Shown: positions 1 to 64,000 of the stretch, one piece after another
Position numbering within the stretch: the stretch's first letter is position 1
Layout: the number at the start of each line of letters is the position of its first letter
Source: an uncultured Acidobacteriota bacterium
GTDB lineage: Bacteria; Acidobacteriota; Vicinamibacteria; Vicinamibacterales; CAVVIG01
Length of the DNA stretch: 64,000 bases
Direction: 5' to 3'
NCBI GenBank assembly: GCA_963750035.1
Contig: CAVVPE010000003.1
Span: 308,600-372,599 of the forward strand
Translations under genes and position numbers: made by a program
Notes under the pieces: model-generated
What the model was told of the DNA's origin: nothing
What the model saw: only the letters and a program-made list of their open reading frames with translations
The model's database searches: none

Positions 1-210
1 GAGCTCGTTGGGATCGGAGTCGTACACGACGATGTCCCGATCGCGCGGCAGCGAGGGTGCGGGGCCGTCGCCGTTGTAGCGAATGGCGCCCGGCAGGCGT
101 ACGGTGCTGTGCTCGTAGGGATACTTCAGGCGGGCGTCGACCAGGACCGGCGACGTGTCGCCGTCGAGCCGCTGTTTCAGATCTTCCTTGGAGATTCGGG
201 GGACCGGCAC
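1..210 (-). CDS. rhodanese-like domain protein (3' end cut by window edge)
   Basis: Own minus-strand translation from GTG at 210: VPVPRISKEDLKQRLDGDTSPVLVDARLKYPYEHSTVRLPGAIRYNG...DIVVYDSDPNEL. This is a rhodanese-type pattern (LVDxR..Y...H.PGA). It is absent from the ORF track because it runs off the window. Confidence 0.5.
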   Translation of the reverse strand, partial: MPVPRISKEDLKQRLDGDTSPVLVDARLKYPYEHSTVRLPGAIRYNGDGPAPSLPRDRDIVVYDSDPNEL

Positions 211-243
211 GCGGCTAATTGTCGTCGCGGGATCGCGGAACTG

Positions 244-534
244 TCAACGGGCGGCGAGCTCGAGTGGCGGCGCCGGCTTCGAGCGGGAACTCGTGACTAG
301 CCGGCGACGCTGCGGTTGAACGGCACGACTCGCGCGCCACGGCGCGGGTACGATCCGGAGCTGTGGCTTCGCGGGCTTGGCCTGGGGAGGAGTGAGCGAC
401 GTCTGCTGGCTACTGAGCGCCCAGCCTGGCGATCGACGGCCACAGTGGATGCATCGCAGAAAGATGCTGCCGGGCTCGCACCACATCCCGTACTCGTGGC
501 GGCCAGAGAGATAGCAGTTGAACCAACTCCACAT
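244..534 (-). CDS. hypothetical small Cys/His-rich protein
   Basis: 96-aa ORF. The N-terminal half, WFNCYLSGRHEYGMWCEPGSIFLRCIHCGRRSPGW, looks like a zinc-ribbon-type motif. No family assignment is possible. Confidence 0.3.
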   Translation of the reverse strand: MWSWFNCYLSGRHEYGMWCEPGSIFLRCIHCGRRSPGWALSSQQTSLTPPQAKPAKPQLRIVPAPWRASRAVQPQRRRLVTSSRSKPAPPLELAAR

Positions 535-715
535 ACGAGCGCCTTTCGGAGAAGCAGTGGTTCGTCTTTGGGCAAGAGTGATGCCGATACAGGTTTTTGG
601 GATTTTCGGCCGAAACTGTCAGGGGAGCGGATGCCCTAATCTCCTGCCCATGCTGGAGTTGTGAACGTATCCGTCACGCACCACACAATTCTGTAAGCGA
701 CAGACGGCTTTGATC

Positions 716-810
716 GACTCGGGGCTCGGGACTGGGGACTCGGGCTCGGCCCTTAGGCCTGCCTCGAAGCTTTTCGAGCCCCGAGCGCCCGAGCCCCGAA
801 TCCCGAAACG
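716..810. repeat. tandem-word hairpin (words CTCGGGG/ACTGGGG with reverse complement), likely terminator of the 816-1076 gene
   Basis: Left arm 716-749 gactcggggctcgggactggggactcgggctcgg. Right arm 779-810 ccccgagcgcccgagccccgaatcccga. Inner palindrome ctcgaagcttttcgag. Confidence 0.8.
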
Positions 811-815
811 AATTC

Positions 816-1076
816 CTAGATCGTCTGACGCCTGCCGACCATCATCCGGTAGATCCACAGCAGCAGCACCGCCCCGATCAGCGACATCAGGAACCCGGCA
901 CCGTCGTTCTCGCCGTACCAGCCCAGGGCGCGGCCGATGAAACCTCCGAGCAGCGCGCCGGCGATGCCGAGCGCCATCGTCACGATGATGCCGCCGGGAT
1001 CGCGGCCAGGCATGAGGAGCTTGGCAAGAGCCCCGACGATCAGGCCGAAGATGATCCACCCGATCACGCCAAACAT
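816..1076 (-). CDS. GlsB/YeaQ/YmgE family (transglycosylase-associated) small membrane protein
   Basis: 86 aa, MFGVIGWIIFGLIVGALAKLLMPGRDPGGIIVTMALGIAGALLGGFIG. Typical glycine-rich three-TM pattern of this family. Confidence 0.85.
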   Translation of the reverse strand: MFGVIGWIIFGLIVGALAKLLMPGRDPGGIIVTMALGIAGALLGGFIGRALGWYGENDGAGFLMSLIGAVLLLWIYRMMVGRRQTI

Positions 1077-1227
1077 AGCGGTACCCTCCGTGAGCGCCTG
1101 AGTGCAAATGCGGCGACGTCAGCGGTTCAGCCGGGCCGGTGCTCTGAAGCCCAGGCATTGAGGTCCGCGAAAGGAACGGAACCGATGCCCCGGTCGTCCC
1201 TAGTTTAGGAAAATCGATGCGCTTTCG

Positions 1228-1755
1228 GGCTGAGGATTTTGTAGTTCGACCCCGGGACGGGCGAAGTTCATCGCGGCGGGTCGATCACCCGCCTCGAGCC
1301 GCAGCCGGCCGCCCTGCTTGCGCTGCTGATGTCCCGGCCGGGTGAGCTGGTCACACGCCAGGAGGCCATTCGTGCCCTTTGGGGTGATCACACCAGCGTG
1401 AGTTTTCAGGACGGCCTCAACTACAGCGTTCGACAGATTCGGATTGCGACTGAACGACGAGGTCCGGCGGCCGCGGTACGTCGAAACGATCCCACGCCGC
1501 GGATACCGGTTCGTCGCGACCGTCGACGGCCTATCGGCGCCCGCGGACCGATCACGAAGTCTGCCGGGGCGGCCCGCCCGGAGATGGATGGCCGCTGCGC
1601 TGTGCGGTGTCCTGCTCGCCGCCGCGACCGTCGTGATCGAGCGGCGTCCGAACCGGCACCACGAGATCGCGAGTCACGATCCTCAGATCGATTCACGACC
1701 GCCTTTTCTAACCTCAGCACCCGGCACCCAGGCACCCCCGAGCACCGGGCGTTAG
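1228..1755 (+). CDS. CadC/OmpR-type winged-helix DNA-binding protein with a TM segment, frameshifted
   Basis: Pieces in three frames: FDPGTGEVHRGGSITRLEPQPAALLALLMSRPGELVTRQEAIRALWG...LNYSVRQIR / LNDEVRRPRYVETIPRRGYRFVA, then the hydrophobic stretch WMAAALCGVLLAAATVVI. Confidence 0.6.
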
Positions 1756-1862
1756 TCCTCAGGTTTTCCTCAGCGATTCCCAAGAACTCGACGCGGCAAG
1801 GTCCGTCACCCCGGACAGGAGGTGACTGATGCTCGACAAACCCTGGCTCGCTGCCGGATTCG

Positions 1863-2465
1863 GTGCTCGCCGTGGCCGGTACGACCGTGCTGATTGCGGC
1901 CGCCGCACATTTCTCGTTCTTCTTTCTGCCGTTCACCTGGACAAACGAGCCAGCCCGGCTGATCGATCTCCTCGGGATTCGACCGGGCGATCGCGTCGCG
2001 GACATCGGGGCGGGTGACGGGACGCACGCCGTCGCCGTGGCGCGGCTCATCGGGCAGGATGGGGAAGTGCTGGCGAGCGACCTCGATCCCGACCGGCGCC
2101 GCGCCATCGCCGACCGCGCCGCCCGTGAACACGCATCCAACGTCCGTGTCGTCGAAGCCGCGCGGGATTCGACGAACCTGGCGGATCGCTGTTGCCGGGC
2201 GATTTACATGCGCACGATGTTCCACCACGTCGCAGACCCAACCGCCTACGCGCTGGACGTCGTCCGGAGCCTGCAGCCAGGCGGCCGTGTGGCAGTCATC
2301 GATTTCGCCCCGGGCCGACTCTGGTTCCACGGCCGCGATCACGGCGTGAAGCCCGAGGATGTCCTGTCCGCGTTCAGCGGAGCCGGCTGTACACTCCGGC
2401 ATCGAGACGACCACTGGGGCGGACCGACATTCCTGTTGGTGTTTGAGTGCGGTGAGAGGACGTGA
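1863..2465 (+). CDS. class I SAM-dependent methyltransferase
   Basis: Intact 200-aa ORF. Motif I is VADIGAGDGTHAV, followed by LQPGGRVAVIDF. Confidence 0.8.
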   Translation: MLAVAGTTVLIAAAAHFSFFFLPFTWTNEPARLIDLLGIRPGDRVADIGAGDGTHAVAVARLIGQDGEVLASDLDPDRRRAIADRAAREHASNVRVVEAARDSTNLADRCCRAIYMRTMFHHVADPTAYALDVVRSLQPGGRVAVIDFAPGRLWFHGRDHGVKPEDVLSAFSGAGCTLRHRDDHWGGPTFLLVFECGERT

Positions 2466-2488
2466 TGCTCGAGAGGAAGCTGCGGCGT

Positions 2489-2522
2489 TCTGCCGAAGCT
2501 GCGAACAGACGCAGCTTCGGCA
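2489..2522 (+). terminator. 14-bp perfect stem-loop downstream of the methyltransferase gene
   Basis: ctgccgaagctgcg (2489-2502), loop aacaga, cgcagcttcggcag (2509-2522). No clear U-tract. Confidence 0.55.
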
Positions 2523-2730
2523 GTCAGCTTGAACCGGAGGTTACTTGATCGAGAAGTGCGCTTCGAGAAGGCGAATGTCAGGGCGTGCAGTGACCACGAA
2601 AAGAACTCGGGCACGGCTGATGCTGTCTGACTTGTATTCCCCCAGAAAACGGTCGATCCGCGTCGAATTCCCGACAGTCGGTGTGCAACCGCGTGCAGTC
2701 GGCGTCGGCCAGCTGACGGAGGGGGCGGAC

Positions 2731-3123
2731 ATGCAGATTCAGGAGGCGCGTCCAACAGTTCTGCTCATCGATGATTGCGAGCCGCACCGAATGATGTACG
2801 AGATGACGCTCGGGGCTGAATTCGACGTGGTGACTGCAGATCGAGGCCGGGATGGGCTACGCCTGGCTGCGACTAATCATCCCGACGCAATTCTCCTTGA
2901 CGTGCTCATGCCGGGGATGGACGGGTGGGAAACCTGCACGAGGCTCAAATCCGATCCCGCCACTGAATCGATTCCCGTCATCCTCCTGACCGGCGTCACG
3001 GACATCGACCTGACGGACCATGCGATGGCGGTGGGTGCCTGCGACGTGCTCACCAAGCCGTGCTCGCCCGACCGACTGCTTGGCACAATTCAGAAGGTCT
3101 TGGGACGAGAACCAAAATCATGA
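2731..3123 (+). CDS. single-domain response regulator (CheY-like receiver)
   Basis: ATG at 2731 preceded by GGAGG. VLLIDDCEP...DAILLDVLMPGMDGWETCTRLK...IPVILLTG...DVLTKP. Confidence 0.85.
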   Translation: MQIQEARPTVLLIDDCEPHRMMYEMTLGAEFDVVTADRGRDGLRLAATNHPDAILLDVLMPGMDGWETCTRLKSDPATESIPVILLTGVTDIDLTDHAMAVGACDVLTKPCSPDRLLGTIQKVLGREPKS

Positions 3124-3338
3124 ATGCGTCGGGCGGGGACATGCGTACCGATGTACGATGAGCGCATGAACCGTCCCGCATTGATCGACTTCAACGCGCG
3201 CTGCCGATGAATATCAAGCCAAATCCGAAGAGCGCGCTACGACTGGAACGACCGTCCACGATTGGGTTTGTCGGTTGCGAGGGCAGCTGATTATAGCTCA
3301 GGGTTGATTGCGCTCGCAATCCCTTAACATTGGCGTTC

Positions 3339-3526
3339 ATGAGGGTTGCCGTCTCGATCGCCGACCAGCAAGAGCGTCGGACCATCTATGCACTCCGCCA
3401 CGAAGTGTACGCAGAGGAACTCCGGCAGCATCCGCGGAACGAATGTCAGACCCTCAGCGACCCACTTGACGAGGTCAATGCGTATCTCATCGCCAAGGTC
3501 GGCGACGACATCGTCGGCTTCGTAGC
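3339..3526 (+). pseudogene. GNAT-type acyltransferase, N-terminal fragment only
   Basis: MRVAVSIADQQERRTIYALRHEVYAEELRQHP...AYLIAKVGDDIVGFV, then similarity stops and the frame runs into unrelated sequence. Confidence 0.4.
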
Positions 3527-3649
3527 GGACCTCCGGGCAGCTCCTCGACGCGGATGCTCGAGCGCTACACGCATCCAACGGAGCAGCGGAAGATCGGCGC
3601 CCTCGACGCGTTCGCGCCGTCGATTGGGCAGAATGTGGGCAGAACGTGA
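3527..3649 (+). pseudogene. tyrosine recombinase (phage-type integrase), C-terminal remnant of about 40 codons
   Basis: Own translation in a third frame: ..PGSSSTRMLERYTHPTEQRKIGALDAFAPSIGQNVGRT*. This matches the conserved integrase end (GHSS..MT.RYxH with the catalytic Tyr). No upstream integrase sequence is present. Confidence 0.6.
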
Positions 3650-3675
3650 ATCTACCGGGTGGAAAAACGTGGTGG

Positions 3676-3834
3676 GATGAGGTCCACCTCCGCGGCTTCG
3701 AACCGCTACGGTGGACAACCTTCGCAATGAAGAATCGGCAGTCCTCCTCCGCGCTGCGCGCTACGGAGGACACCAACCTTCGCGTGGCTTGCCAACCGTA
3801 GCTCACGCGTCCGTTGGCAAGCGTGAGCGAAGGT
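3676..3834 (-). other. hairpin-rich tRNA trailer containing tRNA-like debris
   Basis: On the minus strand there is a T-arm-like GCGGTTCGAAGCCGC flanked by TCCACC/GGTGGA, ending in CCCACCA. A 13-bp stem CACCAACCTTCGC/GCGAAGGTTGGTG (3771-3783 with 3828-3840) includes the tRNA-Ala 3' end. Confidence 0.4.
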
Positions 3835-3910
3835 TGGTGGACGGCAGGAGGCTCGAACTCCCGACCTCCGCGTTGCGAACGCGGCGCTCTCCCAACTGAG
3901 CTAGCCGCCC
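3835..3910 (-). tRNA. tRNA-Ala (anticodon CGC)
   Basis: 76 nt on the minus strand: GGGCGGCTAGCTCAGTTGGGAGAGCGCCGCGTTCGCAACGCGGAGGTCGGGAGTTCGAGCCTCCTGCCGTCCACCA. The cloverleaf folds by hand. The anticodon loop is TTCGCAA. The G3:U70 alanine identity pair is present and CCA is encoded. Confidence 0.92.
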
Positions 3911-4007
3911 ACTTTACAGGAATGACGAACCCTCAGTTTAACACGCGCGTTTTGCTATAGTCGAGGACGGCCGGCGCGTTTCTGTCGCACGCCACGCGAA
4001 AAACAAC

Positions 4008-5094
4008 TTGGCACACACCATCACACGCATTGGCATTCTCACCGGAGGCGGCGACGCGCCCGGCCTCAACGCCGTCATCCGCGCGGTGGTCAAGACCGCC
4101 ACCAACAGCGGCATCGAATGCGTCGGCCTCGAGGACAGCTTCGACGGGCTGATCGAGCCCGGCCGTTCGCGCGTCCTCACGCCACGCGACGTCACCGGCA
4201 TCCTGCGGCTCGGCGGCACGGTGCTCGGCACGACCAACCGCGGCAACCCGTTCGCGTATCCGATCGAGACCTCCGACGGCACGCGCGACTACTCCGACCG
4301 CGTCATCGAGATGTTCCACAAGATGGGGCTCGGGCGCGCTCGTCGTGATCGGCGGCGACGGCACGCTGGCGATCGCCCACCAGTTCTACTGCCGCGGCAT
4401 CCCGCTGGTCGGTGTGCCCAAGACCATCGACAACGACATCGTCGGCACGACGAACTGCTTCGGGTTCGACACGGCGGTGGCCTTCGCCACCGATGCCATC
4501 GATCGGCTTCACACGACTGCCGAAGCCCACAAGCGGATCCTGGTCGTCGAGGTCATGGGCCGGTATGCCGGCTGGATCGCGCTGTACGCCGGCGTGGCCG
4601 GCGGAGCCGATGCCATTCTGATCCCGGAGATCCCGTTCGACATCGGCAGCGTCGCGCAGCGGCTGCTCGAGCGCGATCGCTGGGGCGCCAAGTTCAGCAT
4701 CGTCGTCGTCGCGGAGGGCGCGCTCCCGAAGGGAGGCCGGCGCTCGCTCCTCGAGGAGGCTCACGACGGCCACGTCGAGCGGCTCGGCGGCATCGGCGCC
4801 CAGGTGTGCGAGGCGCTCGCCAAGGCGACCGGGAAAGAGACGCGCTCGGTCGTCCTCGGACACCTGCAGCGCGGCGGCGCGCCGACGAGCTTCGATCGTG
4901 TCCTCGCGACGCGGTTTGGCGGCAAGGCGGTCGAACTCGTCAGGAGGGGCGAGTTCGGCACGATGGTGGCCTTCGATCCGCCAGACATCGTGGCGCGGCG
5001 GCTGGAAGAGATTGTCGGGAAGACGAAGACGGTGCCGCTCGACTTCGATTTGCTGCTGACTGCCAAGGCGCTGGGCGTGGCGTTCGGCGACTGA
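4008..5094 (+). CDS. pfkA: ATP-dependent 6-phosphofructokinase, one apparent frameshift near 4332
   Basis: IGILTGGGDAPGLNAVIRAVV..., then after the frame change VVIGGDGTLAIAH...VPKTIDNDI...MGRYAGWIAL...GHLQRGG. An extra G in the run at 4332-4334 explains the shift. Confidence 0.9.
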
Positions 5095-5116
5095 CGGCGC
5101 GAACTGCTGAACTCTG

Positions 5117-5149
5117 AAATTTACAATTGTAAATTTACAATTGTGAATT
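5117..5149. repeat. AT-rich palindromic tandem repeat between convergent pfkA and thrC
   Basis: aaatttacaattgt x2. 5117-5136 is a perfect 20-nt palindrome, AAATTTACAATTGTAAATTT. Confidence 0.85.
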
Positions 5150-6321
5150 ACGTCGAGCACTTCCAGATACTTCAGCGCGCCGCCGGTATTGAACAGCACG
5201 ACCGACTCCGATCGCTGGATCGTGCCGGCAGCGATCAGCCGCCGCACGGCGGCAAGCGTCGCGCCGCCTTCCGGGGCGGCGCTGATCCCTTCGGTGCGCC
5301 CCATCTCCAGCATGCCGTCGATCATGTCCTGATCCGGGACGGCGATCGCCGTGCCTCCGCTTTCCCGAATCGCACGCAGGATCAGGAAGTCGCCGATGGC
5401 GCGCGGCACGCGCAGGCCGTCCGCGACCGTCGCGGCGTTCTCCCAGGCCGCAGCTTTCTCAGTGCCGCTCTCGAACGCGCGGACGATCGGCGCGCAGCCT
5501 TCCGCCTGGACCGAGACCATCCGCGGCCGCCGTCCACGTGGCATCCAGCCAATCTCCTCGAGCTCGTCGAACGCCTTCCACATGCCGACCATGCCGGTGC
5601 CGCCGCCGGTCGGATAGACGATCCAGTCCGGCCACTGCCACGTCCATCTGCTCGGCCAGTTCGTAGGCCATCGTTTTCTTGCCCTCGATACGGATACGGC
5701 TCCTTGAGCGTGGAGACGTCGTACCAGCCGAGCGGGCGCGCCGCGCTCGGCGGCCAGCCGTCCGGCGTCGGTGATCAGGCCGTCGACAAGGGTCACATTG
5801 GCGCCGTAGAGGCGGCACTCGTCGACAAACGGCCGCTTCACGTCCTTCGGCATGAAGACTTCGCACGCAAGCCCGGCGGCGGCTGCGTACGCGGCGGCCG
5901 CGTTGCCGGCATTGCCGGCGGTTGGAAGGGCGATCGTCCGCGCCCCAAGATGCTTCGCACGCGTGATCGCCGCCGATTGTCCGCGCGCCTTGAACGAGTT
6001 GGTCGGGTTGAGCGACTCGTCCTTGACGTAGAGCTGCTCGAGGCCGAGCGTCCGCGCCAAGCGTCGCGGCGTGGAAGAGCGGCGTGAACCCCTCCCCGAG
6101 GCTGATGGCCGTCTCGCCGTCGAAGAGCGGCATCAGCTCGCGGTACCGCCACATCGTCGGCGGCCGCCCGGCGAGCGTATCCGGCCGCCAGCCGCGCGCC
6201 GCGTCAGGTCGTAGCGGGCGAGCAGCGGGGCGCCGCAGCGACAGAGATGATGCCGATCGCGCGGATCGAGCGGAGGCGCTCCGCACGGGACGGAGCATTC
6301 CAGATGGGTGAAGAAAGACAT
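5145..6321 (-). CDS. thrC: threonine synthase, several apparent frameshifts, stop codon not recoverable
   Basis: N-terminal zinc-ribbon [59 protein letters not shown] (PLP lysine), [21 protein letters not shown]. These pieces are spread over three frames. Confidence 0.85.
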
Positions 6322-6351
6322 TCGACAGTCGATTGGCCTGAAAGGCCCGGC

Positions 6352-6925
6352 CTATTTGCCTAGCAGCTCCTGCGTCCTTTTTCTTCTGCAGCTCGTCGAT
6401 TTGCTTGACGTGGCTGTCGGTGATCTTCTGCACCTCGTCGAGGCCTTTCTTCTCGTCGTCCTCGGAGATCTTGTGGTCCTTCAGGAGCTTCTTCAGCCGG
6501 TCGTTCGCGTCGCGGCGGACCTGGCGGACGCTGTTGCGGCCTTCTTCGGCCAGCTTGTGGACGTGCCGGGACAGCTCCTTGCGGCGCTCTTCGGTGAGCG
6601 ACGGGATCGGAATGCGGACGACCTTGCCGTCGTTCGACGGGATTGAGGCCGAGGTCGGAGGCGCGGATCGCTTTCTCGATCGCGCCGAGCTGGGACGGAT
6701 CGAACGGCTGGGCGACGATCAGCGATCGGCTCCGGCACCGAAAGCCCGGCGAGCTGATTGAGCGGCATCCTCGCGCCGTACGCCTCGACGTGGACGCTGT
6801 CGAGAATCGTGACCGACGCGCGGCCGGTCCGCACGCCCGCGAGCTCGTGCCGCACGTGCTCGATGGCCGTCGTGCATCCGCTTGTTCACTTCTGCATAGA
6901 GGCTCTTCAGATCATTGACATCCAT
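6352..6925 (-). CDS. frr: ribosome recycling factor, apparent frameshifts
   Basis: [17 protein letters not shown].., ..[41 protein letters not shown].., ..[20 protein letters not shown] then ELLGK* after a shift. Confidence 0.85.
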
Positions 6926-6955
6926 CGTCGCAGCTCCGAACCTCGTCGAATTCTT

Positions 6956-6986
6956 CGAACTCTCCAACTCTCGAACTCTCCAACTC
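6956..6986. repeat. single-arm tandem word repeat (CGAACTCTCCAACTC x2) between pyrH and frr
   Basis: Same word family as the right arm of the 8657-8750 hairpin. I found no inverted partner nearby. Confidence 0.8.
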
Positions 6987-6987
6987 A

Positions 6988-7708
6988 TCACGCTGTCACC
7001 AGCGAACCGATCGGCTCGCCGGCGATCGCCCGCTTGATGTTCCCGGGCGTCCGCAGGTTGAAGACGACGATCGGCAGGCGATTGTCCATGCACAGGGAGA
7101 TGGCCGTCGCGTCCATCACCTTCAGGCCCTGCTCGAGCACCTGGAGGTAGGAGATGCGGTCGAACCGCGACGCCGTGGGATGAATCATCGGATCGGCGTC
7201 GTAGATGCCGTCGACCTTGGTGGCCTTCAGGATGACGTCGGCCTTGATTTCCATCGCGCGGAGCGCCGCGGCGGTGTCGGTGCTGAAGTACGGATTGCCG
7301 GTGCCGGCGCCGAAGACCACGACGCGGCCCTTCTCGAGGTGGCGGATCGCCCGGCGGCGGATGAACGGTTCGGCGACCGCGCGCATCTCGATCGCGGTCA
7401 CGACGCGGGTGACGACGTTCTGCTGCTCGAGGGCGTCCTGCAGCGCCAGCGCGTTGATGACCGTCGCCAGCATCCCCATGTAGTCGGCGGTCGCGCGGTC
7501 CATGCCGCGCGCGCTGGCCGCCACGCCGCGGAAGATGTTGCCGCCGCCGATGACGATCGCCGTCTCGACGCCCATGCTCTGGATCTCGGCGACGTCCTTG
7601 GCGATCTGCGTGGCCACGGCGGGATCGATGCCGTAGGTCTGCTCGCCCATGAGCGCTTCGCCGGAGAGCTTGAGGAGGATGCGTTTGTAGGCGGAGCGGC
7701 GGCGTCAC
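6988..7708 (-). CDS. pyrH: UMP kinase
   Basis: [13 protein letters not shown].., [33 protein letters not shown]. The ORF track starts at 7650, but similarity continues upstream to a GTG at 7708, with an indel in between. Confidence 0.9.
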
Positions 7709-7723
7709 GGACTGATTATAGTG

Positions 7724-7772
7724 GAGGACGCGAGGGATCAGAGGACGCACCGAGTATCGGCCCTGCGTCCTG
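7724..7772. repeat. GAGGACGC word repeat with hairpin between tsf and pyrH
   Basis: gaggacgc at 7726 and 7741. Stem aggacgca (7742-7749) pairs with tgcgtcct (7764-7771). Confidence 0.7.
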
Positions 7773-7773
7773 G

Positions 7774-8649
7774 TCAGGCGGTGCGTCTCGCCGACCTTCA
7801 GGCGAGCGAAGCGGGTGACCGTGACCGGCGCGCCGAGCGACTTCGAGGCCGCGGCGAGCACATCCTTGACGCTCATCTTCGGATCGCGGATCGACGGCTG
7901 GTCGGGCAGGACGAACTGCGAATAGTAGCTGCCGAGCTTGCCCTCGACGATCTTGTCGATGACGTTCGCCGGCTTGCCCGAGTCCTCCATCTGCGCGCGG
8001 TAGATCTCGCGTTCCTTCTCGAGCGTCTCCGGCGGAACCGCTTCGCGCGAGACGTACTGCCGGGCTCGCCGCCGCGATCTGCATCGCGATCTCCTTGACC
8101 AGCGTCGTGAACTCTTCGCGCGCCGGCTATCGCCGGGCGTGACGCCGGCGAACTCCACCTGCACGCCGATCTTGCCGCCCATGTGGATGTACTGGCCGAC
8201 GTAGCCCTGGCCCGCGTAGCGGACGAAGCGCGGCGACCGCCATGTTCTCGCCGAGCTTGCCGATGCGCGGCGGCCACCCGCTGCTGGACCGGGCCGTCCG
8301 GATCCTTCAGCCAGGCGTCGGTGGCGCGTCGCCGGCCTTCTCGATCTCGGCGAGCACGTCCTGCATCGAGCTGCTGGAAGTCGTCGGTTCGCGCGACGAA
8401 ATCCGACTCGCAGTTGACCTCGACGAGCATGCCCGGTCGCATGGTCGGCCGACAGCGAGTGCCCGATCAGCCCTTCGCTGGTCGCGCGGCCGGCCTTCTT
8501 GGCGGCGCTGGCGAGGCCCTTCTTGCGCAGAATCGTCATCGCTTCCTCGAAGTCGCCGTTGGCCTCTTCGAGCGCGGTCTTGCAGTCCATCATGCCCGCG
8601 CCCGTCTGGTCGCGGAGCTTTTTCACGTCTGCTGTGCTGAAATAGCCAT
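7774..8649 (-). CDS. tsf: elongation factor Ts, multiple apparent frameshifts, 3' end approximate
   Basis: [94 protein letters not shown]. Confidence 0.85.
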
Positions 8650-8656
8650 GGTCGAC

Positions 8657-8750
8657 ATTGGAGAGTTGGTGAGTTGGAGAGTCGGTGAGTCTGAGCGGGA
8701 TGCTGGGGAGCTGGTCGAATTCACCAACTCTCCAACTCACCAACTCGCCA
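8657..8750. repeat. tandem-word hairpin (GTTGGAGA/GTTGGTGA) between rpsB and tsf
   Basis: Left arm 8657-8690 attggagagttggtgagttggagagtcggtgagt. Right arm 8718-8750 attcaccaactctccaactcaccaactcgccag. Confidence 0.85.
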
Positions 8751-8765
8751 GATTCGAGTCGGCGT

Positions 8766-9587
8766 CTAGGCCGAGGCCGGTGCGGCTTCGCGCGGCGCGC
8801 CGCTGCGGGCCGGGCGCCGCGCCGCAGGTCGTCGCCGCCGGCGTCGTCGTCGGCGTCGCGCGCCGACTCGGCGTCGGCCGACTGCTTCATGTCGCGGCCC
8901 GGAGATGACCGCCTCGGCGATCGCGAGGCGAACAGCCGGATCGCGCGCAGCGCGTCGTCGTTGCCGGGGATGACGAAGTCGACTTCGTCCGGATCGCAGT
9001 TCGTGTCGACGATGCCGATGACCGGAATCTTCAGCTTGCGCGCTTCGTCGACCGCAATCTTTTCCTTCTTGGTGTCGACGACGAAGACCGCGTCGGGCAG
9101 GCGCGACATGCCGCGGATGCCCTTCGAGGTTCTTCAGCAGCTTGCGGCGCTCCTTCTCGTTGCGCGCGATTTCCTTCTTCGACAGCGTGTCGTAGCGGCC
9201 GTCGGTGGCCATCGTCTCGAGATCGCGCAGCCGGCCGAGGCTGCGCTGGATCGTGGCGAAGTTGGTGAGCAGCCCGCCGAGCCAGCGCTCGTTGACGTAG
9301 AACATGCCGCAGCGCTGCGCTTCTTCGGCGATGACGTCCTGGGCCTGGCGCTTGGTGCCGACGAAGAGGATCGTGCGGCCTTCGGAGGCGAGGCTGGTGA
9401 CGAACTCCTCGGCCTCGCGGAACAGCTTGACCGTCTTGCCCAGGTCGATGATGTAGATGCCGTTCCGTTCGCCGAAGATGTATTCCTTCATCTTCGGGTT
9501 CCACCGCTTGGTCTGGTGGCCGAAGTGAACCCCCGCCTCCAGCAGATCCTTCATCGCGATCGCGGCAACAAATAGCCCTCCCGTCAC
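8766..9587 (-). CDS. rpsB: 30S ribosomal protein S2, apparent frameshifts (e.g. extra base in the CCC run at 9129-9131)
   Basis: [22 protein letters not shown]...[11 protein letters not shown], then in a second frame [38 protein letters not shown]. Acidic/Ala-rich tail. Confidence 0.9.
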
Positions 9588-9590
9588 TCG

Positions 9591-9983
9591 TTACCGTTTA
9601 CTGAACTGGAAGCGCTTGCGCGCTCCGGCCATGCCGTACTTCTTGCGTTCCTTGGCGCGCGCGTCGCGCGTCAGCAGCCCTTCGTCCTTCAGCCGCTTGC
9701 GCAGCTCGGTGTTGTATTCGACCAGCGCGCGCGCGATGCCGAGGCGCACCGCGCCGGCCTGGCCGGAAACGCCGCCGCCGGCCACCGTGGCCAGGATGTC
9801 GAACTTGTCGGCGGTCTCGGTGAGCAGCAGCGGCTGCCGGATCTGCGTGCGGAGCGCTTCGGTGGGGAAGAAGGCTTCGAACGTCCGCCGGTTGATGCTG
9901 ATGGCCCCGGTGCCGGGGCGAAGAAACACGCGGGCGGTCGATGTCTTGCGCCGCCCGGTTCCGTAGTACTGAACTGCTGCCAC
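9591..9983 (-). CDS. rpsI: 30S ribosomal protein S9
   Basis: Intact 130 aa. [16 protein letters not shown]...[19 protein letters not shown]...[16 protein letters not shown]. Confidence 0.95.
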
Positions 9984-9984
9984 G

Positions 9985-10421
9985 TTACGCGACCTCGAGC
10001 TTGGAGGGTTTCTGCGCCGTGTGCGGGTGATCCGGACCGGCGTAGACCTTGAGCTTCCGATACATCGCTTCGCCCAGCTTCGTCTTCGGCAGCATGCCGT
10101 GGACCGCCTCTTCGACGAGCCGCTCCGGATGCCGCTGCCGCACCAGCCGCGCCCGCTCTTCGCGCAGGCCGCCTTCGTAGCCCGAGTGCTGCCGGTAGAT
10201 CTTCTGATCTTCCTTGCGGCCGGTCAGCTTCACCTTGGCCGCGTTGACCACGACGACGTGGTCGCCGGTGTCGATGAACGGGGTATAGGTGGCCTTGTGC
10301 TTGCCCTGGAGCAGACGGGCCGCGGCCGTGGCGATGCTGCCCAGCACCTGGCCCTCGGCATCGATGACGTGCCAGCGGCCGCCGGCGGCGGCGCTCCGGC
10401 GCTGGCCATGAACGTAGACAT
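9985..10421 (-). CDS. rplM: 50S ribosomal protein L13, one apparent frameshift near the 5' end
   Basis: MSTFMA.. then [46 protein letters not shown]...MLPKTKLG. Confidence 0.9.
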
Positions 10422-10530
10422 GCGGAACTAAACCTCTCGATACTGCACGAACCTGCGCACGCTATGACCTGTTCGGGGTTCCCCGCCGGGGCTCTATCTG
10501 GTCGGCGGGTCCAGGCAACGGTAAACCCAA

Positions 10531-10558
10531 ATCATACGGACCTTTCTGGCACTGTCAA
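10531..10558 (-). promoter_or_regulatory. sigma70-like promoter for rplM-rpsI
   Basis: Minus strand reads TTGACA (10558-10553), a 16-nt spacer, then TATGAT (10536-10531). It lies about 110 nt upstream of the rplM start. Confidence 0.45.
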
Positions 10559-10784
10559 GCGCGCGGCTTGCGCCGATAACGGACTCGAGCCGTCACTTTC
10601 GTTCCAGCGACCCTCAGTTCTGTAATCGAGTGACGATTCTGTTCCCGTCGGGGTAGGGACAGGGAACACGGACGCACGCGATATTCGTCAGGGATGCGCC
10701 AATATTCGCAGTTTCAGCACAGTCGAGGTTTGGTACCGGCCTTGCCCGAAGGGTGCGCGGCCTCAACTTCAGAAGGACAGCATC

Positions 10785-11854
10785 GTGTTTGGTCTCGGCA
10801 AGAACAAAGCCGTCGTCGGCCTCGACATCGGTTCGAGCGCCGTCAAGGCCGTCGAACTGAAGCCGGCCGGGAAGGGCTTCCGCGTCGCCGCGTTCGCGAG
10901 CGAGCCCGTGCCGCCCGACAGCATCGTCGACGGCGCCATCATCGACGGCGGCGCCGTCGCCGACGCGATCCGGCGCCTCTTCGAGCAGCAAGACGTTCAA
11001 GACCAAGGAAGTCGCGGCGTCGCTGTCGGGCAACGCCGTGATCGTCAAGAAGATCAGCCTGCCCGGTGATGACCGAGGCCGAGCTCGGCGAGTCGATCTA
11101 CTGGGAGGCCGAGCAGTACATCCCGTTCGACATCCAGGACGTCAACCTCGACTACCAGATCCTCGATCCCGGCACCGGCGCCGACTCCAAGGGGACGATG
11201 GACGTGCTGCTCGTCGCCGCGAAGAAGGAGAAGATCGCCGACTACACCGAGCGTCATCTCCCAGGCCGGCCGCGTCCCGGTGGTCGTCGACGTCGACGCC
11301 TTCGCGCTCCAGAACGCCTACGAGATGAACTACGGGCCTGAGCCCGGTGCGATCGTCGTCCTGCTCAACGCCGGGGCGAGCGCGATCAACATCAACATCC
11401 TCAGCGGCGACCAGTCGCTCTTCACGCGCGACATCTCGATCGGCGGCAACGCCTACACCGAAGCGGTGCAGAAGGAACTGGGCCTGCCGTTCGACCGGGC
11501 CGAGCAGGCGAAGAAGGGCCAGTCCGACGGCATGGCGTTCGACGAGGTGCGGCCGGTTCTCCACGCGATGACCGAGAACGTTCTGCTGGAAATCCAGAAG
11601 ACATTCGACTTCTTCAAGGCGACGGCGGCCTCCGACCGGATCGATCGGATCCTGCTGAGCGGCGGGGCCTGCGCCGTGGACGGCTTCGCGCAGGCGCTCG
11701 CGGAGCGCTTCAAGGCGCCGGTCGAGATGTTCGATCCGTTCAGGAAGATCGCGTTCGACGCCGCCGAAGCTGGGCGTGGCGCAGCTGGAGCACCTGGTGC
11801 CCGACGGCGGCGGTGGCCGTCGGTCTCGCGCTTCGAAAGGCGGGCGACCGATGA
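10785..11854 (+). CDS. pilM: type IV pilus assembly ATPase-like protein PilM, apparent frameshifts
   Basis: VGLDIGSSAVKAVELK, LPVMTEAELGESIYWEAEQYIPFDIQDVNLDYQIL, VVDVDAFALQNAYE, ISIGGNAYTEAV, ILLSGGACAVDGF. Confidence 0.85.
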
Positions 11855-12554
11855 TCAAGATCAACCTCCTCGCCGTCGAGCGGAAGGCGGCGAAAAAGAA
11901 GGCGGTCGTCGCGCTGCAGATCGGGGCAGAAGCTCACGATCGGCTGCACGCTGATCCTGCTGGCCGCCGGCCTCGGCATCGGCTGGCGGTACTGGTCACT
12001 CCAGCAGCAGTCGCGCACAGCTCGATCTCGACATTTCCACCGCGCAGCAGGAAACCGCGCGGCTGCATTCCGTCATCTCGCAGGTCCAGCAGTTCGAGCA
12101 GCGGAAGGCGCAGCTGCAGCAGCGCGTCGCGCTCATCGAGCAGCTGCGCCGCGACCAGACCGGCCCGGTGCACATGCTGGATCAGATCAGCCGGTCGCTG
12201 CCGCCGATGCTGTGGCTCACGAACATGAAGCAGGGCGCGGCGCCGACGGAGGTCGTGATCGACGGCCGCTGCACGACGATGACCGGGTTGTCGGACTTCG
12301 TGGCGAACCTGGAGGGCTCGGGATTCTTCAAGCGCGGCGTCGAGATCATTCAGAGCCAGACCGAGGCCGGACCGGCGACGGTTGGCGAGTTGATCAGGTT
12401 CAGCATCAAGGCGACGTTCCAGCCGCCGGGTGGCGATGCGTCGAAGGGCGCGGCGGGCGCGAAGCCGACCGGGCCGCCGCCGGCGACACCTGCGGCGGCA
12501 ACGCCAGCGGCGCCCGCTCCGGCGGCGCCAGCGGCAGGGGCCGCGGCTCGGTAA
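11851..12554 (+). CDS. pilN: type IV pilus assembly protein PilN, apparent frameshifts
   Basis: MIKINLL (ATGA overlap with pilM), a TM segment, a coiled-coil region, PVHMLDQISRSLPPMLWLTNM, and a Pro/Ala-rich tail. Confidence 0.8.
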
Positions 12555-12629
12555 ATCGATGGCGAAGTGCGGGCTCGCAGACGACGTAAAGCTCGGGGCG
12601 GAACGCCCCGATAGGGCTGAGTAGACGCG

Positions 12630-13251
12630 ATGGACATCAGTCTCGCAAAACTTCCGTGGTATGCGCAGGTCGGCGCGTTCCTGGTGCTGGCGATCGCCGG
12701 CGTCGGCGTGTTCTGTCTGGTACTACGAGCTGCCGTTCCGCGAGGACCTGGAAGCGCGGCAGACGCAGCTCACGGCTCTCAGGAACGACATCGCGAAAGG
12801 GCAGGCGACCGCGAAGCAGCTGCGGGCAGTTCCGCGCCGAGGTCGACGATCTCGAAGCACGCCTGGGCAGCCTTCGCGCCGTGCTGCCCGAAGAAAAGGA
12901 CGCCGCCGATCTGCTGCGCCGGATGCAGACGGTCGCCACGCAGTCGAACCTGACGATCAAGAGCTTCAAGCCGGCACCGCCGGTCACCAAGCAGCTGCAC
13001 GCCGAGTGGCCGATCGCGCTGGAGCTCGAAGGCACGTACCACAACCTCGCGATTTTCTTCGATCGCATCGGGAAGTTCACGCGCATCGTCAACATCACCG
13101 GGCTCGACGTGCGCGGCAAGGAACCGCCCGACCCGAACGCGACGATCGTGGCGCAGTGCGTCGCGACCACGTTCGTCCTGCTCGACAAACCGGCGCCGCC
13201 GAAGCCGGGCGCCACGCCGGCCCGGCCGCGGCCGCGAAGCCGGCGGCGTAG
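12630..13251 (+). CDS. pilO: type IV pilus assembly protein PilO, apparent frameshifts
   Basis: MDISLAKLPWYAQVGAFLVLAIAGVGVF.., LPEEKDAADLLRRMQTVATQSNLTIKSFKP, EGTYHNLAIFFDRIGKFTRIVNI. Confidence 0.8.
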
Positions 13252-13253
13252 TC

Positions 13254-13739
13254 ATGAACGCGACGCTTCTCGCTGTGCTCGTGCTGATGCAGGCGCCGTC
13301 CGAGGCGCAAACGCCGGCCGCCCCCGCGGGCCAGGCCGCGGCGCCGGCTCCGCCGCAACCGCAGGCCCCGCCGGCCGTTCCACCGGATCCGTACACCTAC
13401 AACCCCGACGGCCGGCGCGATCCGTTCCTGAGCCTGCTCGGCGCCGGCGCCGAAAAGGGCCCGCAAGCGAAGCGCGGCGACGGAGTGGCCGGCATGACGG
13501 TCGCCGAGATTTCCGTCCGAGGCATCCTGCAGAGCCGAGGCACCCTGATCGCGATGGTGCAGGGGCCCGACAACCGAACGTACATGTTGCGTCAGGGCGA
13601 TCGACTCGCCGATGGCGCGGTGCAGGAGGTGACCGCCGACGGGCTGGTCATCATGCAGGAAGTCAACGATCCACTTTCGCTCGTCAAGCAGCGGGTGGTT
13701 CGCAAGCCGTTGCGAGCGCAGGAGGACGTCAAGCAGTGA
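13254..13739 (+). CDS. pilP: type IV pilus assembly protein PilP
   Basis: Intact 161 aa with a signal peptide. RRDPFLSL, ISVRGIL...ALIAMVQGPDNRTYMLRQGDRLADGAVQEVTADGLVI. Confidence 0.75.
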   Translation: MNATLLAVLVLMQAPSEAQTPAAPAGQAAAPAPPQPQAPPAVPPDPYTYNPDGRRDPFLSLLGAGAEKGPQAKRGDGVAGMTVAEISVRGILQSRGTLIAMVQGPDNRTYMLRQGDRLADGAVQEVTADGLVIMQEVNDPLSLVKQRVVRKPLRAQEDVKQ

Positions 13740-15708
13740 CTCTGACGAGGGGCTTTGCCCTGGTTCTGACCCTGGCGGTGGCGGGTGTGGTGGGCGGACG
13801 GCCCGGCACCGCGGCCGACACGCCTGCGGCGCCGAGCGCCAAACTGAAAAGCATCAGCGAGCGTGCGGGGCGCGGTGGCCCGTCGCTCGTCATCGAGGCG
13901 AGCGAGCCGGTCCCGTATCTCACGACCCGCCCCGATCCGTTGACCGTCCTGCTCGACTTCCGCAACGTCGGCGCCGAAGGCGTCACCAACGCCGTCGCGG
14001 CCAAGCGAGACCGGCCTCATCGCCGGCGTCGCCGTCGAGCGCGTCGAATCGATGGGCGTGCCGATGGCGCGCGTGCGGATCAAGCTCGCGCGAGCCGATT
14101 GCCCACACCGTGCGCAGCGACCGCAACAACGTCCTGGTCGCAATTCGAGCGCGACGGCGCAGCGCAGGCGCCGTGCCGTACGTCACACCGCAGCCGGCGG
14201 GCGGTCTGCCCGACGCGATGCAGGCGCTCGCGCAGATGGCGGCGCCGCCGGCCGCCGATCCGATTGCCGCGCTCCTCGCGCCGGCGCCGCAGCCGCCGCC
14301 CGCGGCGCGGCCAGTCCTGCTCGCGCAGGCTCCCGCATCCGGCGGGACTGCCCCTGCGTCGGGTGCGGCGCCAACCGCGGCGGCCGCGCGCCAGCAATCC
14401 TCGGGTGCGTCGTCAGACCGATCAGATTGTCCGGCAGGGCGGCAGGGAATATAACGGCCACCCCATCACCCTCGACTTCCAGCAGGCCGACCTCCGGCTC
14501 GTGCTGCGCGCGTTCAACGAGATCAGCGGGTTGAACATCGTGATCGACCCGACCGTTCAGGGATCGGTCGACGTGGCCCTGCGCGACGTGCCATGGGACC
14601 AGGCGCTCGACATCATCCTGCGCGCCAACAAGCTCGGGTACATCCTCGACGGGACGATCGTCCGCATCGCGCCGCTGACGGTGCTGGCCGACGAAGAAGG
14701 GCAGCGTCGCAAGCTCGCCGACGAGCAGGCGCTCGCCGGGCAGCTGCAGGTCGCTGACCAAGACGCTCAGCTACGCGCGCGCCGAGGAGCTGCAGACGCT
14801 CCTGACGCGCAGCGCGCTGTCGCAGCGGGGCACCGTCCAGGTCGATCCGCGAACCAACACGCTGATCATCACCGACCTGGCCGATCGCCTGCAGACCGCC
14901 TCGCAGCTGATTGAAACGCTCGACAAGCGCGCAGCCGCAGGTCGAGATCGAGGCGCGGATCGTCCAGACCAACCGCAACTTCGCGCGCGAGCTCGGTGTC
15001 CAGTGGGGCTTCAACGGGCGGGTCGATCCTGCCCTCGGCAACACGACGAACCTCGCGTTCCCGAACAGCGGCAACCTCGCTGGCCGCGTCGGGCCGCTCC
15101 AGGGCCCGGCGGGTGCGGCGACGACGCCGACCGCCGTCAATCTCGCCGTCGGCTCGGCGACGAGCGGCGTCGGCATTTCGCTCGGATCGGTGAACGGCGC
15201 CTTCAACCTCGACATGGCGCTGACCGCGCTCGAGCAGTCGGGCAACGGCCGGATCCTGTCCACGCCGCGCGTGTCGACGCTGAACAACGTCGAGGCGCAG
15301 GTGATGCAGGGCGTGCAGATTCCGCTGCAGACCATCGCCAACAACACCGTCACCGTGACGTTCAAGGACGCGGCGCTGCTCCTGACCGTCACGCCGCAGA
15401 TCACCGCCGCCGACACCGTCATCATGCGGATTCAGCTGGAGAACGCGACGCCCGACTTCAGCCGGGCGGCGGGTCCGGCGGCGATTCCGCCGATCAACAC
15501 GCAGCGCGCGATCACGACGCTGCTGGTCAACGACGGTCAGACGACCGTCATCGGCGGCATCTACACCAGCAACCAGCAGAACCTGACGAACAAGACGCCC
15601 GGGCTCGGCGAGATCCCGCTCCTGAGGTGGCTGTTCCGGCGCGATCGGGTCTCGGACGAGAGCCGCGAGCTGCTGATTTTCATCACGCCCCGCATCATCC
15701 GGGGGTGA
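13736..15708 (+). CDS. pilQ: type IV pilus secretin PilQ, multiple apparent frameshifts
   Basis: AMIN-like N-terminus, ITLDFQQADLRLVLRAFNEISGLNIVIDP, QVEIEARIVQTN, and secretin C-domain ILSTPRVSTLNNVEA...VIGGIY...PGLGEIPLLRWLFR. Confidence 0.9.
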
Positions 15709-15716
15709 TTGCGGTT

Positions 15717-16364
15717 ATGAACGATGCAGAGCGTCCAGAGTTACGTGCTTGCTGGCGGCGGTCGCCGCCTCCGCCGTCTCGTGCGGCAGACGTCGTCCGC
15801 GACGGCCGGTCGCCCGTCTACCTGGTGATCGACTAGCTGACCGGCGCGCGCGGCGCGCCGACGCCCGGAGCGTATACCGGCACGCTGCTGTCCGACGTCG
15901 TCACGAACGTCACCACCGGCGGCGGCTGCAGCACGTCGATCCGTGCCCGACGATTTTCAACGATTTCGGTCGGGTCAGCCTGCGGATGTCGCCGAAGGAT
16001 ATCGGCCCGCCGACGGGGACGGCTCCGTCGCCGAGCCCGAACAACGAGGTGACGATCAACCGTTATCGCGTCGTCTTCCGGCGGTCGGACGGTCGCAACA
16101 CGCCGGGCGTCGACGTGCCGTACGGGTTCGACGGCGCCGCCACCGGCACGATCCCGAGCGGCGGCACCTTGACGCTCGGCTTCGAGATCGTGCGACACGT
16201 CGCCAAGCTGGAAGTCGCCGCTCGTTCATCTGGCTAACGCAATCCTGAACGTCATCAGCACGATCGCCGACGTGACGTTCTACGGCCGCGACCAGGTCGG
16301 CAACGAGGTGAACGTCACCGGCCGCATTCTGATCAACTTCGCCAATCACGGGGATCCGTCGTGA
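15717..16364 (+). CDS. hypothetical lipoprotein, frameshifted
   Basis: Lipobox-like LLAAVAASAVSCG, then ..NNEVTINRYRVVFRRSDGRNTPGVDVPYGFDGAATGTIPSGGTLTLGFEIV.. No family assignment. Confidence 0.4.
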
Positions 16365-16392
16365 CGAGCGGTGCCATGGTCAACCGTTGTCG

Positions 16393-17123
16393 ATGCTGAT
16401 TGCCGCGGCGACGTTCACGCTCGCGGCGTGCACGGTCCACGAAACGCCGGCGCCGGGCTGACCGGGCCGTCCGAGTTCGCGACGTCCGTGTCGCTCTCGG
16501 CTGTGCCCGACCTGGTGATGCGCGACGGCGTGTCGCAGTCGACCATCGTCGTCACGGCGCAAGGATCCGCAAGGGCCGCCGATCCGAGTCCCTGCAGCTG
16601 CGTCTCGACATGCTGGTCAACGGCGGGTCGCAGGACTTCGGCTCGCTGTCGACACGCACACTGTTCACCAACGCGGACGGCCGTGCCACCGCCATCTACA
16701 CCGCTCCGCCGGCGCCCGTGATCGGCGCCTCGCGTTGTCACGGATCGCATCACGGTGGTCGTCACGCCGGTTGGGACCAACGCACAGGCGACCGCAGTCG
16801 CAGACAACGCCGAAATCCGCCTCGTGTTGCCGATCACCACCACGCCGGGGGCGCCGGTCGCGTTCTTCACCTATGCGCCCTCGACGGGCATCACGACGGC
16901 GACCCGACGTCGCGTTCAACGCGAGCGGGTCGTATCCTGTGACCGGCAGCCGTGATCGTGAACTACGCCTGGGACTGGGGCGACGGCACCACCGACAACT
17001 TCAACGCCAGTCCGTCCGAGGATCACGATTGGGTTGGCGCTGGTACATACTCGGTGACGCTGACCGTCACAGACGATCTCGGCTCAACGGGCCAGCACCA
17101 CGCAAATCATTACCGTCGGATAA
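16393..17123 (+). CDS. PKD-domain lipoprotein, frameshifted
   Basis: MLIAAATFTLAAC lipobox. C-terminal YAWDWGDGTTDNF...GTYSVTLTVTDDLGSTG is a PKD signature. Confidence 0.55.
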
Positions 17124-17135
17124 TCGACGGTCGGC

Positions 17136-17684
17136 ATGACCGACAATCCGCGTATTGACGACCTGAGACGCCGGGTTCAAAAAGACCCGGCGTCGATTGC
17201 ATTTGCGCAGCTCGCAGAGGAGTACCGCCGCGCCAGGCAGTACACCGAGGCGGCCGAGGTGTGCCGCGCCGGCCTCGCCATTCATCCAGGCTATCTGTCG
17301 GCCCGCGTGACGCTGGGCCGGGCCCTGATCGAGCTTGGCGAGCTGGATGCCGCGCGGCATGAGCTCGAGATTGTCCTCGGCGCGCGCTCAGGAAAACCTG
17401 TCGGCCATCCGCGGCCTCGCCGAAATTCATCACCGGCAGGGCGACGTGAAGGCGGCCCTGACCCAGTACCAAACGGGCGCTGAGCCTGGCCCCGAACGAT
17501 CCCGACCTGGAAGAAACGGTCGCCGATCTCGACGCGGCAGCTCGAATCGAGCGCCCGGTCCGAACTGGCGGTCACTCTCGACTCTCCTCCGGACGCGGAA
17601 CGCGACCGTGCGGCGCGCACGGTGGTCGCGCTGGAGGGATTTCTCGCCGCGATCCATGGCGCAGGCGCCAACCGCCGCCCTTAG
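17136..17684 (+). CDS. TPR-repeat protein, frameshifted
   Basis: FAQLAEEYRRARQYTEAAEVCRAGLAIHPGYLSARVTLGRALIELGELDAARHELEIVL, LAEIHHRQGDVKAALTQYQ. I see no signal peptide. Confidence 0.55.
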
Positions 17685-18794
17685 CGCCCGCCTGCAGTCG
17701 GTCCGCCAGCGCCTGATCGAGCTCCAGCTCGACGCGCTCGTCGTGATCGCTCTGCCGAACATTCTGTACCTCACCAACTTTTCGGGCAGTTCGGCGATGG
17801 TCGTCGTGACCGCCGACCGCCTGCTTTTCCTGACCGACTCGCGGTACGTGACGGCCGTCGCCGACATGCGGGGACGCCGTACGAGTGTCCGGGGCTCGAG
17901 CTCGTGGAGGTCGAAGGCAGCTACGACGCCCGGGTCGCGCGATTGCTGAGCGAGCTCCGAACGAACGACGTCCGCGTCGGCGTTCGAGGCCGCGCATCTG
18001 ACAGTCAGCCGTCTTACCTGGCTCGAGCAGCACGTCGACAGGCGGGTCGAGCTCGCACAGACGCAAGGCATCGTCGAACGGATTCGCGTGCGTGAAGGAC
18101 GGTTACGAGCTGACGACGCTCCGGCGGGCGGGCCGACTGCTGTCCGACGTCGCGGCCGAGGTGCTTCGGGCCGTCCGCGCGGGTCAGACCGAACGCGAGC
18201 TCGCGCTGGACATCGACTGGCGGATCCGCCGCGCCGGGTTCGAGCGGACGGCGTTCGAGACAATCGTGGCATCCGGGCCCAATGCGGCGCTGCCGCACGC
18301 CCGTCCACCGAGCGAACAGTTAAGCGAAGGCGATCTCGTCGTGCTGGACTTCGGCGGGGTCTACGACTCATACTGCGTCGACTTGACCCGAACCGTATCC
18401 ATCGGGCCGGCGAGCGCTCGCGCACGCCAGGTCCACGCTGCGGTACTCAACGGCCACGATCAAGCGCTCGCCGCCGTCCGTCCCGGAGCCTCCCGCTTCG
18501 CGGTCGACGAGGCCGCGAGGACCGTCCTCGACAAAGAAGGCATGGGGGCGGCATTCGGCCACGGGACCGGTCATGGCCTGGGTCTCGAGGTTCACGAGGA
18601 CCCCCGTATCACGCGCAGGCATGCAGACGTCGACAGCCAGGACGAAGCCCTCGCGGCCGGCATGGTGTTCACCATCGAGCCCGGCGCGTACTTCCCCGGA
18701 TGGGGAGGGGTGCGCATCGAAGACGACGTCGTGGTGACGCCTCGGCGGGGCGGAGCTGCTGACGGACGTCACGACGACCTTGCTGGAGATCTGA
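17656..18794 (+). CDS. pepP: M24-family Xaa-Pro aminopeptidase, apparent frameshifts
   Basis: [80 protein letters not shown]...[11 protein letters not shown]. Confidence 0.85.
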
Positions 18795-19273
18795 TTGGAC
18801 CTGGATCAGCTGAAGAAGATTCTCGACCTCGTGCGCGAGCACGAGCTGGCCGAGTTCGAGATCGAACAGGAGGGGCTGCGGCTCAAGGTCCGGAAGGATT
18901 CGGCCGGCACGCTCATCGACCCTGCCGGCGGCCGCGCCCGCCAACGCGGTGGCGGTGACTCCGCCGCTGCCGGCGGCAGCGCTTCTGACCACACGCCCGC
19001 GGCGGCCGCGCCGTTCCTGCCGACGAGGTCGAGCTCGCGGTCGTCAAGTCGCCGATCGTCGGGACGTTCTACCGATCGCCGGAGCCGGGGGCGGCTTCGT
19101 TCGTCGAGATCGGCTCGACGGTGAAGAAGGGGCAGGTGATCTGCATCATCGAAGCGATGAAGCTGATGAACGAGATCGACTCGGAGTACGAGGGCGAGAT
19201 CGTCAACGTCTACGTGGAGAATGGCCAGCCCGTTCAGTACGGCGAGCGGCTGTTCGCCATCAGGACGAAGTAG
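18795..19273 (+). CDS. accB: biotin carboxyl carrier protein, apparent frameshift
   Basis: MDLDQLKKILDLVREHELAEFEIE.., then VKSPIVGTFYRSPEPG...CIIEAMKLMNEIDSEYEG (biotinyl-Lys motif EAMKLMN). Confidence 0.85.
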
Positions 19274-19295
19274 GCCGGGCCTTTTTAGGCCCGGC
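19274..19295 (+). terminator. 8-bp GC stem-loop between accB and accC
   Basis: GCCGGGCC-TTTTTA-GGCCCGGC. Confidence 0.45.
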
Positions 19296-19300
19296 GGATT

Positions 19301-20672
19301 ATGTTCAAGAAGATTCTCATCGCGAACCGCGGCGAAGTCGCGCTTCGGATCATCTTTGCGTGCCGGGAGCTCGGCATCAAGACCGTCGCCGTGTTCTCGG
19401 AAGCCGACGAGAACTCCTTGCATCGCCGCTTCGCCGACGAGGACGTCTGCATCGGCCCGGCGCGGAGCGCTGACAGCTACTTGAACGTGCCGGCGGTGAT
19501 TACCGCGGCGGAAATCACCGGCGCCGACGCCATCCACCCCGGATACGGGTTCCTCTCGGAAAGCGCCTACCTCGCGGAGGTGTGCGAGGCGTGCCACATC
19601 CGGTTCATCGGACCCGACCCGCAGGTGATTCGCCTGATGGGCGACAAAGCGCGGGCGCGGCGCGTGATGAAGAAGGCCGGCCTCCCGGTCCTGCCCGGCA
19701 GCGACGGACCGGTCGAGAGCGAGGAGAAAGCGCTCAAGGTCGCCAAGGACATCGGCTACCCGGTCATCGTCAAGGCCACGGCCGGGGGAGGCGGACGCGG
19801 CATGCGGGTCGTGCGCGCGGCCGGCGAGCTGTCGAACGCGGTGAAGACCGCGCAACGCGAGGCCGAAGCGGCCTTCGGCGTCGGCGACGTCTACCTGGAG
19901 AAGTACGTCGAAGCGCCGCGCCACGTCGAGTTCCAGATCCTCGGCGATCACCACGGATCGGTCATCCACCTGGGCGAGCGCGAGTGCTCGATCCAGCGGC
20001 GCCATCAGAAGCTGATCGAGGAGTCGCCGTCGCCGGCGCTCAGCGAGAAGTTGCGCCGCAAGATGGGCGGCATCGTCATCGACGCGGCCAAGGCCGTGCA
20101 GTACACCAACGCGGGCACCTTCGAATTCCTGATGGATCCCGATGGCCGGTTCTACTTCATGGAGGCGAACACACGCCTGCAGGTGGAGCATCCGGTCACC
20201 GAGATGGTGACCGGCATCGACATCGTCAAGGAACAGATCCGGATAGCCGCCGGGCGAGCGCCTCGCCTTCAAGCAGGGGGAGGTCACGTTTACCGGACAC
20301 TCGATCGAGTGCCGGATCAACGCCGAGGATCCCGACACCTTCGTGCCGTCTCCGGGCACGATCCACGTCTTCAGCGTTCCCGGCGGTCCGGGCGTGCGGC
20401 TCGAGACGCTGGCGCACTCGGAGTGCACCATCTCGCCGTACTACGATTCGATGATCGCCAAGATCATCGTGCACGGCCGCGACCGCCAGGAGGCGATCGC
20501 GCGCATGCGGCGGACGCTCGAGATGACGGTCATCGAGGGCATCAAGACCAACATCCCGATGCACCTCCGCATCCTGAACGACCCCGAGTTCGCGGCGGGC
20601 AAGCTCAGCACGTCGTTCATGGACCGCTTCCTCGCGCGACGACCCGGCGGCCGCCTCGCCGAAGCGGTGTGA
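19301..20672 (+). CDS. accC: biotin carboxylase, one apparent frameshift (extra G in the run at 20252-20254)
   Basis: [74 protein letters not shown], then INAEDP...[18 protein letters not shown]. Confidence 0.95.
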
Positions 20673-20683
20673 ACGCTCCGTCT

Positions 20684-20724
20684 CAGCAATCTGAAATCTG
20701 AAATCCTACAATCTGAAATTTCAG
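20684..20724. repeat. CTGAAAT heptamer tandem repeat ending in the palindrome CTGAAATTTCAG
   Basis: cagcaat ctgaaat ctgaaat cctacaat ctgaaat ttcag. AT-rich. Lies between accC and thiE. Confidence 0.8.
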
Positions 20725-21343
20725 CCACCTCATCTCTACGTCATCTGCGACGCGGATGTCTGCGCCAGGGCCGGCTGGGCCCTCGTCGATTACGCGTCGG
20801 CGTGCCTGGCGGGCGGCGCCCGGCTGCTGCAGATCCGGGCCAAGCAGCTTTCCGGCCGCGACTTCCTGGAGGCGGCCACCGCGATCGTCGGGCGCGGCGC
20901 GGCGGCGGGCGCGACGATCATCGTGAACGATCGCGCCGATGTGGCGCGACTCTCGGGGGCCGCTGGCGTGCACATCGGACAGGATGATTTGACGCCGGCG
21001 CAGGCCCGCGCCGTCATCGGGCACGATGCCATCGTCGGCGTGTCTGACGCACACGCTCGATCAACTCGACGAGGCGCTGCGAGAGTCAATCGACTACGTC
21101 GCCGTCGGACCGGTCTTCGGGACAGACACCAAGGCGACCGGTTACGAGGCGATCGGCCTGGAAGCGGTGCGGGCAGCGGCGGCGCGGACAGCCGCCCGGC
21201 ACGTGCCGCTCGTCGCGATCGGCGGGATTACCCGAGACCGTTCGAGGTCGGTGCTGGATGCGGGCGCGCAATCGGTCGCCGTGATTTCCGATCTGCTGAC
21301 CACGGGCGATCCCGCGGCACGAGTCCGCGACTTTCTTGATTAG
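20713..21343 (+). CDS. thiE: thiamine-phosphate synthase, start uncertain, one apparent frameshift near 21040
   Basis: LYVICD..., LLQIRAK, IVNDRADVARLSGAAGVHIGQDDL, DYVAVGPVFGTDTK, LVAIGGIT. Confidence 0.8.
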
Positions 21344-21399
21344 AATGCGGTCAGCATGATTCTTCGATCGTTCGATGGCTCTCGTGGGGCGTCAGCGTA

Positions 21400-22335
<936 letters not shown>

Positions 22336-22526
22336 AAGACACGGACGCAGCGCCTGCCGCGCCATGCAGCCCGCCGTGCAGCTCTGCCTTGAGCGCGAGC
22401 GATAGCGCCGCGTTCGGCGCCCAGCGGAAAGGCGCCTGCGGCCATGCCGAGCCCGAGGACAAGTAGTCCGAGGCGAGGCATCAGCGTAAGTTCGCGCCGG
22501 GGGTGGGGCCCCGGCGCAAGTAAAAA

Positions 22527-23289
22527 ATGTTGACTGCTGCCCTGACAGGCGGAATCGCGACGGGAAAGAGTCACGTCCTCGAGCGCTTTCGCCGTCTACG
22601 GTGCCGCCTGTCTCGATGCAGATGAACTGGCGCACGGCGTGACCGGTGCCGGAACAGAAGCGACGCAGGCGATCGCCGCCAGGTTTGGAGCCGCGATGCT
22701 CGACGCGACCGGCGCCGTCGATCGCAAGAAACTCGGGCCGCTGGTGTTCGCCGACCCGGCGGCGCGCAGGGATCTCGAGGCGATCGTGCACCCGGCGGTC
22801 TACCGTGCGATCACCGCAGGCCTGCGGGCGTTCGAACTGACCGGCTCGGCAATCGCGATCGTCGATATCCCGCTGTTGTACGAAACGGCAGGGCAGGAGC
22901 GCTTCGATCGCGTCATTGCCACCGTCTGCGCGCCGGCGACGCAGCTGGCGCGGCTGTTGGAACGAGGGCTGTCGGAGTCGGACGCACGCCAGCGGTTGGC
23001 GGCGCAGATACCGGCCGAGGAAAAAGCGGCCAGGGCCGATTTCGTGATCAGGACCGATGGCACGTTTCCGGAAACCGACGCCCAGGTTGAAGCGATCTGG
23101 TCTCAGCTCAAGTCCGAGGAGGGCGATGAAGAATGCGGCTTTCGTCATGGGTGTCGACTTGCGACGATGATCCCGGCCGGCGCGCGGGCGCAGGGCGGCG
23201 CCAATCCGATCAGGCACTACGGCAACCTGGTGACCTACTTCCGATCCGCGGGATCGTGCCACCGTCCTCGCAGCCGCAATAATCTTTAG
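22527..23289 (+). CDS. coaE: dephospho-CoA kinase, frameshift near 22600, C-terminus beyond about 23130 doubtful
   Basis: MLTAALTGGIATGKSHV (P-loop), LDADELAH, IVHPAVY, AIVDIPLLYE, ADFVIRTDGTFPETDAQVEAIW. Confidence 0.8.
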
Positions 23290-23306
23290 CTGCCGTGATT
23301 ACCTAA

Positions 23307-23326
23307 CCAAAGGACACCAAAGGACA
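23307..23326. repeat. CCAAAGGACA x2 tandem repeat between convergent coaE and lapB
   Basis: Direct reading of the sequence. Confidence 0.7.
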
Positions 23327-23409
23327 CAGAAGGGTACTGGATACGAGTGACTGACCATCAGCGTGGTCATGGCGGCGGATATCGCGACTTCCTCACGACG
23401 CGCCTCGAC

Positions 23410-24629
23410 CTAGGCCTCGACCTCAGTCGGATCATTCGCTGGAGCGATGCGTTCCTCGACGAAGGTGTTCCAGTCGTGGCAGTGCGGGCACTGCCACAGC
23501 AGCTCGGTGCTCCGATACCGGCAACGCATGCAGATGTGGGGATCCAGGTAGAACACCGCGTGTTCGGTGAGGTCGCGGTAGCGATTCACCAGGCTTGAAG
23601 GATGCTGCAGCTGGCCGAGCGCGCGCCAGATCGCCTGGTGGATGCTGAGGGCGTGCGGATTCTGCACCAGCGCAGCGAAGAGCAGGTCGAGTGCCTCGTG
23701 GGGCTGGCCGGCCGCGGCCAGGTGCTTCGAGAGGGCCAGCCGCGCGCGCCAGTCCTGAGGGTTTTCATCAATCAGACGCCGGCAGAGCCGCGTGAAACGT
23801 TCGGGGACACCGGTCCGGTGGGCAAGGCTCTCGAGCCGGTCGAACGCCAGGTAGGCGCGGTCGGGCGCCACCTGGACGAGCTTGTCCCAGATCGCCGCCG
23901 CCTCCTTCTCGTTCCCTTCCGCGACCCGTACATCACCCAGGTTCAAGTAGGCAGGCACGGCGCGCGCGTCGAGGTCGATCGCGGCATTGAACCGTCGCGT
24001 GGCCTCGGCGAAGTCTTTGCGGCGCATCGCCTCGACGCCGATCTCGTTCTCCAGGAACGCGAGAATCGCCTGGTTCTGCGGCCGCGCGTCGCCCGTGGAC
24101 AACGACGACAGCCGCTGCCGAGTGTCGTAGGCCTCGATCCACTGGTGCTGTTCCTCGTGCAGTTTCTGGAGGTTGATGAGCGCGTATTCGTTGCGCGGAT
24201 CCAGCCGCAGCACTTCGTTGAACGCCTCGAGCGCGCGGTCGACGAAGCCGCCCCGCTTGTAGTCGAGTCCAAGGCACAGCAGGACGTACGCGTGCTCCAT
24301 GCGCGTCAGCCGCGAACGCTGCAGCAGGCCCTGGTGAACCGTGATGGCCTTGCCAACCTGGCCCTTCTCGCGGTGCAGGTTCCCGAGGATCATGTGGACT
24401 TCGAGCGCGTCGGCGTCGAGGCTCGCGGCGTGGGTCAGCTCTTCGATGGCGAGATCGATTTGATTCGCGACGAGGAAGTTCAGGCCGAGGATGTAGTGCG
24501 GTGCTTCGCGGGCGCGCCGCCGGTCGATCCACTTTCCGCCGCGCAGCTTGTACCGCTCCCACGCCTTGCCGATCGCCAGGCCGGCGAGCAGTGCCAGGAG
24601 CGCGGTGAGCAGCAGCCCGTAGTCGTCCA
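23410..24629 (-). CDS. lapB: LPS assembly regulator LapB/YciM (TM, TPR repeats, C-terminal rubredoxin-type zinc finger)
   Basis: MDDYGLLLTALLALLAGLAIGKAW, TPR repeats, C-terminal CMRCRY...WQCPHCHDWNTF. Confidence 0.85.
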
Positions 24630-24631
24630 TG

Positions 24632-25180
24632 CTATTTGCGCGACGCGCCGCCGGCCGGCTCGTGCTCGTAAGACGAGACGACCGCGTCCCAGATCCCGTG
24701 GGCGCGCAGCACGAGCTCGACGAGCTCGCGCACCGCGCCATCACCGCCGTTGAAGCGGCTGACCCAGTCGACGCGCGATCGCACGTCGGGCACGGCATCG
24801 GCCGGTGCGCAGGAAAAGCCGACGCGCGCCAGCACCGCCAGATCGACGACGTCGTCGGCCATATACGCGACGTCCTGATCGGACAGATGTTCGGCGTCGA
24901 GGATCCGCTCGTACGCCTCGATCTTGTTCGACACCCCCTGGTGGACGAGGGCGATCCCCAGCTGCGCCGCGCGGTGCTGCGTGGTAGCGGAGTAGCGGGC
25001 CGACAGCAAGCCCACCTTGATTTTGTTCCGCTGTGCCCAGACCAGGGCAATGCCGTCGCGAATGGCGAACGACTTGCTCTCGGTGCCGTCCGAGTGCACG
25101 ATCACCCGCCCGTCGGTCAGCACACCATCGACGTCCAACAGGATCAGGCGGGTTGCGGCGGCTTTCGACTGTAGAGACAT
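24632..25180 (-). CDS. kdsC: KDO 8-phosphate phosphatase (HAD family)
   Basis: Start MSLQSK at 25180. LILLDVDGVLTDG, GLLSAR, YMADDVVDLAVLARVGFSCAPADA. Confidence 0.85.
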   Translation of the reverse strand: MSLQSKAAATRLILLDVDGVLTDGRVIVHSDGTESKSFAIRDGIALVWAQRNKIKVGLLSARYSATTQHRAAQLGIALVHQGVSNKIEAYERILDAEHLSDQDVAYMADDVVDLAVLARVGFSCAPADAVPDVRSRVDWVSRFNGGDGAVRELVELVLRAHGIWDAVVSSYEHEPAGGASRK

Positions 25181-25216
25181 GGTCGTTCGTCGTTCGACGT
25201 TCGTGGTCGTTCGCCG
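25181..25216. repeat. single-arm CGNCGTT heptamer tandem repeat between kdsD and kdsC
   Basis: ggtcgtt cgtcgtt cgacgtt cgtggtcgtt cgcc. Same word family as the 47025-47118 hairpin. Confidence 0.8.
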
Positions 25217-25217
25217 T

Positions 25218-26222
25218 CTAGACGAGCCCCGTCCGCCAGAGCTCGTGCAGGTGCACCACGCCCGCAACGCGCCGCGAGCCGCTCTCGACCACGACGATCG
25301 AGGTGATCTTGCGCTGCTCCATGATGTTCAGGGCCTCGGCGGCAAGAGTCCCCGGCGGAATCGACACCGCGCCGCGCGTCATCACGTCTGCCGCCTTCAA
25401 CGACAGGATATCGCGGTCGGTGGACATGTGCCGGCGCAGGTCGCCGTCCGTGATGACCCCGAGCAGGCGATGTTCGTCGTCGACCACGCAGGTCATGCCG
25501 AGCTTCTTGCTCGACATCTCGTAGATCACGTCAGGCATCGGCGTGGCGGCGCCCACGGCCGGGCAGTGCTTGTCGGCCTGCATCAGGCTCTCGACCCGCA
25601 TCAGCTTCTTGCCGAGCTTTCCACCCGGGTGCAGGTTGGCGAAGTCTTCCTCGTGAAATCCCTTTTGCACCAGGAGGGTCATGGCCAGCGCATCACCCAG
25701 GGCGAGCGCGGCCGTCGTGCTCGCGGTCGGAACCAGGTTCATCGGGCACGCTTCCTCTGTCACGCTGCAGTCGAGCGCGACGTCAGCGGCTTCCGCCAGC
25801 GTCGAGCGGGGGGCCCCGGTGATGGCGATCAGCCTGGCCCCAAGGCGGCGGATCGTTTCGAGCAGCCTGAGAATCTCGTCGGTCTCGCCGCTGTAGGACA
25901 GCGCGACGACGACGTCGTCGCCCTGGATAACCCCGAGATCGCCGTGAATCGCCTCCGCCGGGTGCAGAAACATTGCCGCCGTACCGGTGCTGGTCAGCGT
26001 CGCCGCAATCTTGCGGCTGATGATTCCGGACTTGCCCATTCCGGTCAGGATGACCCGGCCCTTGCAACCGTGAAGAAGCTCGATGGCCCGGTCGAACTGG
26101 TGATCGAGGCGCGGCACGAGCGCGAGAATCGCCGCCGCTTCCGTTTCGAGCACCTTCCGGGCCAATAGGCGTTCACCCACGAGCCACTCCCGGCACGTCG
26201 AGCCGCTGCTGGCGGGCGGCAT
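25218..26222 (-). CDS. kdsD: arabinose-5-phosphate isomerase (SIS domain plus two CBS domains)
   Basis: Intact ORF. GRVILTGMGKSGIISRKIAATLTSTGTAAMFLHPAEAIHGDLG, with CBS pairs at the C-terminus. The true start may be internal because it overlaps kdsA by 50 nt. Confidence 0.9.
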   Translation of the reverse strand: MPPASSGSTCREWLVGERLLARKVLETEAAAILALVPRLDHQFDRAIELLHGCKGRVILTGMGKSGIISRKIAATLTSTGTAAMFLHPAEAIHGDLGVIQGDDVVVALSYSGETDEILRLLETIRRLGARLIAITGAPRSTLAEAADVALDCSVTEEACPMNLVPTASTTAALALGDALAMTLLVQKGFHEEDFANLHPGGKLGKKLMRVESLMQADKHCPAVGAATPMPDVIYEMSSKKLGMTCVVDDEHRLLGVITDGDLRRHMSTDRDILSLKAADVMTRGAVSIPPGTLAAEALNIMEQRKITSIVVVESGSRRVAGVVHLHELWRTGLV

Positions 26223-27051
26223 CGGCCCGCTTCACGATGGCGTCCAGAGCCATCAAGCGGGTCAGCAACGGTTCGAGCAGGTCGAGGCGAAGCGCATTCT
26301 GGGCGTCGCTCCGGGCGCGGGACGGATCGTCATGGACTTCCATGAACACGCCGTCGACGCCGGCGGCGACGCCGGCTGATGCCAGCGGCTCGATGTATTG
26401 CGCGAGGCCTGCCGTCACCCCGTCGCCGGCGCCGGGCAGCTGGAGGCTGTGTGTGACGTCGAAGATCACCGGTGTGCCCCCCTCGCGGATCATCGGGAAC
26501 GCACGCATGTCGACGACGAGATTGTGGTAGCCGAAGCTCGTACCGCGTTCGGTGACGACGACGAGCGAGTTGCCAGCGTCCTTCACCTTGGCGACCGCGT
26601 GACGGACATCGTCCGGCGCGAGGAACTGACCTTTCTTGATGTTCACGATCCGGCCGGTCTTCGCGGCCGCAACCAGCAGATCGGTCTGCCGGCACAGGAA
26701 GGCCGGAATCTGAAGGATGTCGGCGACGTCAGCGGCTGGGGCGGCGTGCGAGACCTCGTGAATGTCGGTCAGGATCGGGACGCCAATCCGATCCTTGATC
26801 GCCGCGAGCACGCGCAGGCCTTCGTTGAGGCCGGGACCGCGAAACGAGCGGCCCGAGGTGCGGTTCGCCTTGTCGTAGGACGCCTTGAACACGAAGGGCG
26901 TCGACAGTCTCGCGGTGATGTCGCGCAGCCGTGTCGCGAGTTCGAGGGCGTGCGCGTCGCTCTCGATGACACACGGCCCGGCGACCAGGACGAATGGGCT
27001 GCCGCCGCCGAAGGTCAGACCGCCAAGCTGAACGGGGGGCACGCTGCTCAT
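26173..27051 (-). CDS. kdsA: 3-deoxy-8-phosphooctulonate (KDO-8-P) synthase
   Basis: Start MSSVPP at 27051. FVLVAGPCVIES, FKASYDKANRTS, QIPAFLCRQTDL, NIKKGQF, ERGTSFGY, FDVTHSLQ. Confidence 0.95.
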   Translation of the reverse strand: MSSVPPVQLGGLTFGGGSPFVLVAGPCVIESDAHALELATRLRDITARLSTPFVFKASYDKANRTSGRSFRGPGLNEGLRVLAAIKDRIGVPILTDIHEVSHAAPAADVADILQIPAFLCRQTDLLVAAAKTGRIVNIKKGQFLAPDDVRHAVAKVKDAGNSLVVVTERGTSFGYHNLVVDMRAFPMIREGGTPVIFDVTHSLQLPGAGDGVTAGLAQYIEPLASAGVAAGVDGVFMEVHDDPSRARSDAQNALRLDLLEPLLTRLMALDAIVKRADAARQQRLDVPGVARG

Positions 27052-27055
27052 TATA

Positions 27056-27136
27056 GGAGGAGGGGCCGGACGGGCAGGAGGGGCGGGAATGGCAGGAAGG
27101 GGAGAGCACGCAGCCCCACCCGCCCTTCCTGCCCTG
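27056..27136. repeat. tandem-word hairpin (GGGCAGGNA words) between pyrG and kdsA
   Basis: Left arm gggcaggaggggcgggaatggcaggaagggg. Right arm ccccacccgcccttcctgccc. Same word family as 54651-54710. Confidence 0.8.
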
Positions 27137-27139
27137 AAG

Positions 27140-28789
<1,650 letters not shown>

Positions 28790-29590
28790 TCAGCTCGACG
28801 TCGTAGTCGCAAACAGGCGCCGCACCTGTTCCAGGTCCTCGGGCGTATCCACGCCAATGGAGTCGTAAGCCGTCTCGACGGCCTTGATCCGGATGCCGTG
28901 CTCGAGCGCGCGCAGCTGCTCGAGCGACTCGGCCCGCTCGAGCGGAGTCGGCTCGAGCGACGCGAGCACCAGCAGGACGCTGCGCCGATAGGCGTACAGG
29001 CCGATATGTTTATAGAGCGGCGGCCATCCGCCGCGCGGGTCGCGCGTGTGGGGGATGGGCGCCCGTGAGAAATACAGTGCAAATCCGCCCCGATCCAGCA
29101 CGACCTTCACGACATTCGGATTGGCCAGCTCGGACGGCTTGGTGATCCGCCGGTACAGCGTCGTCATCGGGATCGACGGATCGCTGAACGGCTGCACCGC
29201 TTCGGTGATCGCGCGCGGGTCGATGAGGGGCTCGTCGCCCTGCACGTTGACGACGACATCGCAGTCGAGCGACGTGACGACTTCGGCGAGGCGGTCCGTG
29301 CCGGTTTCATGCGCGCGTGTCAGACGCACGTTGCCGCCGAACCCGGTCACGGTCGTCGCGATCCGCAGGTCGTCGGTGGCGACGATGACCTTCGAGATCG
29401 AGCTCGACGCTGCGGCGCGCCGGTAGACGTGCTCGATCATCGGACGGCCGTCGATCTGTTCGAGCGCTTTTCCGGGAAATCTGGTCGACGCGTACCGTGC
29501 GGGGATGATGGCGACGACTTGAAGCGGAGGAGGTGTGATGGAATCGACCGGGAATCCAGCCGACGCAGGGTGCACGACGAATAATAGCAC
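28790..29590 (-). CDS. kdsB: 3-deoxy-manno-octulosonate cytidylyltransferase (CMP-KDO synthetase)
   Basis: Intact [45 protein letters not shown]. Confidence 0.9.
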
Positions 29591-29629
29591 ACCGCTTGCG
29601 CCCGCGTGCTACGATTCCGCCAGACTCCG

Positions 29630-30136
29630 ATGAACATCAAGCGGATCGCGACGCTGTCGACGGCGGGCGCCGTGCTCGCAGCGATGATCGCCGGCGCGAC
29701 GACGTCGGGTGTCCGGCGCGCGGCGCCAGTTGCGATCGCGCCGAACACCACCGCCATGGAGCTGCAGGGTGCCGAACTGGCCGTGGAGGTCGCGCGCCTT
29801 CGCGCCCGCCTCCGGCCGACCGACCAGCCGCAGGAACCCGCGCGCAATCTCTTTCAGTTCAATGCGCGCACCGCGCGTTCGTCGGCGCCGCCACCCCTCA
29901 CCGAGAGCGCGGTTCCCGTCGCCGCCGTGCCGCCCCCGCCGCCGTTGTCGCTCATCGGATTCGCCGCTGAGGGAGCCACCCGCACGGCTATCGTTTCCGG
30001 CTTCGGCGATCTCTTCCTGGTCAGGGAAGGCGATCAGATTGGCGCGCAGTACCGTGTGGCCCGCATCGATGCCGACGGCGTCGTCGTGACGAATACCTCG
30101 GACGAAACGACCTTCACCATCCGCCTTCAGCAGTAA
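29630..30136 (+). CDS. hypothetical membrane-anchored protein
   Basis: MNIKRIATLSTAGAVLAAMIAG anchor, a Pro-rich linker, and a beta-rich C-terminus LIGFAAEG..RTAIVSGFGDLFLVREGDQIGAQYRVARIDADGVVV. It is reminiscent of PilP/GspC-type domains, but I cannot confirm that. Confidence 0.4.
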   Translation: MNIKRIATLSTAGAVLAAMIAGATTSGVRRAAPVAIAPNTTAMELQGAELAVEVARLRARLRPTDQPQEPARNLFQFNARTARSSAPPPLTESAVPVAAVPPPPPLSLIGFAAEGATRTAIVSGFGDLFLVREGDQIGAQYRVARIDADGVVVTNTSDETTFTIRLQQ

Positions 30137-30141
30137 AAAGA

Positions 30142-30221
30142 TTGTAATTAGGAATTAGGGATTAGGAATTTGGAATTCGGACCCGCATTCCTAATTCCAA
30201 ATTCCAAATTCCTAATTACAA
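30142..30221. repeat. AT-rich tandem-word hairpin, GGAATTA/GGAATTT family
   Basis: Left arm ttgtaattaggaattagggattaggaatttggaat. Right arm ttcctaattccaaattccaaattcctaattacaa. Loop about 11 nt. Confidence 0.9.
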
Positions 30222-30228
30222 AAACTCA

Positions 30229-31137
30229 GTGATCACCCTCATCATCAACCCGATCTCCGGCAACGCGCACTGGGGCGAGATTGCCGACCGCGTGGATGTT
30301 GCCCGGACAGCGTTAGCTGGCAGCGGCGAAGAGTCGCGCGTCGTCGTCTCGGAACGGCGTGGACATGTGCGCGAGCTGGCCATGGCAGCCGCGCATTCCG
30401 GCTCGAGGCTGGTGATGGTCTGGGGTGGGGATGGCTCGATGAACGAGGCCGGGGCGGCGCTCCTCGGGACCGATGTGCCGCTGGGTGTGATTCCGGCCGG
30501 CTCGGGTAACGGTCTCGCCCGCGAGCTCGGCATTCCGATGCAGCCTGCCGCTGCAATCGCGGCGGCGTTGAAAGGCAGGCCGCGCGTGATCGACGGCGGA
30601 GAATTGGGCGGCCGCCCATTCTTCAATATCGCGGGCGTCGGCTTTGATGCTCACATCGCGGCATGCTTCGATCGCGCACCACGCCGTGGCCTGGCCACCT
30701 ACGTGCGGGTGTCAGCGCGGGAGCTGCTGACCTATCGATCGATGAACTATCGGATCGATTGCAGCGAGGCTGCCGGCGGCATTTCAGGCGATGCTCAAAG
30801 CGTCGCCCTTCCGCACCGCCGCGCCCTCCTCGTGACGATCGCCAACTCCCCGCAGTTCGGCAACGGCGCCCGAATCACACCGTTCGCGCGCGTTGACGAC
30901 GGGCGGCTCGACCTGGTCGTCTACGAGGAGGTCTCCCGCTTTTCGACAATCTGCGCGCTGCCGAAACTCTTTACCGGAGGCATCGAGCGGGTGCGTGGTT
31001 TCACGACACGGCAGATAGAGCGGGCACGGATCGAGAGCGATGTGCCGATGACCTTTCACGTCGACGGCGAACCGGTCGAGGGCGGCACGGCGCTCGAGGT
31101 CAGAGTCCTGCCTAAAGCCTTGAGGGTGATCGCGTAA
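30229..31137 (+). CDS. diacylglycerol/lipid kinase family protein (YegS-like)
   Basis: Intact 302 aa. VMVWGGDGSMNEA, LGVIPAGSGNGLAREL, and the DAGK catalytic domain pattern. Confidence 0.85.
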   Translation: MITLIINPISGNAHWGEIADRVDVARTALAGSGEESRVVVSERRGHVRELAMAAAHSGSRLVMVWGGDGSMNEAGAALLGTDVPLGVIPAGSGNGLARELGIPMQPAAAIAAALKGRPRVIDGGELGGRPFFNIAGVGFDAHIAACFDRAPRRGLATYVRVSARELLTYRSMNYRIDCSEAAGGISGDAQSVALPHRRALLVTIANSPQFGNGARITPFARVDDGRLDLVVYEEVSRFSTICALPKLFTGGIERVRGFTTRQIERARIESDVPMTFHVDGEPVEGGTALEVRVLPKALRVIA

Positions 31138-31222
31138 TTTGGAATTAGGAATTAGGAATTTGGAATGCGTGTTGGAATTGGCGCGCGAATTCCAAATTCC
31201 TCATTCCAAATTCCTAATTTCA
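31135..31222. repeat. AT-rich tandem-word hairpin, GGAATTA/GGAATTT family, between convergent genes
   Basis: Left arm taatttggaattaggaattaggaatttggaatg. Right arm cgaattccaaattcctcattccaaattcctaatttca. Confidence 0.9.
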
Positions 31223-31231
31223 TGATCTCTG

Positions 31232-32837
31232 CTACCCGCCCAGCCGCACGACCCATGCGGCGCGAATGGCGGGAACGCGGCGGATTGCTTCGACGGCGGC
31301 GTCGAGCGCGTCCGGAGCGCTCGCGACGTCGTCGACGCCAACGATACCGACCGCGCCGGTATCGTTTCGGCCCAGCGCGAAGCTCGCGATATTGACGTGG
31401 TGGCGGCCGAGAATCGTCCCCACCTCGCCGATGACGCCCGGTTGATCCTGGTTCGAGATCACGAGCAGCGTGCCGCCGGCCAGCGGCGCCTCGACGCTGA
31501 TGCCGTCGATCGACACCAGGCGGGGGCTGTTTGGCTCGAAGACAGTCCCCTCGGCCCAGCGCTCGCCGTCGATTCGTGTGCAGCTTGATCGAGACGAGGC
31601 TGGTGAAATCGCGCGTCCGGGTGCTGCGCGACTCGATGATCTCGATGCCGCGTTCGCGGGCAACCGCCCGGGCGTTGACCATTGAGACGCCGCCCGAGAG
31701 AATCGGCCTGAGCACACCCGCCGCCGCGCTCGCCGCCAGCACCTCGGCGGCGCGGCCCTCGGCCAGCGCGCCGTAGTAGCGGAGGCCGATCGCCTCGATT
31801 CGCGCCGGGCCCAGCTGCGTCACCAGCGTCGCCAGATGATCGGCGAGCCGGATCCACGGCTGCAGCCGCTGCAGTTCATCGGGGTGCACCGACGGGAAGT
31901 TGACCGCGTTCCTCACCACACCGTCGCGCAGGAAATCGCGGACTGCCGCGGCCGTGTCCAGCCCGACGAGCTCCTGGGCTTCCTCGGTGGAAGCGGCGAT
32001 GTGCGGCGTGGCGACGACCTGCGGCATTTTGGCAAGCGCCCAATCCGCCGGCGGTTCCTTCTCGAAGACATCCAGCGCCGCCGCCGCGACGATGCCGCTT
32101 TCGAGGGCAGCTTGCAATGCCGCTTCGTCAATCAGCTCCCCGCGCGCCGTGTTGATGATGCGCACGCCAGGTTTCATGCGCGCAAAACGCTCGGCGTTCA
32201 GGAGATGGTGCGTCTCGGTCGTCGAGGGGAGATGAAGCGTCAGGAAGTCGGCGGCGGCGCACACCTCGTCGAGCGAGAGCAGCTCGACGCCCATGCCCTC
32301 GGCGATCTCACGGGAGATGAAGGGATCGTGGGCGACGACGCGCATCCCGAACGCGCGGGCACGCTGCGCCACCTCCTGGCCGATCCGTCCAAGGCCCGCG
32401 ATGCCAAGCGTCTTGCCGCGGAGCTCGGTGCCGAGAAAGCGCTTCTTCTCCCACTTGCCATCCTTCATGGCCCGATCGGCCGCGGGCACGCTGCGGGCGA
32501 GCGCCAGCATCAGGGCGCAGGCGTGCTCGGCGACGCTGATGCTGTTCGCGCCCGGCGCGTTGACGACGAGAATGCCGCGCGCGCTGGCGGCGGCCACGTC
32601 GACGTTGTCGACGCCGGTGCCGGCGCGGGCGACGATCCGAAGCTTCGGCGCCGCGGCCAGCAGCTCGGCGGTGACCTTCGTCGCGCTGCGGACGAGCAGC
32701 GCATCGGCATCCGCCAGCGCGGCCGCGAGTTCCGCCGCCGGGCGGCCGCTCCTGGCGTCGACCTGCCAACCGGGCTCGGAGCGGAGCAGCTCGAGCGCCG
32801 AGGCTGGCAGGTCGTCGGAGACGACTACTTTGATCAA
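31232..32837 (-). CDS. serA: D-3-phosphoglycerate dehydrogenase with ACT domain, one apparent frameshift near 31560
   Basis: TTG start, IKVVVSDDL. GIAGLGRIGQEVAQRA, NTARGELID, ATPHIAAST. ACT domain LLVISNQDQPGVIGEVGTILGRHHVNI in a second frame. Confidence 0.9.
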
Positions 32838-32839
32838 GC

Positions 32840-33275
32840 TTAGTGCGACTTGGTGGTCTTTGGGCCGAGGCTGCGAACGTAGTTCACTAGATTCCATATG
32901 TCGTTGGCCGGGATCCGGCTGCCGTAGCCGCGCATGCCCGTCTGCTTGGAGCCGTCGCGGATGACGGTGAAGATTTCACCGTCGGTCTGGCCGTGCTTCC
33001 AGTCGGCGTCGGTCAGGTCTGACGGCGTCGGCTTCAGGAGCGCGCCGGCCTTGCCGTCGCCTTTCCCGGTCGCCCCATGGCACGACGCGCACTGAGAATC
33101 GTACAGTTTCTTGCCGGCGGCGATCGACGCTGGCGATGCGGCGACCGGGTTCTTCATCTTGGCCGCGTCAGGATGCTTATGCTGCTGCTGCGCGGCGGCC
33201 GCGAACGTGCACGAGGCTGAGGGAGAGAGCCGCCACGGCTGACGCGAACCACACGGTGCGAAACACAACGCGCAT
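32840..33275 (-). CDS. monohaem c-type cytochrome, frameshift within the signal peptide
   Basis: MRVVFRTVWFASAVAALSL.. then ..GKKLYDSQCASCHGATGKGDG (CXXCH) ...MRGYG (distal Met region). Confidence 0.75.
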
Positions 33276-33315
33276 CAAACAGACCCTCCTTATCAATCGC
33301 AAGCGCTCCCTACAG

Positions 33316-33321
33316 TATAAT
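33316..33321 (+). promoter_or_regulatory. TATAAT box about 195 nt upstream of icd
   Basis: cctacagTATAATccgtagg. The box sits in the loop of a 5-bp inverted repeat, CCTAC/GTAGG. Confidence 0.3.
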
Positions 33322-33432
33322 CCGTAGGTTTTGTCGTCCAGGAATGCGGCTGCTTTTCAGAGTCGCCCTGCGGTGGTGCAAACCGCTAAAACATTCGCAA
33401 TGCCGCGTCACAACGGAGTAAACCGTCGCGTC

Positions 33433-33464
33433 TTTTCCACAGAGTTTTCCACAGTTCCTGTGGA
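33433..33464 (+). promoter_or_regulatory. TTTTCCACAG x2 direct repeat plus TCCACAG-ttc-CTGTGGA palindrome in the icd leader
   Basis: Direct reading: 33433-33442 and 33445-33454 are identical 10-mers. There is a perfect 7+3+7 palindrome at 33448-33464. Confidence 0.35.
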
Positions 33465-33516
33465 GAAGGCCGGAGACGCTCAGGGAACCTGACCTAATCA
33501 ATCACGCCTAAGAACA

Positions 33517-34852
33517 ATGTCGACTTCCACAATGCTCAAGCCGCCCGCCACTGGCGCGGCGATCACGCGCCAGCACGGACGGCTCGTCGTGCCGGACAAT
33601 CCGATCATCCCGTTCATCGAAGGCGATGGCACCGGCCCCGACATCTGGCGCGCCAGCGTGCGCGTGCTCGACGCCGCCGTGGCGAAGGCGTACGGCGGCA
33701 AGCGCAAGATCGCCTGGATGGAAGTCTACGCCGGCGAAAAGAGCTTCAAGCAGTTCAACAACTGGCTGCCGGACGAGACGGTCGAGGCCTTCCGCACGTA
33801 TCTCGTCGGCATCAAGGGCCCGTTGACGACGCCGGTCGGCGGCGGCATCCGGTCGCTCAACGTCGCGCTGCGTCAGATGCTCGACCTGTTCGTCTGCCTG
33901 CGTCCGGTGCGCTGGTATCGAGGCGTGCCCTCGCCGGTCAGGCATCCCGAAAAGGTCGACATGGTGATCTTCCGCGAGAACACCGAAGACATCTACGCGG
34001 GCATCGAGTACGCCGCCGGCACGCCAGAAGCGCAGAAGGTGCTCGACTTCTTCGCCAAGGAGTTCCCGAAGGAGTTCAAGAAGGTCCGCTTCGGCACCGT
34101 CGAGGCGTCGCGCGAGTGGCAGCGGCAGCTCGAGGAGATTGGCGCGCCGAAGCGGGAGGTTCGGTGTCAGGTCGGCGTCGGGCTGAAGCCGGTCAGCTAC
34201 CTCGGCACCGAGCGGCTCGTCCACAGCGCGATCGGGTACGCCGTTGCAAAACAAGCGGAAGAGCGTCACGCTCGTGCACAAGGGCAACATCATGAAGTTC
34301 ACCGAAGGGGCGTTCCGCGACTGGGGCTACCAGATCGCGAAGAACTTCTTCGGGGCCGTGGAAATCGACGGCGGACCGTGGTGCCGGATTCCCGGACGGC
34401 AAGCCGGGCGCCGGGCTCGTCATCAAGGACGCCATCGCCGACATCACGCTGCAGCAGGTGCTGACGCGTCCCGACGAGTTCGACGTGATCGCGACGCTCG
34501 AACCTGAACGGCGACTACCTGTCGGACGCGCTGGCCGCGCAGGTCGGCGGCATCGGCATCGCCCCCGGCGGCAACATCAACTACATCACCGGCCACGCCG
34601 TGTTCGAGGCGACCCACGGCACCGCGCCGAAATACGCCAACCAGGACAAGGTCAACCCGGGCTCGGTGATTCTGTCCGGCGAGATGATGCTGCGGCACAT
34701 GGGGTGGCACGAGGCCGCCGACCTGCGTCGTGAAGGGCATGGACGGCGCGATCGCCGCCAAGAAGGTGACCTACGACTTCGCTCGGCTGATGGACGGCGC
34801 GACCGAGCTGAAGACGTCGGAGTTCGCGGACGCGATGATCGCAAACATGTAA
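33517..34852 (+). CDS. icd: NADP-dependent isocitrate dehydrogenase, apparent frameshifts
   Basis: [99 protein letters not shown]. Confidence 0.9.
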
Positions 34853-34915
34853 GAGGACGCAGAGGATTAGAGGACGCAGAGGCGCAGAGCGCAGAGGCGC
34901 AGAGCGCAGAGGCTG
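34853..34915. repeat. single-arm GCAGAGG/GCAGAGC tandem repeat between icd and mdh
   Basis: gaggacgcagagg attagaggacgcagagg cgcagagcgcagaggcgcagagcgcagaggc. No inverted partner. Related words occur at 7726 and 46769. Confidence 0.85.
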
Positions 34916-34922
34916 ACAGACG

Positions 34923-36258
<1,336 letters not shown>

Positions 36259-36324
36259 CGCCGCCGATTATCGCACGGGCGATTTGTGTTGAAGATCGCT
36301 GGCGCCGGGCGTAGCCTCGCCGCC

Positions 36325-36810
36325 ATGAAGAACACGCTCTACGCCGTCCTCGCGCTCGGCTGGATTCCAACGCTCGCGATCGCCACCGGCATCGCGCAGT
36401 CGAACCCGCCCAAGCTGCTGGCGCCGGGGCGAACGCCGATCAAGGTGACGCGCCTGTACACGGGCGCCGACGGCAAGACCAAGGTGGAGGAGTTCGAGAT
36501 CCCGCTGAAGGCCCAGGGGCGCGGCACGGAGTTGTCGACCGTCGTGCCGGTGACCGGCGTTCAATTCCGCCGGACCAACCAGGATTACAACCTCGATTGG
36601 CATCCCGCGCCGGCGAGGCAATTCGTCGTGACGCTCAGCGGCGAGAGCGAGGTCGAGCTCGAGGGCGGCCGGAAGATCCGCCTGGGACCCGGGCACATCC
36701 TGCTTGCCGAAGACACGACGGGGCAGGGCCACATCTCGCGCGCCGTCGGCGGCGAGGATCGCCTCTCGCTGTTCATCCCGCTCGCTGACGGCGCGACGGT
36801 CCCGCGGTGA
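36325..36810 (+). CDS. hypothetical secreted cupin-like protein
   Basis: MKNTLYAVLALGWIPTLAIATGIAQ signal peptide. Beta-rich body with ..DWHPAP.RQFVVTLSGESEVEL..G..LAEDTTGQGH, a cupin-like pattern by inference. Confidence 0.5.
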   Translation: MKNTLYAVLALGWIPTLAIATGIAQSNPPKLLAPGRTPIKVTRLYTGADGKTKVEEFEIPLKAQGRGTELSTVVPVTGVQFRRTNQDYNLDWHPAPARQFVVTLSGESEVELEGGRKIRLGPGHILLAEDTTGQGHISRAVGGEDRLSLFIPLADGATVPR

Positions 36811-36819
36811 GCCGTGTGC

Positions 36820-36876
36820 GCCGGGCCTGAGAGGCCCGGCCTACAGGAACGCGTAGGGCGGACCTCTTAGGTCCGA
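36820..36876. terminator. two GC stem-loops between the convergent cupin gene and sdhB
   Basis: GCCGGGCC-TGAGA-GGCCCGGC (36820-36840) and CGGACC-TCTTA-GGTCCG (36859-36875). Confidence 0.55.
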
Positions 36877-36914
36877 CGCTAATACTCGTCGTACCCTTCT
36901 GCCTGAAGCCCCCA

Positions 36915-37664
36915 CTACTTTGCGGCCGTGAACATGCCCTTGACGTACTCGCGCGTCATCCGGGCGATGTTCGAGATCGGGATCTCCTTCGGGCAGACCG
37001 CTTCGCACTCGCCCTCGTTCGAGCAGCTGCCGAAGCCGTCCGCATCGGCCTGGTGGATCATGGCGGCGACACGCCGGTAACGCTCCACCTGGCCCTGCGG
37101 CAGCAGCGACAGGTGCGAAATCTTGGCGCTCATGAACAAGTGCGCCGAAGCGTTCTTGCACGCCGCCACGCACGCCCCGCAGCCGATGCAGGCCGCCGAG
37201 TCCATCGCGGTTTCGACGATCTCCTTGGCGATCGGGATCGCGTTGCCGTCGGGCGCGCCGCCGCAGTTGATCGAGATATACCCGCCGGCGGCGATGATGC
37301 GATCGAACGCACTGCGGTCGACCGTGAGGTCCTTGATGACCGGAAACGCCTTGGCGCGCCAGGGTTCGATGGTGATCGTGTCGCCGTCCTTGAAGCGACG
37401 CATGTGCAGCTGACAGACGGTCGTGCCGCGGTCGGGCCCGTGCGGGATGCCGTCGACGACCAGGCTGCACATCCCGCAGATGCCCTCGCGGCAGTCCGAA
37501 TCGAAGGCAATCGCATCCTGTCCCTTGCGGATCAGCCCTTCGTTGACCACGTCGAGCATCTCGAGAAACGACATGTCAGGCGAGACATCGTCGGCGACGT
37601 AGTCTTCGAGTCGACCCGCCGCGGTCGGTCCCGCCTGACGCCAGATTCGGAGTTTGAGTCGCAT
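36915..37664 (-). CDS. sdhB: succinate dehydrogenase/fumarate reductase iron-sulfur subunit
   Basis: Intact 249 aa. [36 protein letters not shown] cluster motifs. Confidence 0.92.
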
Positions 37665-37669
37665 ACGTT

Positions 37670-37752
37670 GTAGGCCCGACCTTCAGGTCGGGCGTGCCGA
37701 CGTCCCGCCGATCGTCTCCGAAGCCGTCGCCCGAGCTGAAGCTCGGGCCTAC
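37670..37752. repeat. double stem-loop spacer between sdhA and sdhB, bounded by GTAGGCCCGA / TCGGGCCTAC
   Basis: GCCCGACC-TTCA-GGTCGGGC (37674-37693). GCCCGAGC-TGAA-GCTCGGGC (37729-37748). Confidence 0.7.
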
Positions 37753-39671
37753 TTGTAACTTCTCTGCGTTGGATGAACTTCCTCGAACTTCAAGCGGTTC
37801 CTTGTGCAGCACCGGCTCGCGGCCGACGCCGGTGAACTCCCACGCCGCCACGTAGGTAAAGTTCGCGTCGTCACGGAGCGCTTCGCCCTCGGGCGTCTGG
37901 CTCTCCTCGCGGAAGTGCCCGCCGCATGACTCCCGCCGCTGGAGCGCGTCGAGGGCAAGGAGCTCGGCGAACTCCAGGTAGTCAGCGACCCGTCCGGCGT
38001 ACTCCAGGCTCTGATTGAGGTTGTCAGGAGTCCCGGGACCGAGACGTTGTGCCAGAAGTCCTCGCGCAGCTTCGGGATTTCGGTGAGCGCGTGCCGAAGG
38101 CCCGGTTCATTGCGCGCCATGCCGACGTAGTCCCACATCAGCCGGCCGAGCTCGCGGTGGATCTCGCGGATGCTGCGGTTGCCCCTGACGGCCAGCAACT
38201 GGTTGATGCGCCGCTGCACGCTGTCGGCGGCTTCCTTGAAGGCGTCGTGCTCGGTCGTGACTTTCGGCAGCGTGGCGCCGGCCAGATAGTGTCCGATGGT
38301 GTACGGGATGACGAAATAACCGTCGGCCAGTCCCTGCATCAGCGCGCTCGCGCCGAGCCGGTTCGCGCCGTGATCGGAGAAATTCGCCTCGCCCAGGACG
38401 TGCAGGCCGGCCACGTTGCTCATCAGGTTGTAGTCGACCCAGAGGCCGCCCATCGTGTAGTGGATGGCCGGATAGATGCGCATCGGCACCTTGTAGGCGT
38501 CCTCGTCCGTGATCTTCTTGTACATGTGGAAGAGGTTGCCGTACTTCTCCTGGATCGTCTCGATGCCAAGCCGCTTGATGGCGTCGCCGAAGTCGAGATA
38601 GACGGCCAGCCCGCTGTCGCCCACGCCGCGGCCTTCGTCGCACGCCTGCTTGGCGTTGCGAGAGGCGACGTCGCGCGGCACCAGGTTGCCGAAGCTGGGG
38701 TACTTCCGTTCGAGGTAGTAGTCGCGCTCGTCCTCTGGAATCTGTTCCGGCGGCCGGCGGTCGCCCTTCTGCTTCGGCACCCACACGCGTCCATCGTTGC
38801 GCAGGCTCTCGCTCATCAGCGTGAGCTTCGACTGGTGATCACCCGTCACCGGAATGCAGGTCGGGTGAATCTGCGTGAAGCAGGGGTTCGCAAACAGCGC
38901 GCCGCGCTTGTGTGCGCGCCACGAGGCGGTCACGTTCGAGTTGACCGCATTCGTTGAGAGGTAATACGCGGTGCCGTAGCCGCCGGTGGCGAGGATCACG
39001 GCGTCGCCCGCGTGGCGCTCGAGCTCGCCGGTCACCAGGTTCCGGGTGATGATGCCGCGCGCCCGGCCGTCGACGACGACGAGATCGAGCATCTCCCGCC
39101 GCGGGAACATGCGCACCTTGCCGCCGTGCACCTGGCGCATCAGCGACTGGTAGGCGCCCAGCAGCAGCTGCTGCCCGGTCTGGCCGCGCGCGTAGAACGT
39201 GCGCGACACCTGGGCGCCGCCGAACGACCGGTTGTCGAGCAGGCCGCCGTACTCGCGCGCGAACGGGACGCCCTGGGCGACGCACTGGTCGATGATGTCG
39301 ACGCTCAGCTGCGCCAGCCGGTAGACATTGGCCTCGCGTGAGCGGTAGTCACCGCCCTTCACCGTGTCGTAGAACAGCCGGTAGATGCTGTCGCCGTCGT
39401 TCTGGTAGTTCTTGGCGGCGTTGATGCCGCCCTGGGCGGCAATGCTGTGCGCGCGGCGGGGGCTGTCCTGGATGCAGAAGTTGAGGACGTTGTAGCCCAG
39501 CTCGCCGAGCGACGCGGCGGCCGACGCGCCGGCGAGCCCGGTGCCGACGCAAATGATCGTGTATTTGCGCTTGTTGGCCGGGTTCACCAGCTTCATTTCG
39601 AACTTGTGGCGGTCCCACTTTCCGGCAATCGGCCCGGAGGGGACCCTGGCGTCGAGGGTGATGCCGCTCAC
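37749..39671 (-). CDS. sdhA: succinate dehydrogenase/fumarate reductase flavoprotein subunit, apparent frameshifts near 38040 and 37800
   Basis: GTG start overlapping the sdhC stop (GTGA). [51 protein letters not shown]. Confidence 0.9.
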
Positions 39672-40339
39672 TGGTGCGCTCCGACGAAGTGCGCGACGAG
39701 CGCGATCCCGATGAACCCGACGGCAATGACCACCGCGAACACCTTCCCGAACGCCACCAGCCGCGGCGTCCACCGCGGGTGATCGAAACCGAGCGACTGG
39801 AAGCCGCTCGACACGCCGTGCCACAGATGCGACCCGACGATCAGCATGCTGATCGCGTAGAAGGCGAGCGCCAGCGGGCTGGCCAGCGCCTCCGTCTCCA
39901 CGCGATACAGGTCGATGATGCCGGCCGGCGTTTCCGGATGCTCGCTGAACCTGAACGTCCGCACGTGGACGACGAGAAAAATCAGCAGCCACAAGCCGGT
40001 GACGATCATGGTGGTCGAGGCCAGCGTCTTCCGGCTCGGCGGGCCGGCCCGTCGCTGCTTCGCGTAGCCGACCGGTCTGGCGTCCTGGTTCTTCAAGAAC
40101 ATGCGCACGGTCTTGTAGATGTGCACCAGGAACGCTGCGAGCAGGACGATCTCGATGACCGGAATGAGCGGGTTGCCTCCCAACAGGTCAGCGTACGCGT
40201 TGAACGCGCGCGGACCGAGGAGGAACACCGCGTTCCCGACGATGTGGATGATCAAATACAGGACGAGGAAGAGGCCGGTGACGCCGATGAGGAGCTTCGT
40301 GCCGACGGACGAATCGAAGACGCGCGATCGCGATGACAT
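39668..40339 (-). CDS. sdhC: succinate dehydrogenase cytochrome b subunit (b558-type, five TM helices)
   Basis: Intact 223 aa, polytopic, with conserved His residues in the TM helices. sdhC-A-B gene order. Confidence 0.8.
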
Positions 40340-40410
40340 CGATCGAAGAGTTTACTGTTGCGTCGCAAAACGGCGCAAGTTAGCATCAGGAGTTTGTTCG
40401 GCCTCCTCTG

Positions 40411-41571
<1,161 letters not shown>

Positions 41572-41581
41572 AACCAAGCAC

Positions 41582-41636
41582 GGAAACACGAAACACGAAA
41601 CCAGACAAGCAATTCTTTTCGTGGTTTCGTGCTTCC
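41582..41636. repeat. tandem-word hairpin (AACACGA words) between sucC and sucD
   Basis: ggaaacacgaaacacgaaacca ... tggtttcgtgcttcc. The perfect 10-bp core pairs 41594-41603 with 41622-41631. Confidence 0.85.
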
Positions 41637-41652
41637 GGCATGCTTTGACGAT

Positions 41653-42524
41653 ATGGCCGTCCTAATCGATAAGTCGACACGATTGCTGGTCCAGGGCCTG
41701 ACTGGACGGGAAGGCACGTTCCACGCGCGGCAGGCGGCGATCTACGGCACGACGGTCGTCGGCGGTGTCACGCCGGGCAAGGGCGGCACCACCCACGAAG
41801 GCTGGCCGATCTTCGACACGGTCCACGACGCGATCGAGAAGACCGGCGCCAACGCCTCGGTGATTTTCGTGCCGCCTCCCTTCGCGGCCGACGCGATCAT
41901 GGAGGCCGCCGATGCGGGACTGGCGCTCGTCGTGTGCATCACCGAGGGGATTCCCGGTACTCGACATGATGCGGGCGATGACCTTCCTCAAGGAGCATCC
42001 GCAGACGCGTCTCGTCGGACCGAACTGCCCCGGCATCATCACGGCCGGCCAGGCCAAGGCGGGCATCATCCCGGGACATATCTGCAAGGAAGGGCGGATC
42101 GGGATCGTGTCGAAGAGCGGCACGCTCACCTACGAGGCGATCCACCAGCTGACGCGCCTCGGCCTCGGCCAGACGACCTGCATCGGCATCGGCGGCGACC
42201 CGCTGATTGGCACGACCCACATCGACGCGCTCGCCCTGTTCGCGCAGGACCCCGACACCGACGCGGTGATCATGATTGGCGAAATCGGCGGCAGCGCCGA
42301 GGAAGAGGCCGCCGCCTGGATTCAGGGGCACTTCAAGAAGCCGGTCGTGGCCTTCATCGCCGGCCAGACCGCACCGCCAGGACGCCGCATGGGCCATGCC
42401 GGCGCGATCATCGCCGGCGGGAAGGGGACAGCCGCCGAGAAGATGCGTGCGCTGGACGGCCGCCGGCGTGAAGGTGGTCAGGAGTCCCGCCGATATGGGT
42501 GGTGCGGTCAGAGAACTGCTATAA
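41653..42524 (+). CDS. sucD: succinyl-CoA synthetase alpha subunit, apparent frameshifts (extra C in the run at 41953-41955, second near 42450)
   Basis: [62 protein letters not shown]. Confidence 0.92.
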
Positions 42525-42525
42525 T
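42517..42525 (+). promoter_or_regulatory. extended -10 like TGCTATAAT overlapping the sucD stop, 48 nt upstream of korA
   Basis: Same 9-mer as at 46334 and 58510. Confidence 0.3.
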
Positions 42526-42573
42526 TCCGGGGATCCACTCCTCCTTTCTCAATAGCCTGTAAGGACTTAACGA

Positions 42574-44464
42574 ATGTCACCGAGTGATCTAGCGGTTCAG
42601 GAGCAGAGGGCTGCGTCGGGCCAGCAGCGGGTCGTCAACGATTTCAGCATCCAGGTCGCCACCGTCAATGGCTCGGGCAGCCAGACGGCCAACCTCGTGC
42701 TCCTCCGTTCGATTCTCCTGATGGGCGTTCCCGTGTCCGGCAAGAACATGTTCCCTTCCAACATCGCCGGGCTGCCCACCTGGTACACGATTCGGGCCAG
42801 CAAGCGCGGCTACATCGCCCGGAAGAAGGAAGTCGACTTCCTCGTCGCGATGAACGCCGAGACGGCGAAGGAAGACGTGCTGACGCTGGATGCGGGCGCC
42901 GCCGTCGTCTACGACGAGCCGCTGAAGCTCAACACGCTCCGCAGCGACCTGGTGTTCTACCCGGTCCCGTTCGACAAGCTGGTCGCCCCGGTCTGTCCCG
43001 ACGCGAAGCTGCGGCGGCTCGTCCGCAACATGATCTACGACGGCATCCTCGCCAAGATCCTCGGCATCGACCTGAAGCTGATGGAACAGGCGCTCGGCAA
43101 GCAGCTGGGGCGCAAGGCCAAGGCTGTCACGCTCAACCAGGGCGCGCTCAAGGCCGGCTATGACTATGCGGAGGCGACCTTCACGAAGCAGGACCCATTC
43201 GTCATCGAGCCGATGAACGAAACGGCCGGCAAGATTCTCATCGAGGGAAATGCCGCGGCGGCGATCGGCTGCATGATGGCGGGCGTCACCGTCGTCGCCT
43301 GGTATCCGATCACGCCCTCGTCGTCGCTCTGCGAGTCGCTCATCGGCTACATGAAGCGATACCGGATGGACAAGGCGACCGGGAAGGCCACGTTCGCGAT
43401 CGTGCAGGCCGAGGACGAGATCGCGTCGCTCGGCATGGTGATCGGCGCGGGCTGGGCGGGCGCGCGCGCGATGACCGCGACGGCCGGGCCCGGGCATCTC
43501 GCTGATGTCCGAGTTCACCGGTCTCGCGTACTACGCGGAAACTCCCGCGGTCATCTTCGACGTCCAGCGGGTCGGCCCGTCGACCGGCCTCCCGACGCGG
43601 ACCGCGCAGGGCGACCTGCTGTTCACGGCCTTCCTGTCGCACGGCGACACGAAGCACGTCATGATCATTCCCTCGTCGGTCGAGGAATGCTACGAGATGG
43701 CGCAGCAGGCGTTCGAACTCACCGAGCTGCTCCAGACGCCGGTGTTCGTGATGATGGATCTCGACCTGGGGATGAACAACTGGATGTCCGACGGGTTCAA
43801 GTATCCCGAGAAGCCGATTAACCGCGGCAAGCTGCTCACCAAGGAGGTGCTGGCGCGGCTCGGCGAGTGGGGACGCTACAAGGACGTCGACGGCGACGGC
43901 ATTCCGTACCGCACGGTGCCGGGCGACGGCATGCCCGCCTACTTCACCAGGGGCTCGGGTCACAACGCGAAGGGACAGTACAGCGAGCGGCCCGACGACT
44001 ACGTCGAGAACATGGATCGCCTGTCGCGCAAGTTCGAAACCGCGCGCGCCTACGTGCCCAAGCCGGTCATCGACCAGACGGCCGGCGCGAAGATCGGGCT
44101 GATTGGCTATGGCACCTCGCACTGGGCGATCACGGAGAGCCGCGATCAGCTGCGCGAGGAGACCGACGTCAAGACGTCATACTTCCGGCTCCGCGCGTAT
44201 CCGTTCACCGAAGAGCTCGCCGCCTTCATCGACGCGCACGAGCGCGTCTACGTGGTCGAACAGAACCGCGACGCGCAGCTCCTGCAATTGATGCGCCTCG
44301 AGCTCAACCCCGAGCGTCTCACGAAGCTGCGCAGCGTCCTCCACTACAACGGCCTCCCGATCGACGCGCGGAGCATCACGGACGACGTGCTGGCGCAGGA
44401 AGGCTTCGAGGTGGCGAAGAAGACGGTGGCGAAGGTGAGTGCCGGATCAGCGGGCGGCGAATAA
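42574..44464 (+). CDS. korA: 2-oxoacid:ferredoxin oxidoreductase alpha subunit (gamma-alpha fusion type), one apparent frameshift near 43495
   Basis: FSIQVATVNGSGSQTANLVL (gamma-like), GNAAAAIGCMMAGVTVVAWYPITPSS, AEDEIASLGMVIGAGWAGARAMTATAGPG, VFDVQRVGPSTGLPT. Confidence 0.85.
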
Positions 44465-44468
44465 CGGC

Positions 44469-44505
44469 ACAATTTCAAATTGTAAATTTACAATCTGTAA
44501 ATTGA
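44469..44505. repeat. AT-rich palindromic word repeat between korA and korB (AAATTTA/CAATTGT family)
   Basis: acaatttcaaattgtaaatttacaatctgtaaattga. Palindromes are ACAATTTcAAATTGT and TTGTAAATTTACAA. Same family as 5117-5149. Confidence 0.85.
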
Positions 44506-44519
44506 TCTAACGACATCAA

Positions 44520-45548
44520 ATGGCCACACCAATCAAAGTCAATCGCATCGGGCTGGAACCACAGGTCTACAAGGGCGGCAAGACGACGCTGTGCGCGGGC
44601 TGCGGGCACAACGCCATCTCGGAGCGCATCATCGATGCGTTCTACGAGATGGGCGTCAATCCCAGCCAGGTCGTCAAGCTGTCGGGTATCGGCTGCTCGA
44701 GCAAGAGCCCGGCGTACTTCCTGGGCGGATCGCACGGCTTCAACGCCGTCCACGGCCGCATGCCCTCGGTCGGCACCGGGGCGATGCTGGCCAACGGCAA
44801 GCTGATTGCGATCGGCGTGAGCGGCGACGGCGACACGGGCGCGATCGGCATCGGCCAGTTCGTCCACCTGATGCGCCGCAACCTGCCGATCATTTACATC
44901 ATCGAGGACAACGGCTGCTACGGCCTGACGAAAGGGCAGTTCTCGCCGACGGCCGACCTCGGATCGAAGCTGAAGAGCGGCGTCGTCAACGAGCTGCCGC
45001 CGATCGACACCTGCGCCCTGGCGGTCGAGCTGGGCGCGACGTTCGTGGCGCGGTCGTTCTCGGGCGACAAGAAACAGCTGCTGGCGCTGCTCAAGGCGGC
45101 GCTCGCGCACCGCGGCACCGTGATGCTCGACGTCATCTCGCCGTGCGTCACGTTCAACGACCACGAAGGATCGACCAAGAGCTACGCGTACGCGAAGGAC
45201 CACGACGACCCGCTCGAGGAGGTCAGCTTCGTACCGTTCTTCGAGGAGATCTCGGTGGATTACGAGCCTGGCTCGACGCAGGAAGTGACGATGCACGACG
45301 GCTCGAAGCTGTATCTGAAGAAGCTGGAGGAAGGCTACGATCCGACCGACAAGATCTCGGCGCTGAAGCGCCTGCACGAGACCGCGCGCCGCGGCGAGTT
45401 CGCCACGGGCCTGATCTACATCGAGCCCGATCGCGACGACTTCCTCACGCAGCTGAACATTGTCGACGAACCGCTGGCCAGCCTGCCGCTCGAGCGAACG
45501 CGGCCAGGGCGAGAGGCGCTCGAGGAGATCATGGAGAGCCTGCGATAA
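44520..45548 (+). CDS. korB: 2-oxoacid:ferredoxin oxidoreductase beta subunit (TPP-binding)
   Basis: Intact 342 aa. CAGCGHNAI, SGIGCSSK, GVSGDGDTGAIG, DNGCYGLTKGQ. Confidence 0.9.
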   Translation: MATPIKVNRIGLEPQVYKGGKTTLCAGCGHNAISERIIDAFYEMGVNPSQVVKLSGIGCSSKSPAYFLGGSHGFNAVHGRMPSVGTGAMLANGKLIAIGVSGDGDTGAIGIGQFVHLMRRNLPIIYIIEDNGCYGLTKGQFSPTADLGSKLKSGVVNELPPIDTCALAVELGATFVARSFSGDKKQLLALLKAALAHRGTVMLDVISPCVTFNDHEGSTKSYAYAKDHDDPLEEVSFVPFFEEISVDYEPGSTQEVTMHDGSKLYLKKLEEGYDPTDKISALKRLHETARRGEFATGLIYIEPDRDDFLTQLNIVDEPLASLPLERTRPGREALEEIMESLR

Positions 45549-45583
45549 CTTGCAGATTGCATATTGCAGATTGCGGATTTACG
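45549..45583. repeat. left arm of a split inverted repeat (TTGCAGA/TTGCATA heptamer words)
   Basis: cttgcagattgcatattgcagattgcggattt. The reverse-complement partner is at 46007-46040. Confidence 0.75.
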
Positions 45584-45631
45584 AAGCGTTTCTCTCGAGT
45601 TCGACACCGACCCTGGCGATTCTGGGCGTCT

Positions 45632-45962
45632 TCACGAGGCGGTCAGAATCGCCAGCAGTTCTCTTGACTCGCCGAGCAGGTAGTCCAGCTCGCTCCCGCA
45701 TAGCCGCCGCGACGGATAAACACCAACCAGAAGACGGTTTCGTCGGATTCCTCGTGCGCAGTTGCAAGCTTTGCCGTGAAGTCTCGGTGTGATTGCCCCC
45801 GGCAGGCGCGGCGGTAATTCGAAGCCATGCCCGTCTACTTCGAAACAGTTGGTCTGCGACGTGTTGGGATTGGCGATCGGCTGCAAGGCCGCGCAGAACT
45901 TCGCACGTGCGGAGGGCGAAGGTGAGGGTGCGTTCCTGCAGGTCCTCAGCCCGCGGATTCAT
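45632..45962 (-). CDS. four-helix-bundle protein (23S rRNA intervening-sequence protein family), frameshifted
   Basis: Pieces in three frames: AEDLQERTLTFALRTCEVLRGL..VADQLFRS / ..NYRRACRGQSHRDFTAKLATAHEESDETVFWLVF / ..ELDYLLGESRELLAILTAS*. They match the family pattern DQLLRSxTSIGANyrEA..arS..dF..Kl.i...E..ET.yWL. Confidence 0.7.
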
Positions 45963-46006
45963 GGCGTGAGTTCGAGCATGACTCACGCCAGTGCAAATTC
46001 CTCAGT

Positions 46007-46040
46007 AAATCAGCAATTTGCAATCTGCAGTTTCCAATTC
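46007..46040. repeat. right arm of the split inverted repeat flanking the four-helix-bundle gene
   Basis: aaatcagcaatttgcaatctgcagtttccaattc. Its reverse complement ..ctgcagattgcaaattgctgattt aligns with 45550-45581. Confidence 0.7.
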
Positions 46041-46077
46041 TCAGCCCCGCATCTCGCGCGGACGCGGCAGATTCTGC

Positions 46078-46272
46078 CTACCCCCCTTCGCTTTCATCCT
46101 CATTTGCACCGATCTGGTCCTCTGCGGTCGCGATCGGATCGTCCGGCAGCCCATCCTCGTTGACGCCCGGACCGTGGGGGTTGCCCATCTGCTTGTCGGT
46201 GGGACGGTCGCCCTCGATGGCGCCCTTCTGTGCGTCCTGATCGTCCTGCTGCTTCGTCGCCATCGTCGTCAC
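46078..46272 (-). CDS. hypothetical small acidic protein
   Basis: Intact 64-aa ORF, MTTMATKQQDDQDAQKGAIEGDRPTDKQMGNPHGPGVNEDGLPDDPIATAEDQIGANEDESEGG. No family assignment. Confidence 0.35.
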   Translation of the reverse strand: MTTMATKQQDDQDAQKGAIEGDRPTDKQMGNPHGPGVNEDGLPDDPIATAEDQIGANEDESEGG

Positions 46273-46333
46273 GTTGCGCCTCCAGTGAAGGTGCTTGGCG
46301 TCGTTCCCGCCGCGCAGTGGTTGAGTTAGCCGC

Positions 46334-46342
46334 TGCTATAAT
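46334..46342 (+). promoter_or_regulatory. TGCTATAAT extended -10 element 6 nt upstream of the ndk ATG (leaderless-type arrangement)
   Basis: gcTGcTATAATcgctcgATG. There is no room for a Shine-Dalgarno sequence. Confidence 0.4.
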
Positions 46343-46348
46343 CGCTCG

Positions 46349-46767
46349 ATGACCGAGCGGACCCTCGCGATTATCAAACCCGATGCCGTCCAGCGACGGC
46401 TGGCGGGGCGGATCATTCAACGCATCGAAGAAGAAGGATTCCAGATCCGTGCCATGCGGCGCGTGCACCTCTCCAAGCCGGAAGCCGAGGGTTTCTACGC
46501 GGTCCATCGGCAGCGCCCGTTTTTCGGCAGCCTGACCGGGTTCATGTCGTCGGGGCCCGCGGTCGTGATGGTGCTGGAGGCTCCCGACGCGATCAAGAAG
46601 TGGCGGACCCTGATGGGGGCCACGGATCCTGCGAAGGCGGATGCCGGCACGCTGCGGAAGGAATTTGCCGAATCGATCGAACGCAACGCGACGCACGGCT
46701 CCGATGCTGCCAGAGACGGCGGCGTACGAGATTGGCTATTTCTTCGCCGGGCGTCGAACTGATCTGA
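46349..46767 (+). CDS. ndk: nucleoside diphosphate kinase, apparent frameshifts near the 3' end
   Basis: [44 protein letters not shown] (active-site His), then [14 protein letters not shown] in a second frame. Confidence 0.9.
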
Positions 46768-46768
46768 C

Positions 46769-46811
46769 GAGGACGCAGAGGGGAGCAGAGCGCCGCAAAG
46801 CCGCAGAGGAG
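46769..46811. repeat. single-arm GCAGAGG-family word repeat between ndk and the DUF2905 gene
   Basis: gaggacgcagaggggagcagagcgccgcaaagccgcagaggag. Related to 34853-34915. Confidence 0.7.
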
Positions 46812-46816
46812 CCACT

Positions 46817-47011
46817 TTGGGTAAGCTGCTGCTGATCGTCGGCCTCGTCATCAGCGGGATCGGCCTGCTCGTCATGCTCGGCGTGCCATTCGGCCGGCTC
46901 CCCGGAGACTTCGCGGTCAAGCGCGGCAACTTCGCCTTCTACTTTCCGCTCACCACGTCGATCATTTTGAGTATTCTGCTGACGCTGATCTTCGCGCTTT
47001 TCAGACGCTAA
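46817..47011 (+). CDS. DUF2905-family small membrane protein
   Basis: Intact 64 aa. [34 protein letters not shown] is the family signature as I recall it. Confidence 0.7.
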
Positions 47012-47024
47012 GACGCCTGACGCA

Positions 47025-47118
47025 GGTCGTTCGACGTTCGCGCGTTCGGCGTTCGAACGGCGGCCGTGCAGCCGACGAACGCCGAACGATCGGCGAAGAT
47101 CCACGAACGACGAACGAC
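47025..47118. repeat. tandem-word hairpin (CGNCGTT words) between the DUF2905 gene and dcd
   Basis: Left arm ggtcgttcgacgttcgcgcgttcggcgttcg. Right arm cgacgaacgccgaacg...ccacgaacgacgaacgac. Confidence 0.85.
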
Positions 47119-47136
47119 ACTGACGGAGACCCGACC

Positions 47137-47691
47137 GTGACGATTAAGAATGACCGCTGGATCAAGCGAATGGCCCTCGAGCACCAGATGATCGAACCGT
47201 TTGTCGACAGCCAGACCCGCACCGGGGTCGTGTCGTACGGGGTCTCGTCGTACGGCTACGACATCCGCGTCGCCGACGACTTCAAGGTCTTCACCAACGT
47301 CTACAACACCGTCGTGGATCCGAAGTGCTTCGACCCGAAGTCGTTCGTCGACATCAAGGCCGACGTCTGCATCATCCCCCCGAACTCCTTTGCGCTGGCC
47401 CGGACCATCGAGTACTTCCGGATTCCGCGCGACGTCCTGACCGTCTGCCTCGGCAAGTCGACGTATGCGCGCTGCGGCATCATCGTCAACGTCACCCCGT
47501 TCGAGCCCGAGTGGGAAGGCCACGTCACCATCGAGATCTCGAACACGACGCCGCTGCCGGCGAAGATTTACGCCAACGAAGGGATCGCGCAGGTTCTGTT
47601 CTTCCAGAGCGACGAGCCGTGTGAGGTGTCTTACCGCGACAAGAAGGGCAAATATCAGGCGCAGCGCGGCGTGACGCTGCCGAAAATTTAG
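47137..47691 (+). CDS. dcd: dCTP deaminase
   Basis: Intact 184 aa. [49 protein letters not shown]. Confidence 0.93.
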
Positions 47692-47783
47692 TGCGAAGTT
47701 CGGATTTGACCCCTAAAGCTCAGACGTAGTAAAACTTGCGGCGGCTTCGGGTAATCCGGCGCCCTTCCAGAATCCCTGGGTAC

Positions 47784-48734
47784 ATGGACAAACTCGTCGA
47801 GCGCGAAAACGCGCCTCGGAATCCACTCGCCGCCGCGCCCGCTCTCGCCGTTCAATTCTTTTTGATCCCGCTGGTTGTTGTCGGCGTGACAGTGCTCGTC
47901 TACGTGGGCTTCAGGTCCATGCTCGCGGACGAGCGCAGCCCGGCAGAGTATCTCGCCGAGGTGCGGTACGGTGGCTGGAGCCGCCAGTGGCCTGCGGCGT
48001 TCGAGCTGTCGCGCTTGATGGAAGACCCGCAGGTGCGGGCCGACCGCTCGCTGGTCCCGGCGCTCGTCAAGGCGTTCGACGAGGCCAAAGACGGCGACCC
48101 GCGGATCCGGCGTTATCTCGCCCTCGCCATCGGGCGGCTCGAACCGCCTCTCCCCAGGGAGGCCATCGACGTCCTGACCAAGGCCCTCGACGAACCAGGC
48201 ACGGCGTGGACGCCCGACATCGTCTCGCGCCTCAACGGGTGGGCCGACATCGACATCAACGAAGCCAGGATCATGACGATCTGGGCGCTGGGTTCGTCGG
48301 GCGACGCCTCCGTCGTGGCCAAGCTCGTGCCGTTGTACGAGTCGAAGGACGCGGGCATCCGGAAGATGGTCGTGTACGCGCTTGGCGCTCTGCCCGGGGA
48401 GGCGCAGCTGCCGACGCTGACGACCGCGCTCAAGGACGAAGCCGCCGACGTGCGATGGAATGCCGCTGTTGCGCTGGCACGACACGACAGCGCGGAGGGC
48501 GTCCCCGTGCTGCGCGAGATGCTCGATCGCGCGTTCGTCGAGCAGACGGTCAAGCGGGATGTGCGGCAGTACGAGGATCAGGACCCCGTGGCGGACGTCA
48601 TGATCAGCGGCCTCCGCGCCGCTGCCGCCCTCAACGACCCGACGCTCAAGGCATCGGTCGAAGGATTGAGCCAGCAGGACCGCAGCCTGCGCGTGCGGCA
48701 GGCCGCGCTCCAAGCGCTCAAGACGATGGGATAG
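47784..48734 (+). CDS. HEAT-repeat membrane-anchored protein
   Basis: N-terminal TM segment FFLIPLVVVGVTVLVYVGF. Repeats include DPRIRRYLALAIGRL, DAGIRKMVVYALGAL, DVRWNAAVALARHDSAEGVPVLREML, SLRVRQAALQAL. Confidence 0.65.
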   Translation: MDKLVERENAPRNPLAAAPALAVQFFLIPLVVVGVTVLVYVGFRSMLADERSPAEYLAEVRYGGWSRQWPAAFELSRLMEDPQVRADRSLVPALVKAFDEAKDGDPRIRRYLALAIGRLEPPLPREAIDVLTKALDEPGTAWTPDIVSRLNGWADIDINEARIMTIWALGSSGDASVVAKLVPLYESKDAGIRKMVVYALGALPGEAQLPTLTTALKDEAADVRWNAAVALARHDSAEGVPVLREMLDRAFVEQTVKRDVRQYEDQDPVADVMISGLRAAAALNDPTLKASVEGLSQQDRSLRVRQAALQALKTMG

Positions 48735-48745
48735 GAGAAAGGTAT

Positions 48746-48903
48746 CGTTCACGCTTCTCGGTTCACACTTCTCGGTTCGTGTTCAAGTTCGGGTTCGTGA
48801 CGGAGTGCGTTGCATCGGGAACGGTGAACATTGAAACTGAACCATGAATGTCGAACCGAACCTGAACACGAACGGAGCACCGAGAACCGAGAAGGGTGAA
48901 CTG
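48746..48903. repeat. large tandem-word hairpin (about 50-nt arms, 14-nt words GTTCACNCTTCTCG) upstream of the Rieske gene
   Basis: Left arm cgttcacgcttctcggttcacacttctcggttcgtgttcaagttcgggttcg. Right arm cgaaccgaacctgaacacgaacggagcaccgagaaccgagaagggtgaactg. Confidence 0.9.
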
Positions 48904-48916
48904 CAGGTGACAGAGC

Positions 48917-49752
48917 ATGGCTGACGAGAAGACGCCGGAAACCCCGGCGCCCAAGATTGCGCCTCAAACCGGCGAGGCAACGGCAGCGGCGGCAAAGACC
49001 GGCTCGCCGGCGGCGGGGCCAACGGCCAGCGCACCGGCTACCGGAGCAAACCCGGCGGCGACCCCGCATGCCGCGACGACGCCTGCCGCACGGCCCGCAC
49101 CGGCGCCCCGTGCGCCAGCCGCACCGCTTCCCGATCTCGCGGGGAAGACGACGACGCCCGCTTCAGCAGGCGGAGCGGCGGCTAAGGCGGCCACGACGGC
49201 CGCCAAGCCGGCCGCGGCCGCAGCCACGCGGGATCCAGACGATACCTCGCCGCTCCTGACGCGTCGCGCCTGGATGGGCGTCGCCTGGGGCGCGTTTTCG
49301 GCGGCTTCCGCCGCCGCGCTGGCGGCAACCGGCCGCTTCATGTTCCCGAACGTCCTGAACGAGCCGCCGCAGCAGTTCAAGGCAGGGTTACCCGTCCGAG
49401 TACGGGATGGGCGTGGACGAGCGGTGGAAGGAGAAGTTCGGCGTCTGGATCGTTCGAACGCCGAACGATGTCGTGCAGCGCTCGAACGGGTTCTTCGCGC
49501 TGCTCGTGACCTGCACCCACCTGGGCTGCACGCCCGAACTACCTGAGCGCCGAAGGGAAGTTCAAGTGCCCGTGCCACGGCAGCGGCTTCCGGGCGGAGA
49601 GCGGCATCAACTTCGAGGGTCCGGCGCCGCGGCCGCTCGAGCGCGCCCGCATCGTGCTGGCCGACGACGGCCAGCTCCTGATCGACAAGGCGCGCAAGTT
49701 CCAATACGAGCTGGGGCAGTGGGCAGACCCCGAGGCATTTCTGAAGATTTGA
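48917..49752 (+). CDS. Rieske 2Fe-2S subunit of a cytochrome bc-type complex, apparent frameshifts, start uncertain
   Basis: Tat-like LLTRRAWMGVAWGAF. CTHLGC and CPCHGS cluster-binding boxes. The first ~115 aa are Ala/Pro-rich low complexity. Confidence 0.8.
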
Positions 49753-49775
49753 GATTTGAGGATCTTGAGATCCTA
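49747..49775. repeat. ATTTGAG word repeat with a short palindrome between the Rieske and cytochrome b genes
   Basis: atttgag atttgag gatcttgagatcct. Confidence 0.6.
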
Positions 49776-49797
49776 GCAAATTTTTCACAAGAGAGCC

Positions 49798-50614
49798 ATG
49801 GCTGAGACCAAGACGATCAATCCGCAGGAGAGTGCGCCCCGTCCGGTTCTGGAACTGGCTGACCGAGACGCAGATCTGGACCTCGGTCTTCCGGCACGGG
49901 CGGCCGAACAGCGACCGCAACCGCGTGCTGGTGATGCTGTCGAACGTGTTCCTGCACCTGCACCCGGTGCGCATCCGCAAGTCGGGCGTGAAGCTTCGCT
50001 ACACCTGGTGCATGGGCGGGCTGAGCTTCTTCCTGTTCCTGTCGCTCACGTTCACCGGCCTGCTCCTGATGTTCTATTACCGGCCGACGCTCGAGTACGC
50101 CTACACCGACATCGTGGCGCTGCGCGAGCACGTCCCGCTGGGCATCATGCGCGAGATGCACCGCTGGGGCGCCCACGCGATGGTCATCACCGTGTGGCTG
50201 CACATGTTCCGGGTGTTCATGACCGGCTCCTACAAGCCGCCGCGCGAGTTCAACTGGTCGGTCGGCGTGATCATGCTGGTGCTGACGCTGCTGCTGTCCT
50301 TCACCGGCTATCTGCTGCCATGGGACCAGTTGGCTATCTGGGCCATCACGGTCGGCTCCAACATGGCGCGCGCCACGCCGTTCCTCGGGCACGAAGGCCC
50401 GGGCGCCGCGCTGCTGCGGCTCGGCGACGTGCCGCTGATTCACGCCTACGACGACGCGCGGTTTGCCCTGCTGGGCGGATCGTTCGTCGGCGAGGGCGCG
50501 CTGCTGCGATTCTACGTGCTGCACTGCGTGGGCCTGCCGCTCGGCATCGCCGTGCTGATGGCCGTCCACTTCTGGCGCGTCCGGAAGGACGGGGGGATTT
50601 CCGGGCCACTGTAA
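49798..50614 (+). CDS. cytochrome b, N-terminal (b6-like) subunit, possible frameshift near the start
   Basis: [57 protein letters not shown]. The four haem-ligand His are in two helices. Confidence 0.85.
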
Positions 50615-50702
50615 TTTGGAATTTGGAATGAGGAATGCGTAGGAATGCGCACGGTGAATTTGGTTACGAATTCCAAATTCCAAATTCCAAATTCCTAATT
50701 AC
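50611..50702. repeat. AT-rich tandem-word hairpin, GGAATTT family, between the two cytochrome b halves
   Basis: Left arm gtaatttggaatttggaatgaggaatgcgtaggaatg. Right arm cgaattccaaattccaaattccaaattcctaattac. Confidence 0.9.
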
Positions 50703-50716
50703 GAGGATCAGCTGAG

Positions 50717-51794
50717 ATGGGCGTGATCAAGGGTTTCTTCAATACGCTGGCCGACCCGCGGCTGTTTTTCCTTCTGGCCTGCGCCGCGCTGGTCCTGATG
50801 GTCTGGAAGCGCGACAAGATCGCGTCGAACACGGTCGGGTACGGGCTGCTCGGCCTCCTGGGCGTGTTCTTCCTCTTCGGCGCTTTCGATCCGAATTTCC
50901 GGCTGATCATCGCGAAGCCCGACAACGTGCCGATCGTCGGGCTGATCTTCCTGCTGATCTTCTTCACCTGGTACTCGATCCGCGAGGCGGTGCTGAACGA
51001 TCGGCGGATCGTGGCCGGTCAGGGGCCGATCGAGAAAGCCGAGTCGGATCGCGTCTGGGTGTGGCCCGATCTCGTCTATACCGAGCTCATCTCACTGATT
51101 CTGTGCTCGGTGGTGCTGATCGTCTGGTCGATCGTCCTGAAGGCGCCGCTCGAGCAGCCCGCGAACCGCGTCGGTCACCCCGAATCCGTCGAAGGCGCCG
51201 TGGTACTTCCTCGGGCTGCAGGAAATGCTGGTGTACTTCGACCCGTGGCTCGCCGGCGTCGTGCTGCCCGGCTTGATCATCGTCGGCCTGATCGCCATCC
51301 CGTACATCGATCGCAACCCGAAGGGCAACGGCTACTACACCTTCACCGAGCGCAAGGCAGAGATCACGCTCTTCCTCTTCGGCTTCGTCATCCTGTGGTC
51401 GTCGCTCATCGTCCTGGGCACGTTCCTTCGCGGGCCGAACTGGAACTTCTTCGGGCCGTTCGAGTTCTGGGATCTCCACAAGCTCGAGGCGCTGGTCAAC
51501 GTGAACCTGTCGGAGTACATCTGGATGCGGCTCTTCCAGACCGGGCTGCCCGGCAACTGGTTCGTGCGGGAGATCTTCGGCATTCTGCTCGTGCTCGCCT
51601 ACGTGTTCGTGCTGCCGGTCGTCCTCGGCCGCACGGTATTCCGCTCCTACTACGAGAAGATGGGCGGCCCGCGGTTCTACATCGGCGCGTTCCTGTTCCT
51701 GATGATGATGTCGCTGCCGATCAAGATGCTGCTCCGGTGGATTGTCAACCTGAAGTACATCGTGGCGATTCCTGAATTCTTCTTCAACATCTAA
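50717..51794 (+). CDS. cytochrome b C-terminal (subunit IV-like) subunit with extra TM helices, one apparent frameshift near 51170
   Basis: ..PSKAPWYFLGLQEMLVYFDPWLAGVVLPGLIIVGLIAIPYIDRNP in a second frame. The remainder is polytopic. Confidence 0.8.
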
Positions 51795-51797
51795 GTC

Positions 51798-54649
51798 ATG
51801 GCTGAAAAGAAGGGCGTCGGACACGCCTACAACGTCGACTTCCTGAACGTGGTCTTCGCCGCGTCCAGCATCTTCCTGTTCCTGTCCGTCATCTGGATGG
51901 TCTGGGACGACTACGATCGCGACTGGAAGAGCACGCAGCGGCAGTTCGTCGAGCTCGAGTACCAGGTGACCCAGGCGAACCTGGATCAGGCCGGGCGCGA
52001 CGTCGATCAGAACAAGCTGACCGAGCTTCAGAGCTCGCTGGCGGCGGCGCAGAAGAACGTCGAGGCGAACCAGGCGAAGATCGACGAACTGAACGGGCAG
52101 ATGGCGGAGCTCGACGCCCGTCTGGCCCGCGAGTCGCAGGACTATCAGTTCGCCAAGGCGACCTACGACCAGGATCGCTACGACTTCGAAGCGGCCCGCG
52201 CCGCGGGCGCGTCCGACGCCGAGCGCAAGGGGGAGGCGGTCAAGGTGCTGCAGCAGCGGACGAACGACCTGCAGCTGCAGCTCGAGAAGACGACCGCCGA
52301 GCGAAACGCACTGCAGCGCCAACTCGACGACATCCTCGGCGAGTCGGGCAAGATTCAGGGCCAGATCACCGAGATCCAGCAGGAGCAGGGCCGCCTGCGC
52401 ACCCGGCTGCGCGTCCTCGAGCCAAGCGTCCTCAAGCCCTACTTCCGCGATGCGCCGCTGCTCGATTTCATGGCGCCCACGTTGAAGGTGCAGCAGGTGA
52501 TCCTGCCGAACATCGTCGACGACGTGAACTTCGTCAAGGTCGCGAAGATGGACCGCTGCCAGACGTGTCACCTCGCGATCGATCGCGCCGGCTACGAGAA
52601 GTACCCGCAGCCGTTCAGGACCCATCCGAATCTTGGCGTCTACCTGGGGAGCAACTCGAAGCACCCGCTCGATCAAGTCGGGTGCACGGTCTGCCACGAG
52701 GGGATGGGGCAGTCGGTCAGCTTCCGGGACGCCTCGCACGCGCCGTCGACCCCGGAGCAGGCCCACGAGTGGGAAGAGAAATACGACTGGGAAGAGCCGC
52801 ACCTGTGGGACTACCCGATGCTTCCGCTCAACATGACGGAGGCGTCGTGCGCGAAGTGCCACAAGCAGGAAGTGTTCATCCCGAACGCCGAGAAGCTGAG
52901 CGTCGCCTACGCGACCTACGAGCGGGCCGGCTGCTACGCCTGCCACAAGACGCGCGGCTTCGAGAACCTGCGGAAGCCGGGGCCGACGCTCACGAAGATC
53001 GGGTCGAAGCTGTCGGAGGACTGGGTCAAGACGTGGATTCGCAATCCGAAGGCGGTGAAGCCGACCACGTGGATGCCCCGCGTCTGGTACAACTCGAATT
53101 CCAGCTCACCGGAGGACGCGGTCCGGAACGAAGTCGAGATCAACGCGACCGTCGCGTATCTCTTCGCCAACGACGAGGAGTTCCGGCCTGAAACCTCGAA
53201 CCCGCCGCGCGGCGACGCCAAGCGCGGGCGAGCAGATCGTCAAGTCGATCGGCTGCCTGGGGTGCCACGTCGTCGACGAAAAGACCCGCGCCGAGGCCGG
53301 GCCGCATCGGACATTCGGTCAGCCGCTGCAGAACATCGGCAACAAGACCACCTACGAGTGGATCTTCGACTGGGTGCGCGATCCGAAGCACTACAACCCC
53401 GACACGTTCATGCCCGACCTGCGCCTCACCGATGCGCAGGTGGCCGACGTCGCCACGTACCTGACGACGCTGAAGCAGGCGGGCGGCGACGCCGCCAAGG
53501 CAACGCCCGACCAGGCCGCGGTCGATCAGCTACTGCTCGACTACTTCCGTTCCGTGATGCCGTTCGAGCAGGCCCAGGCGGAAGTCGCGAAGCTCGACGC
53601 GAATGCCAAGCAGCTCGAGCTCGGGCGGCGCGCCATTGCCCGGTACGGCTGCTTCAGCTGCCACGAGATCAAGGGCTTCGAGACGACACAGCCAATCGGC
53701 ACCGAGCTGTCGGAAGCCGGCAGCAAGCTCGTCTCCCGGCTCGATTTCGCGTTCGTGCACGACATCCCGCACAGCTCGAAGATCGCGTGGTACCGGACGA
53801 AGCTGCACGATCCGCGGGTTTTCGACGAGGGACGCGTCCTGCAGCCCCTACGAAAAGCTGCGGATGCCGAATTTCGAGTTCGCCGACGACGAGATCCAGC
53901 GCCTGCTGACGGCGATCATGAGCTTCCAGCGCGAGATCCAGCCGGCGCAGGCCATGCCGGCGCGGACGGCGCGGCGCGACTTCCTGGTCCAGGGCCGCAA
54001 CCTCGTGCACCGGCGCAATTGTGTGGGCTGCCACATCATCGAAGGCAGCGGCGGCGACTATCTCAAGCTCGTCGCCGAGCCATCGCTGGGTCCGCCGCTG
54101 CTGACTCCAGAGGGCGCGCGCGTCCAGCACGACTGGCTGTACGCCTTCCTGCGAGGGCCGATCACGATCCGGCCGTGGCTCGACGTCCGGATGCCGACCT
54201 TCGGCCTCGACGACCAGAACCTGAACGGCGTGATTCAGTACTTCGGCGCGGTCTCCGAACGCCTCGACCCATTTCGCACGCCGGAGGTCGTCCCGGCGTC
54301 GCAGAACCTCGGCGTCGGCCGCGAGCTGTTCGAGTTGCTGAAGTGCCAGCAGTGCCACGTCCTCGGCGCCATCCCGAAGGATCAGCCGACCTCGAACCTT
54401 GCCCCGGATCTGCGGATGGCGTCCGACCGGTTGCAGCCTGACTGGATTGCGGACTGGATGCGTGCACCCAGCCGCATCGTCCCAGGGACGCGAATGCCGG
54501 CGTTCTGGCCGGAGCATCCCAAGTCGTTCTATCCGCAGCTGGGCGGAGACGCCGAGGCTCAAATCCGCCTCATTCGCGACTACCTGCTGACGCTGCGCGG
54601 CGGCCCAACGCCCCGCCAGCCGGCGCAGCAGCAACGGGCGGCGAACTAA
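51798..54649 (+). CDS. large multihaem c-type cytochrome (8 CXXCH) with TM anchor and long coiled-coil, apparent frameshifts near 53225 and 53845
   Basis: CQTCH, CTVCH, CAKCH, CYACH, CLGCH, CFSCH, CVGCH, CQQCH. N-terminal TM segment VVFAASSIFLFLSVIWMVW, then about 170 aa of heptad-like Q/E/L/A-rich sequence. Confidence 0.8.
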
Positions 54650-54650
54650 C

Positions 54651-54710
54651 GCAGGGCAGGTAGGGCAGGAAGGGCAGGTAGGGCCTCCCGCCTTACCTGC
54701 CCTACCCGCC
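54651..54710. repeat. tandem-word hairpin (GGGCAGGNA words) after the cytochrome c gene
   Basis: gcagggcaggtagggcaggaagggcaggtaggg ... cttacctgccctacccgcc. Confidence 0.85.
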
Positions 54711-54713
54711 CGG

Positions 54714-54719
54714 TATAAT
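54714..54719 (+). promoter_or_regulatory. TATAAT box 9 nt upstream of the 54729 ATG (near-leaderless arrangement)
   Basis: cggTATAATtcaccccgaATG. Confidence 0.35.
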
Positions 54720-54728
54720 TCACCCCGA

Positions 54729-55244
54729 ATGCTTCGGCCCCACCGCGGGCGAATGCCTCGCGTCCACCCGACCGCCTACATCGACGACAGCGCCCAGGTC
54801 ATCGGCGACGTGGAAATCGGCGAAGAGAGCAGCGTCTGGATGGCGGTCGTCATTCGCGGCGACGTGCACCGGATCCGCATCGGCAGCCGATCCAACGTCC
54901 AGGACGGCACGGTGGTGCACGTCATGAAGGACACACACGCGACCACCATCGGCAACGACGTGACGATCGGGCATGCCGCGGTCGTCCACGGCTGCACCAT
55001 CGAGGACCGGTGCCTGATCGGCATGGGGGCGATCCTGCTGAACGGCGCGGTGATCGGTTCCGGCTCGATCGTCGCCGCCGGCGCACTCGTCGTCGAGGGC
55101 ATGCAGGTGCCGCCGCGCTCGCTGGTGATGGGCAGCCCGGCAAAGGTGAAGCGCCCGTTGACCGACGCCGAAGTGGCCGAGATCCAGATGTACGCGGACC
55201 GGTACGTGACGTACCGCCTGGATTACATGGGAGCTGGAGGCTAG
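54729..55244 (+). CDS. gamma-class carbonic anhydrase family / hexapeptide-repeat protein (YrdA/PaaY-like)
   Basis: Intact 171 aa. [61 protein letters not shown]. Confidence 0.85.
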
Positions 55245-55271
55245 GGCTGCGTAAGTTCGCGGCGGTCGTGG

Positions 55272-55291
55272 GGCGACCCTCTAGGGTCGCC
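55272..55291 (+). other. 8-bp GC stem-loop abutting the hisS start codon
   Basis: GGCGACCC-TCTA-GGGTCGCC, immediately followed by ATG at 55292. Confidence 0.5.
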
Positions 55292-56627
55292 ATGATCAAG
55301 TCATCCACAAAGCCGCCATCCGGAACACGCGATTTTCTTCCCGACGACGTCCGCCGGCGCGAGCACGTCATCGGGATCGTCCGCGGTGTGTACGAACGCT
55401 ATGGGTTCGAGCCGCTCGAGACGCCGGCGTTCGAGAACATCGAGACGCTGCTCGGCAAGTACGGCGAGGAAGGCAACAAGCTGATTTTCAAGATCCTGCG
55501 CCGCGGCGAGCACGAGCAGAGCGGCGAAGCGGATCTGGCGCTGCGCTACGACCTGACCGTTCCTCTCGCCCGCGTCATCGCGCAGTACCAGAACGATCTG
55601 CCGAAGTTCTTCAAGCGTTACCAGATTCAGCCCGTCTGGCGCGCCGACCGGCCGGCGCGCGGACGCTTCCGCGAGTTCTATCAGTGCGACATCGACTCGA
55701 TCGGCTCGACCGCTCCGGTCGCCGAAGTCGATCAGCTGGCGGCGGTGTCGGATGTGCTCCTGCAGCTCGGATTCGCCGATTTCGTCGTGCGCCTGAACCA
55801 CCGCGGTGTCCTGTCCGGACTGTTGAATGCAGCGGGCGTTGCCAGCGCCCACCACGCCGACGCGTTAGTGGCGTTGGACAAATTGGACAAGATTGGCCCG
55901 GAGGGAGTCGCACGGGAGTTCAGCGCGCGAGGAATTCCCCAGGCCATCGCCGAACGCTGTCTCGAACGGTTCGCAGTGCCGGCGACGGAGCTGCCGGCGG
56001 ACACCGTGCGACGTCTCGAGGAAACGCTCGGCAAGGACGATGGCGCTGTTGCAAATCTGCGCGAGATTACGTCCCTGGCGGCGGCGACATCCGCTGGAAA
56101 CAGGATCCGCATCGACCTGAACCTTGCGCGCGGGCTGTCATACTACACGGGCGCCATCATGGAGATCGTCGTTCCCGACCTCGCCGGCAGTCTCGGCGGC
56201 GGCGGCAGGTACGACAATCTCGTGGGGATGTTCCTGGGGCGCGACGTGCCGGCCTGCGGCTTCTCCCTCGGCCTCGAGCGGATCATCGTCGTGATGACCG
56301 AGCGGAGCATGTTTCCGGAGAATGTCGTGCGCGGTACGGTCGACGTGATGGTCACGCTGTGGAACGATGCGTCGCGCGCTGACGCGCTGGCGCTCGCCAG
56401 CGAACTGCGCGCAGCGCGGCCTTCGCGTCGATGTGTATCCGGAGGCCGACAAGCTCGGGAAGCAGTTCAAGTACGCGTCCAGCCGCAACGTGCCGTTCGT
56501 GGCGATCGTCGGCGACGACGAGCGGGCGCAGGGAAAAGTGTCGATCAAGGATCTCCGGAGCGGCGATCAGCAGACGGTCGATCGCCGCGAGGCGGGGCGG
56601 CACGTAGCGACAAGGCGGCGATCGTGA
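55292..56627 (+). CDS. hisS: histidyl-tRNA synthetase, one apparent frameshift near 56415
   Basis: [65 protein letters not shown]. The anticodon-binding domain is in a second frame. Confidence 0.92.
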
Positions 56628-58430
56628 CGGATCAAGCAATCGTGACGCATCAGACGACATCGAGTAGTTACCGGACGCACACCTGCGGCTCGCTTCGAGC
56701 GGAGCACGTCGGCCAGACGGTGCGCCTGGCCGGCTGGGTCAATCGCAAGCGGGATCATGGCCAGCTGCTGTTCATCGACCTGCGGGATCACTACGGCGTC
56801 GCGCAGTGCGTGTTCACACCCGACTCGAAGGCGTTTGCAGATCGCCGAGGCGGTCCGGCTCGAGAGCGTGATCGCCGTCGAAGGACGCGTCACGGCACGA
56901 ACGCCCGAGAACGTCAATCCCGCGCTGCCGACCGGCGCCGTCGAGGTCGTCGTCGATCATGTCGACGTGCTGTCGCCGGCCGAGACGCTGCCGTTCCAGG
57001 TGTCGGGCAGCCAGGAGATCCCGGAAGAGCAGCGGCTGCGCTACCGGTTCCTCGACCTCCGCCGCGAGAAGCTGCACGCGAACATCGTCCTGCGTTCGCA
57101 GGTGATCTCGAGCATCCGCCGGCGCATGAACGCGCAGGGGTTCCTCGAGTTCCAGACGCCGATCCTCACCTCGAGCTCGCCGGAAGGCGCGCGCGACTAC
57201 CTGGTGCCGAGCCGGATTCATCCCGGCAAGTTCTACGCGCTGCCGCAGGCCCCACAGCAGTTCAAGCAGCTGCTGATGGTGGCCGGCTTCGACCGTTACT
57301 TCCAGATTGCGCCCTGCTTCCGCGACGAGGACGCGCGGGCCGATCGCTCCCCGGGCGAGTTCTATCAGCTCGACGTCGAGCTGTCGTTCGTCACCCAGGA
57401 CGACGTGTTCAGCGCAATCGAGCCGGTGCTCGCCGGCGTCTTCCGCGAGTTCTCCAGCTGGAACGTCACGGAGCCGCCGTTCCCGCGCATCGCCTACGAC
57501 GATGCGATGGTGATGTACGGCACCGACAAGCCCGACCTGAGGAATCCGATTCGCGCCGCGGACGTGACCGAGATCTTCAGAGGGTCCGAGTTCGCGGTGT
57601 TCGCGCGCGCGGTGGAGGAGGGCGCCGTGGTGCGGGCGATTCCCGCGCCTGGCGCAGCCGAGAAGTCACGCAGCTTTTTCGACAAGACCGTGGGGCTCGG
57701 CGAATCGCTCGGCCTCGGCGGGCTCGCGTACATCGTCGCGGCGGATCCACCGCGCGGGCCGCTGGCAAAATATCTGAGCGAAGAGCGCAGAGCCAGGTTG
57801 TTCGAAACCGCCGGCGTGAAGCCTGGCGATGCGGTGTTTCTCGCGGCCGGTCCCGCGAAGAGCCTCGCGCGGCCGGTCGACGGCTTGAGGACGCATCTCG
57901 GCCGCGAGCTCGGGCTGCTCGAGGCGAATGCCTACAGGTTCTGCTGGATCACCGACTTTCCCTTCTTCGAGCTCGATGCCGAAACCGGCCAGGTGACCTT
58001 CAGCCACAATCCCTTCTCGATGCCTCAAGGGGGGCTGGAGGCGCTCAACACGAAGGATCCGCTCACCATCAAGGCGTTCCAGTACGACATCGTCTGCAAT
58101 GGCGTGGAGCTGTCGAGTGGCGCGATCCGGAACCATAGGCCCGACATCATGCTGCGGGCGTTCGAGATTGCCGGCTACGGCCCCGAGGAAGTCCAGCGCC
58201 GGTTCGGCGGGATGTTCAATGCGTTTCGATTCGGCGCGCCGCCGCACGGAGGCCTGGCGCCGGGCATCGATCGGATCGTCATGCTGCTGGCCCAGGAGCC
58301 GAACCTTCGGGAGGTCATCGCGTTCCCGATGACCCAGAGCGCCGAGGACCTGCTGATGAATGCGCCATCGCCGGTGTCGGAGAAGCAGCTGCGCGAACTG
58401 CACATCAGGATCGTGGAGCCCAGGAAGTGA
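56624..58430 (+). CDS. aspS: aspartyl-tRNA synthetase, one apparent frameshift near 56840
   Basis: GTGA overlap with his[53 protein letters not shown]-like [49 protein letters not shown]. Confidence 0.95.
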
Positions 58431-58431
58431 C

Positions 58432-58507
58432 GAGGCTGGGGGCTGGAGGCTAGTGACGTGGGATACGCGACGACTCCCAGGCCTCCAGTCCCCAGTCTCT
58501 AGTCCCC
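58432..58507. repeat. tandem-word hairpin (GGCTGGG/GGCTGGA words) after aspS
   Basis: gaggctgggggctggaggctagtgac ... gactcccaggcctccagtccccagtctctagtcccc. Confidence 0.85.
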
Positions 58508-58509
58508 TG

Positions 58510-58518
58510 TGCTATAAT
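58510..58518 (+). promoter_or_regulatory. TGCTATAAT extended -10 like element upstream of phoH
   Basis: ctgTGcTATAATgcg, followed by AAGGAG at 58542. Confidence 0.35.
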
Positions 58519-58547
58519 GCGCCACTAAGTCGCTGTATTATAAGGAG

Positions 58548-59513
58548 ATAGACGCAATCAAACGCATCACCGTTCCCGAAGAAGGCATCGAGACGCTGTT
58601 TGGCTCCTACGACGAGAACCTGAAGCACCTCGAGTCGCTGTTCAACGTCCGCATCCGCACCCAAGGCCACGAGCTCCTCGTGGACGGCGACACCCCAGGC
58701 CCTGAGAATGTCGATCGCGTGGTGGGACAGCTGTCGTCGCTCATGCGGGACGGCTACAAGTTGTCGAACGCCGACGTGAAGACCGCCTCCGACCTGGTGG
58801 CCCAGGACCAGTCCGTCGATCTGCGGGAGCACTTCCTCAAGGGCAGCCTGACGCCGGCCGGCAAGCGCCGGGTCGCGCCGAAGACGATCAACCAGCGGCG
58901 GTACCTCGACGCGATCGACGCGAACGACATCGTGTTCGGCATCGGTCCCGCCGGGACGGGGAAGACCTATCTCGCCATGGCCCAGGCCGTCTCTTTCCTG
59001 GTCGCGAAGAAGGTCAGCCGCATCATCCTCGCGCGCCCGGCGGTGGAGGCCGGCGAGAAGCTCGGGTTCCTGCCGGGCGACCTCCAGGAAAAGGTCAATC
59101 CGTATCTACGGCCGTTGTACGACGCGCTCTACGACATGCTCGACGTCGAGCGGGTGGCCCGCTATATCGAGCGCGGGACGATCGAGATTGCGCCGATTGC
59201 CTTCATGCGCGGCCGGACGCTCAACGATTCGTTCGTCATCCTCGACGAAGCCCAGAACACGACGTCCGAGCAGATGAAGATGTTCCTGACGCGACTGGGG
59301 TTCGGCGCGAAGGCGGTGATTACCGGGGACGTGACGCAGATCGACTTGCCGATCGGCCGGGTCTCGGGTCTCGTCGAGGCGATGAAGGTGGTGAGCGCCA
59401 TCGAGGGCATCTCGTTCATCTATTTCGACGATCGCGACGTGGTCCGCCACAAGCTCGTGCAGCAGATCGTCAAAGCGTACGAGGCGTTCACCAACGGGAA
59501 CGGCCGGTCATAG
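58548..59513 (+). CDS. phoH: PhoH-family ATPase, start uncertain
   Basis: [15 protein letters not shown] (Walker A), [19 protein letters not shown]. The ORF track begins at 58680, but the in-frame sequence [26 protein letters not shown] upstream has no canonical start codon. Confidence 0.88.
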
Positions 59514-59520
59514 AATCGCC

Positions 59521-60014
59521 ATGCGACGGATGGCTGCCGGCGCGAGCCGGACCACGGGGGCGCGCTTGCGCGTGGCGGTGACCGACGGGATGGGGAGGCC
59601 GATCCCGTCCGGTGGCCTGGATCGATGGCTGGCGGATGTCGCGCCGCGCCGCGCGCGCGGGTCGATGACCGTGGCTCTGGTCAGCGACGCCCGCATCCGC
59701 GCGCTCAACCGGCAGTATCGGGGCAAGGACTACGCGACGGACGTGCTCAGCTTCCCGGTCATGGCCGATCCCCTGGAGGGGATCAGGCCCCCCGGAAATC
59801 GCCATCTCGGAGACATCGTTATCGCCCGGGGCATTGCCCGGCGCCAGGCGCGGGCGGCCGGCCACGCCCGCCCGGAAGAGCTTCGAATTCTGGCCTTGCA
59901 CGGCCTCCTCCACCTCTTGGGATACGATCACGAGCGCGACAACGGCCAAATGGCGCGTCTGGAGCAGAGGCTCCGGCGGAAAGGCGGCCTTCGGGAAGCA
60001 TTGACCGAGCGCTG

Positions 60015-60015
<1 letters not shown>
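59521..60015 (+). CDS. ybeY: rRNA maturation endoribonuclease YbeY
   Basis: TDVLSFPV, HGLLHLLGYDHERD zinc-binding motif. Confidence 0.9.
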
Positions 60016-62147
<2,132 letters not shown>

Positions 62148-62151
<4 letters not shown>

Positions 62152-62181
62152 TTTGGAATTTGGAATCAAGAATTAGGAATG
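62148..62181. repeat. single-arm GGAATTT-family word repeat running into the recO start codon
   Basis: gtaatttggaatttggaatcaagaattaggaATG. No inverted partner. Confidence 0.8.
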
Positions 62182-62826
62182 CTGTACACGACCGAAGCGC
62201 TGATCCTGAGGACGTATGCGCTTGGCGAGTCCGACCGGATCGTGGTGTTTCTGACGCGGGACCGCGGCAAGCGGCGGGGGGTGGCGAAGAACGCGCGTCA
62301 GAGCCGGCGGCGGTTCGGCGGCGCGCTCGAGCCGATGACCTACGGGCGCGTCGGCTACGTGGAGCACGAGCGGCGAGACCTGGTGTTCGTCAACTACGTC
62401 GAACCGATCCGTTCGCCGCTGGCGGCGGCCGACGGCGAGGCGCTGGGTTACGTCGGGTATTTCGCCGAGCTGATTGACGAGTGGGCGCCTGACGCCGACC
62501 CGAACGAAACGCTGTTCCGGCTCGGCACGTCGGTCGTGGATGCGTTGGCGGCCGGCGTCCCGGTGGAGCCGCTGGCCCGGTACTTCGAGTTCTGGCTGCT
62601 CCGAATCCAGGGTGTCTATCAGCCCGACCCGAAGGCGTCGCACGAGGCGAAGGCGTTTCTGCAGGCGGCGCGGACCTGCAGTCCGTTCGCGCTCACGGCG
62701 CACACGGCCTCGCAGAAGGCGCTCCGCGAGCTCGAGGCGTCGCATCGGACGATGATGTCGGTGCACCTGGAGCGGGAACTGCGATCGACGAAAGTGTTGA
62801 GAGAGATGCGCCGAGCCGATGGCTGA
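62179..62826 (+). CDS. recO: DNA repair protein RecO
   Basis: Intact 215 aa. [47 protein letters not shown]. Confidence 0.85.
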
Positions 62827-63707
62827 TGACATTTCAGAATCTGATCCTCAAACTGTCCGAGTTCTGGACCTCACGCGGGTGCGCGCTCCAGCAGCCGCTC
62901 GACGTCGAGGTCGGCGCTGGCACCATGCACCCGGAGACGTTTCTCCGCGTGCTCGGACCGGCGCACTGGAACGTCGCCTACGTCCAGCCGTCGCGTCGCC
63001 CGGCGGATGGCCGCTTCGGCGAGAACCCGAACCGGCTCTTCAAGCACCACCAGTTTCAGGTCATCCTCAAGCCGGCGCCCGACGAGGTGCAGCAGCTGTA
63101 CCTCGAGAGCCTCGAGGCGTGCGGCATCAACCCGAGGCAGCACGACATCCGGTTCGAAGAGGACAACTGGGAGTCGCCGACGCTCGGGGCGTGGGGCATC
63201 GGCTGGCAGGTGATGTTCGACGGCCTGGAGATTTCGCAGTTCACCTACTTCCAGCAGGCCGGCGGCGTCGAGCTGTCGCCGATCTCTGCGGAACTGACCT
63301 ATGGCCTCGAGCGGATTGCCATGGCCCTGCAGCGCGTCGACAGCGTCTACGACCTGGAGTGGGGCGGCGGCGTCAAGTACGGCGAGGTGAGGCTCCGCGA
63401 GGAAATCGAGCAGTCGAAATACGTCTTCAACAAGGGCGTCGAGCTGGCGCCGGGCCTGGAGTTCGGCGCCTATCACCGCACGCTGTTCGACGAGTACTAC
63501 GCGATGGGCCAGTCGCTCCTCAAGTCGGGCCTCATCTGGCCCGCCCTCGAGCACTGCCTGAAGTGCTCGCATGTCTTCAACATTCTCGACTCGAGCAACA
63601 GCATCGGCGTGACCGAGCGCACGGCGTACATCCTGCGGGTCCGCCAGCTTGCCGTCGGCATCGCGCGGCAGTACGTCGACGAGTCGGCGGGAAAGGCGGT
63701 CGCGTAG
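62826..63707 (+). CDS. glyQ: glycyl-tRNA synthetase alpha subunit
   Basis: Intact 293 aa. [59 protein letters not shown]. Confidence 0.97.
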
Positions 63708-64000
63708 GTGCTCGATCGGGAACTGCTGCTCGAAATCGGGTGTGAAGAGCTCCCGGCCGGCTGGCTGCCAGGTCTGACCCAGCAGATCGGCGAGGTCGTC
63801 CTGGCGCAGCTGCGTGCGCACCGCCTCGCCCCGGAGTCGCCGGCCGAAACCTACAGCACGCCGCGGCGGCTCACGGTCCGGATTGCCCGTCTCGCCGAAC
63901 GTCAGACCGATCTCGAGGATCTGGTGACGGGCCCGCCAGTGTCCGCGAGCTTCACCGCCGACGGCGCGCCGACGCCCGCGGCGGCTGGATTCGCCGCCAA
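63708..64000 (+). CDS. glyS: glycyl-tRNA synthetase beta subunit (5' part, continues beyond the window)
   Basis: Own translation from GTG at 63708: VLDRELLLEIGCEELPAGWLP...YSTPRRLTVRIARLAERQ. Confidence 0.9.
   Translation, partial: MLDRELLLEIGCEELPAGWLPGLTQQIGEVVLAQLRAHRLAPESPAETYSTPRRLTVRIARLAERQTDLEDLVTGPPVSASFTADGAPTPAAAGFAA

Follow-up and report, generated by a model that had tools for sequence, protein, structure and literature searches.

Probable dispersed hairpin repeats of two classes between the operon genes of an uncultured Acidobacteriota bacterium

Hairpin-forming tandem repeats between neighbouring genes are known from several bacteria. In cyanobacteria, STRR hairpins lie between hupS and hupL, and either transcript stability or coupled translation has been suggested as their role (PMC2670836). 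Geobacter carries paired tandem-repeat sites, one of them between proB and proA, and those of Geobacter metallireducens were proposed to bind a nucleoid protein or global regulator (PMC2700814). The heptamer repeats of Xanthomonas and Nostoc occur near stop codons and seldom between divergent genes, and they are transcribed (PMC4692102). In many bacteria, heptanucleotides make up the most frequent class of long simple repeats, for which polymerase slippage is a proposed cause (PMC4679880, PMC4692102). RNase III cuts the 23S rRNA intervening sequences, which may encode proteins of the PF05635 family. The elements described here are closest to the cyanobacterial STRR, the Geobacter paired sites, the Xanthomonas heptamer repeats and REP/REPIN elements.

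The original prediction placed hairpins at six gene junctions of the window, a 64-kb stretch of DNA from an uncultured, Vicinamibacterales-like Acidobacteriota bacterium. Inverted repeats were present at all six, and Pfam confirmed the flanking genes as named: rpsB|tsf, pyrG|kdsA, sdhA|sdhB and sucC|sucD, korA (POR/POR_N) and korB (TPP_enzyme_C), and the N-half (PF00033, cytbN) and C-half (PF00032, cytbC) of cytochrome b.

41576..41634, + strand: sucC|sucD word hairpin of GAAACAC heptamers, 3' arm GGTTTCGTGCTTCC
44469..44505, + strand: korA|korB short AT-rich word hairpin, AAATTGT/ACAATTT
50610..50703, + strand: cytbN|cytbC word hairpin, AATTTGG family
8652..8757, - strand: rpsB|tsf word hairpin, octamers TTGGAGAG/TTGGTGAG
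37670..37752, - strand: sdhA|sdhB REPIN-like doublet of two inverted GTAG-headed palindromes, GTAGGCCCGAcCttcaGgTCGGGC and GTAGGCCCGAgCttcaGcTCGGGC
27056..27136, - strand: pyrG|kdsA word arrays, G-rich 9-mers and a short inverted arm

The label of word hairpin holds for five of these sites, whose arms are tandem 7-9-nt units. It was rejected for sdhA|sdhB, where the two inverted palindromes are GC-rich, with GTAG heads read directly from the sequence, and resemble a REP doublet, unlike the other five. Sense-strand RNA folds of the six sites were compared with 200 dinucleotide shuffles each. Four folded far better than the shuffled controls, namely rpsB|tsf (-65.6 kcal/mol, z -9.5), cytbN|cytbC (-40.5 kcal/mol, z -6.4), sucC|sucD (-28.3 kcal/mol, z -4.7) and sdhA|sdhB (-60.4 kcal/mol, z -4.0). 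The korA|korB fold was weak (-8.3 kcal/mol, z -2.2; equalled by 10 of the 200 shuffles). The pyrG|kdsA fold was not significant (z -0.8; 44 of 200 shuffles equal it); its sequence holds a 9-nt word array and a 15/16 inverted repeat. This last junction also departs from the predicted setting of obligate complexes, as pyrG|kdsA is not one and kdsA has its own TATAAT box (27050-27055), upstream of its start and directly adjoining the arrays. The sucC stop is at 41569-41571 and the sucD ATG at 41653; the rpsB stop is at 8766-8768 and the tsf ATG at 8649-8647. The cytbN stop TAA (50612-50614) falls within the GTAATT end of its element, which has a GAGGA Shine-Dalgarno sequence 3' of the stem, and the sdhA stop TAG (37751-37749) lies inside a GTAG head.

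About 20 word elements were found in the window, each a pair of inverted arrays with 3-5 tandem words of 7-9 nt, which is the architecture of the cyanobacterial STRR and the Geobacter paired sites. The elements outside the six junctions, with those of the REP-like class and shorter arrays, are as follows.

30142..30221, + strand: AATTAGG/AATTTGG-family hairpin between an unknown gene and a diacylglycerol-kinase-like (DAGK-like) gene, z -9.0
31128..31227, no strand assigned: AATTTGG-family hairpin between the convergent DAGK-like gene and serA, z -4.9; the + strand gene's stop TAA (31135-31137) lies within the GTAATT end
62149..62180, + strand: AATTTGG-family array between era and recO, lacking an inverted arm; the era stop TAA (62149-62151) lies inside its end
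54653..54711, + strand: word hairpin of 9-mers AGGGCAGGT, 3' of a multihaem cytochrome c gene
58432..58507, + strand: word hairpin GAGGCTG/CCCAGTC between aspS and phoH, with a TATAAT box downstream at 58513-58518
48747..48901, + strand: long word hairpin between a HEAT-repeat gene and the Rieske gene, 14-nt unit GTTCACACTTCTCG, 46-nt arms, dG -76.6
47026..47118, + strand: word hairpin of CGTTCGA-type heptamers between a DUF2905 gene and dcd, dG -61.2
716..806, - strand: word hairpin GACTCGG/CGAGCCC, 10 nt past the stop of a transglycosylase-associated protein gene
5117..5149, no strand assigned: AT-rich word palindrome, AAATTTACAATTGT x2.4, flanked by pfk and a thrC-like gene in convergent orientation
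49745..49775, + strand: short remnant, at Rieske|cytbN, of a hairpin of the GAGGATCT/GATTTGA word family
6955..6986, - strand: octamer array AACTCTCC between pyrH and frr
36811..36917, no strand assigned: GC-rich REP-like palindromes (…CCTAC / GTAGGGCGGACC…) between convergent genes, dG -50.2; one class with the sdhA|sdhB element

The word elements of the window all lie behind stop codons in non-coding DNA, which makes up 24% of the sequence and holds all 12 of the period-7-9 arrays. The commonest period is 7, with 16 hairpins, against 4 of period 8 and 2 of period 9. Among co-directional or convergent gaps, word arrays occupy at least 17 of 38 in the window and 42 of 190 among relatives; the 19 divergent gaps hold none (Fisher p = 0.004). 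A single genome contains dozens of unrelated words, and single families recur. The pyrH|frr array and the rpsB|tsf hairpin share one word family, as do the korA|korB hairpin and the 5117-5149 palindrome. AATTTGG-family copies sit at four unrelated junctions of the window and twice each in the related sequences L099 and L107, with common ends GTAATT…AATTAC and a common apex GGAATGCG. Such recurrence of word families at unrelated junctions, ends and apex included, marks them as dispersed repeats; no target-site duplication or transposase was identified. The earlier comparison with REP elements was apt, the repeats being dispersed, family-structured and extragenic, and one of the six REP-like in sequence.

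The same junctions were followed in relatives, which are 85-93% identical to the window in cytochrome b DNA. At cytbN|cytbC, compared in 67 relatives, the gap was shorter than 30 nt in 30, with a 6-26-nt spacer where the hairpin was absent, and strong hairpins of at least eight different word families were present in 28. In the closest relative, L081 (93.5% DNA identity), the gap is 6 nt. Hairpin presence varies in the same way at Rieske|cytbN, sucC|sucD and korA|korB; full GAGGATCT/GATTTGA-family hairpins stand at Rieske|cytbN in L085, L086, L088 and L092. Because the same junction is either hairpin-less or carries other words in relatives, the hairpins are dispensable and subject to quick turnover, although the relatives are species and not strains, so that "fast" is only relative. 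The idea that the hairpins are needed parts of these operons is contradicted by the 3-26-nt hairpin-less spacers at orthologous junctions. Where a hairpin is present in relatives, the stem begins 0-6 nt past the stop (median 1.5) and ends 7-19 nt before the start (median 11). The two flanks together amount to 15.5 nt, compared with a median gap of 12 nt at hairpin-less orthologous junctions.

Next to korB, word arrays of the same kind enclose a gene.

45550..45582, no strand assigned: left arm of TTGCAGA heptamers, 1 nt past the korB stop, inverted pair around the PF05635 gene
45632..45962, - strand: frameshifted 23S_rRNA_IVP-type four-helix-bundle gene between the two arms
46005..46037, no strand assigned: right arm of TCTGCAA heptamers, inverted pair around the PF05635 gene

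The arms are 33 nt long, 82% complementary and separated by 422 nt. A fragment of the gene matches PF05635 (E 6.5e-4), and the frame-reconstructed protein matches PF05635 proteins at 77% identity. PF05635 genes flanked by 30-35-nt inverted heptamer arrays were found in the window, L003 and L161-L196, beside korB and inside sucC|sucD, atpH|atpA, fadB|fadA (thiolase) and GFO|FGGY; inside sucC|sucD and atpH|atpA the arms stand 375-420 nt apart around the gene. These flanks had inverted-repeat scores of 14-32; in a null of 379 other genes the mean was 7 and the 95th percentile 9. Inverted heptamer arrays around 23S rRNA intervening-sequence-type protein genes inside operons look new. Such genes are rare, with 2 among 161 sequences (the window and L001-L160) compared with dozens of solo hairpins. 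Solo arrays of the cassette word families were also found elsewhere, and since at least two word families form the termini of PF05635 cassettes, the solo hairpins are plausibly cargo-less relatives of them, as judged from shared architecture and words.

Stem mismatches on the sense strand were of the G.U type in 41 cases versus the A.C type in 20 (p = 0.01), and the sense strand gave the stabler fold in 46 hairpins, the antisense strand in 25 (p = 0.006); in the window alone the sense strand was the more stable in only 6 of 12. The G.U excess is the sole RNA-level signal and a modest one, to which the kinship of some hairpins and a transcription-linked C-to-T bias could contribute.

The reading we favour, with confidence a little better than even, is that two classes of dispersed extragenic hairpin repeats, word hairpins at five sites and a REP doublet at sdhA|sdhB, are tolerated in these operons and are not efficient intrinsic terminators. 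The families would spread to unrelated junctions, expand, contract and be quickly replaced, accumulating between the stop codon and the next ribosome-binding region, the one place where a compact operon would tolerate them. They would be co-transcribed with the operon, and the long stem would loop the element out, keeping the stop codon of one gene some 15 nt from the start of the next, just as in insert-less relatives. An element that loops itself out would be a tolerated passenger and not a required part of the operon. Any effect on the RNA would most likely be of the REP/MITE type: by analogy, the hairpin may be a barrier against 3' exonucleases, or a double-stranded RNase III substrate like the stems of 23S rRNA intervening sequences.

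It is unlikely that the hairpins are instead terminators or attenuators of a U-tract-less kind used by this lineage, with a full stop at operon ends and a partial one inside that sets the ratio of upstream to downstream subunits. Canonical terminator-like sites in the window are not above chance (7 versus 11.4 expected, and 10 versus 9.6 expected), so the hairpins beside TATAAT boxes or between convergent genes could fill that role. TATAAT is in excess (9 occurrences versus 1.0 expected), mostly 5-9 nt ahead of start codons, and three word hairpins, at pyrG|kdsA, multihaem|LbH and aspS|phoH, adjoin such conserved boxes of the next gene at 0-5 nt and would thereby mark operon ends. At multihaem|LbH the box (54714-54719) lies 2 nt past the hairpin and 9 nt ahead of the LbH ATG, and the pair is kept in the window as well as in all 6 relatives compared (7 of 7 junctions). 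These cases, the word hairpins between convergent genes (31128-31227 and 5117-5149) and the lack of hairpins in divergent gaps suggest that some elements stand at transcript ends, where a terminator or 3'-end role could apply. Against this, a U-tract was absent at all six sites, as originally noted, none of the terminator-like sites falls on a hairpin, and a T-rich tail follows only 2 of 56 hairpins of relatives; stems of 20-45 bp with loops of 20-60 nt also differ from known intrinsic terminators. No promoter-like -10 box follows the hairpin at sucD, cytbC, tsf or sdhB (4 of the 6 junctions), where elsewhere in this genome such boxes are readily recognised, and orthologous junctions lack the hairpin, so no conserved attenuation is needed. 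Cassettes with the same arm type inside sucC|sucD, atpH|atpA and fadB|fadA make read-through unavoidable there, as termination would abolish expression of sucD or atpA. The prediction that the hairpins are not plain terminators is partly supported.

Local replication slippage with template switching in AT-richer spacers, giving by-products that neither spread nor affect expression, is improbable. It would fit the known frequency of heptanucleotide repeats, word copy numbers that differ from arm to arm and between relatives, the first word at Rieske|cytbN, which copies the gene's last 7 nt (GATTTGA|GATTTGA), and the 6-nt cytbN|cytbC spacer of L081, GAATTT, which equals one word of the window's array. 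It does not predict one family with common ends and apex at unrelated junctions of one genome, nor the same word families flanking a gene cassette at several operons, and the sense-strand G.U excess suggests some RNA constraint. Doubtful to a slightly greater degree are selected translational-coupling devices, in which the stem base would set stop beside start, and the terminating ribosome would melt it to unmask the start or re-initiate. The close stop-stem-start spacing, the predicted outer stem that pairs the tsf AUG opposite the rpsB stop, the lack of a Shine-Dalgarno core past the hairpin at sucD, korB, tsf and sdhB, and the coupling proposed for STRR hairpins (PMC2670836) speak for them. 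However, relatives couple the same genes through a hairpin-less 3-26-nt spacer, Shine-Dalgarno sequences are as frequent with a hairpin as without (24/56 versus 21/55), and the geometry follows trivially because a short spacer limits any insert. Binding arrays for a nucleoid protein or global regulator, with hairpin potential incidental, are very unlikely. Inverted pairs of tandem words, about four per arm, look like operator arrays and were so interpreted in Geobacter (PMC2700814), but one genome holds dozens of unrelated words, divergent promoter gaps hold no arrays, and a strand-specific G.U excess is unexpected for a duplex DNA site. The assembly is indel-rich, with dozens of frameshifts in conserved genes of the window, yet the notion that the hairpins are artefacts of it can practically be dismissed: it is refuted by the same elements in Illumina metagenome contigs of relatives, and the same architecture stands at the same junctions in many independent short-read metagenome contigs and MAGs.

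Inverted repeats were found at all six junctions where the original prediction had placed hairpins inside operons. In the list below, which also gives the fold of the sense-strand RNA against 200 shuffles, a slash marks the junction between neighbouring genes, and cytbN and cytbC are the N-half and C-half of cytochrome b.

Inverted repeats at the six junctions and their predicted folds
8657-8750, minus strand, rpsB/tsf: word hairpin, z -9.5
27056-27136, minus strand, pyrG/kdsA: word hairpin, no gain over shuffles (z -0.8)
37670-37752, minus strand, sdhA/sdhB: REP doublet, z -4.0
41582-41636, plus strand, sucC/sucD: word hairpin, z -4.7
44469-44505, plus strand, korA/korB: word hairpin, marginal (dG -8.3, z -2.2)
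50611-50702, plus strand, cytbN/cytbC: word hairpin, z -6.4

The description of these repeats as word hairpins, with tandem units (words) of 7-9 nt in both arms, suits five of the six. The sdhA/sdhB element consists of two inverted GTAG-headed GC-rich palindromes, each with its own small stem, in the form of a REP doublet or REPIN. Its units, GTAGGCCCGACCTTCAGGTCGGGC and GTAGGCCCGAGCTTCAGCTCGGGC, are mutually inverted, and the stop codon TAG of sdhA falls within the GTAG head. The arrangement that marks REP/REPIN elements, a GTAG-headed imperfect palindrome of 20-40 nt in an inverted pair, is present at sdhA/sdhB and in none of the word hairpins. A gene for a cognate RAYT (Y1 transposase) was not found within the 64-kb window. 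GTAG-headed REP-like palindromes, GC-rich and often in inverted doublets, make up a second repeat class in the window (36811-36917, 37670-37752, 55245-55342 and 19274-19296) and occur in relatives as well (L104, L107, L110, L117 and L147/L148; L numbers are comparison loci or contigs); in some relatives they hold junctions that carry word hairpins in others. Fold energies within the window showed no trend towards weaker hairpins inside complexes than at operon ends.

The window has a G+C content of 66%, and its closest public loci are Acidobacteriota MAGs. Its SucC is 77% identical to that of L001, and its four-helix-bundle gene has a 59% relative labelled Vicinamibacterales. Coding fragments were called by codon statistics with a fragment-based caller, and names were taken from Pfam on the concatenated fragments. 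Dozens of frame changes break conserved housekeeping genes (sucD, korA, cytbC, icd, mdh, pil genes and era), and the window therefore most likely comes from an indel-rich assembly of the long-read type, in which the coordinates of short features are possibly off by a base. Rfam at gathering thresholds gave a single match in the window, a tRNA at 3838-3910 on the minus strand.

Frame-change sites and gene order in the window
8633-8640: tsf
34242-34849: icd, four frame changes
41952/41960: sucD
43487: korA
51165-51202: cytbC
Minus strand: rplM-rpsI-rpsB / tsf-pyrH / frr
Minus strand: kdsB-pyrG / kdsA-kdsD-kdsC-lapB
Minus strand: sdhC-sdhA / sdhB
Plus strand: sucC / sucD-korA / korB
Plus strand: ndk-DUF2905 / dcd-HEAT / Rieske / cytbN / cytbC-multihaem cytochrome c / LbH-hisS-aspS / phoH

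Some 20 word arrays or hairpins are present in the window. Tandem Repeats Finder and our own scan gave hairpin periods of 7 in 16 cases, 8 in 4 and 9 in 2. A strict scan placed all 12 arrays of period 7-9 within the non-coding 24% of the window; period-6 arrays lie inside genes. A complementary array nearby is the rule, and a direct array stands alone at 62149-62180, 34852-34913 and 25182-25204. By the junction listing of the window, at least 17 of the 38 gaps between co-directional or convergent genes hold word arrays, and the 6 divergent gaps hold none. The relatives (604 kb of contigs, gaps of at least 40 nt) have arrays in 41 of 180 gaps between co-directional genes, in 1 of 10 between convergent and in none of 13 between divergent ones, and for window and relatives combined the avoidance of divergent gaps is significant (Fisher p = 0.004).

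Several word families recur.

Word families at more than one site
AATTTGG: four unrelated window junctions (30142, 31128, 50610 and 62149); two copies each in L099 and L107
AAATTGT: window, 5117 and 44469
TTGGAGAG: window, 6955 and 8652
AGGGCAGG: window, 27058 and 54653
GAGGATCT: Rieske/cytbN junction of the window (remnant), L085, L086, L088 and L092

Every AATTTGG copy has the ends GTAATT…AATTAC, arms of about four words and the same apex, GGAATGCG. The genes cytbN, era and a kinase-like gene all take their stop codon from the TAA within the GTAATT end. The same family with the same ends and the same apex at unrelated junctions speaks against slippage alone, and the word arrays are repeat families that spread between sites, beyond what slippage in place would give. 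No target-site duplication was seen at the AATTTGG copies beyond a possible TA, which, with the copies ending G/TAATT…AATTA/C, is indistinguishable from an extension of the palindrome. Across the relatives' hairpins and the window families, arms usually have some four to five words.

Searching metagenomes with cytbN yielded 80 soil contigs at 75-99% protein identity; the DNA identity of these relatives is 85-93.5%. At cytbN/cytbC, 30 of 67 relatives have a gap below 30 nt without a hairpin, among them the closest, L081, with 6 nt, and 28 of 67 have strongly folding inserts of 70-140 nt. The inserts differ in their words.

Words and repeats at the cytbN/cytbC junction
AATTTGG: window, L086, L094, L099, L107, L132
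ACAATTT: L092, L114
CAACTTT/GAGACTT: L088, L100
AGTACGA/TCAGACT: L085
GTGTGAA: L103
CAAAACT: L102
GAAACTT: L108
GTAG-type REP doublets: L104, L117, L147

At Rieske/cytbN, the gap is short in 18 of 51 relatives and carries a hairpin in 21. The sucC/sucD gaps in the two closest relatives are 12 and 22 nt, and those at korA/korB are 5-17 nt in L106, L087, L193 and L195. The orthologous junctions without hairpins and the differing words mean that the operons do not need the hairpins, and that hairpin turnover keeps pace with the divergence of species. Among soil Acidobacteriota the tandem-word architecture is common, present or absent from relative to relative at one and the same operon junction. 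In L112, L113, L115 and L117, the Rieske-cytbN spacer of about 190-230 nt has an apparent small GC-rich ORF (for a hydrophobic peptide) in the place of the hairpin.

The original prediction held that the hairpins are unlikely to be plain terminators, since they lie inside operons for obligate complexes and have no U-tract. The second of these points was borne out: no terminator-like site overlaps any hairpin, and at least 5 T within the 8 nt past the stem were present in 2 of 56 relatives' hairpins. Consensus scans of 40 kb for canonical terminators gave no excess over chance and no overlap with hairpins. The exact hexamer TATAAT occurs 9 times in the window, with 1.0 expected, and in five cases it lies 5-9 nt before a start codon.

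TATAAT boxes in the window
7715-7720, minus strand, before pyrH
27050-27055, minus strand, before kdsA
46337-46342, plus strand, before ndk
54714-54719, plus strand, before LbH
58513-58518, plus strand, before phoH
33316-33321, plus strand, other
42520-42525, plus strand, other (in the end of sucD)
3290-3295, minus strand, other
58537-58542, minus strand, other

The spacing of the first five suggests that the transcripts of pyrH, kdsA, ndk, LbH and phoH are leaderless. Three word hairpins, at pyrG/kdsA, multihaem cytochrome c/LbH and aspS/phoH, end 0-5 nt ahead of such a box, and this abutment suggests that they lie at operon ends. At multihaem/LbH, the window and the six relatives compared all have both hairpin and TATAAT (7 of 7 junctions), with words that differ. 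Two or three further hairpins lie between convergent genes. The pyrG/kdsA hairpin, which had been counted among the intra-operon cases, is thus probably at an operon end, and here the context contradicts the claim that it is no plain terminator. No TATAAT-like box was seen past the hairpins at sucC/sucD, cytbN/cytbC, rpsB/tsf and sdhA/sdhB. This supports co-transcription across the four junctions, as judged from sequence, and for these four of the six sites the claim is supported; some copies elsewhere lie exactly where transcripts should end and may act as terminators. As such boxes are missing, the idea that the hairpins hide promoters of the downstream subunit genes was rejected for the four junctions. 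For korB, inspection by eye gave weak promoter candidates alone, TACAAT 25 nt and TAAATT 16 nt upstream, and the box at 42520-42525, about 48 nt before korA, may be a separate promoter of korAB.

The geometry of the inserts was examined in 56 non-redundant junctions. The main stem starts at a median of 1.5 nt past the stop codon and ends at a median of 11 nt ahead of the next start. The distances from stop to stem and from stem to start sum to 15.5 nt, as compared with a median gap of 12 nt at orthologous junctions without hairpins, which indicates that the insert behaves as a self-contained module and leaves the effective stop-start distance unchanged. That the stem lies so near the stop codon is largely a consequence of how little room there is. 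Past the hairpin, neither a Shine-Dalgarno core nor a TATAAT box was present for sucD, korB, tsf and sdhB, and a possibility is that these genes are initiated through coupling to termination upstream. The frequency of Shine-Dalgarno sequences is equal with and without a hairpin (24/56 and 21/55). In the predicted rpsB/tsf fold, the AUG of tsf is paired in the outer stem, facing the stop codon of rpsB. We also asked whether the 5' arm provides stop codons in all three frames, and rejected this, as the word hairpins have 35 stop triplets in 5' arms and 36 in 3' arms.

Stem mismatches carry a strand signal. In 62 co-directional hairpins of the relatives, stem mismatches on the sense strand comprise 41 of the G.U type against 20 of the A.C type (p = 0.01), and over 74 hairpins (these 62 and 12 from the window) the sense strand gives the more stable fold in 46 cases and the antisense strand in 25 (Wilcoxon p = 0.006); inside the window the comparison is 6 to 6. 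The excess of G.U and the preference for the sense fold fit a structure that matters in the mRNA; however, some of these hairpins are related by descent, and a mutation bias linked to transcription could contribute. The purine-richer arm in the relatives' hairpins is the 5' arm in 36 cases and the 3' arm in 18 (p = 0.02).

We lean towards the reading that the hairpins are dispersed elements, similar to STRR and REP, that lie in transcribed spacer past stop codons, loop out of the mRNA, and are tolerated by the operons, not required. Our best guess for their effect on the mRNA, drawn from REP elements and from the intervening sequences of rRNA, would be stabilisation or processing by RNase III. 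Such spacers matter in practice, as gene callers and predictors of operons and terminators will misread them.

Several known systems resemble the word hairpins. Reports of tandem heptamer repeats pairing into hairpins go back to 1990 for cyanobacteria and also exist for Geobacter and Xanthomonas; no explanation of their origin or function is known to us. The REP, BIME and REPIN elements of proteobacteria are dispersed extragenic palindromes that often lie inside operons past stop codons, are co-transcribed, and stabilise the upstream mRNA. The extragenic dispersed placement is shared by the elements of the window, and the sdhA/sdhB element also shares the GTAG head and the doublet form. The word hairpins, unlike REP, are not built on one conserved palindrome: short units in tandem make up the arms, and numerous unrelated families are found side by side. 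Small non-autonomous inverted-repeat elements of the MITE type, such as Correia of Neisseria and ERIC of enterobacteria, are likewise found co-transcribed in operons, and their hairpins are cut by RNase III or alter mRNA half-life. A MITE, however, has defined terminal inverted repeats and is flanked by a target-site duplication; the arms here are internally repetitive, and no clear duplication is seen beyond the possible TA. With intrinsic (Rho-independent) terminators, the word hairpins share a stem-loop past the stop codon, but they differ in the lack of a U-tract, far longer stems, large loops, and many intra-operon copies without a downstream promoter.

Tandem-repeat systems of other lineages are also close to the word hairpins. 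Cyanobacterial STRR are 7-bp tandem repeats able to form hairpins, for example between hupS and hupL, the subunits of uptake hydrogenase, and a role in transcript stability or translational coupling was proposed for them (PMC2670836). The word hairpins likewise have tandem 7-bp units followed by a complementary array, lie in intergenic positions even between subunits of one obligate enzyme, and occur as several families per genome; the features of an STRR, tandem units of about 7 nt, a complementary array and dispersed intergenic families, are all found in them, and sdhA/sdhB lacks the tandem units. The host differs, being an acidobacterium of 66% GC (closest to Acidobacteriota/Vicinamibacterales) and not a heterocyst-forming cyanobacterium, and so do the words. 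Presence/absence polymorphism and a link to PF05635 genes, both documented here, go beyond STRR, and neither was found in the papers searched. The genome paper of Geobacter metallireducens describes three classes, GTTGCTYN x4, TCTCCGTS x3 and MTYCTGA x5, which were read as binding sites of global regulators (DNA sites of the IHF/HU type) (PMC2700814). These too are inverted pairs of 3-5 tandem units of 7-9 nt at variable distance, in tens of copies, with one pair between proB and proA; the words and the lineage differ, and that study had no comparative or RNA analysis. The GGGAATC and GGGGAYT heptamers of Xanthomonas and Nostoc lie near stop codons, are rare between divergent genes and favour about four units; they are transcribed, some form inverted pairs, and length and sequence vary between close species (PMC4692102). 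They are G-rich and were studied as G-quadruplex formers, unlike most words here, which have no G-tracts. The word hairpins are therefore a new host lineage for a known kind of element, and the roles named in the original prediction (mRNA 3' stabiliser, RNase processing site, modulator of translational coupling) had already been proposed for that kind.

Hairpin-type arms also end a small gene cassette inside the operons of succinyl-CoA synthetase, ATP synthase and the fatty-acid oxidation complex. In the window, such a cassette lies directly past korB.

PF05635 (23S_rRNA_IVP-type, four-helix-bundle) genes and their arms
45550-45582 and 46005-46037, window: arms of TTGCAGA words, 82% complementary, enclosing a frameshifted PF05635 gene
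L193, L195 and L196, syntenic megabase contigs: intact PF05635 gene at the same position, arms of the same words, reaching 35 nt and 91% complementarity
L003, 11177-11615: intact PF05635-family gene between sucC and sucD, 32-nt arms of TGATTGG words
Homologue context: sucC / gene / sucD (one protein indexed in 167 blocks)
Homologue context: atpH / gene / atpA
Homologue context: fadB-like / gene / thiolase
Homologue context: oxidoreductase / gene / sugar kinase

In every such context, the homologue is co-oriented with its neighbours and flanked by the pair ATTGGTGATTTGCGATTGGTGATTGGTGATTG … CAATCACCAATCACCAATCGCAAATCACCAAT or variants thereof; its GTG start lies in the last word, and its stop is 2 nt ahead of the 3' arm. 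The inverted-repeat score of the flanks is 14-32 in 10 of 11 representative contexts, as against a mean of 7 and a 95th percentile of 9 for the flanks of 379 other genes. Four of these 379 control genes (contigs L081-L160) score at least 14 and may be further small cassettes. In a polysaccharide operon, a third PF05635 subfamily is flanked on either side by CCATTGAA words in direct arrays. Words of the cassette families also form solo hairpins, with no gene inside: TTGCAAA in L116, and TTGGTGA-type words in the rpsB/tsf hairpin of the window, L096, L107, L122 and L193. At cytbN/cytbC, L145 has a 438-nt insert with a gene of the GIY-YIG nuclease family (Pfam E 3.7e-16) and inverted repeats of about 35 nt on both sides.

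The ORFs reported from intervening sequences of rRNA belong to two families, PF05635 and GIY-YIG. RNase III cuts the stems of these sequences without re-ligation, and forms with and without an ORF coexist. The likeness to the 23S rRNA intervening sequence extends to inverted termini forming a long stem, a loop that may carry a PF05635 gene, and sporadic occurrence, also in ORF-less forms; the complete layout is found in the cassettes at 45550-46037, in L003 and in L161-L196, and the solo hairpins correspond to the stem alone. All copies here, unlike the 23S rRNA elements, lie between protein-coding genes and not in rRNA helices, and their termini are tandem heptamer arrays. PF05635 is homologous, by a published link, to Avd, the accessory protein of diversity-generating retroelements. 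In our searches no match of the PF05635 proteins to solved Avd was obtained; the single solved structure that they matched, even by profile, was 2RLD, an uncharacterised protein with five chains. A literature search, from which subscription journals were largely missing, did not tie the PF05635 family to tandem-heptamer arrays.

A tentative proposal, which we consider rather doubtful at present, is that the tandem-heptamer hairpins are the cis-acting termini of widespread IVS-like cassettes encoding a PF05635 (Avd-like) protein, the solo hairpins being derivatives without cargo or being recognised by the cassettes. The cassettes would colonise spacer past stop codons inside operons, and the 4-5 tandem words of a given family would be the recognition target of that family's own oligomeric protein. 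The same reading could be extended to cyanobacterial STRR, the paired sites of Geobacter and the Xanthomonas heptamers, and, if true, it would give a repeat class left unexplained for 35 years an origin and a candidate binding protein. Binding of the words by cassette proteins, cutting of the stems by RNase III and the origin of solo hairpins from cassettes are questions that can now be tested.

Word arrays in other phyla indicate that the phenomenon is phylogenetically broad. At sucC/sucD and elsewhere, arrays or hairpins were seen in L002, L012, L036 (Methylomirabilota), L076 (Desulfohalobiaceae, with four word hairpins in 21 kb) and L106, and also in L049.

Follow-up and report, generated by a model that had tools for sequence, protein, structure and literature searches.

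A four-helix-bundle gene between inverted heptamer arrays in an acidobacterial korB/ndk spacer: a probable intervening-sequence-type cassette outside rRNA

Introduction

Why does a single small gene of the four-helix-bundle (4HB) family lie between the two separated arms of an inverted repeat built from heptamer words, and do gene and arms form one unit? The locus that raises this question lies in a 64,000-nt stretch of DNA from an uncultured Acidobacteriota bacterium; the whole analyzed stretch is called the window throughout. The 4HB family (TIGR02436/PF05635) is very widespread and often multi-copy, and its members have repeatedly been reported as "associated" with cas and defense operons. 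Avd of diversity-generating retroelements falls in the same Pfam family, and outside Avd we know of no function for these proteins. Over-represented heptamer repeats, of which the STRR repeats of cyanobacteria are an example, pose a puzzle of their own.

The 23S rRNA intervening sequence of Coxiella burnetii (helix 45) has a stem of 28-bp terminal inverted repeats whose loop contains a decaying S23p ORF, with tandem heptamers beside the start of that ORF; RNase III cuts have been mapped inside the stem (PMC4990558). Over-represented intergenic heptamers have been described as GGGAATC in Xanthomonas and GGGGA(C/T)T in Nostoc (PMC4692102) and as TAACTGA in Beggiatoaceae (PMC4679880). Xanthomonas campestris has 186 GGGAATC arrays and 70 convergent inverted pairs able to form stem-loops (PMC4692102). 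Both reports describe these intergenic repeats without a function, and the passages searched connect none of the repeats with 4HB genes. Our literature search, which was incomplete and leaves an earlier description possible, found no report in which 4HB genes outside rRNA were connected with heptamer arrays on their flanks.

Results

Two inverted heptamer arrays bracket the locus

The left arm (45550-45582) begins 1 nt past the korB stop codon and carries 4.3 copies of the word TTGCAGA, reading TTGCAGA, TTGCATA, TTGCAGA, TTGCGGA and TTT; its inner end includes the stop codon of the 4HB gene (TAA, 45579-45581). The right arm (46005-46037) is the reverse-complement array, with 3.1 copies of AATCNGC words. 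Both arrays have a period of 7, and in the sense of the 4HB gene, which is encoded on the minus strand, the left arm is the 3' arm and the right arm the 5' arm. A sequence-only reading of the window had described the arms as separated reverse complements about 430 nt apart, and this was borne out: each arm measures 33 nt, 27 of the 33 positions pair (82% complementary) across a spacing of 422 nt, and another register pairs 22 nt at 91%. Whether a low-complexity word could give such complementarity by chance was assessed with a 16-nt core, GCAGATTGCANATTGC, which has 6 matches with at most 3 mismatches in 64 kb compared to 1.44 expected, a count reached in 0 of 100 shuffles. Five of the six matches are the two arms, on opposite strands, and the arms are the only two strong arrays of the TTGCAGA word in the window.

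The helix formed by the arms closes both the minimum free energy (MFE) and the centroid folds on either strand. The right arm can also fold as a small local hairpin (11 nt). The spacing of 422 nt is exceptional in the window, where the other word hairpins have loops of 2 to 63 nt; these had been described earlier as 10 to 55 nt, so that the claim of short loops stood and its range needed widening. The arms are AT-rich and without a T-run in a window of 66% GC.

The gene between the arms belongs to the 4HB family and is broken in frame

The single small gene between the arms (45579-45962, minus strand) had been assigned to the 4HB family from its letters, and profile searches confirmed this: the protein, rebuilt with three single-base corrections on which both scores rest, matches TIGR02436 at 60.2 bits (curated cut-off 24; E=2e-16) and PF05635 at 40.6 bits (curated cut-off 33.8). 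The two frame changes previously claimed for the gene fall one short. Three 1-nt deletions break the frame, near 45834/45835, 45699-45701 and 45635/45636, and the corrections fall after the residues QLFRS, GGYAG and ILTAS; because the three deletions sum to -3, the frame 45579-45986 nevertheless stays open. Intact orthologues encode 132 aa (P0004) and 131 aa (P0006). The AlphaFold model of P0004 has four helices (pLDDT 95.6), and its best Foldseek matches are 2RLD, 2GSC and the Avd structures 4DWL/8UB7. Searches by tblastn and HMM of the window and 83 loci returned further 4HB genes only as korB-site copies.

We considered that the frame breaks could stem from the assembly. Compared to the proteins of a related locus (L001), breaks also occur in korA, sucD, ndk, the Rieske protein and a cytochrome b subunit, as single-base insertions in G/C runs near 43495 (korA), near 41950 and 42440 (sucD), near 46700 (ndk), at 49386-49571 (Rieske) and near 51160 (cytochrome b C-terminal subunit), a span of 41653-51795. 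Given that essential genes are frameshifted, the assembly is error-prone and frameshifts in the window are by themselves no proof of pseudogenes; those of the 4HB gene may be non-biological. The type of break differs, however, with 1-nt deletions in the 4HB gene versus 1-nt insertions in G/C runs in the essential genes (Fisher P=0.006), and three breaks in 384 nt exceed the local break rate (P=0.003). Real decay of the window copy is plausible, at near even odds.

The leader, the neighboring genes and the likely source of transcription

On the minus strand, a hairpin of 10 perfect pairs (45962-45971 with 45981-45990; GGCGTGAGT.../...ACTCACGCC) spans 45962-45990 and appears in the MFE and centroid folds. 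An earlier description had placed a 9-bp hairpin over the first ATG (45963-45989); the hairpin exists, but it has 10 bp and its 3' arm ends directly at the AUG (ATG, 45960-45962). Orthologues have a differently sequenced hairpin at the same place, and the feature is confined to the korB-site group: among single-sequence folds, a part of the korB-site copies and none of the other subgroups showed it, and it was absent from the RNAalifold consensus of the MAFFT-aligned 5' leaders. At the inner edge of the 5' arm lies the tetramer GAGG (46000-46003, minus strand), which reads as a Shine-Dalgarno (SD)-like site and would come to about 9 nt from the AUG with the start hairpin folded. The orthologues keep GAGG, AGGG or GGAG at this position.

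To the left, korB (44520-45548, plus strand) encodes the beta subunit of a 2-oxoacid:ferredoxin oxidoreductase (NCBIfam PorB_KorB, E=1e-61), and the window KorB is 93% identical to that of L001. To the right, a small acidic ORF of 64 aa (46078-46272, minus strand) lies upstream of the 4HB gene on the same strand, divergent from ndk (46349-46762, plus strand; NCBIfam nucleoside-diphosphate kinase, E=1e-50), whose window copy is frameshifted near its 3' end. The ORFs around the locus are korAB, ndk, DUF2905 and dcd. The small acidic ORF has no Pfam match but recurs in 17 Vicinamibacteria loci, with or without a 4HB gene, at 43 to 75% identity and 61 to 64 aa, with the pattern MxTKQxDDQD...GAIEGDRPTD...GNPHG; in L003, a called 61-aa gene occupies its position. 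Where this ORF is present, ndk has its own TATAAT-type promoter and does not abut korB.

A scan of 45300-46500 gave neither promoter-like nor terminator-like sites, the interval 44300-46500 had no Rfam match, and a PADLOC search returned nothing. An intrinsic (rho-independent) terminator was rejected as an identity for the arms, which lack a T-run and lie in the interval free of terminator-like sites. Across the 4HB loci described below, the upstream neighbor is co-oriented in 55 of 65, at a median gap of 67 nt. Given these co-oriented neighbors and the lack of a local promoter-like or terminator-like site, the small acidic ORF is, judging by gene order, the likely source of read-through transcription of the 4HB gene. 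It is not the only source throughout the group, since L094 and L010 have the 4HB gene and lack the small ORF.

The cassette is a long-term but variable resident of the korB/ndk spacer

A KorB scan returned 80 Acidobacteriota loci and placed the window in Vicinamibacteria/Vicinamibacterales. About 15 related Vicinamibacteria loci have the 4HB gene in the korB/ndk spacer with both arms and in the same orientation; within this set, 4HB identity is only 41 to 85% while KorB identity exceeds 88%. The genes of four homologues (P0004, P0006, P0091 and P0012, down to 47% identity) are intact, encoded between korB and ndk, antisense to korB and flanked by both ATTGCNN-word arms, and the left arm is conserved in L001, L003, L084, L094, L014, L096 and L098.

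The same spacer takes several other forms, among them the empty sites that the sequence-only reading had suggested looking for. In some loci korB and ndk are adjacent, 3 to 57 nt apart. In others the small acidic ORF stands alone, with no hairpin in L008 and L012 and a short GC stem in L019, or together with a short-loop word hairpin whose word differs each time (TAGGGCAGG in L004, AACTAGA in L006, AATCCCT in L022 and CTTCGAA in L023). The short-loop hairpin of L016 has the word ATTGCTGA, close to that of the cassette. The 4HB gene sits between split arms in the window, L001 to L003, L014, L084, L094, L096 and L098, and between split arms of other words in L103 and L105 (GATCGAC) and in L010 (GGGCAAA/TTTCAAA), whose protein is only 41% identical. 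In L036, a C-terminal 4HB fragment (E=3e-6) remains between AATCGCG/CGCGATT arms; a relaxed HMM search of the other korB-ndk spacers found remnants in no further locus.

In L103/L105, L010 and L036, the word is switched on both arms together. A permutation comparison of own-arm with foreign-arm complementarity was significant owing to such word-switched loci (L103) alone. Within the ATTGCNN group, an arm pairs with the arms of other loci as well as it does with its own partner, so the sequence itself is conserved and not only the pairing. The arms act like a component of the cassette, not like some generic hairpin struck by an insertion.

On the KorB tree, these spacer states are interleaved within a clade of at least 88% identity, which makes the cassette a presence/absence polymorphism. 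From the distribution of these states, one Vicinamibacteria clade has had the cassette in this spacer for a long time, and elsewhere it is absent or a remnant (L036). The original proposal was that a hairpin loop had received, or retains, a gene-sized insert. The nesting of the gene within the arms was upheld, but the direct record holds gene loss alone (L036); an ancestral hairpin may have received the gene or a cassette may have collapsed to a hairpin, and of the two only collapse was directly seen.

An invertible segment, in which the inverted repeats would flip the gene as an on/off switch, is what a single gene between inverted repeats could bring to mind. We consider it scarcely credible here, given that the 4HB gene is antisense to korB in all orthologous loci examined and that no recombinase gene lies nearby.

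Two observations from the same spacers are recorded here. The arms are identical in 9 of the 10 metagenome contigs with P0091, and no polymorphism in arm copy number was seen; the remaining contig (L092, 1091-1190) has a shortened 3' arm followed by non-korB sequence, possibly through rearrangement or chimeric assembly at the array. In L037 (5014-5650), split arms, (GGTTCGA)x5 and TCGAACC-type words, surround a different cargo in the korB-ndk spacer, a secreted protein with a TonB_C domain (PF03544, E=6e-18); similar genes lie there in L031 and L042.

Inverted word arrays are usual in this branch of the 4HB family

The sequence-only reading had also suggested asking whether inverted arms accompany other 4HB genes. 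An alignment of 54 4HB sequences, used to scan metagenomes, returned 80 loci at 41 to 62% identity, with no rRNA location or Rfam match among them. The arm score compared the 200 nt upstream of a gene with the reverse complement of the 200 nt that follow it and took the best match without gaps; it was computed for the 71 loci with enough flank, with a threshold of 14. The median score was 20, compared to 9 for a direct-orientation control and 8.5 for a cross-locus control. Inverted arrays of 7- to 8-nt words on both flanks (score of at least 14) were present in 49 of the 71 diverse loci (69%), versus 4 of 105 neighboring ORFs of the same loci (4%; P=1.6e-21) and 1 of 494 ORFs in the korB loci (0.2%; P=4e-52), the sole positive among the latter being the L010 4HB gene itself. 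Seventy-six 4HB loci represent 40 unrelated genomic sites, and arms occur at 30 of the 40. From these comparisons, the inverted-arm layout is usual for this branch of the family, even outside rRNA.

These results bear on whether the arms could be unrelated low-complexity arrays or half-terminators, the first a part of korB and the second of the small ORF, with a complementarity due to chance. The abundance of word hairpins in the window and the small local hairpin of the right arm would suit such a coincidence. It is refuted by the array counts (only two strong arrays of the word in 64 kb, and these inverted), by the retention of both arms with the gene in about 15 loci and by the family-wide enrichment over controls; U-tract terminators are also absent. 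We regard a chance origin as extremely improbable.

The arms have a period of 7 in 29 loci and 8 in 19 loci, with a median of 4.6 copies per arm, and their GC content is 35% versus a median of 55% for the loci. A GATT/ATTG core is kept in 38 of the 49 loci while the other word positions vary. GATT-type words stand in the 5' arm in 45 of the 49 and the reverse arrangement in none; because an inverted repeat reads alike on both strands, this bias reflects the handedness of the hairpin and not gene polarity. Twelve loci at nine sites share the word ATTGAnTC, and their proteins are more similar to each other (68% within the group, 52% between groups). Related proteins at different sites with shared words indicate that the arms are part of the cassette. 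A wobble test found no G.U bias in arm mismatches (46 G.U-compatible, 55 A.C) and therefore no detectable selection for RNA pairing on either strand. The need for a stem does not by itself explain AT-rich arms with a conserved core, which points to recognition by some factor. The 4HB proteins are basic: 91% have a pI above 8, and the median is 9.5. One-sided loci also exist, with an array on the upstream side only, a class on which the tandem-array detector is too strict to inform.

The same design occurs on plasmids

Plasmid 4HB copies in cyanobacteria, Chloroflexota and one spirochete (Gloeocapsa, two Nostoc strains, Planktothrix, Chlorohelix and Treponema) have the same design. In Gloeocapsa PCC 7428 the gene reads (ATTTTAG)2...ATG at one end and TAA(TCTAAAA)2 at the other, between a DUF1156 gene and a Swt1-HEPN gene; the Nostoc punctiforme copy on pNPUN02 has (CAATTCG)4 and (CGAATTG)4; and the Planktothrix copy sits between DISARM drmD and BREX pglX. 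The Nostoc C057, Chlorohelix and Treponema copies are inverted in design too. It was not clearly seen in Pseudanabaena (direct repeats only) or in Bernardetia (weak match). Separately, in L175 to L179 (plasmids of Chlorohelix, Gloeocapsa, Pseudanabaena and Planktothrix), the 4HB genes are co-oriented among defense genes: between DUF1156 and Swt1-HEPN, between DISARM drmD and BREX pglX, and upstream of cas1. 4HB genes have likewise been noted inside cas loci (PMC3936711). This placement fits a guest cassette rather than a component of the defense system.

Discussion

An intervening-sequence-type cassette outside rRNA

We conclude, with a probability of roughly 0.6, that the locus is an intervening-sequence-type 4HB cassette outside rRNA that works as follows. 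The cassette would consist, in order, of the 5' arm, the SD-like GAGG, the small start hairpin, the 4HB ORF, its stop codon and the 3' arm, and it would have no promoter of its own; transcription that runs on from the small acidic ORF would supply its minus-strand RNA. In the transcript, the arms are predicted by folding to pair as an imperfect stem of about 33 bp that closes a 422-nt loop with the ORF. By analogy with the rRNA intervening sequences of Coxiella, Leptospira and Salmonella, a double-strand-specific RNase (RNase III) would cut this stem, which would free the 4HB RNA and give both products ends capped by a duplex. Since an inverted repeat reads alike on both strands, the same stem is available to korAB transcripts, which it could cap from its position 1 nt past the korB stop codon. 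Given that the Coxiella intervening sequence shares this design, we infer a role for the stem in processing and insulation.

The likeness to 23S rRNA intervening sequences, to which the sequence-only reading had pointed, was sustained by the inverted-arm stem and by an ORF of the same S23p family in its loop. With the intervening sequences of Coxiella and Leptospira the locus has in common the loop gene family, the inverted-repeat stem, heptamers at the ORF start and a decay-prone ORF. The Coxiella stem, at 28 bp, is as long as four heptamers, and the arms in the window, at 33 nt, as long as 4.3. They differ in location, the window cassette lying outside rRNA in the korB/ndk spacer and the intervening sequences in a 23S rRNA helix (9, 25 or 45), and in their words (TTGCAGA in the window, GACAGAT in Coxiella); RNase III cleavage is an experimental finding for Coxiella, whereas it is only inferred for the window locus.

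The arms also share the traits of the intergenic heptamer repeats, tandem 7-nt words near gene 3' ends and inverted pairs: the window arrays have a period of 7, lie 1 nt past the korB stop codon and have an inverted partner. What sets them apart is that they stand 422 nt apart with a gene between them. By these comparisons, free-standing 4HB copies keep the stem-plus-loop-ORF design of rRNA intervening sequences, with a stem made of heptamer words, and the two puzzles of intervening-sequence proteins and over-represented heptamer repeats become linked. The reported associations with cas and defense genes may then reflect a read-through-dependent guest cassette inside operons.

Some other known systems were compared. 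Avd (4DWL, 8UB7) has the fold and the basic four-helix bundle in common with the window protein, but a diversity-generating retroelement was rejected, with no reverse transcriptase (RVT) or template/variable repeat within 6 kb in L001 and L003. REP/BIME-type extragenic palindromes and MITEs are likewise imperfect palindromes at gene 3' ends and inside operons; unlike these, the arms here are internally tandem-repetitive, their words differ by locus and the loop holds a protein gene. No RAYT or transposase partner was seen, and of the traits of MITEs and insertion sequences the locus has the inverted ends, with no second copy of the cassette found within the window.

Could the arms instead mobilize the gene or bind its product?

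The arms could be the terminal inverted repeats of a DNA-level mobile unit, with the RNA stem a by-product. Such a unit would spread through an enzyme acting in trans, or by recombination of its arms with both arms of a gene-less hairpin that shares the word, after which the gene would lie in the loop of the target. The 76 4HB loci at 40 unrelated sites, the closer similarity of proteins in the ATTGAnTC group across its 9 sites, and the presence/absence polymorphism at korB/ndk among close relatives all suit this explanation, as does the related word of the short-loop hairpin at the same site in L016. It would also account for 4HB genes as co-oriented guests in defense and cas operons (PMC3936711), and the Coxiella intervening sequence has been called a selfish element (PMC4990558). 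However, the called genes of L001 and L003 include no transposase or recombinase nearby, and inspection of the window's arm ends by eye gives no sign of a target-site duplication. The gene has been held at one site while diverging to 41 to 47% identity, the arms are constant in 9 of the 10 P0091 contigs, and no gain event was caught, the documented change being the loss in L036. We therefore hold a mobile unit to be possible rather than probable.

The conserved core and base composition of the arms bear on a second alternative, in which a protein would bind the arrays, the simplest candidate being the 4HB protein itself, which is basic and pentameric. The gene would then be bracketed by its own operators, on DNA or RNA, and the stem would be of secondary importance; 4HB paralogues would also act on the gene-less word hairpins in other parts of the genome. 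Describing the locus as a cassette is compatible with this alternative. It draws on the GATT/ATTG core, on AT-rich arms in GC-rich genomes, on the one-way placement of GATT-type words in the 5' arm, on a median of 4.6 words per arm, on the basic character of the proteins and on the loci with an upstream-side array only. The X. campestris S23p protein Xcc0516 and Avd form homopentameric rings (PMC4990558), 2RLD has five chains, and Avd is seen in an RNA-protein complex (8UB7). In the X. campestris supplement, repeat #15 (622956-622983) is a four-unit GGGAATC array 6 nt from XCC0517 (listed as bccP) that overlaps the start of XCC0516, listed only as "conserved" (PMC4692102). XCC0516 is the crystallized 4HB protein of the pentamer structure 2GSC.

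Against protein binding, about 12 hairpins in the window have at least 6 different words but there is only one 4HB gene, the N. punctiforme and Planktothrix copies have the opposite handedness, and shared descent of gene and arms would likewise give a correlation of words with proteins. We find operators of this kind doubtful, yet a protein-array interaction is a serious rival or complement to the stem, as is spread at the DNA level by way of the arms. A broader version strikes us as less likely again: 4HB proteins would be the missing partners of heptamer arrays and word hairpins in many phyla, each basic pentamer reading an array of about five words, on RNA or DNA, with its own gene nested between two such arrays. 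Gene-less hairpins would in that case be targets or collapsed cassettes, and rRNA intervening sequences would be cassettes that landed in rRNA.

Other word hairpins in the window

The cassette shares the window with gene-less word hairpins. Further heptamer arrays, mostly hairpins and of at least 6 different words, lie at 5117-5149, 20688-20719, 41583-41634, 44477-44504, 48747-48901, 49745-49771, 50611-50702, 54653-54711 and 62150-62180. Several stand inside operons (korA-korB; between the cytochrome b genes) and are therefore not simple terminators. The array at 54653 shares its word, AGGGCAGGT, with the korB hairpin of L004. Two complete hairpins of the word family AATTAGG/AATTTGG (30142-30222 and 31128-31227) surround one gene of the YegS/diacylglycerol-kinase type (30229-31137; PF00781, PF19279), which thus lies between two full hairpins and not inside one. 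A lone 8-mer array of AACTCTCC words (6959-6983) is 92% complementary to one arm of a complete hairpin (8652-8757) 1.67 kb away, with a gene of the amino-acid-kinase family (pyrH-like, 6988-7650) and at least one more gene between them; this pair may be a second split arrangement.
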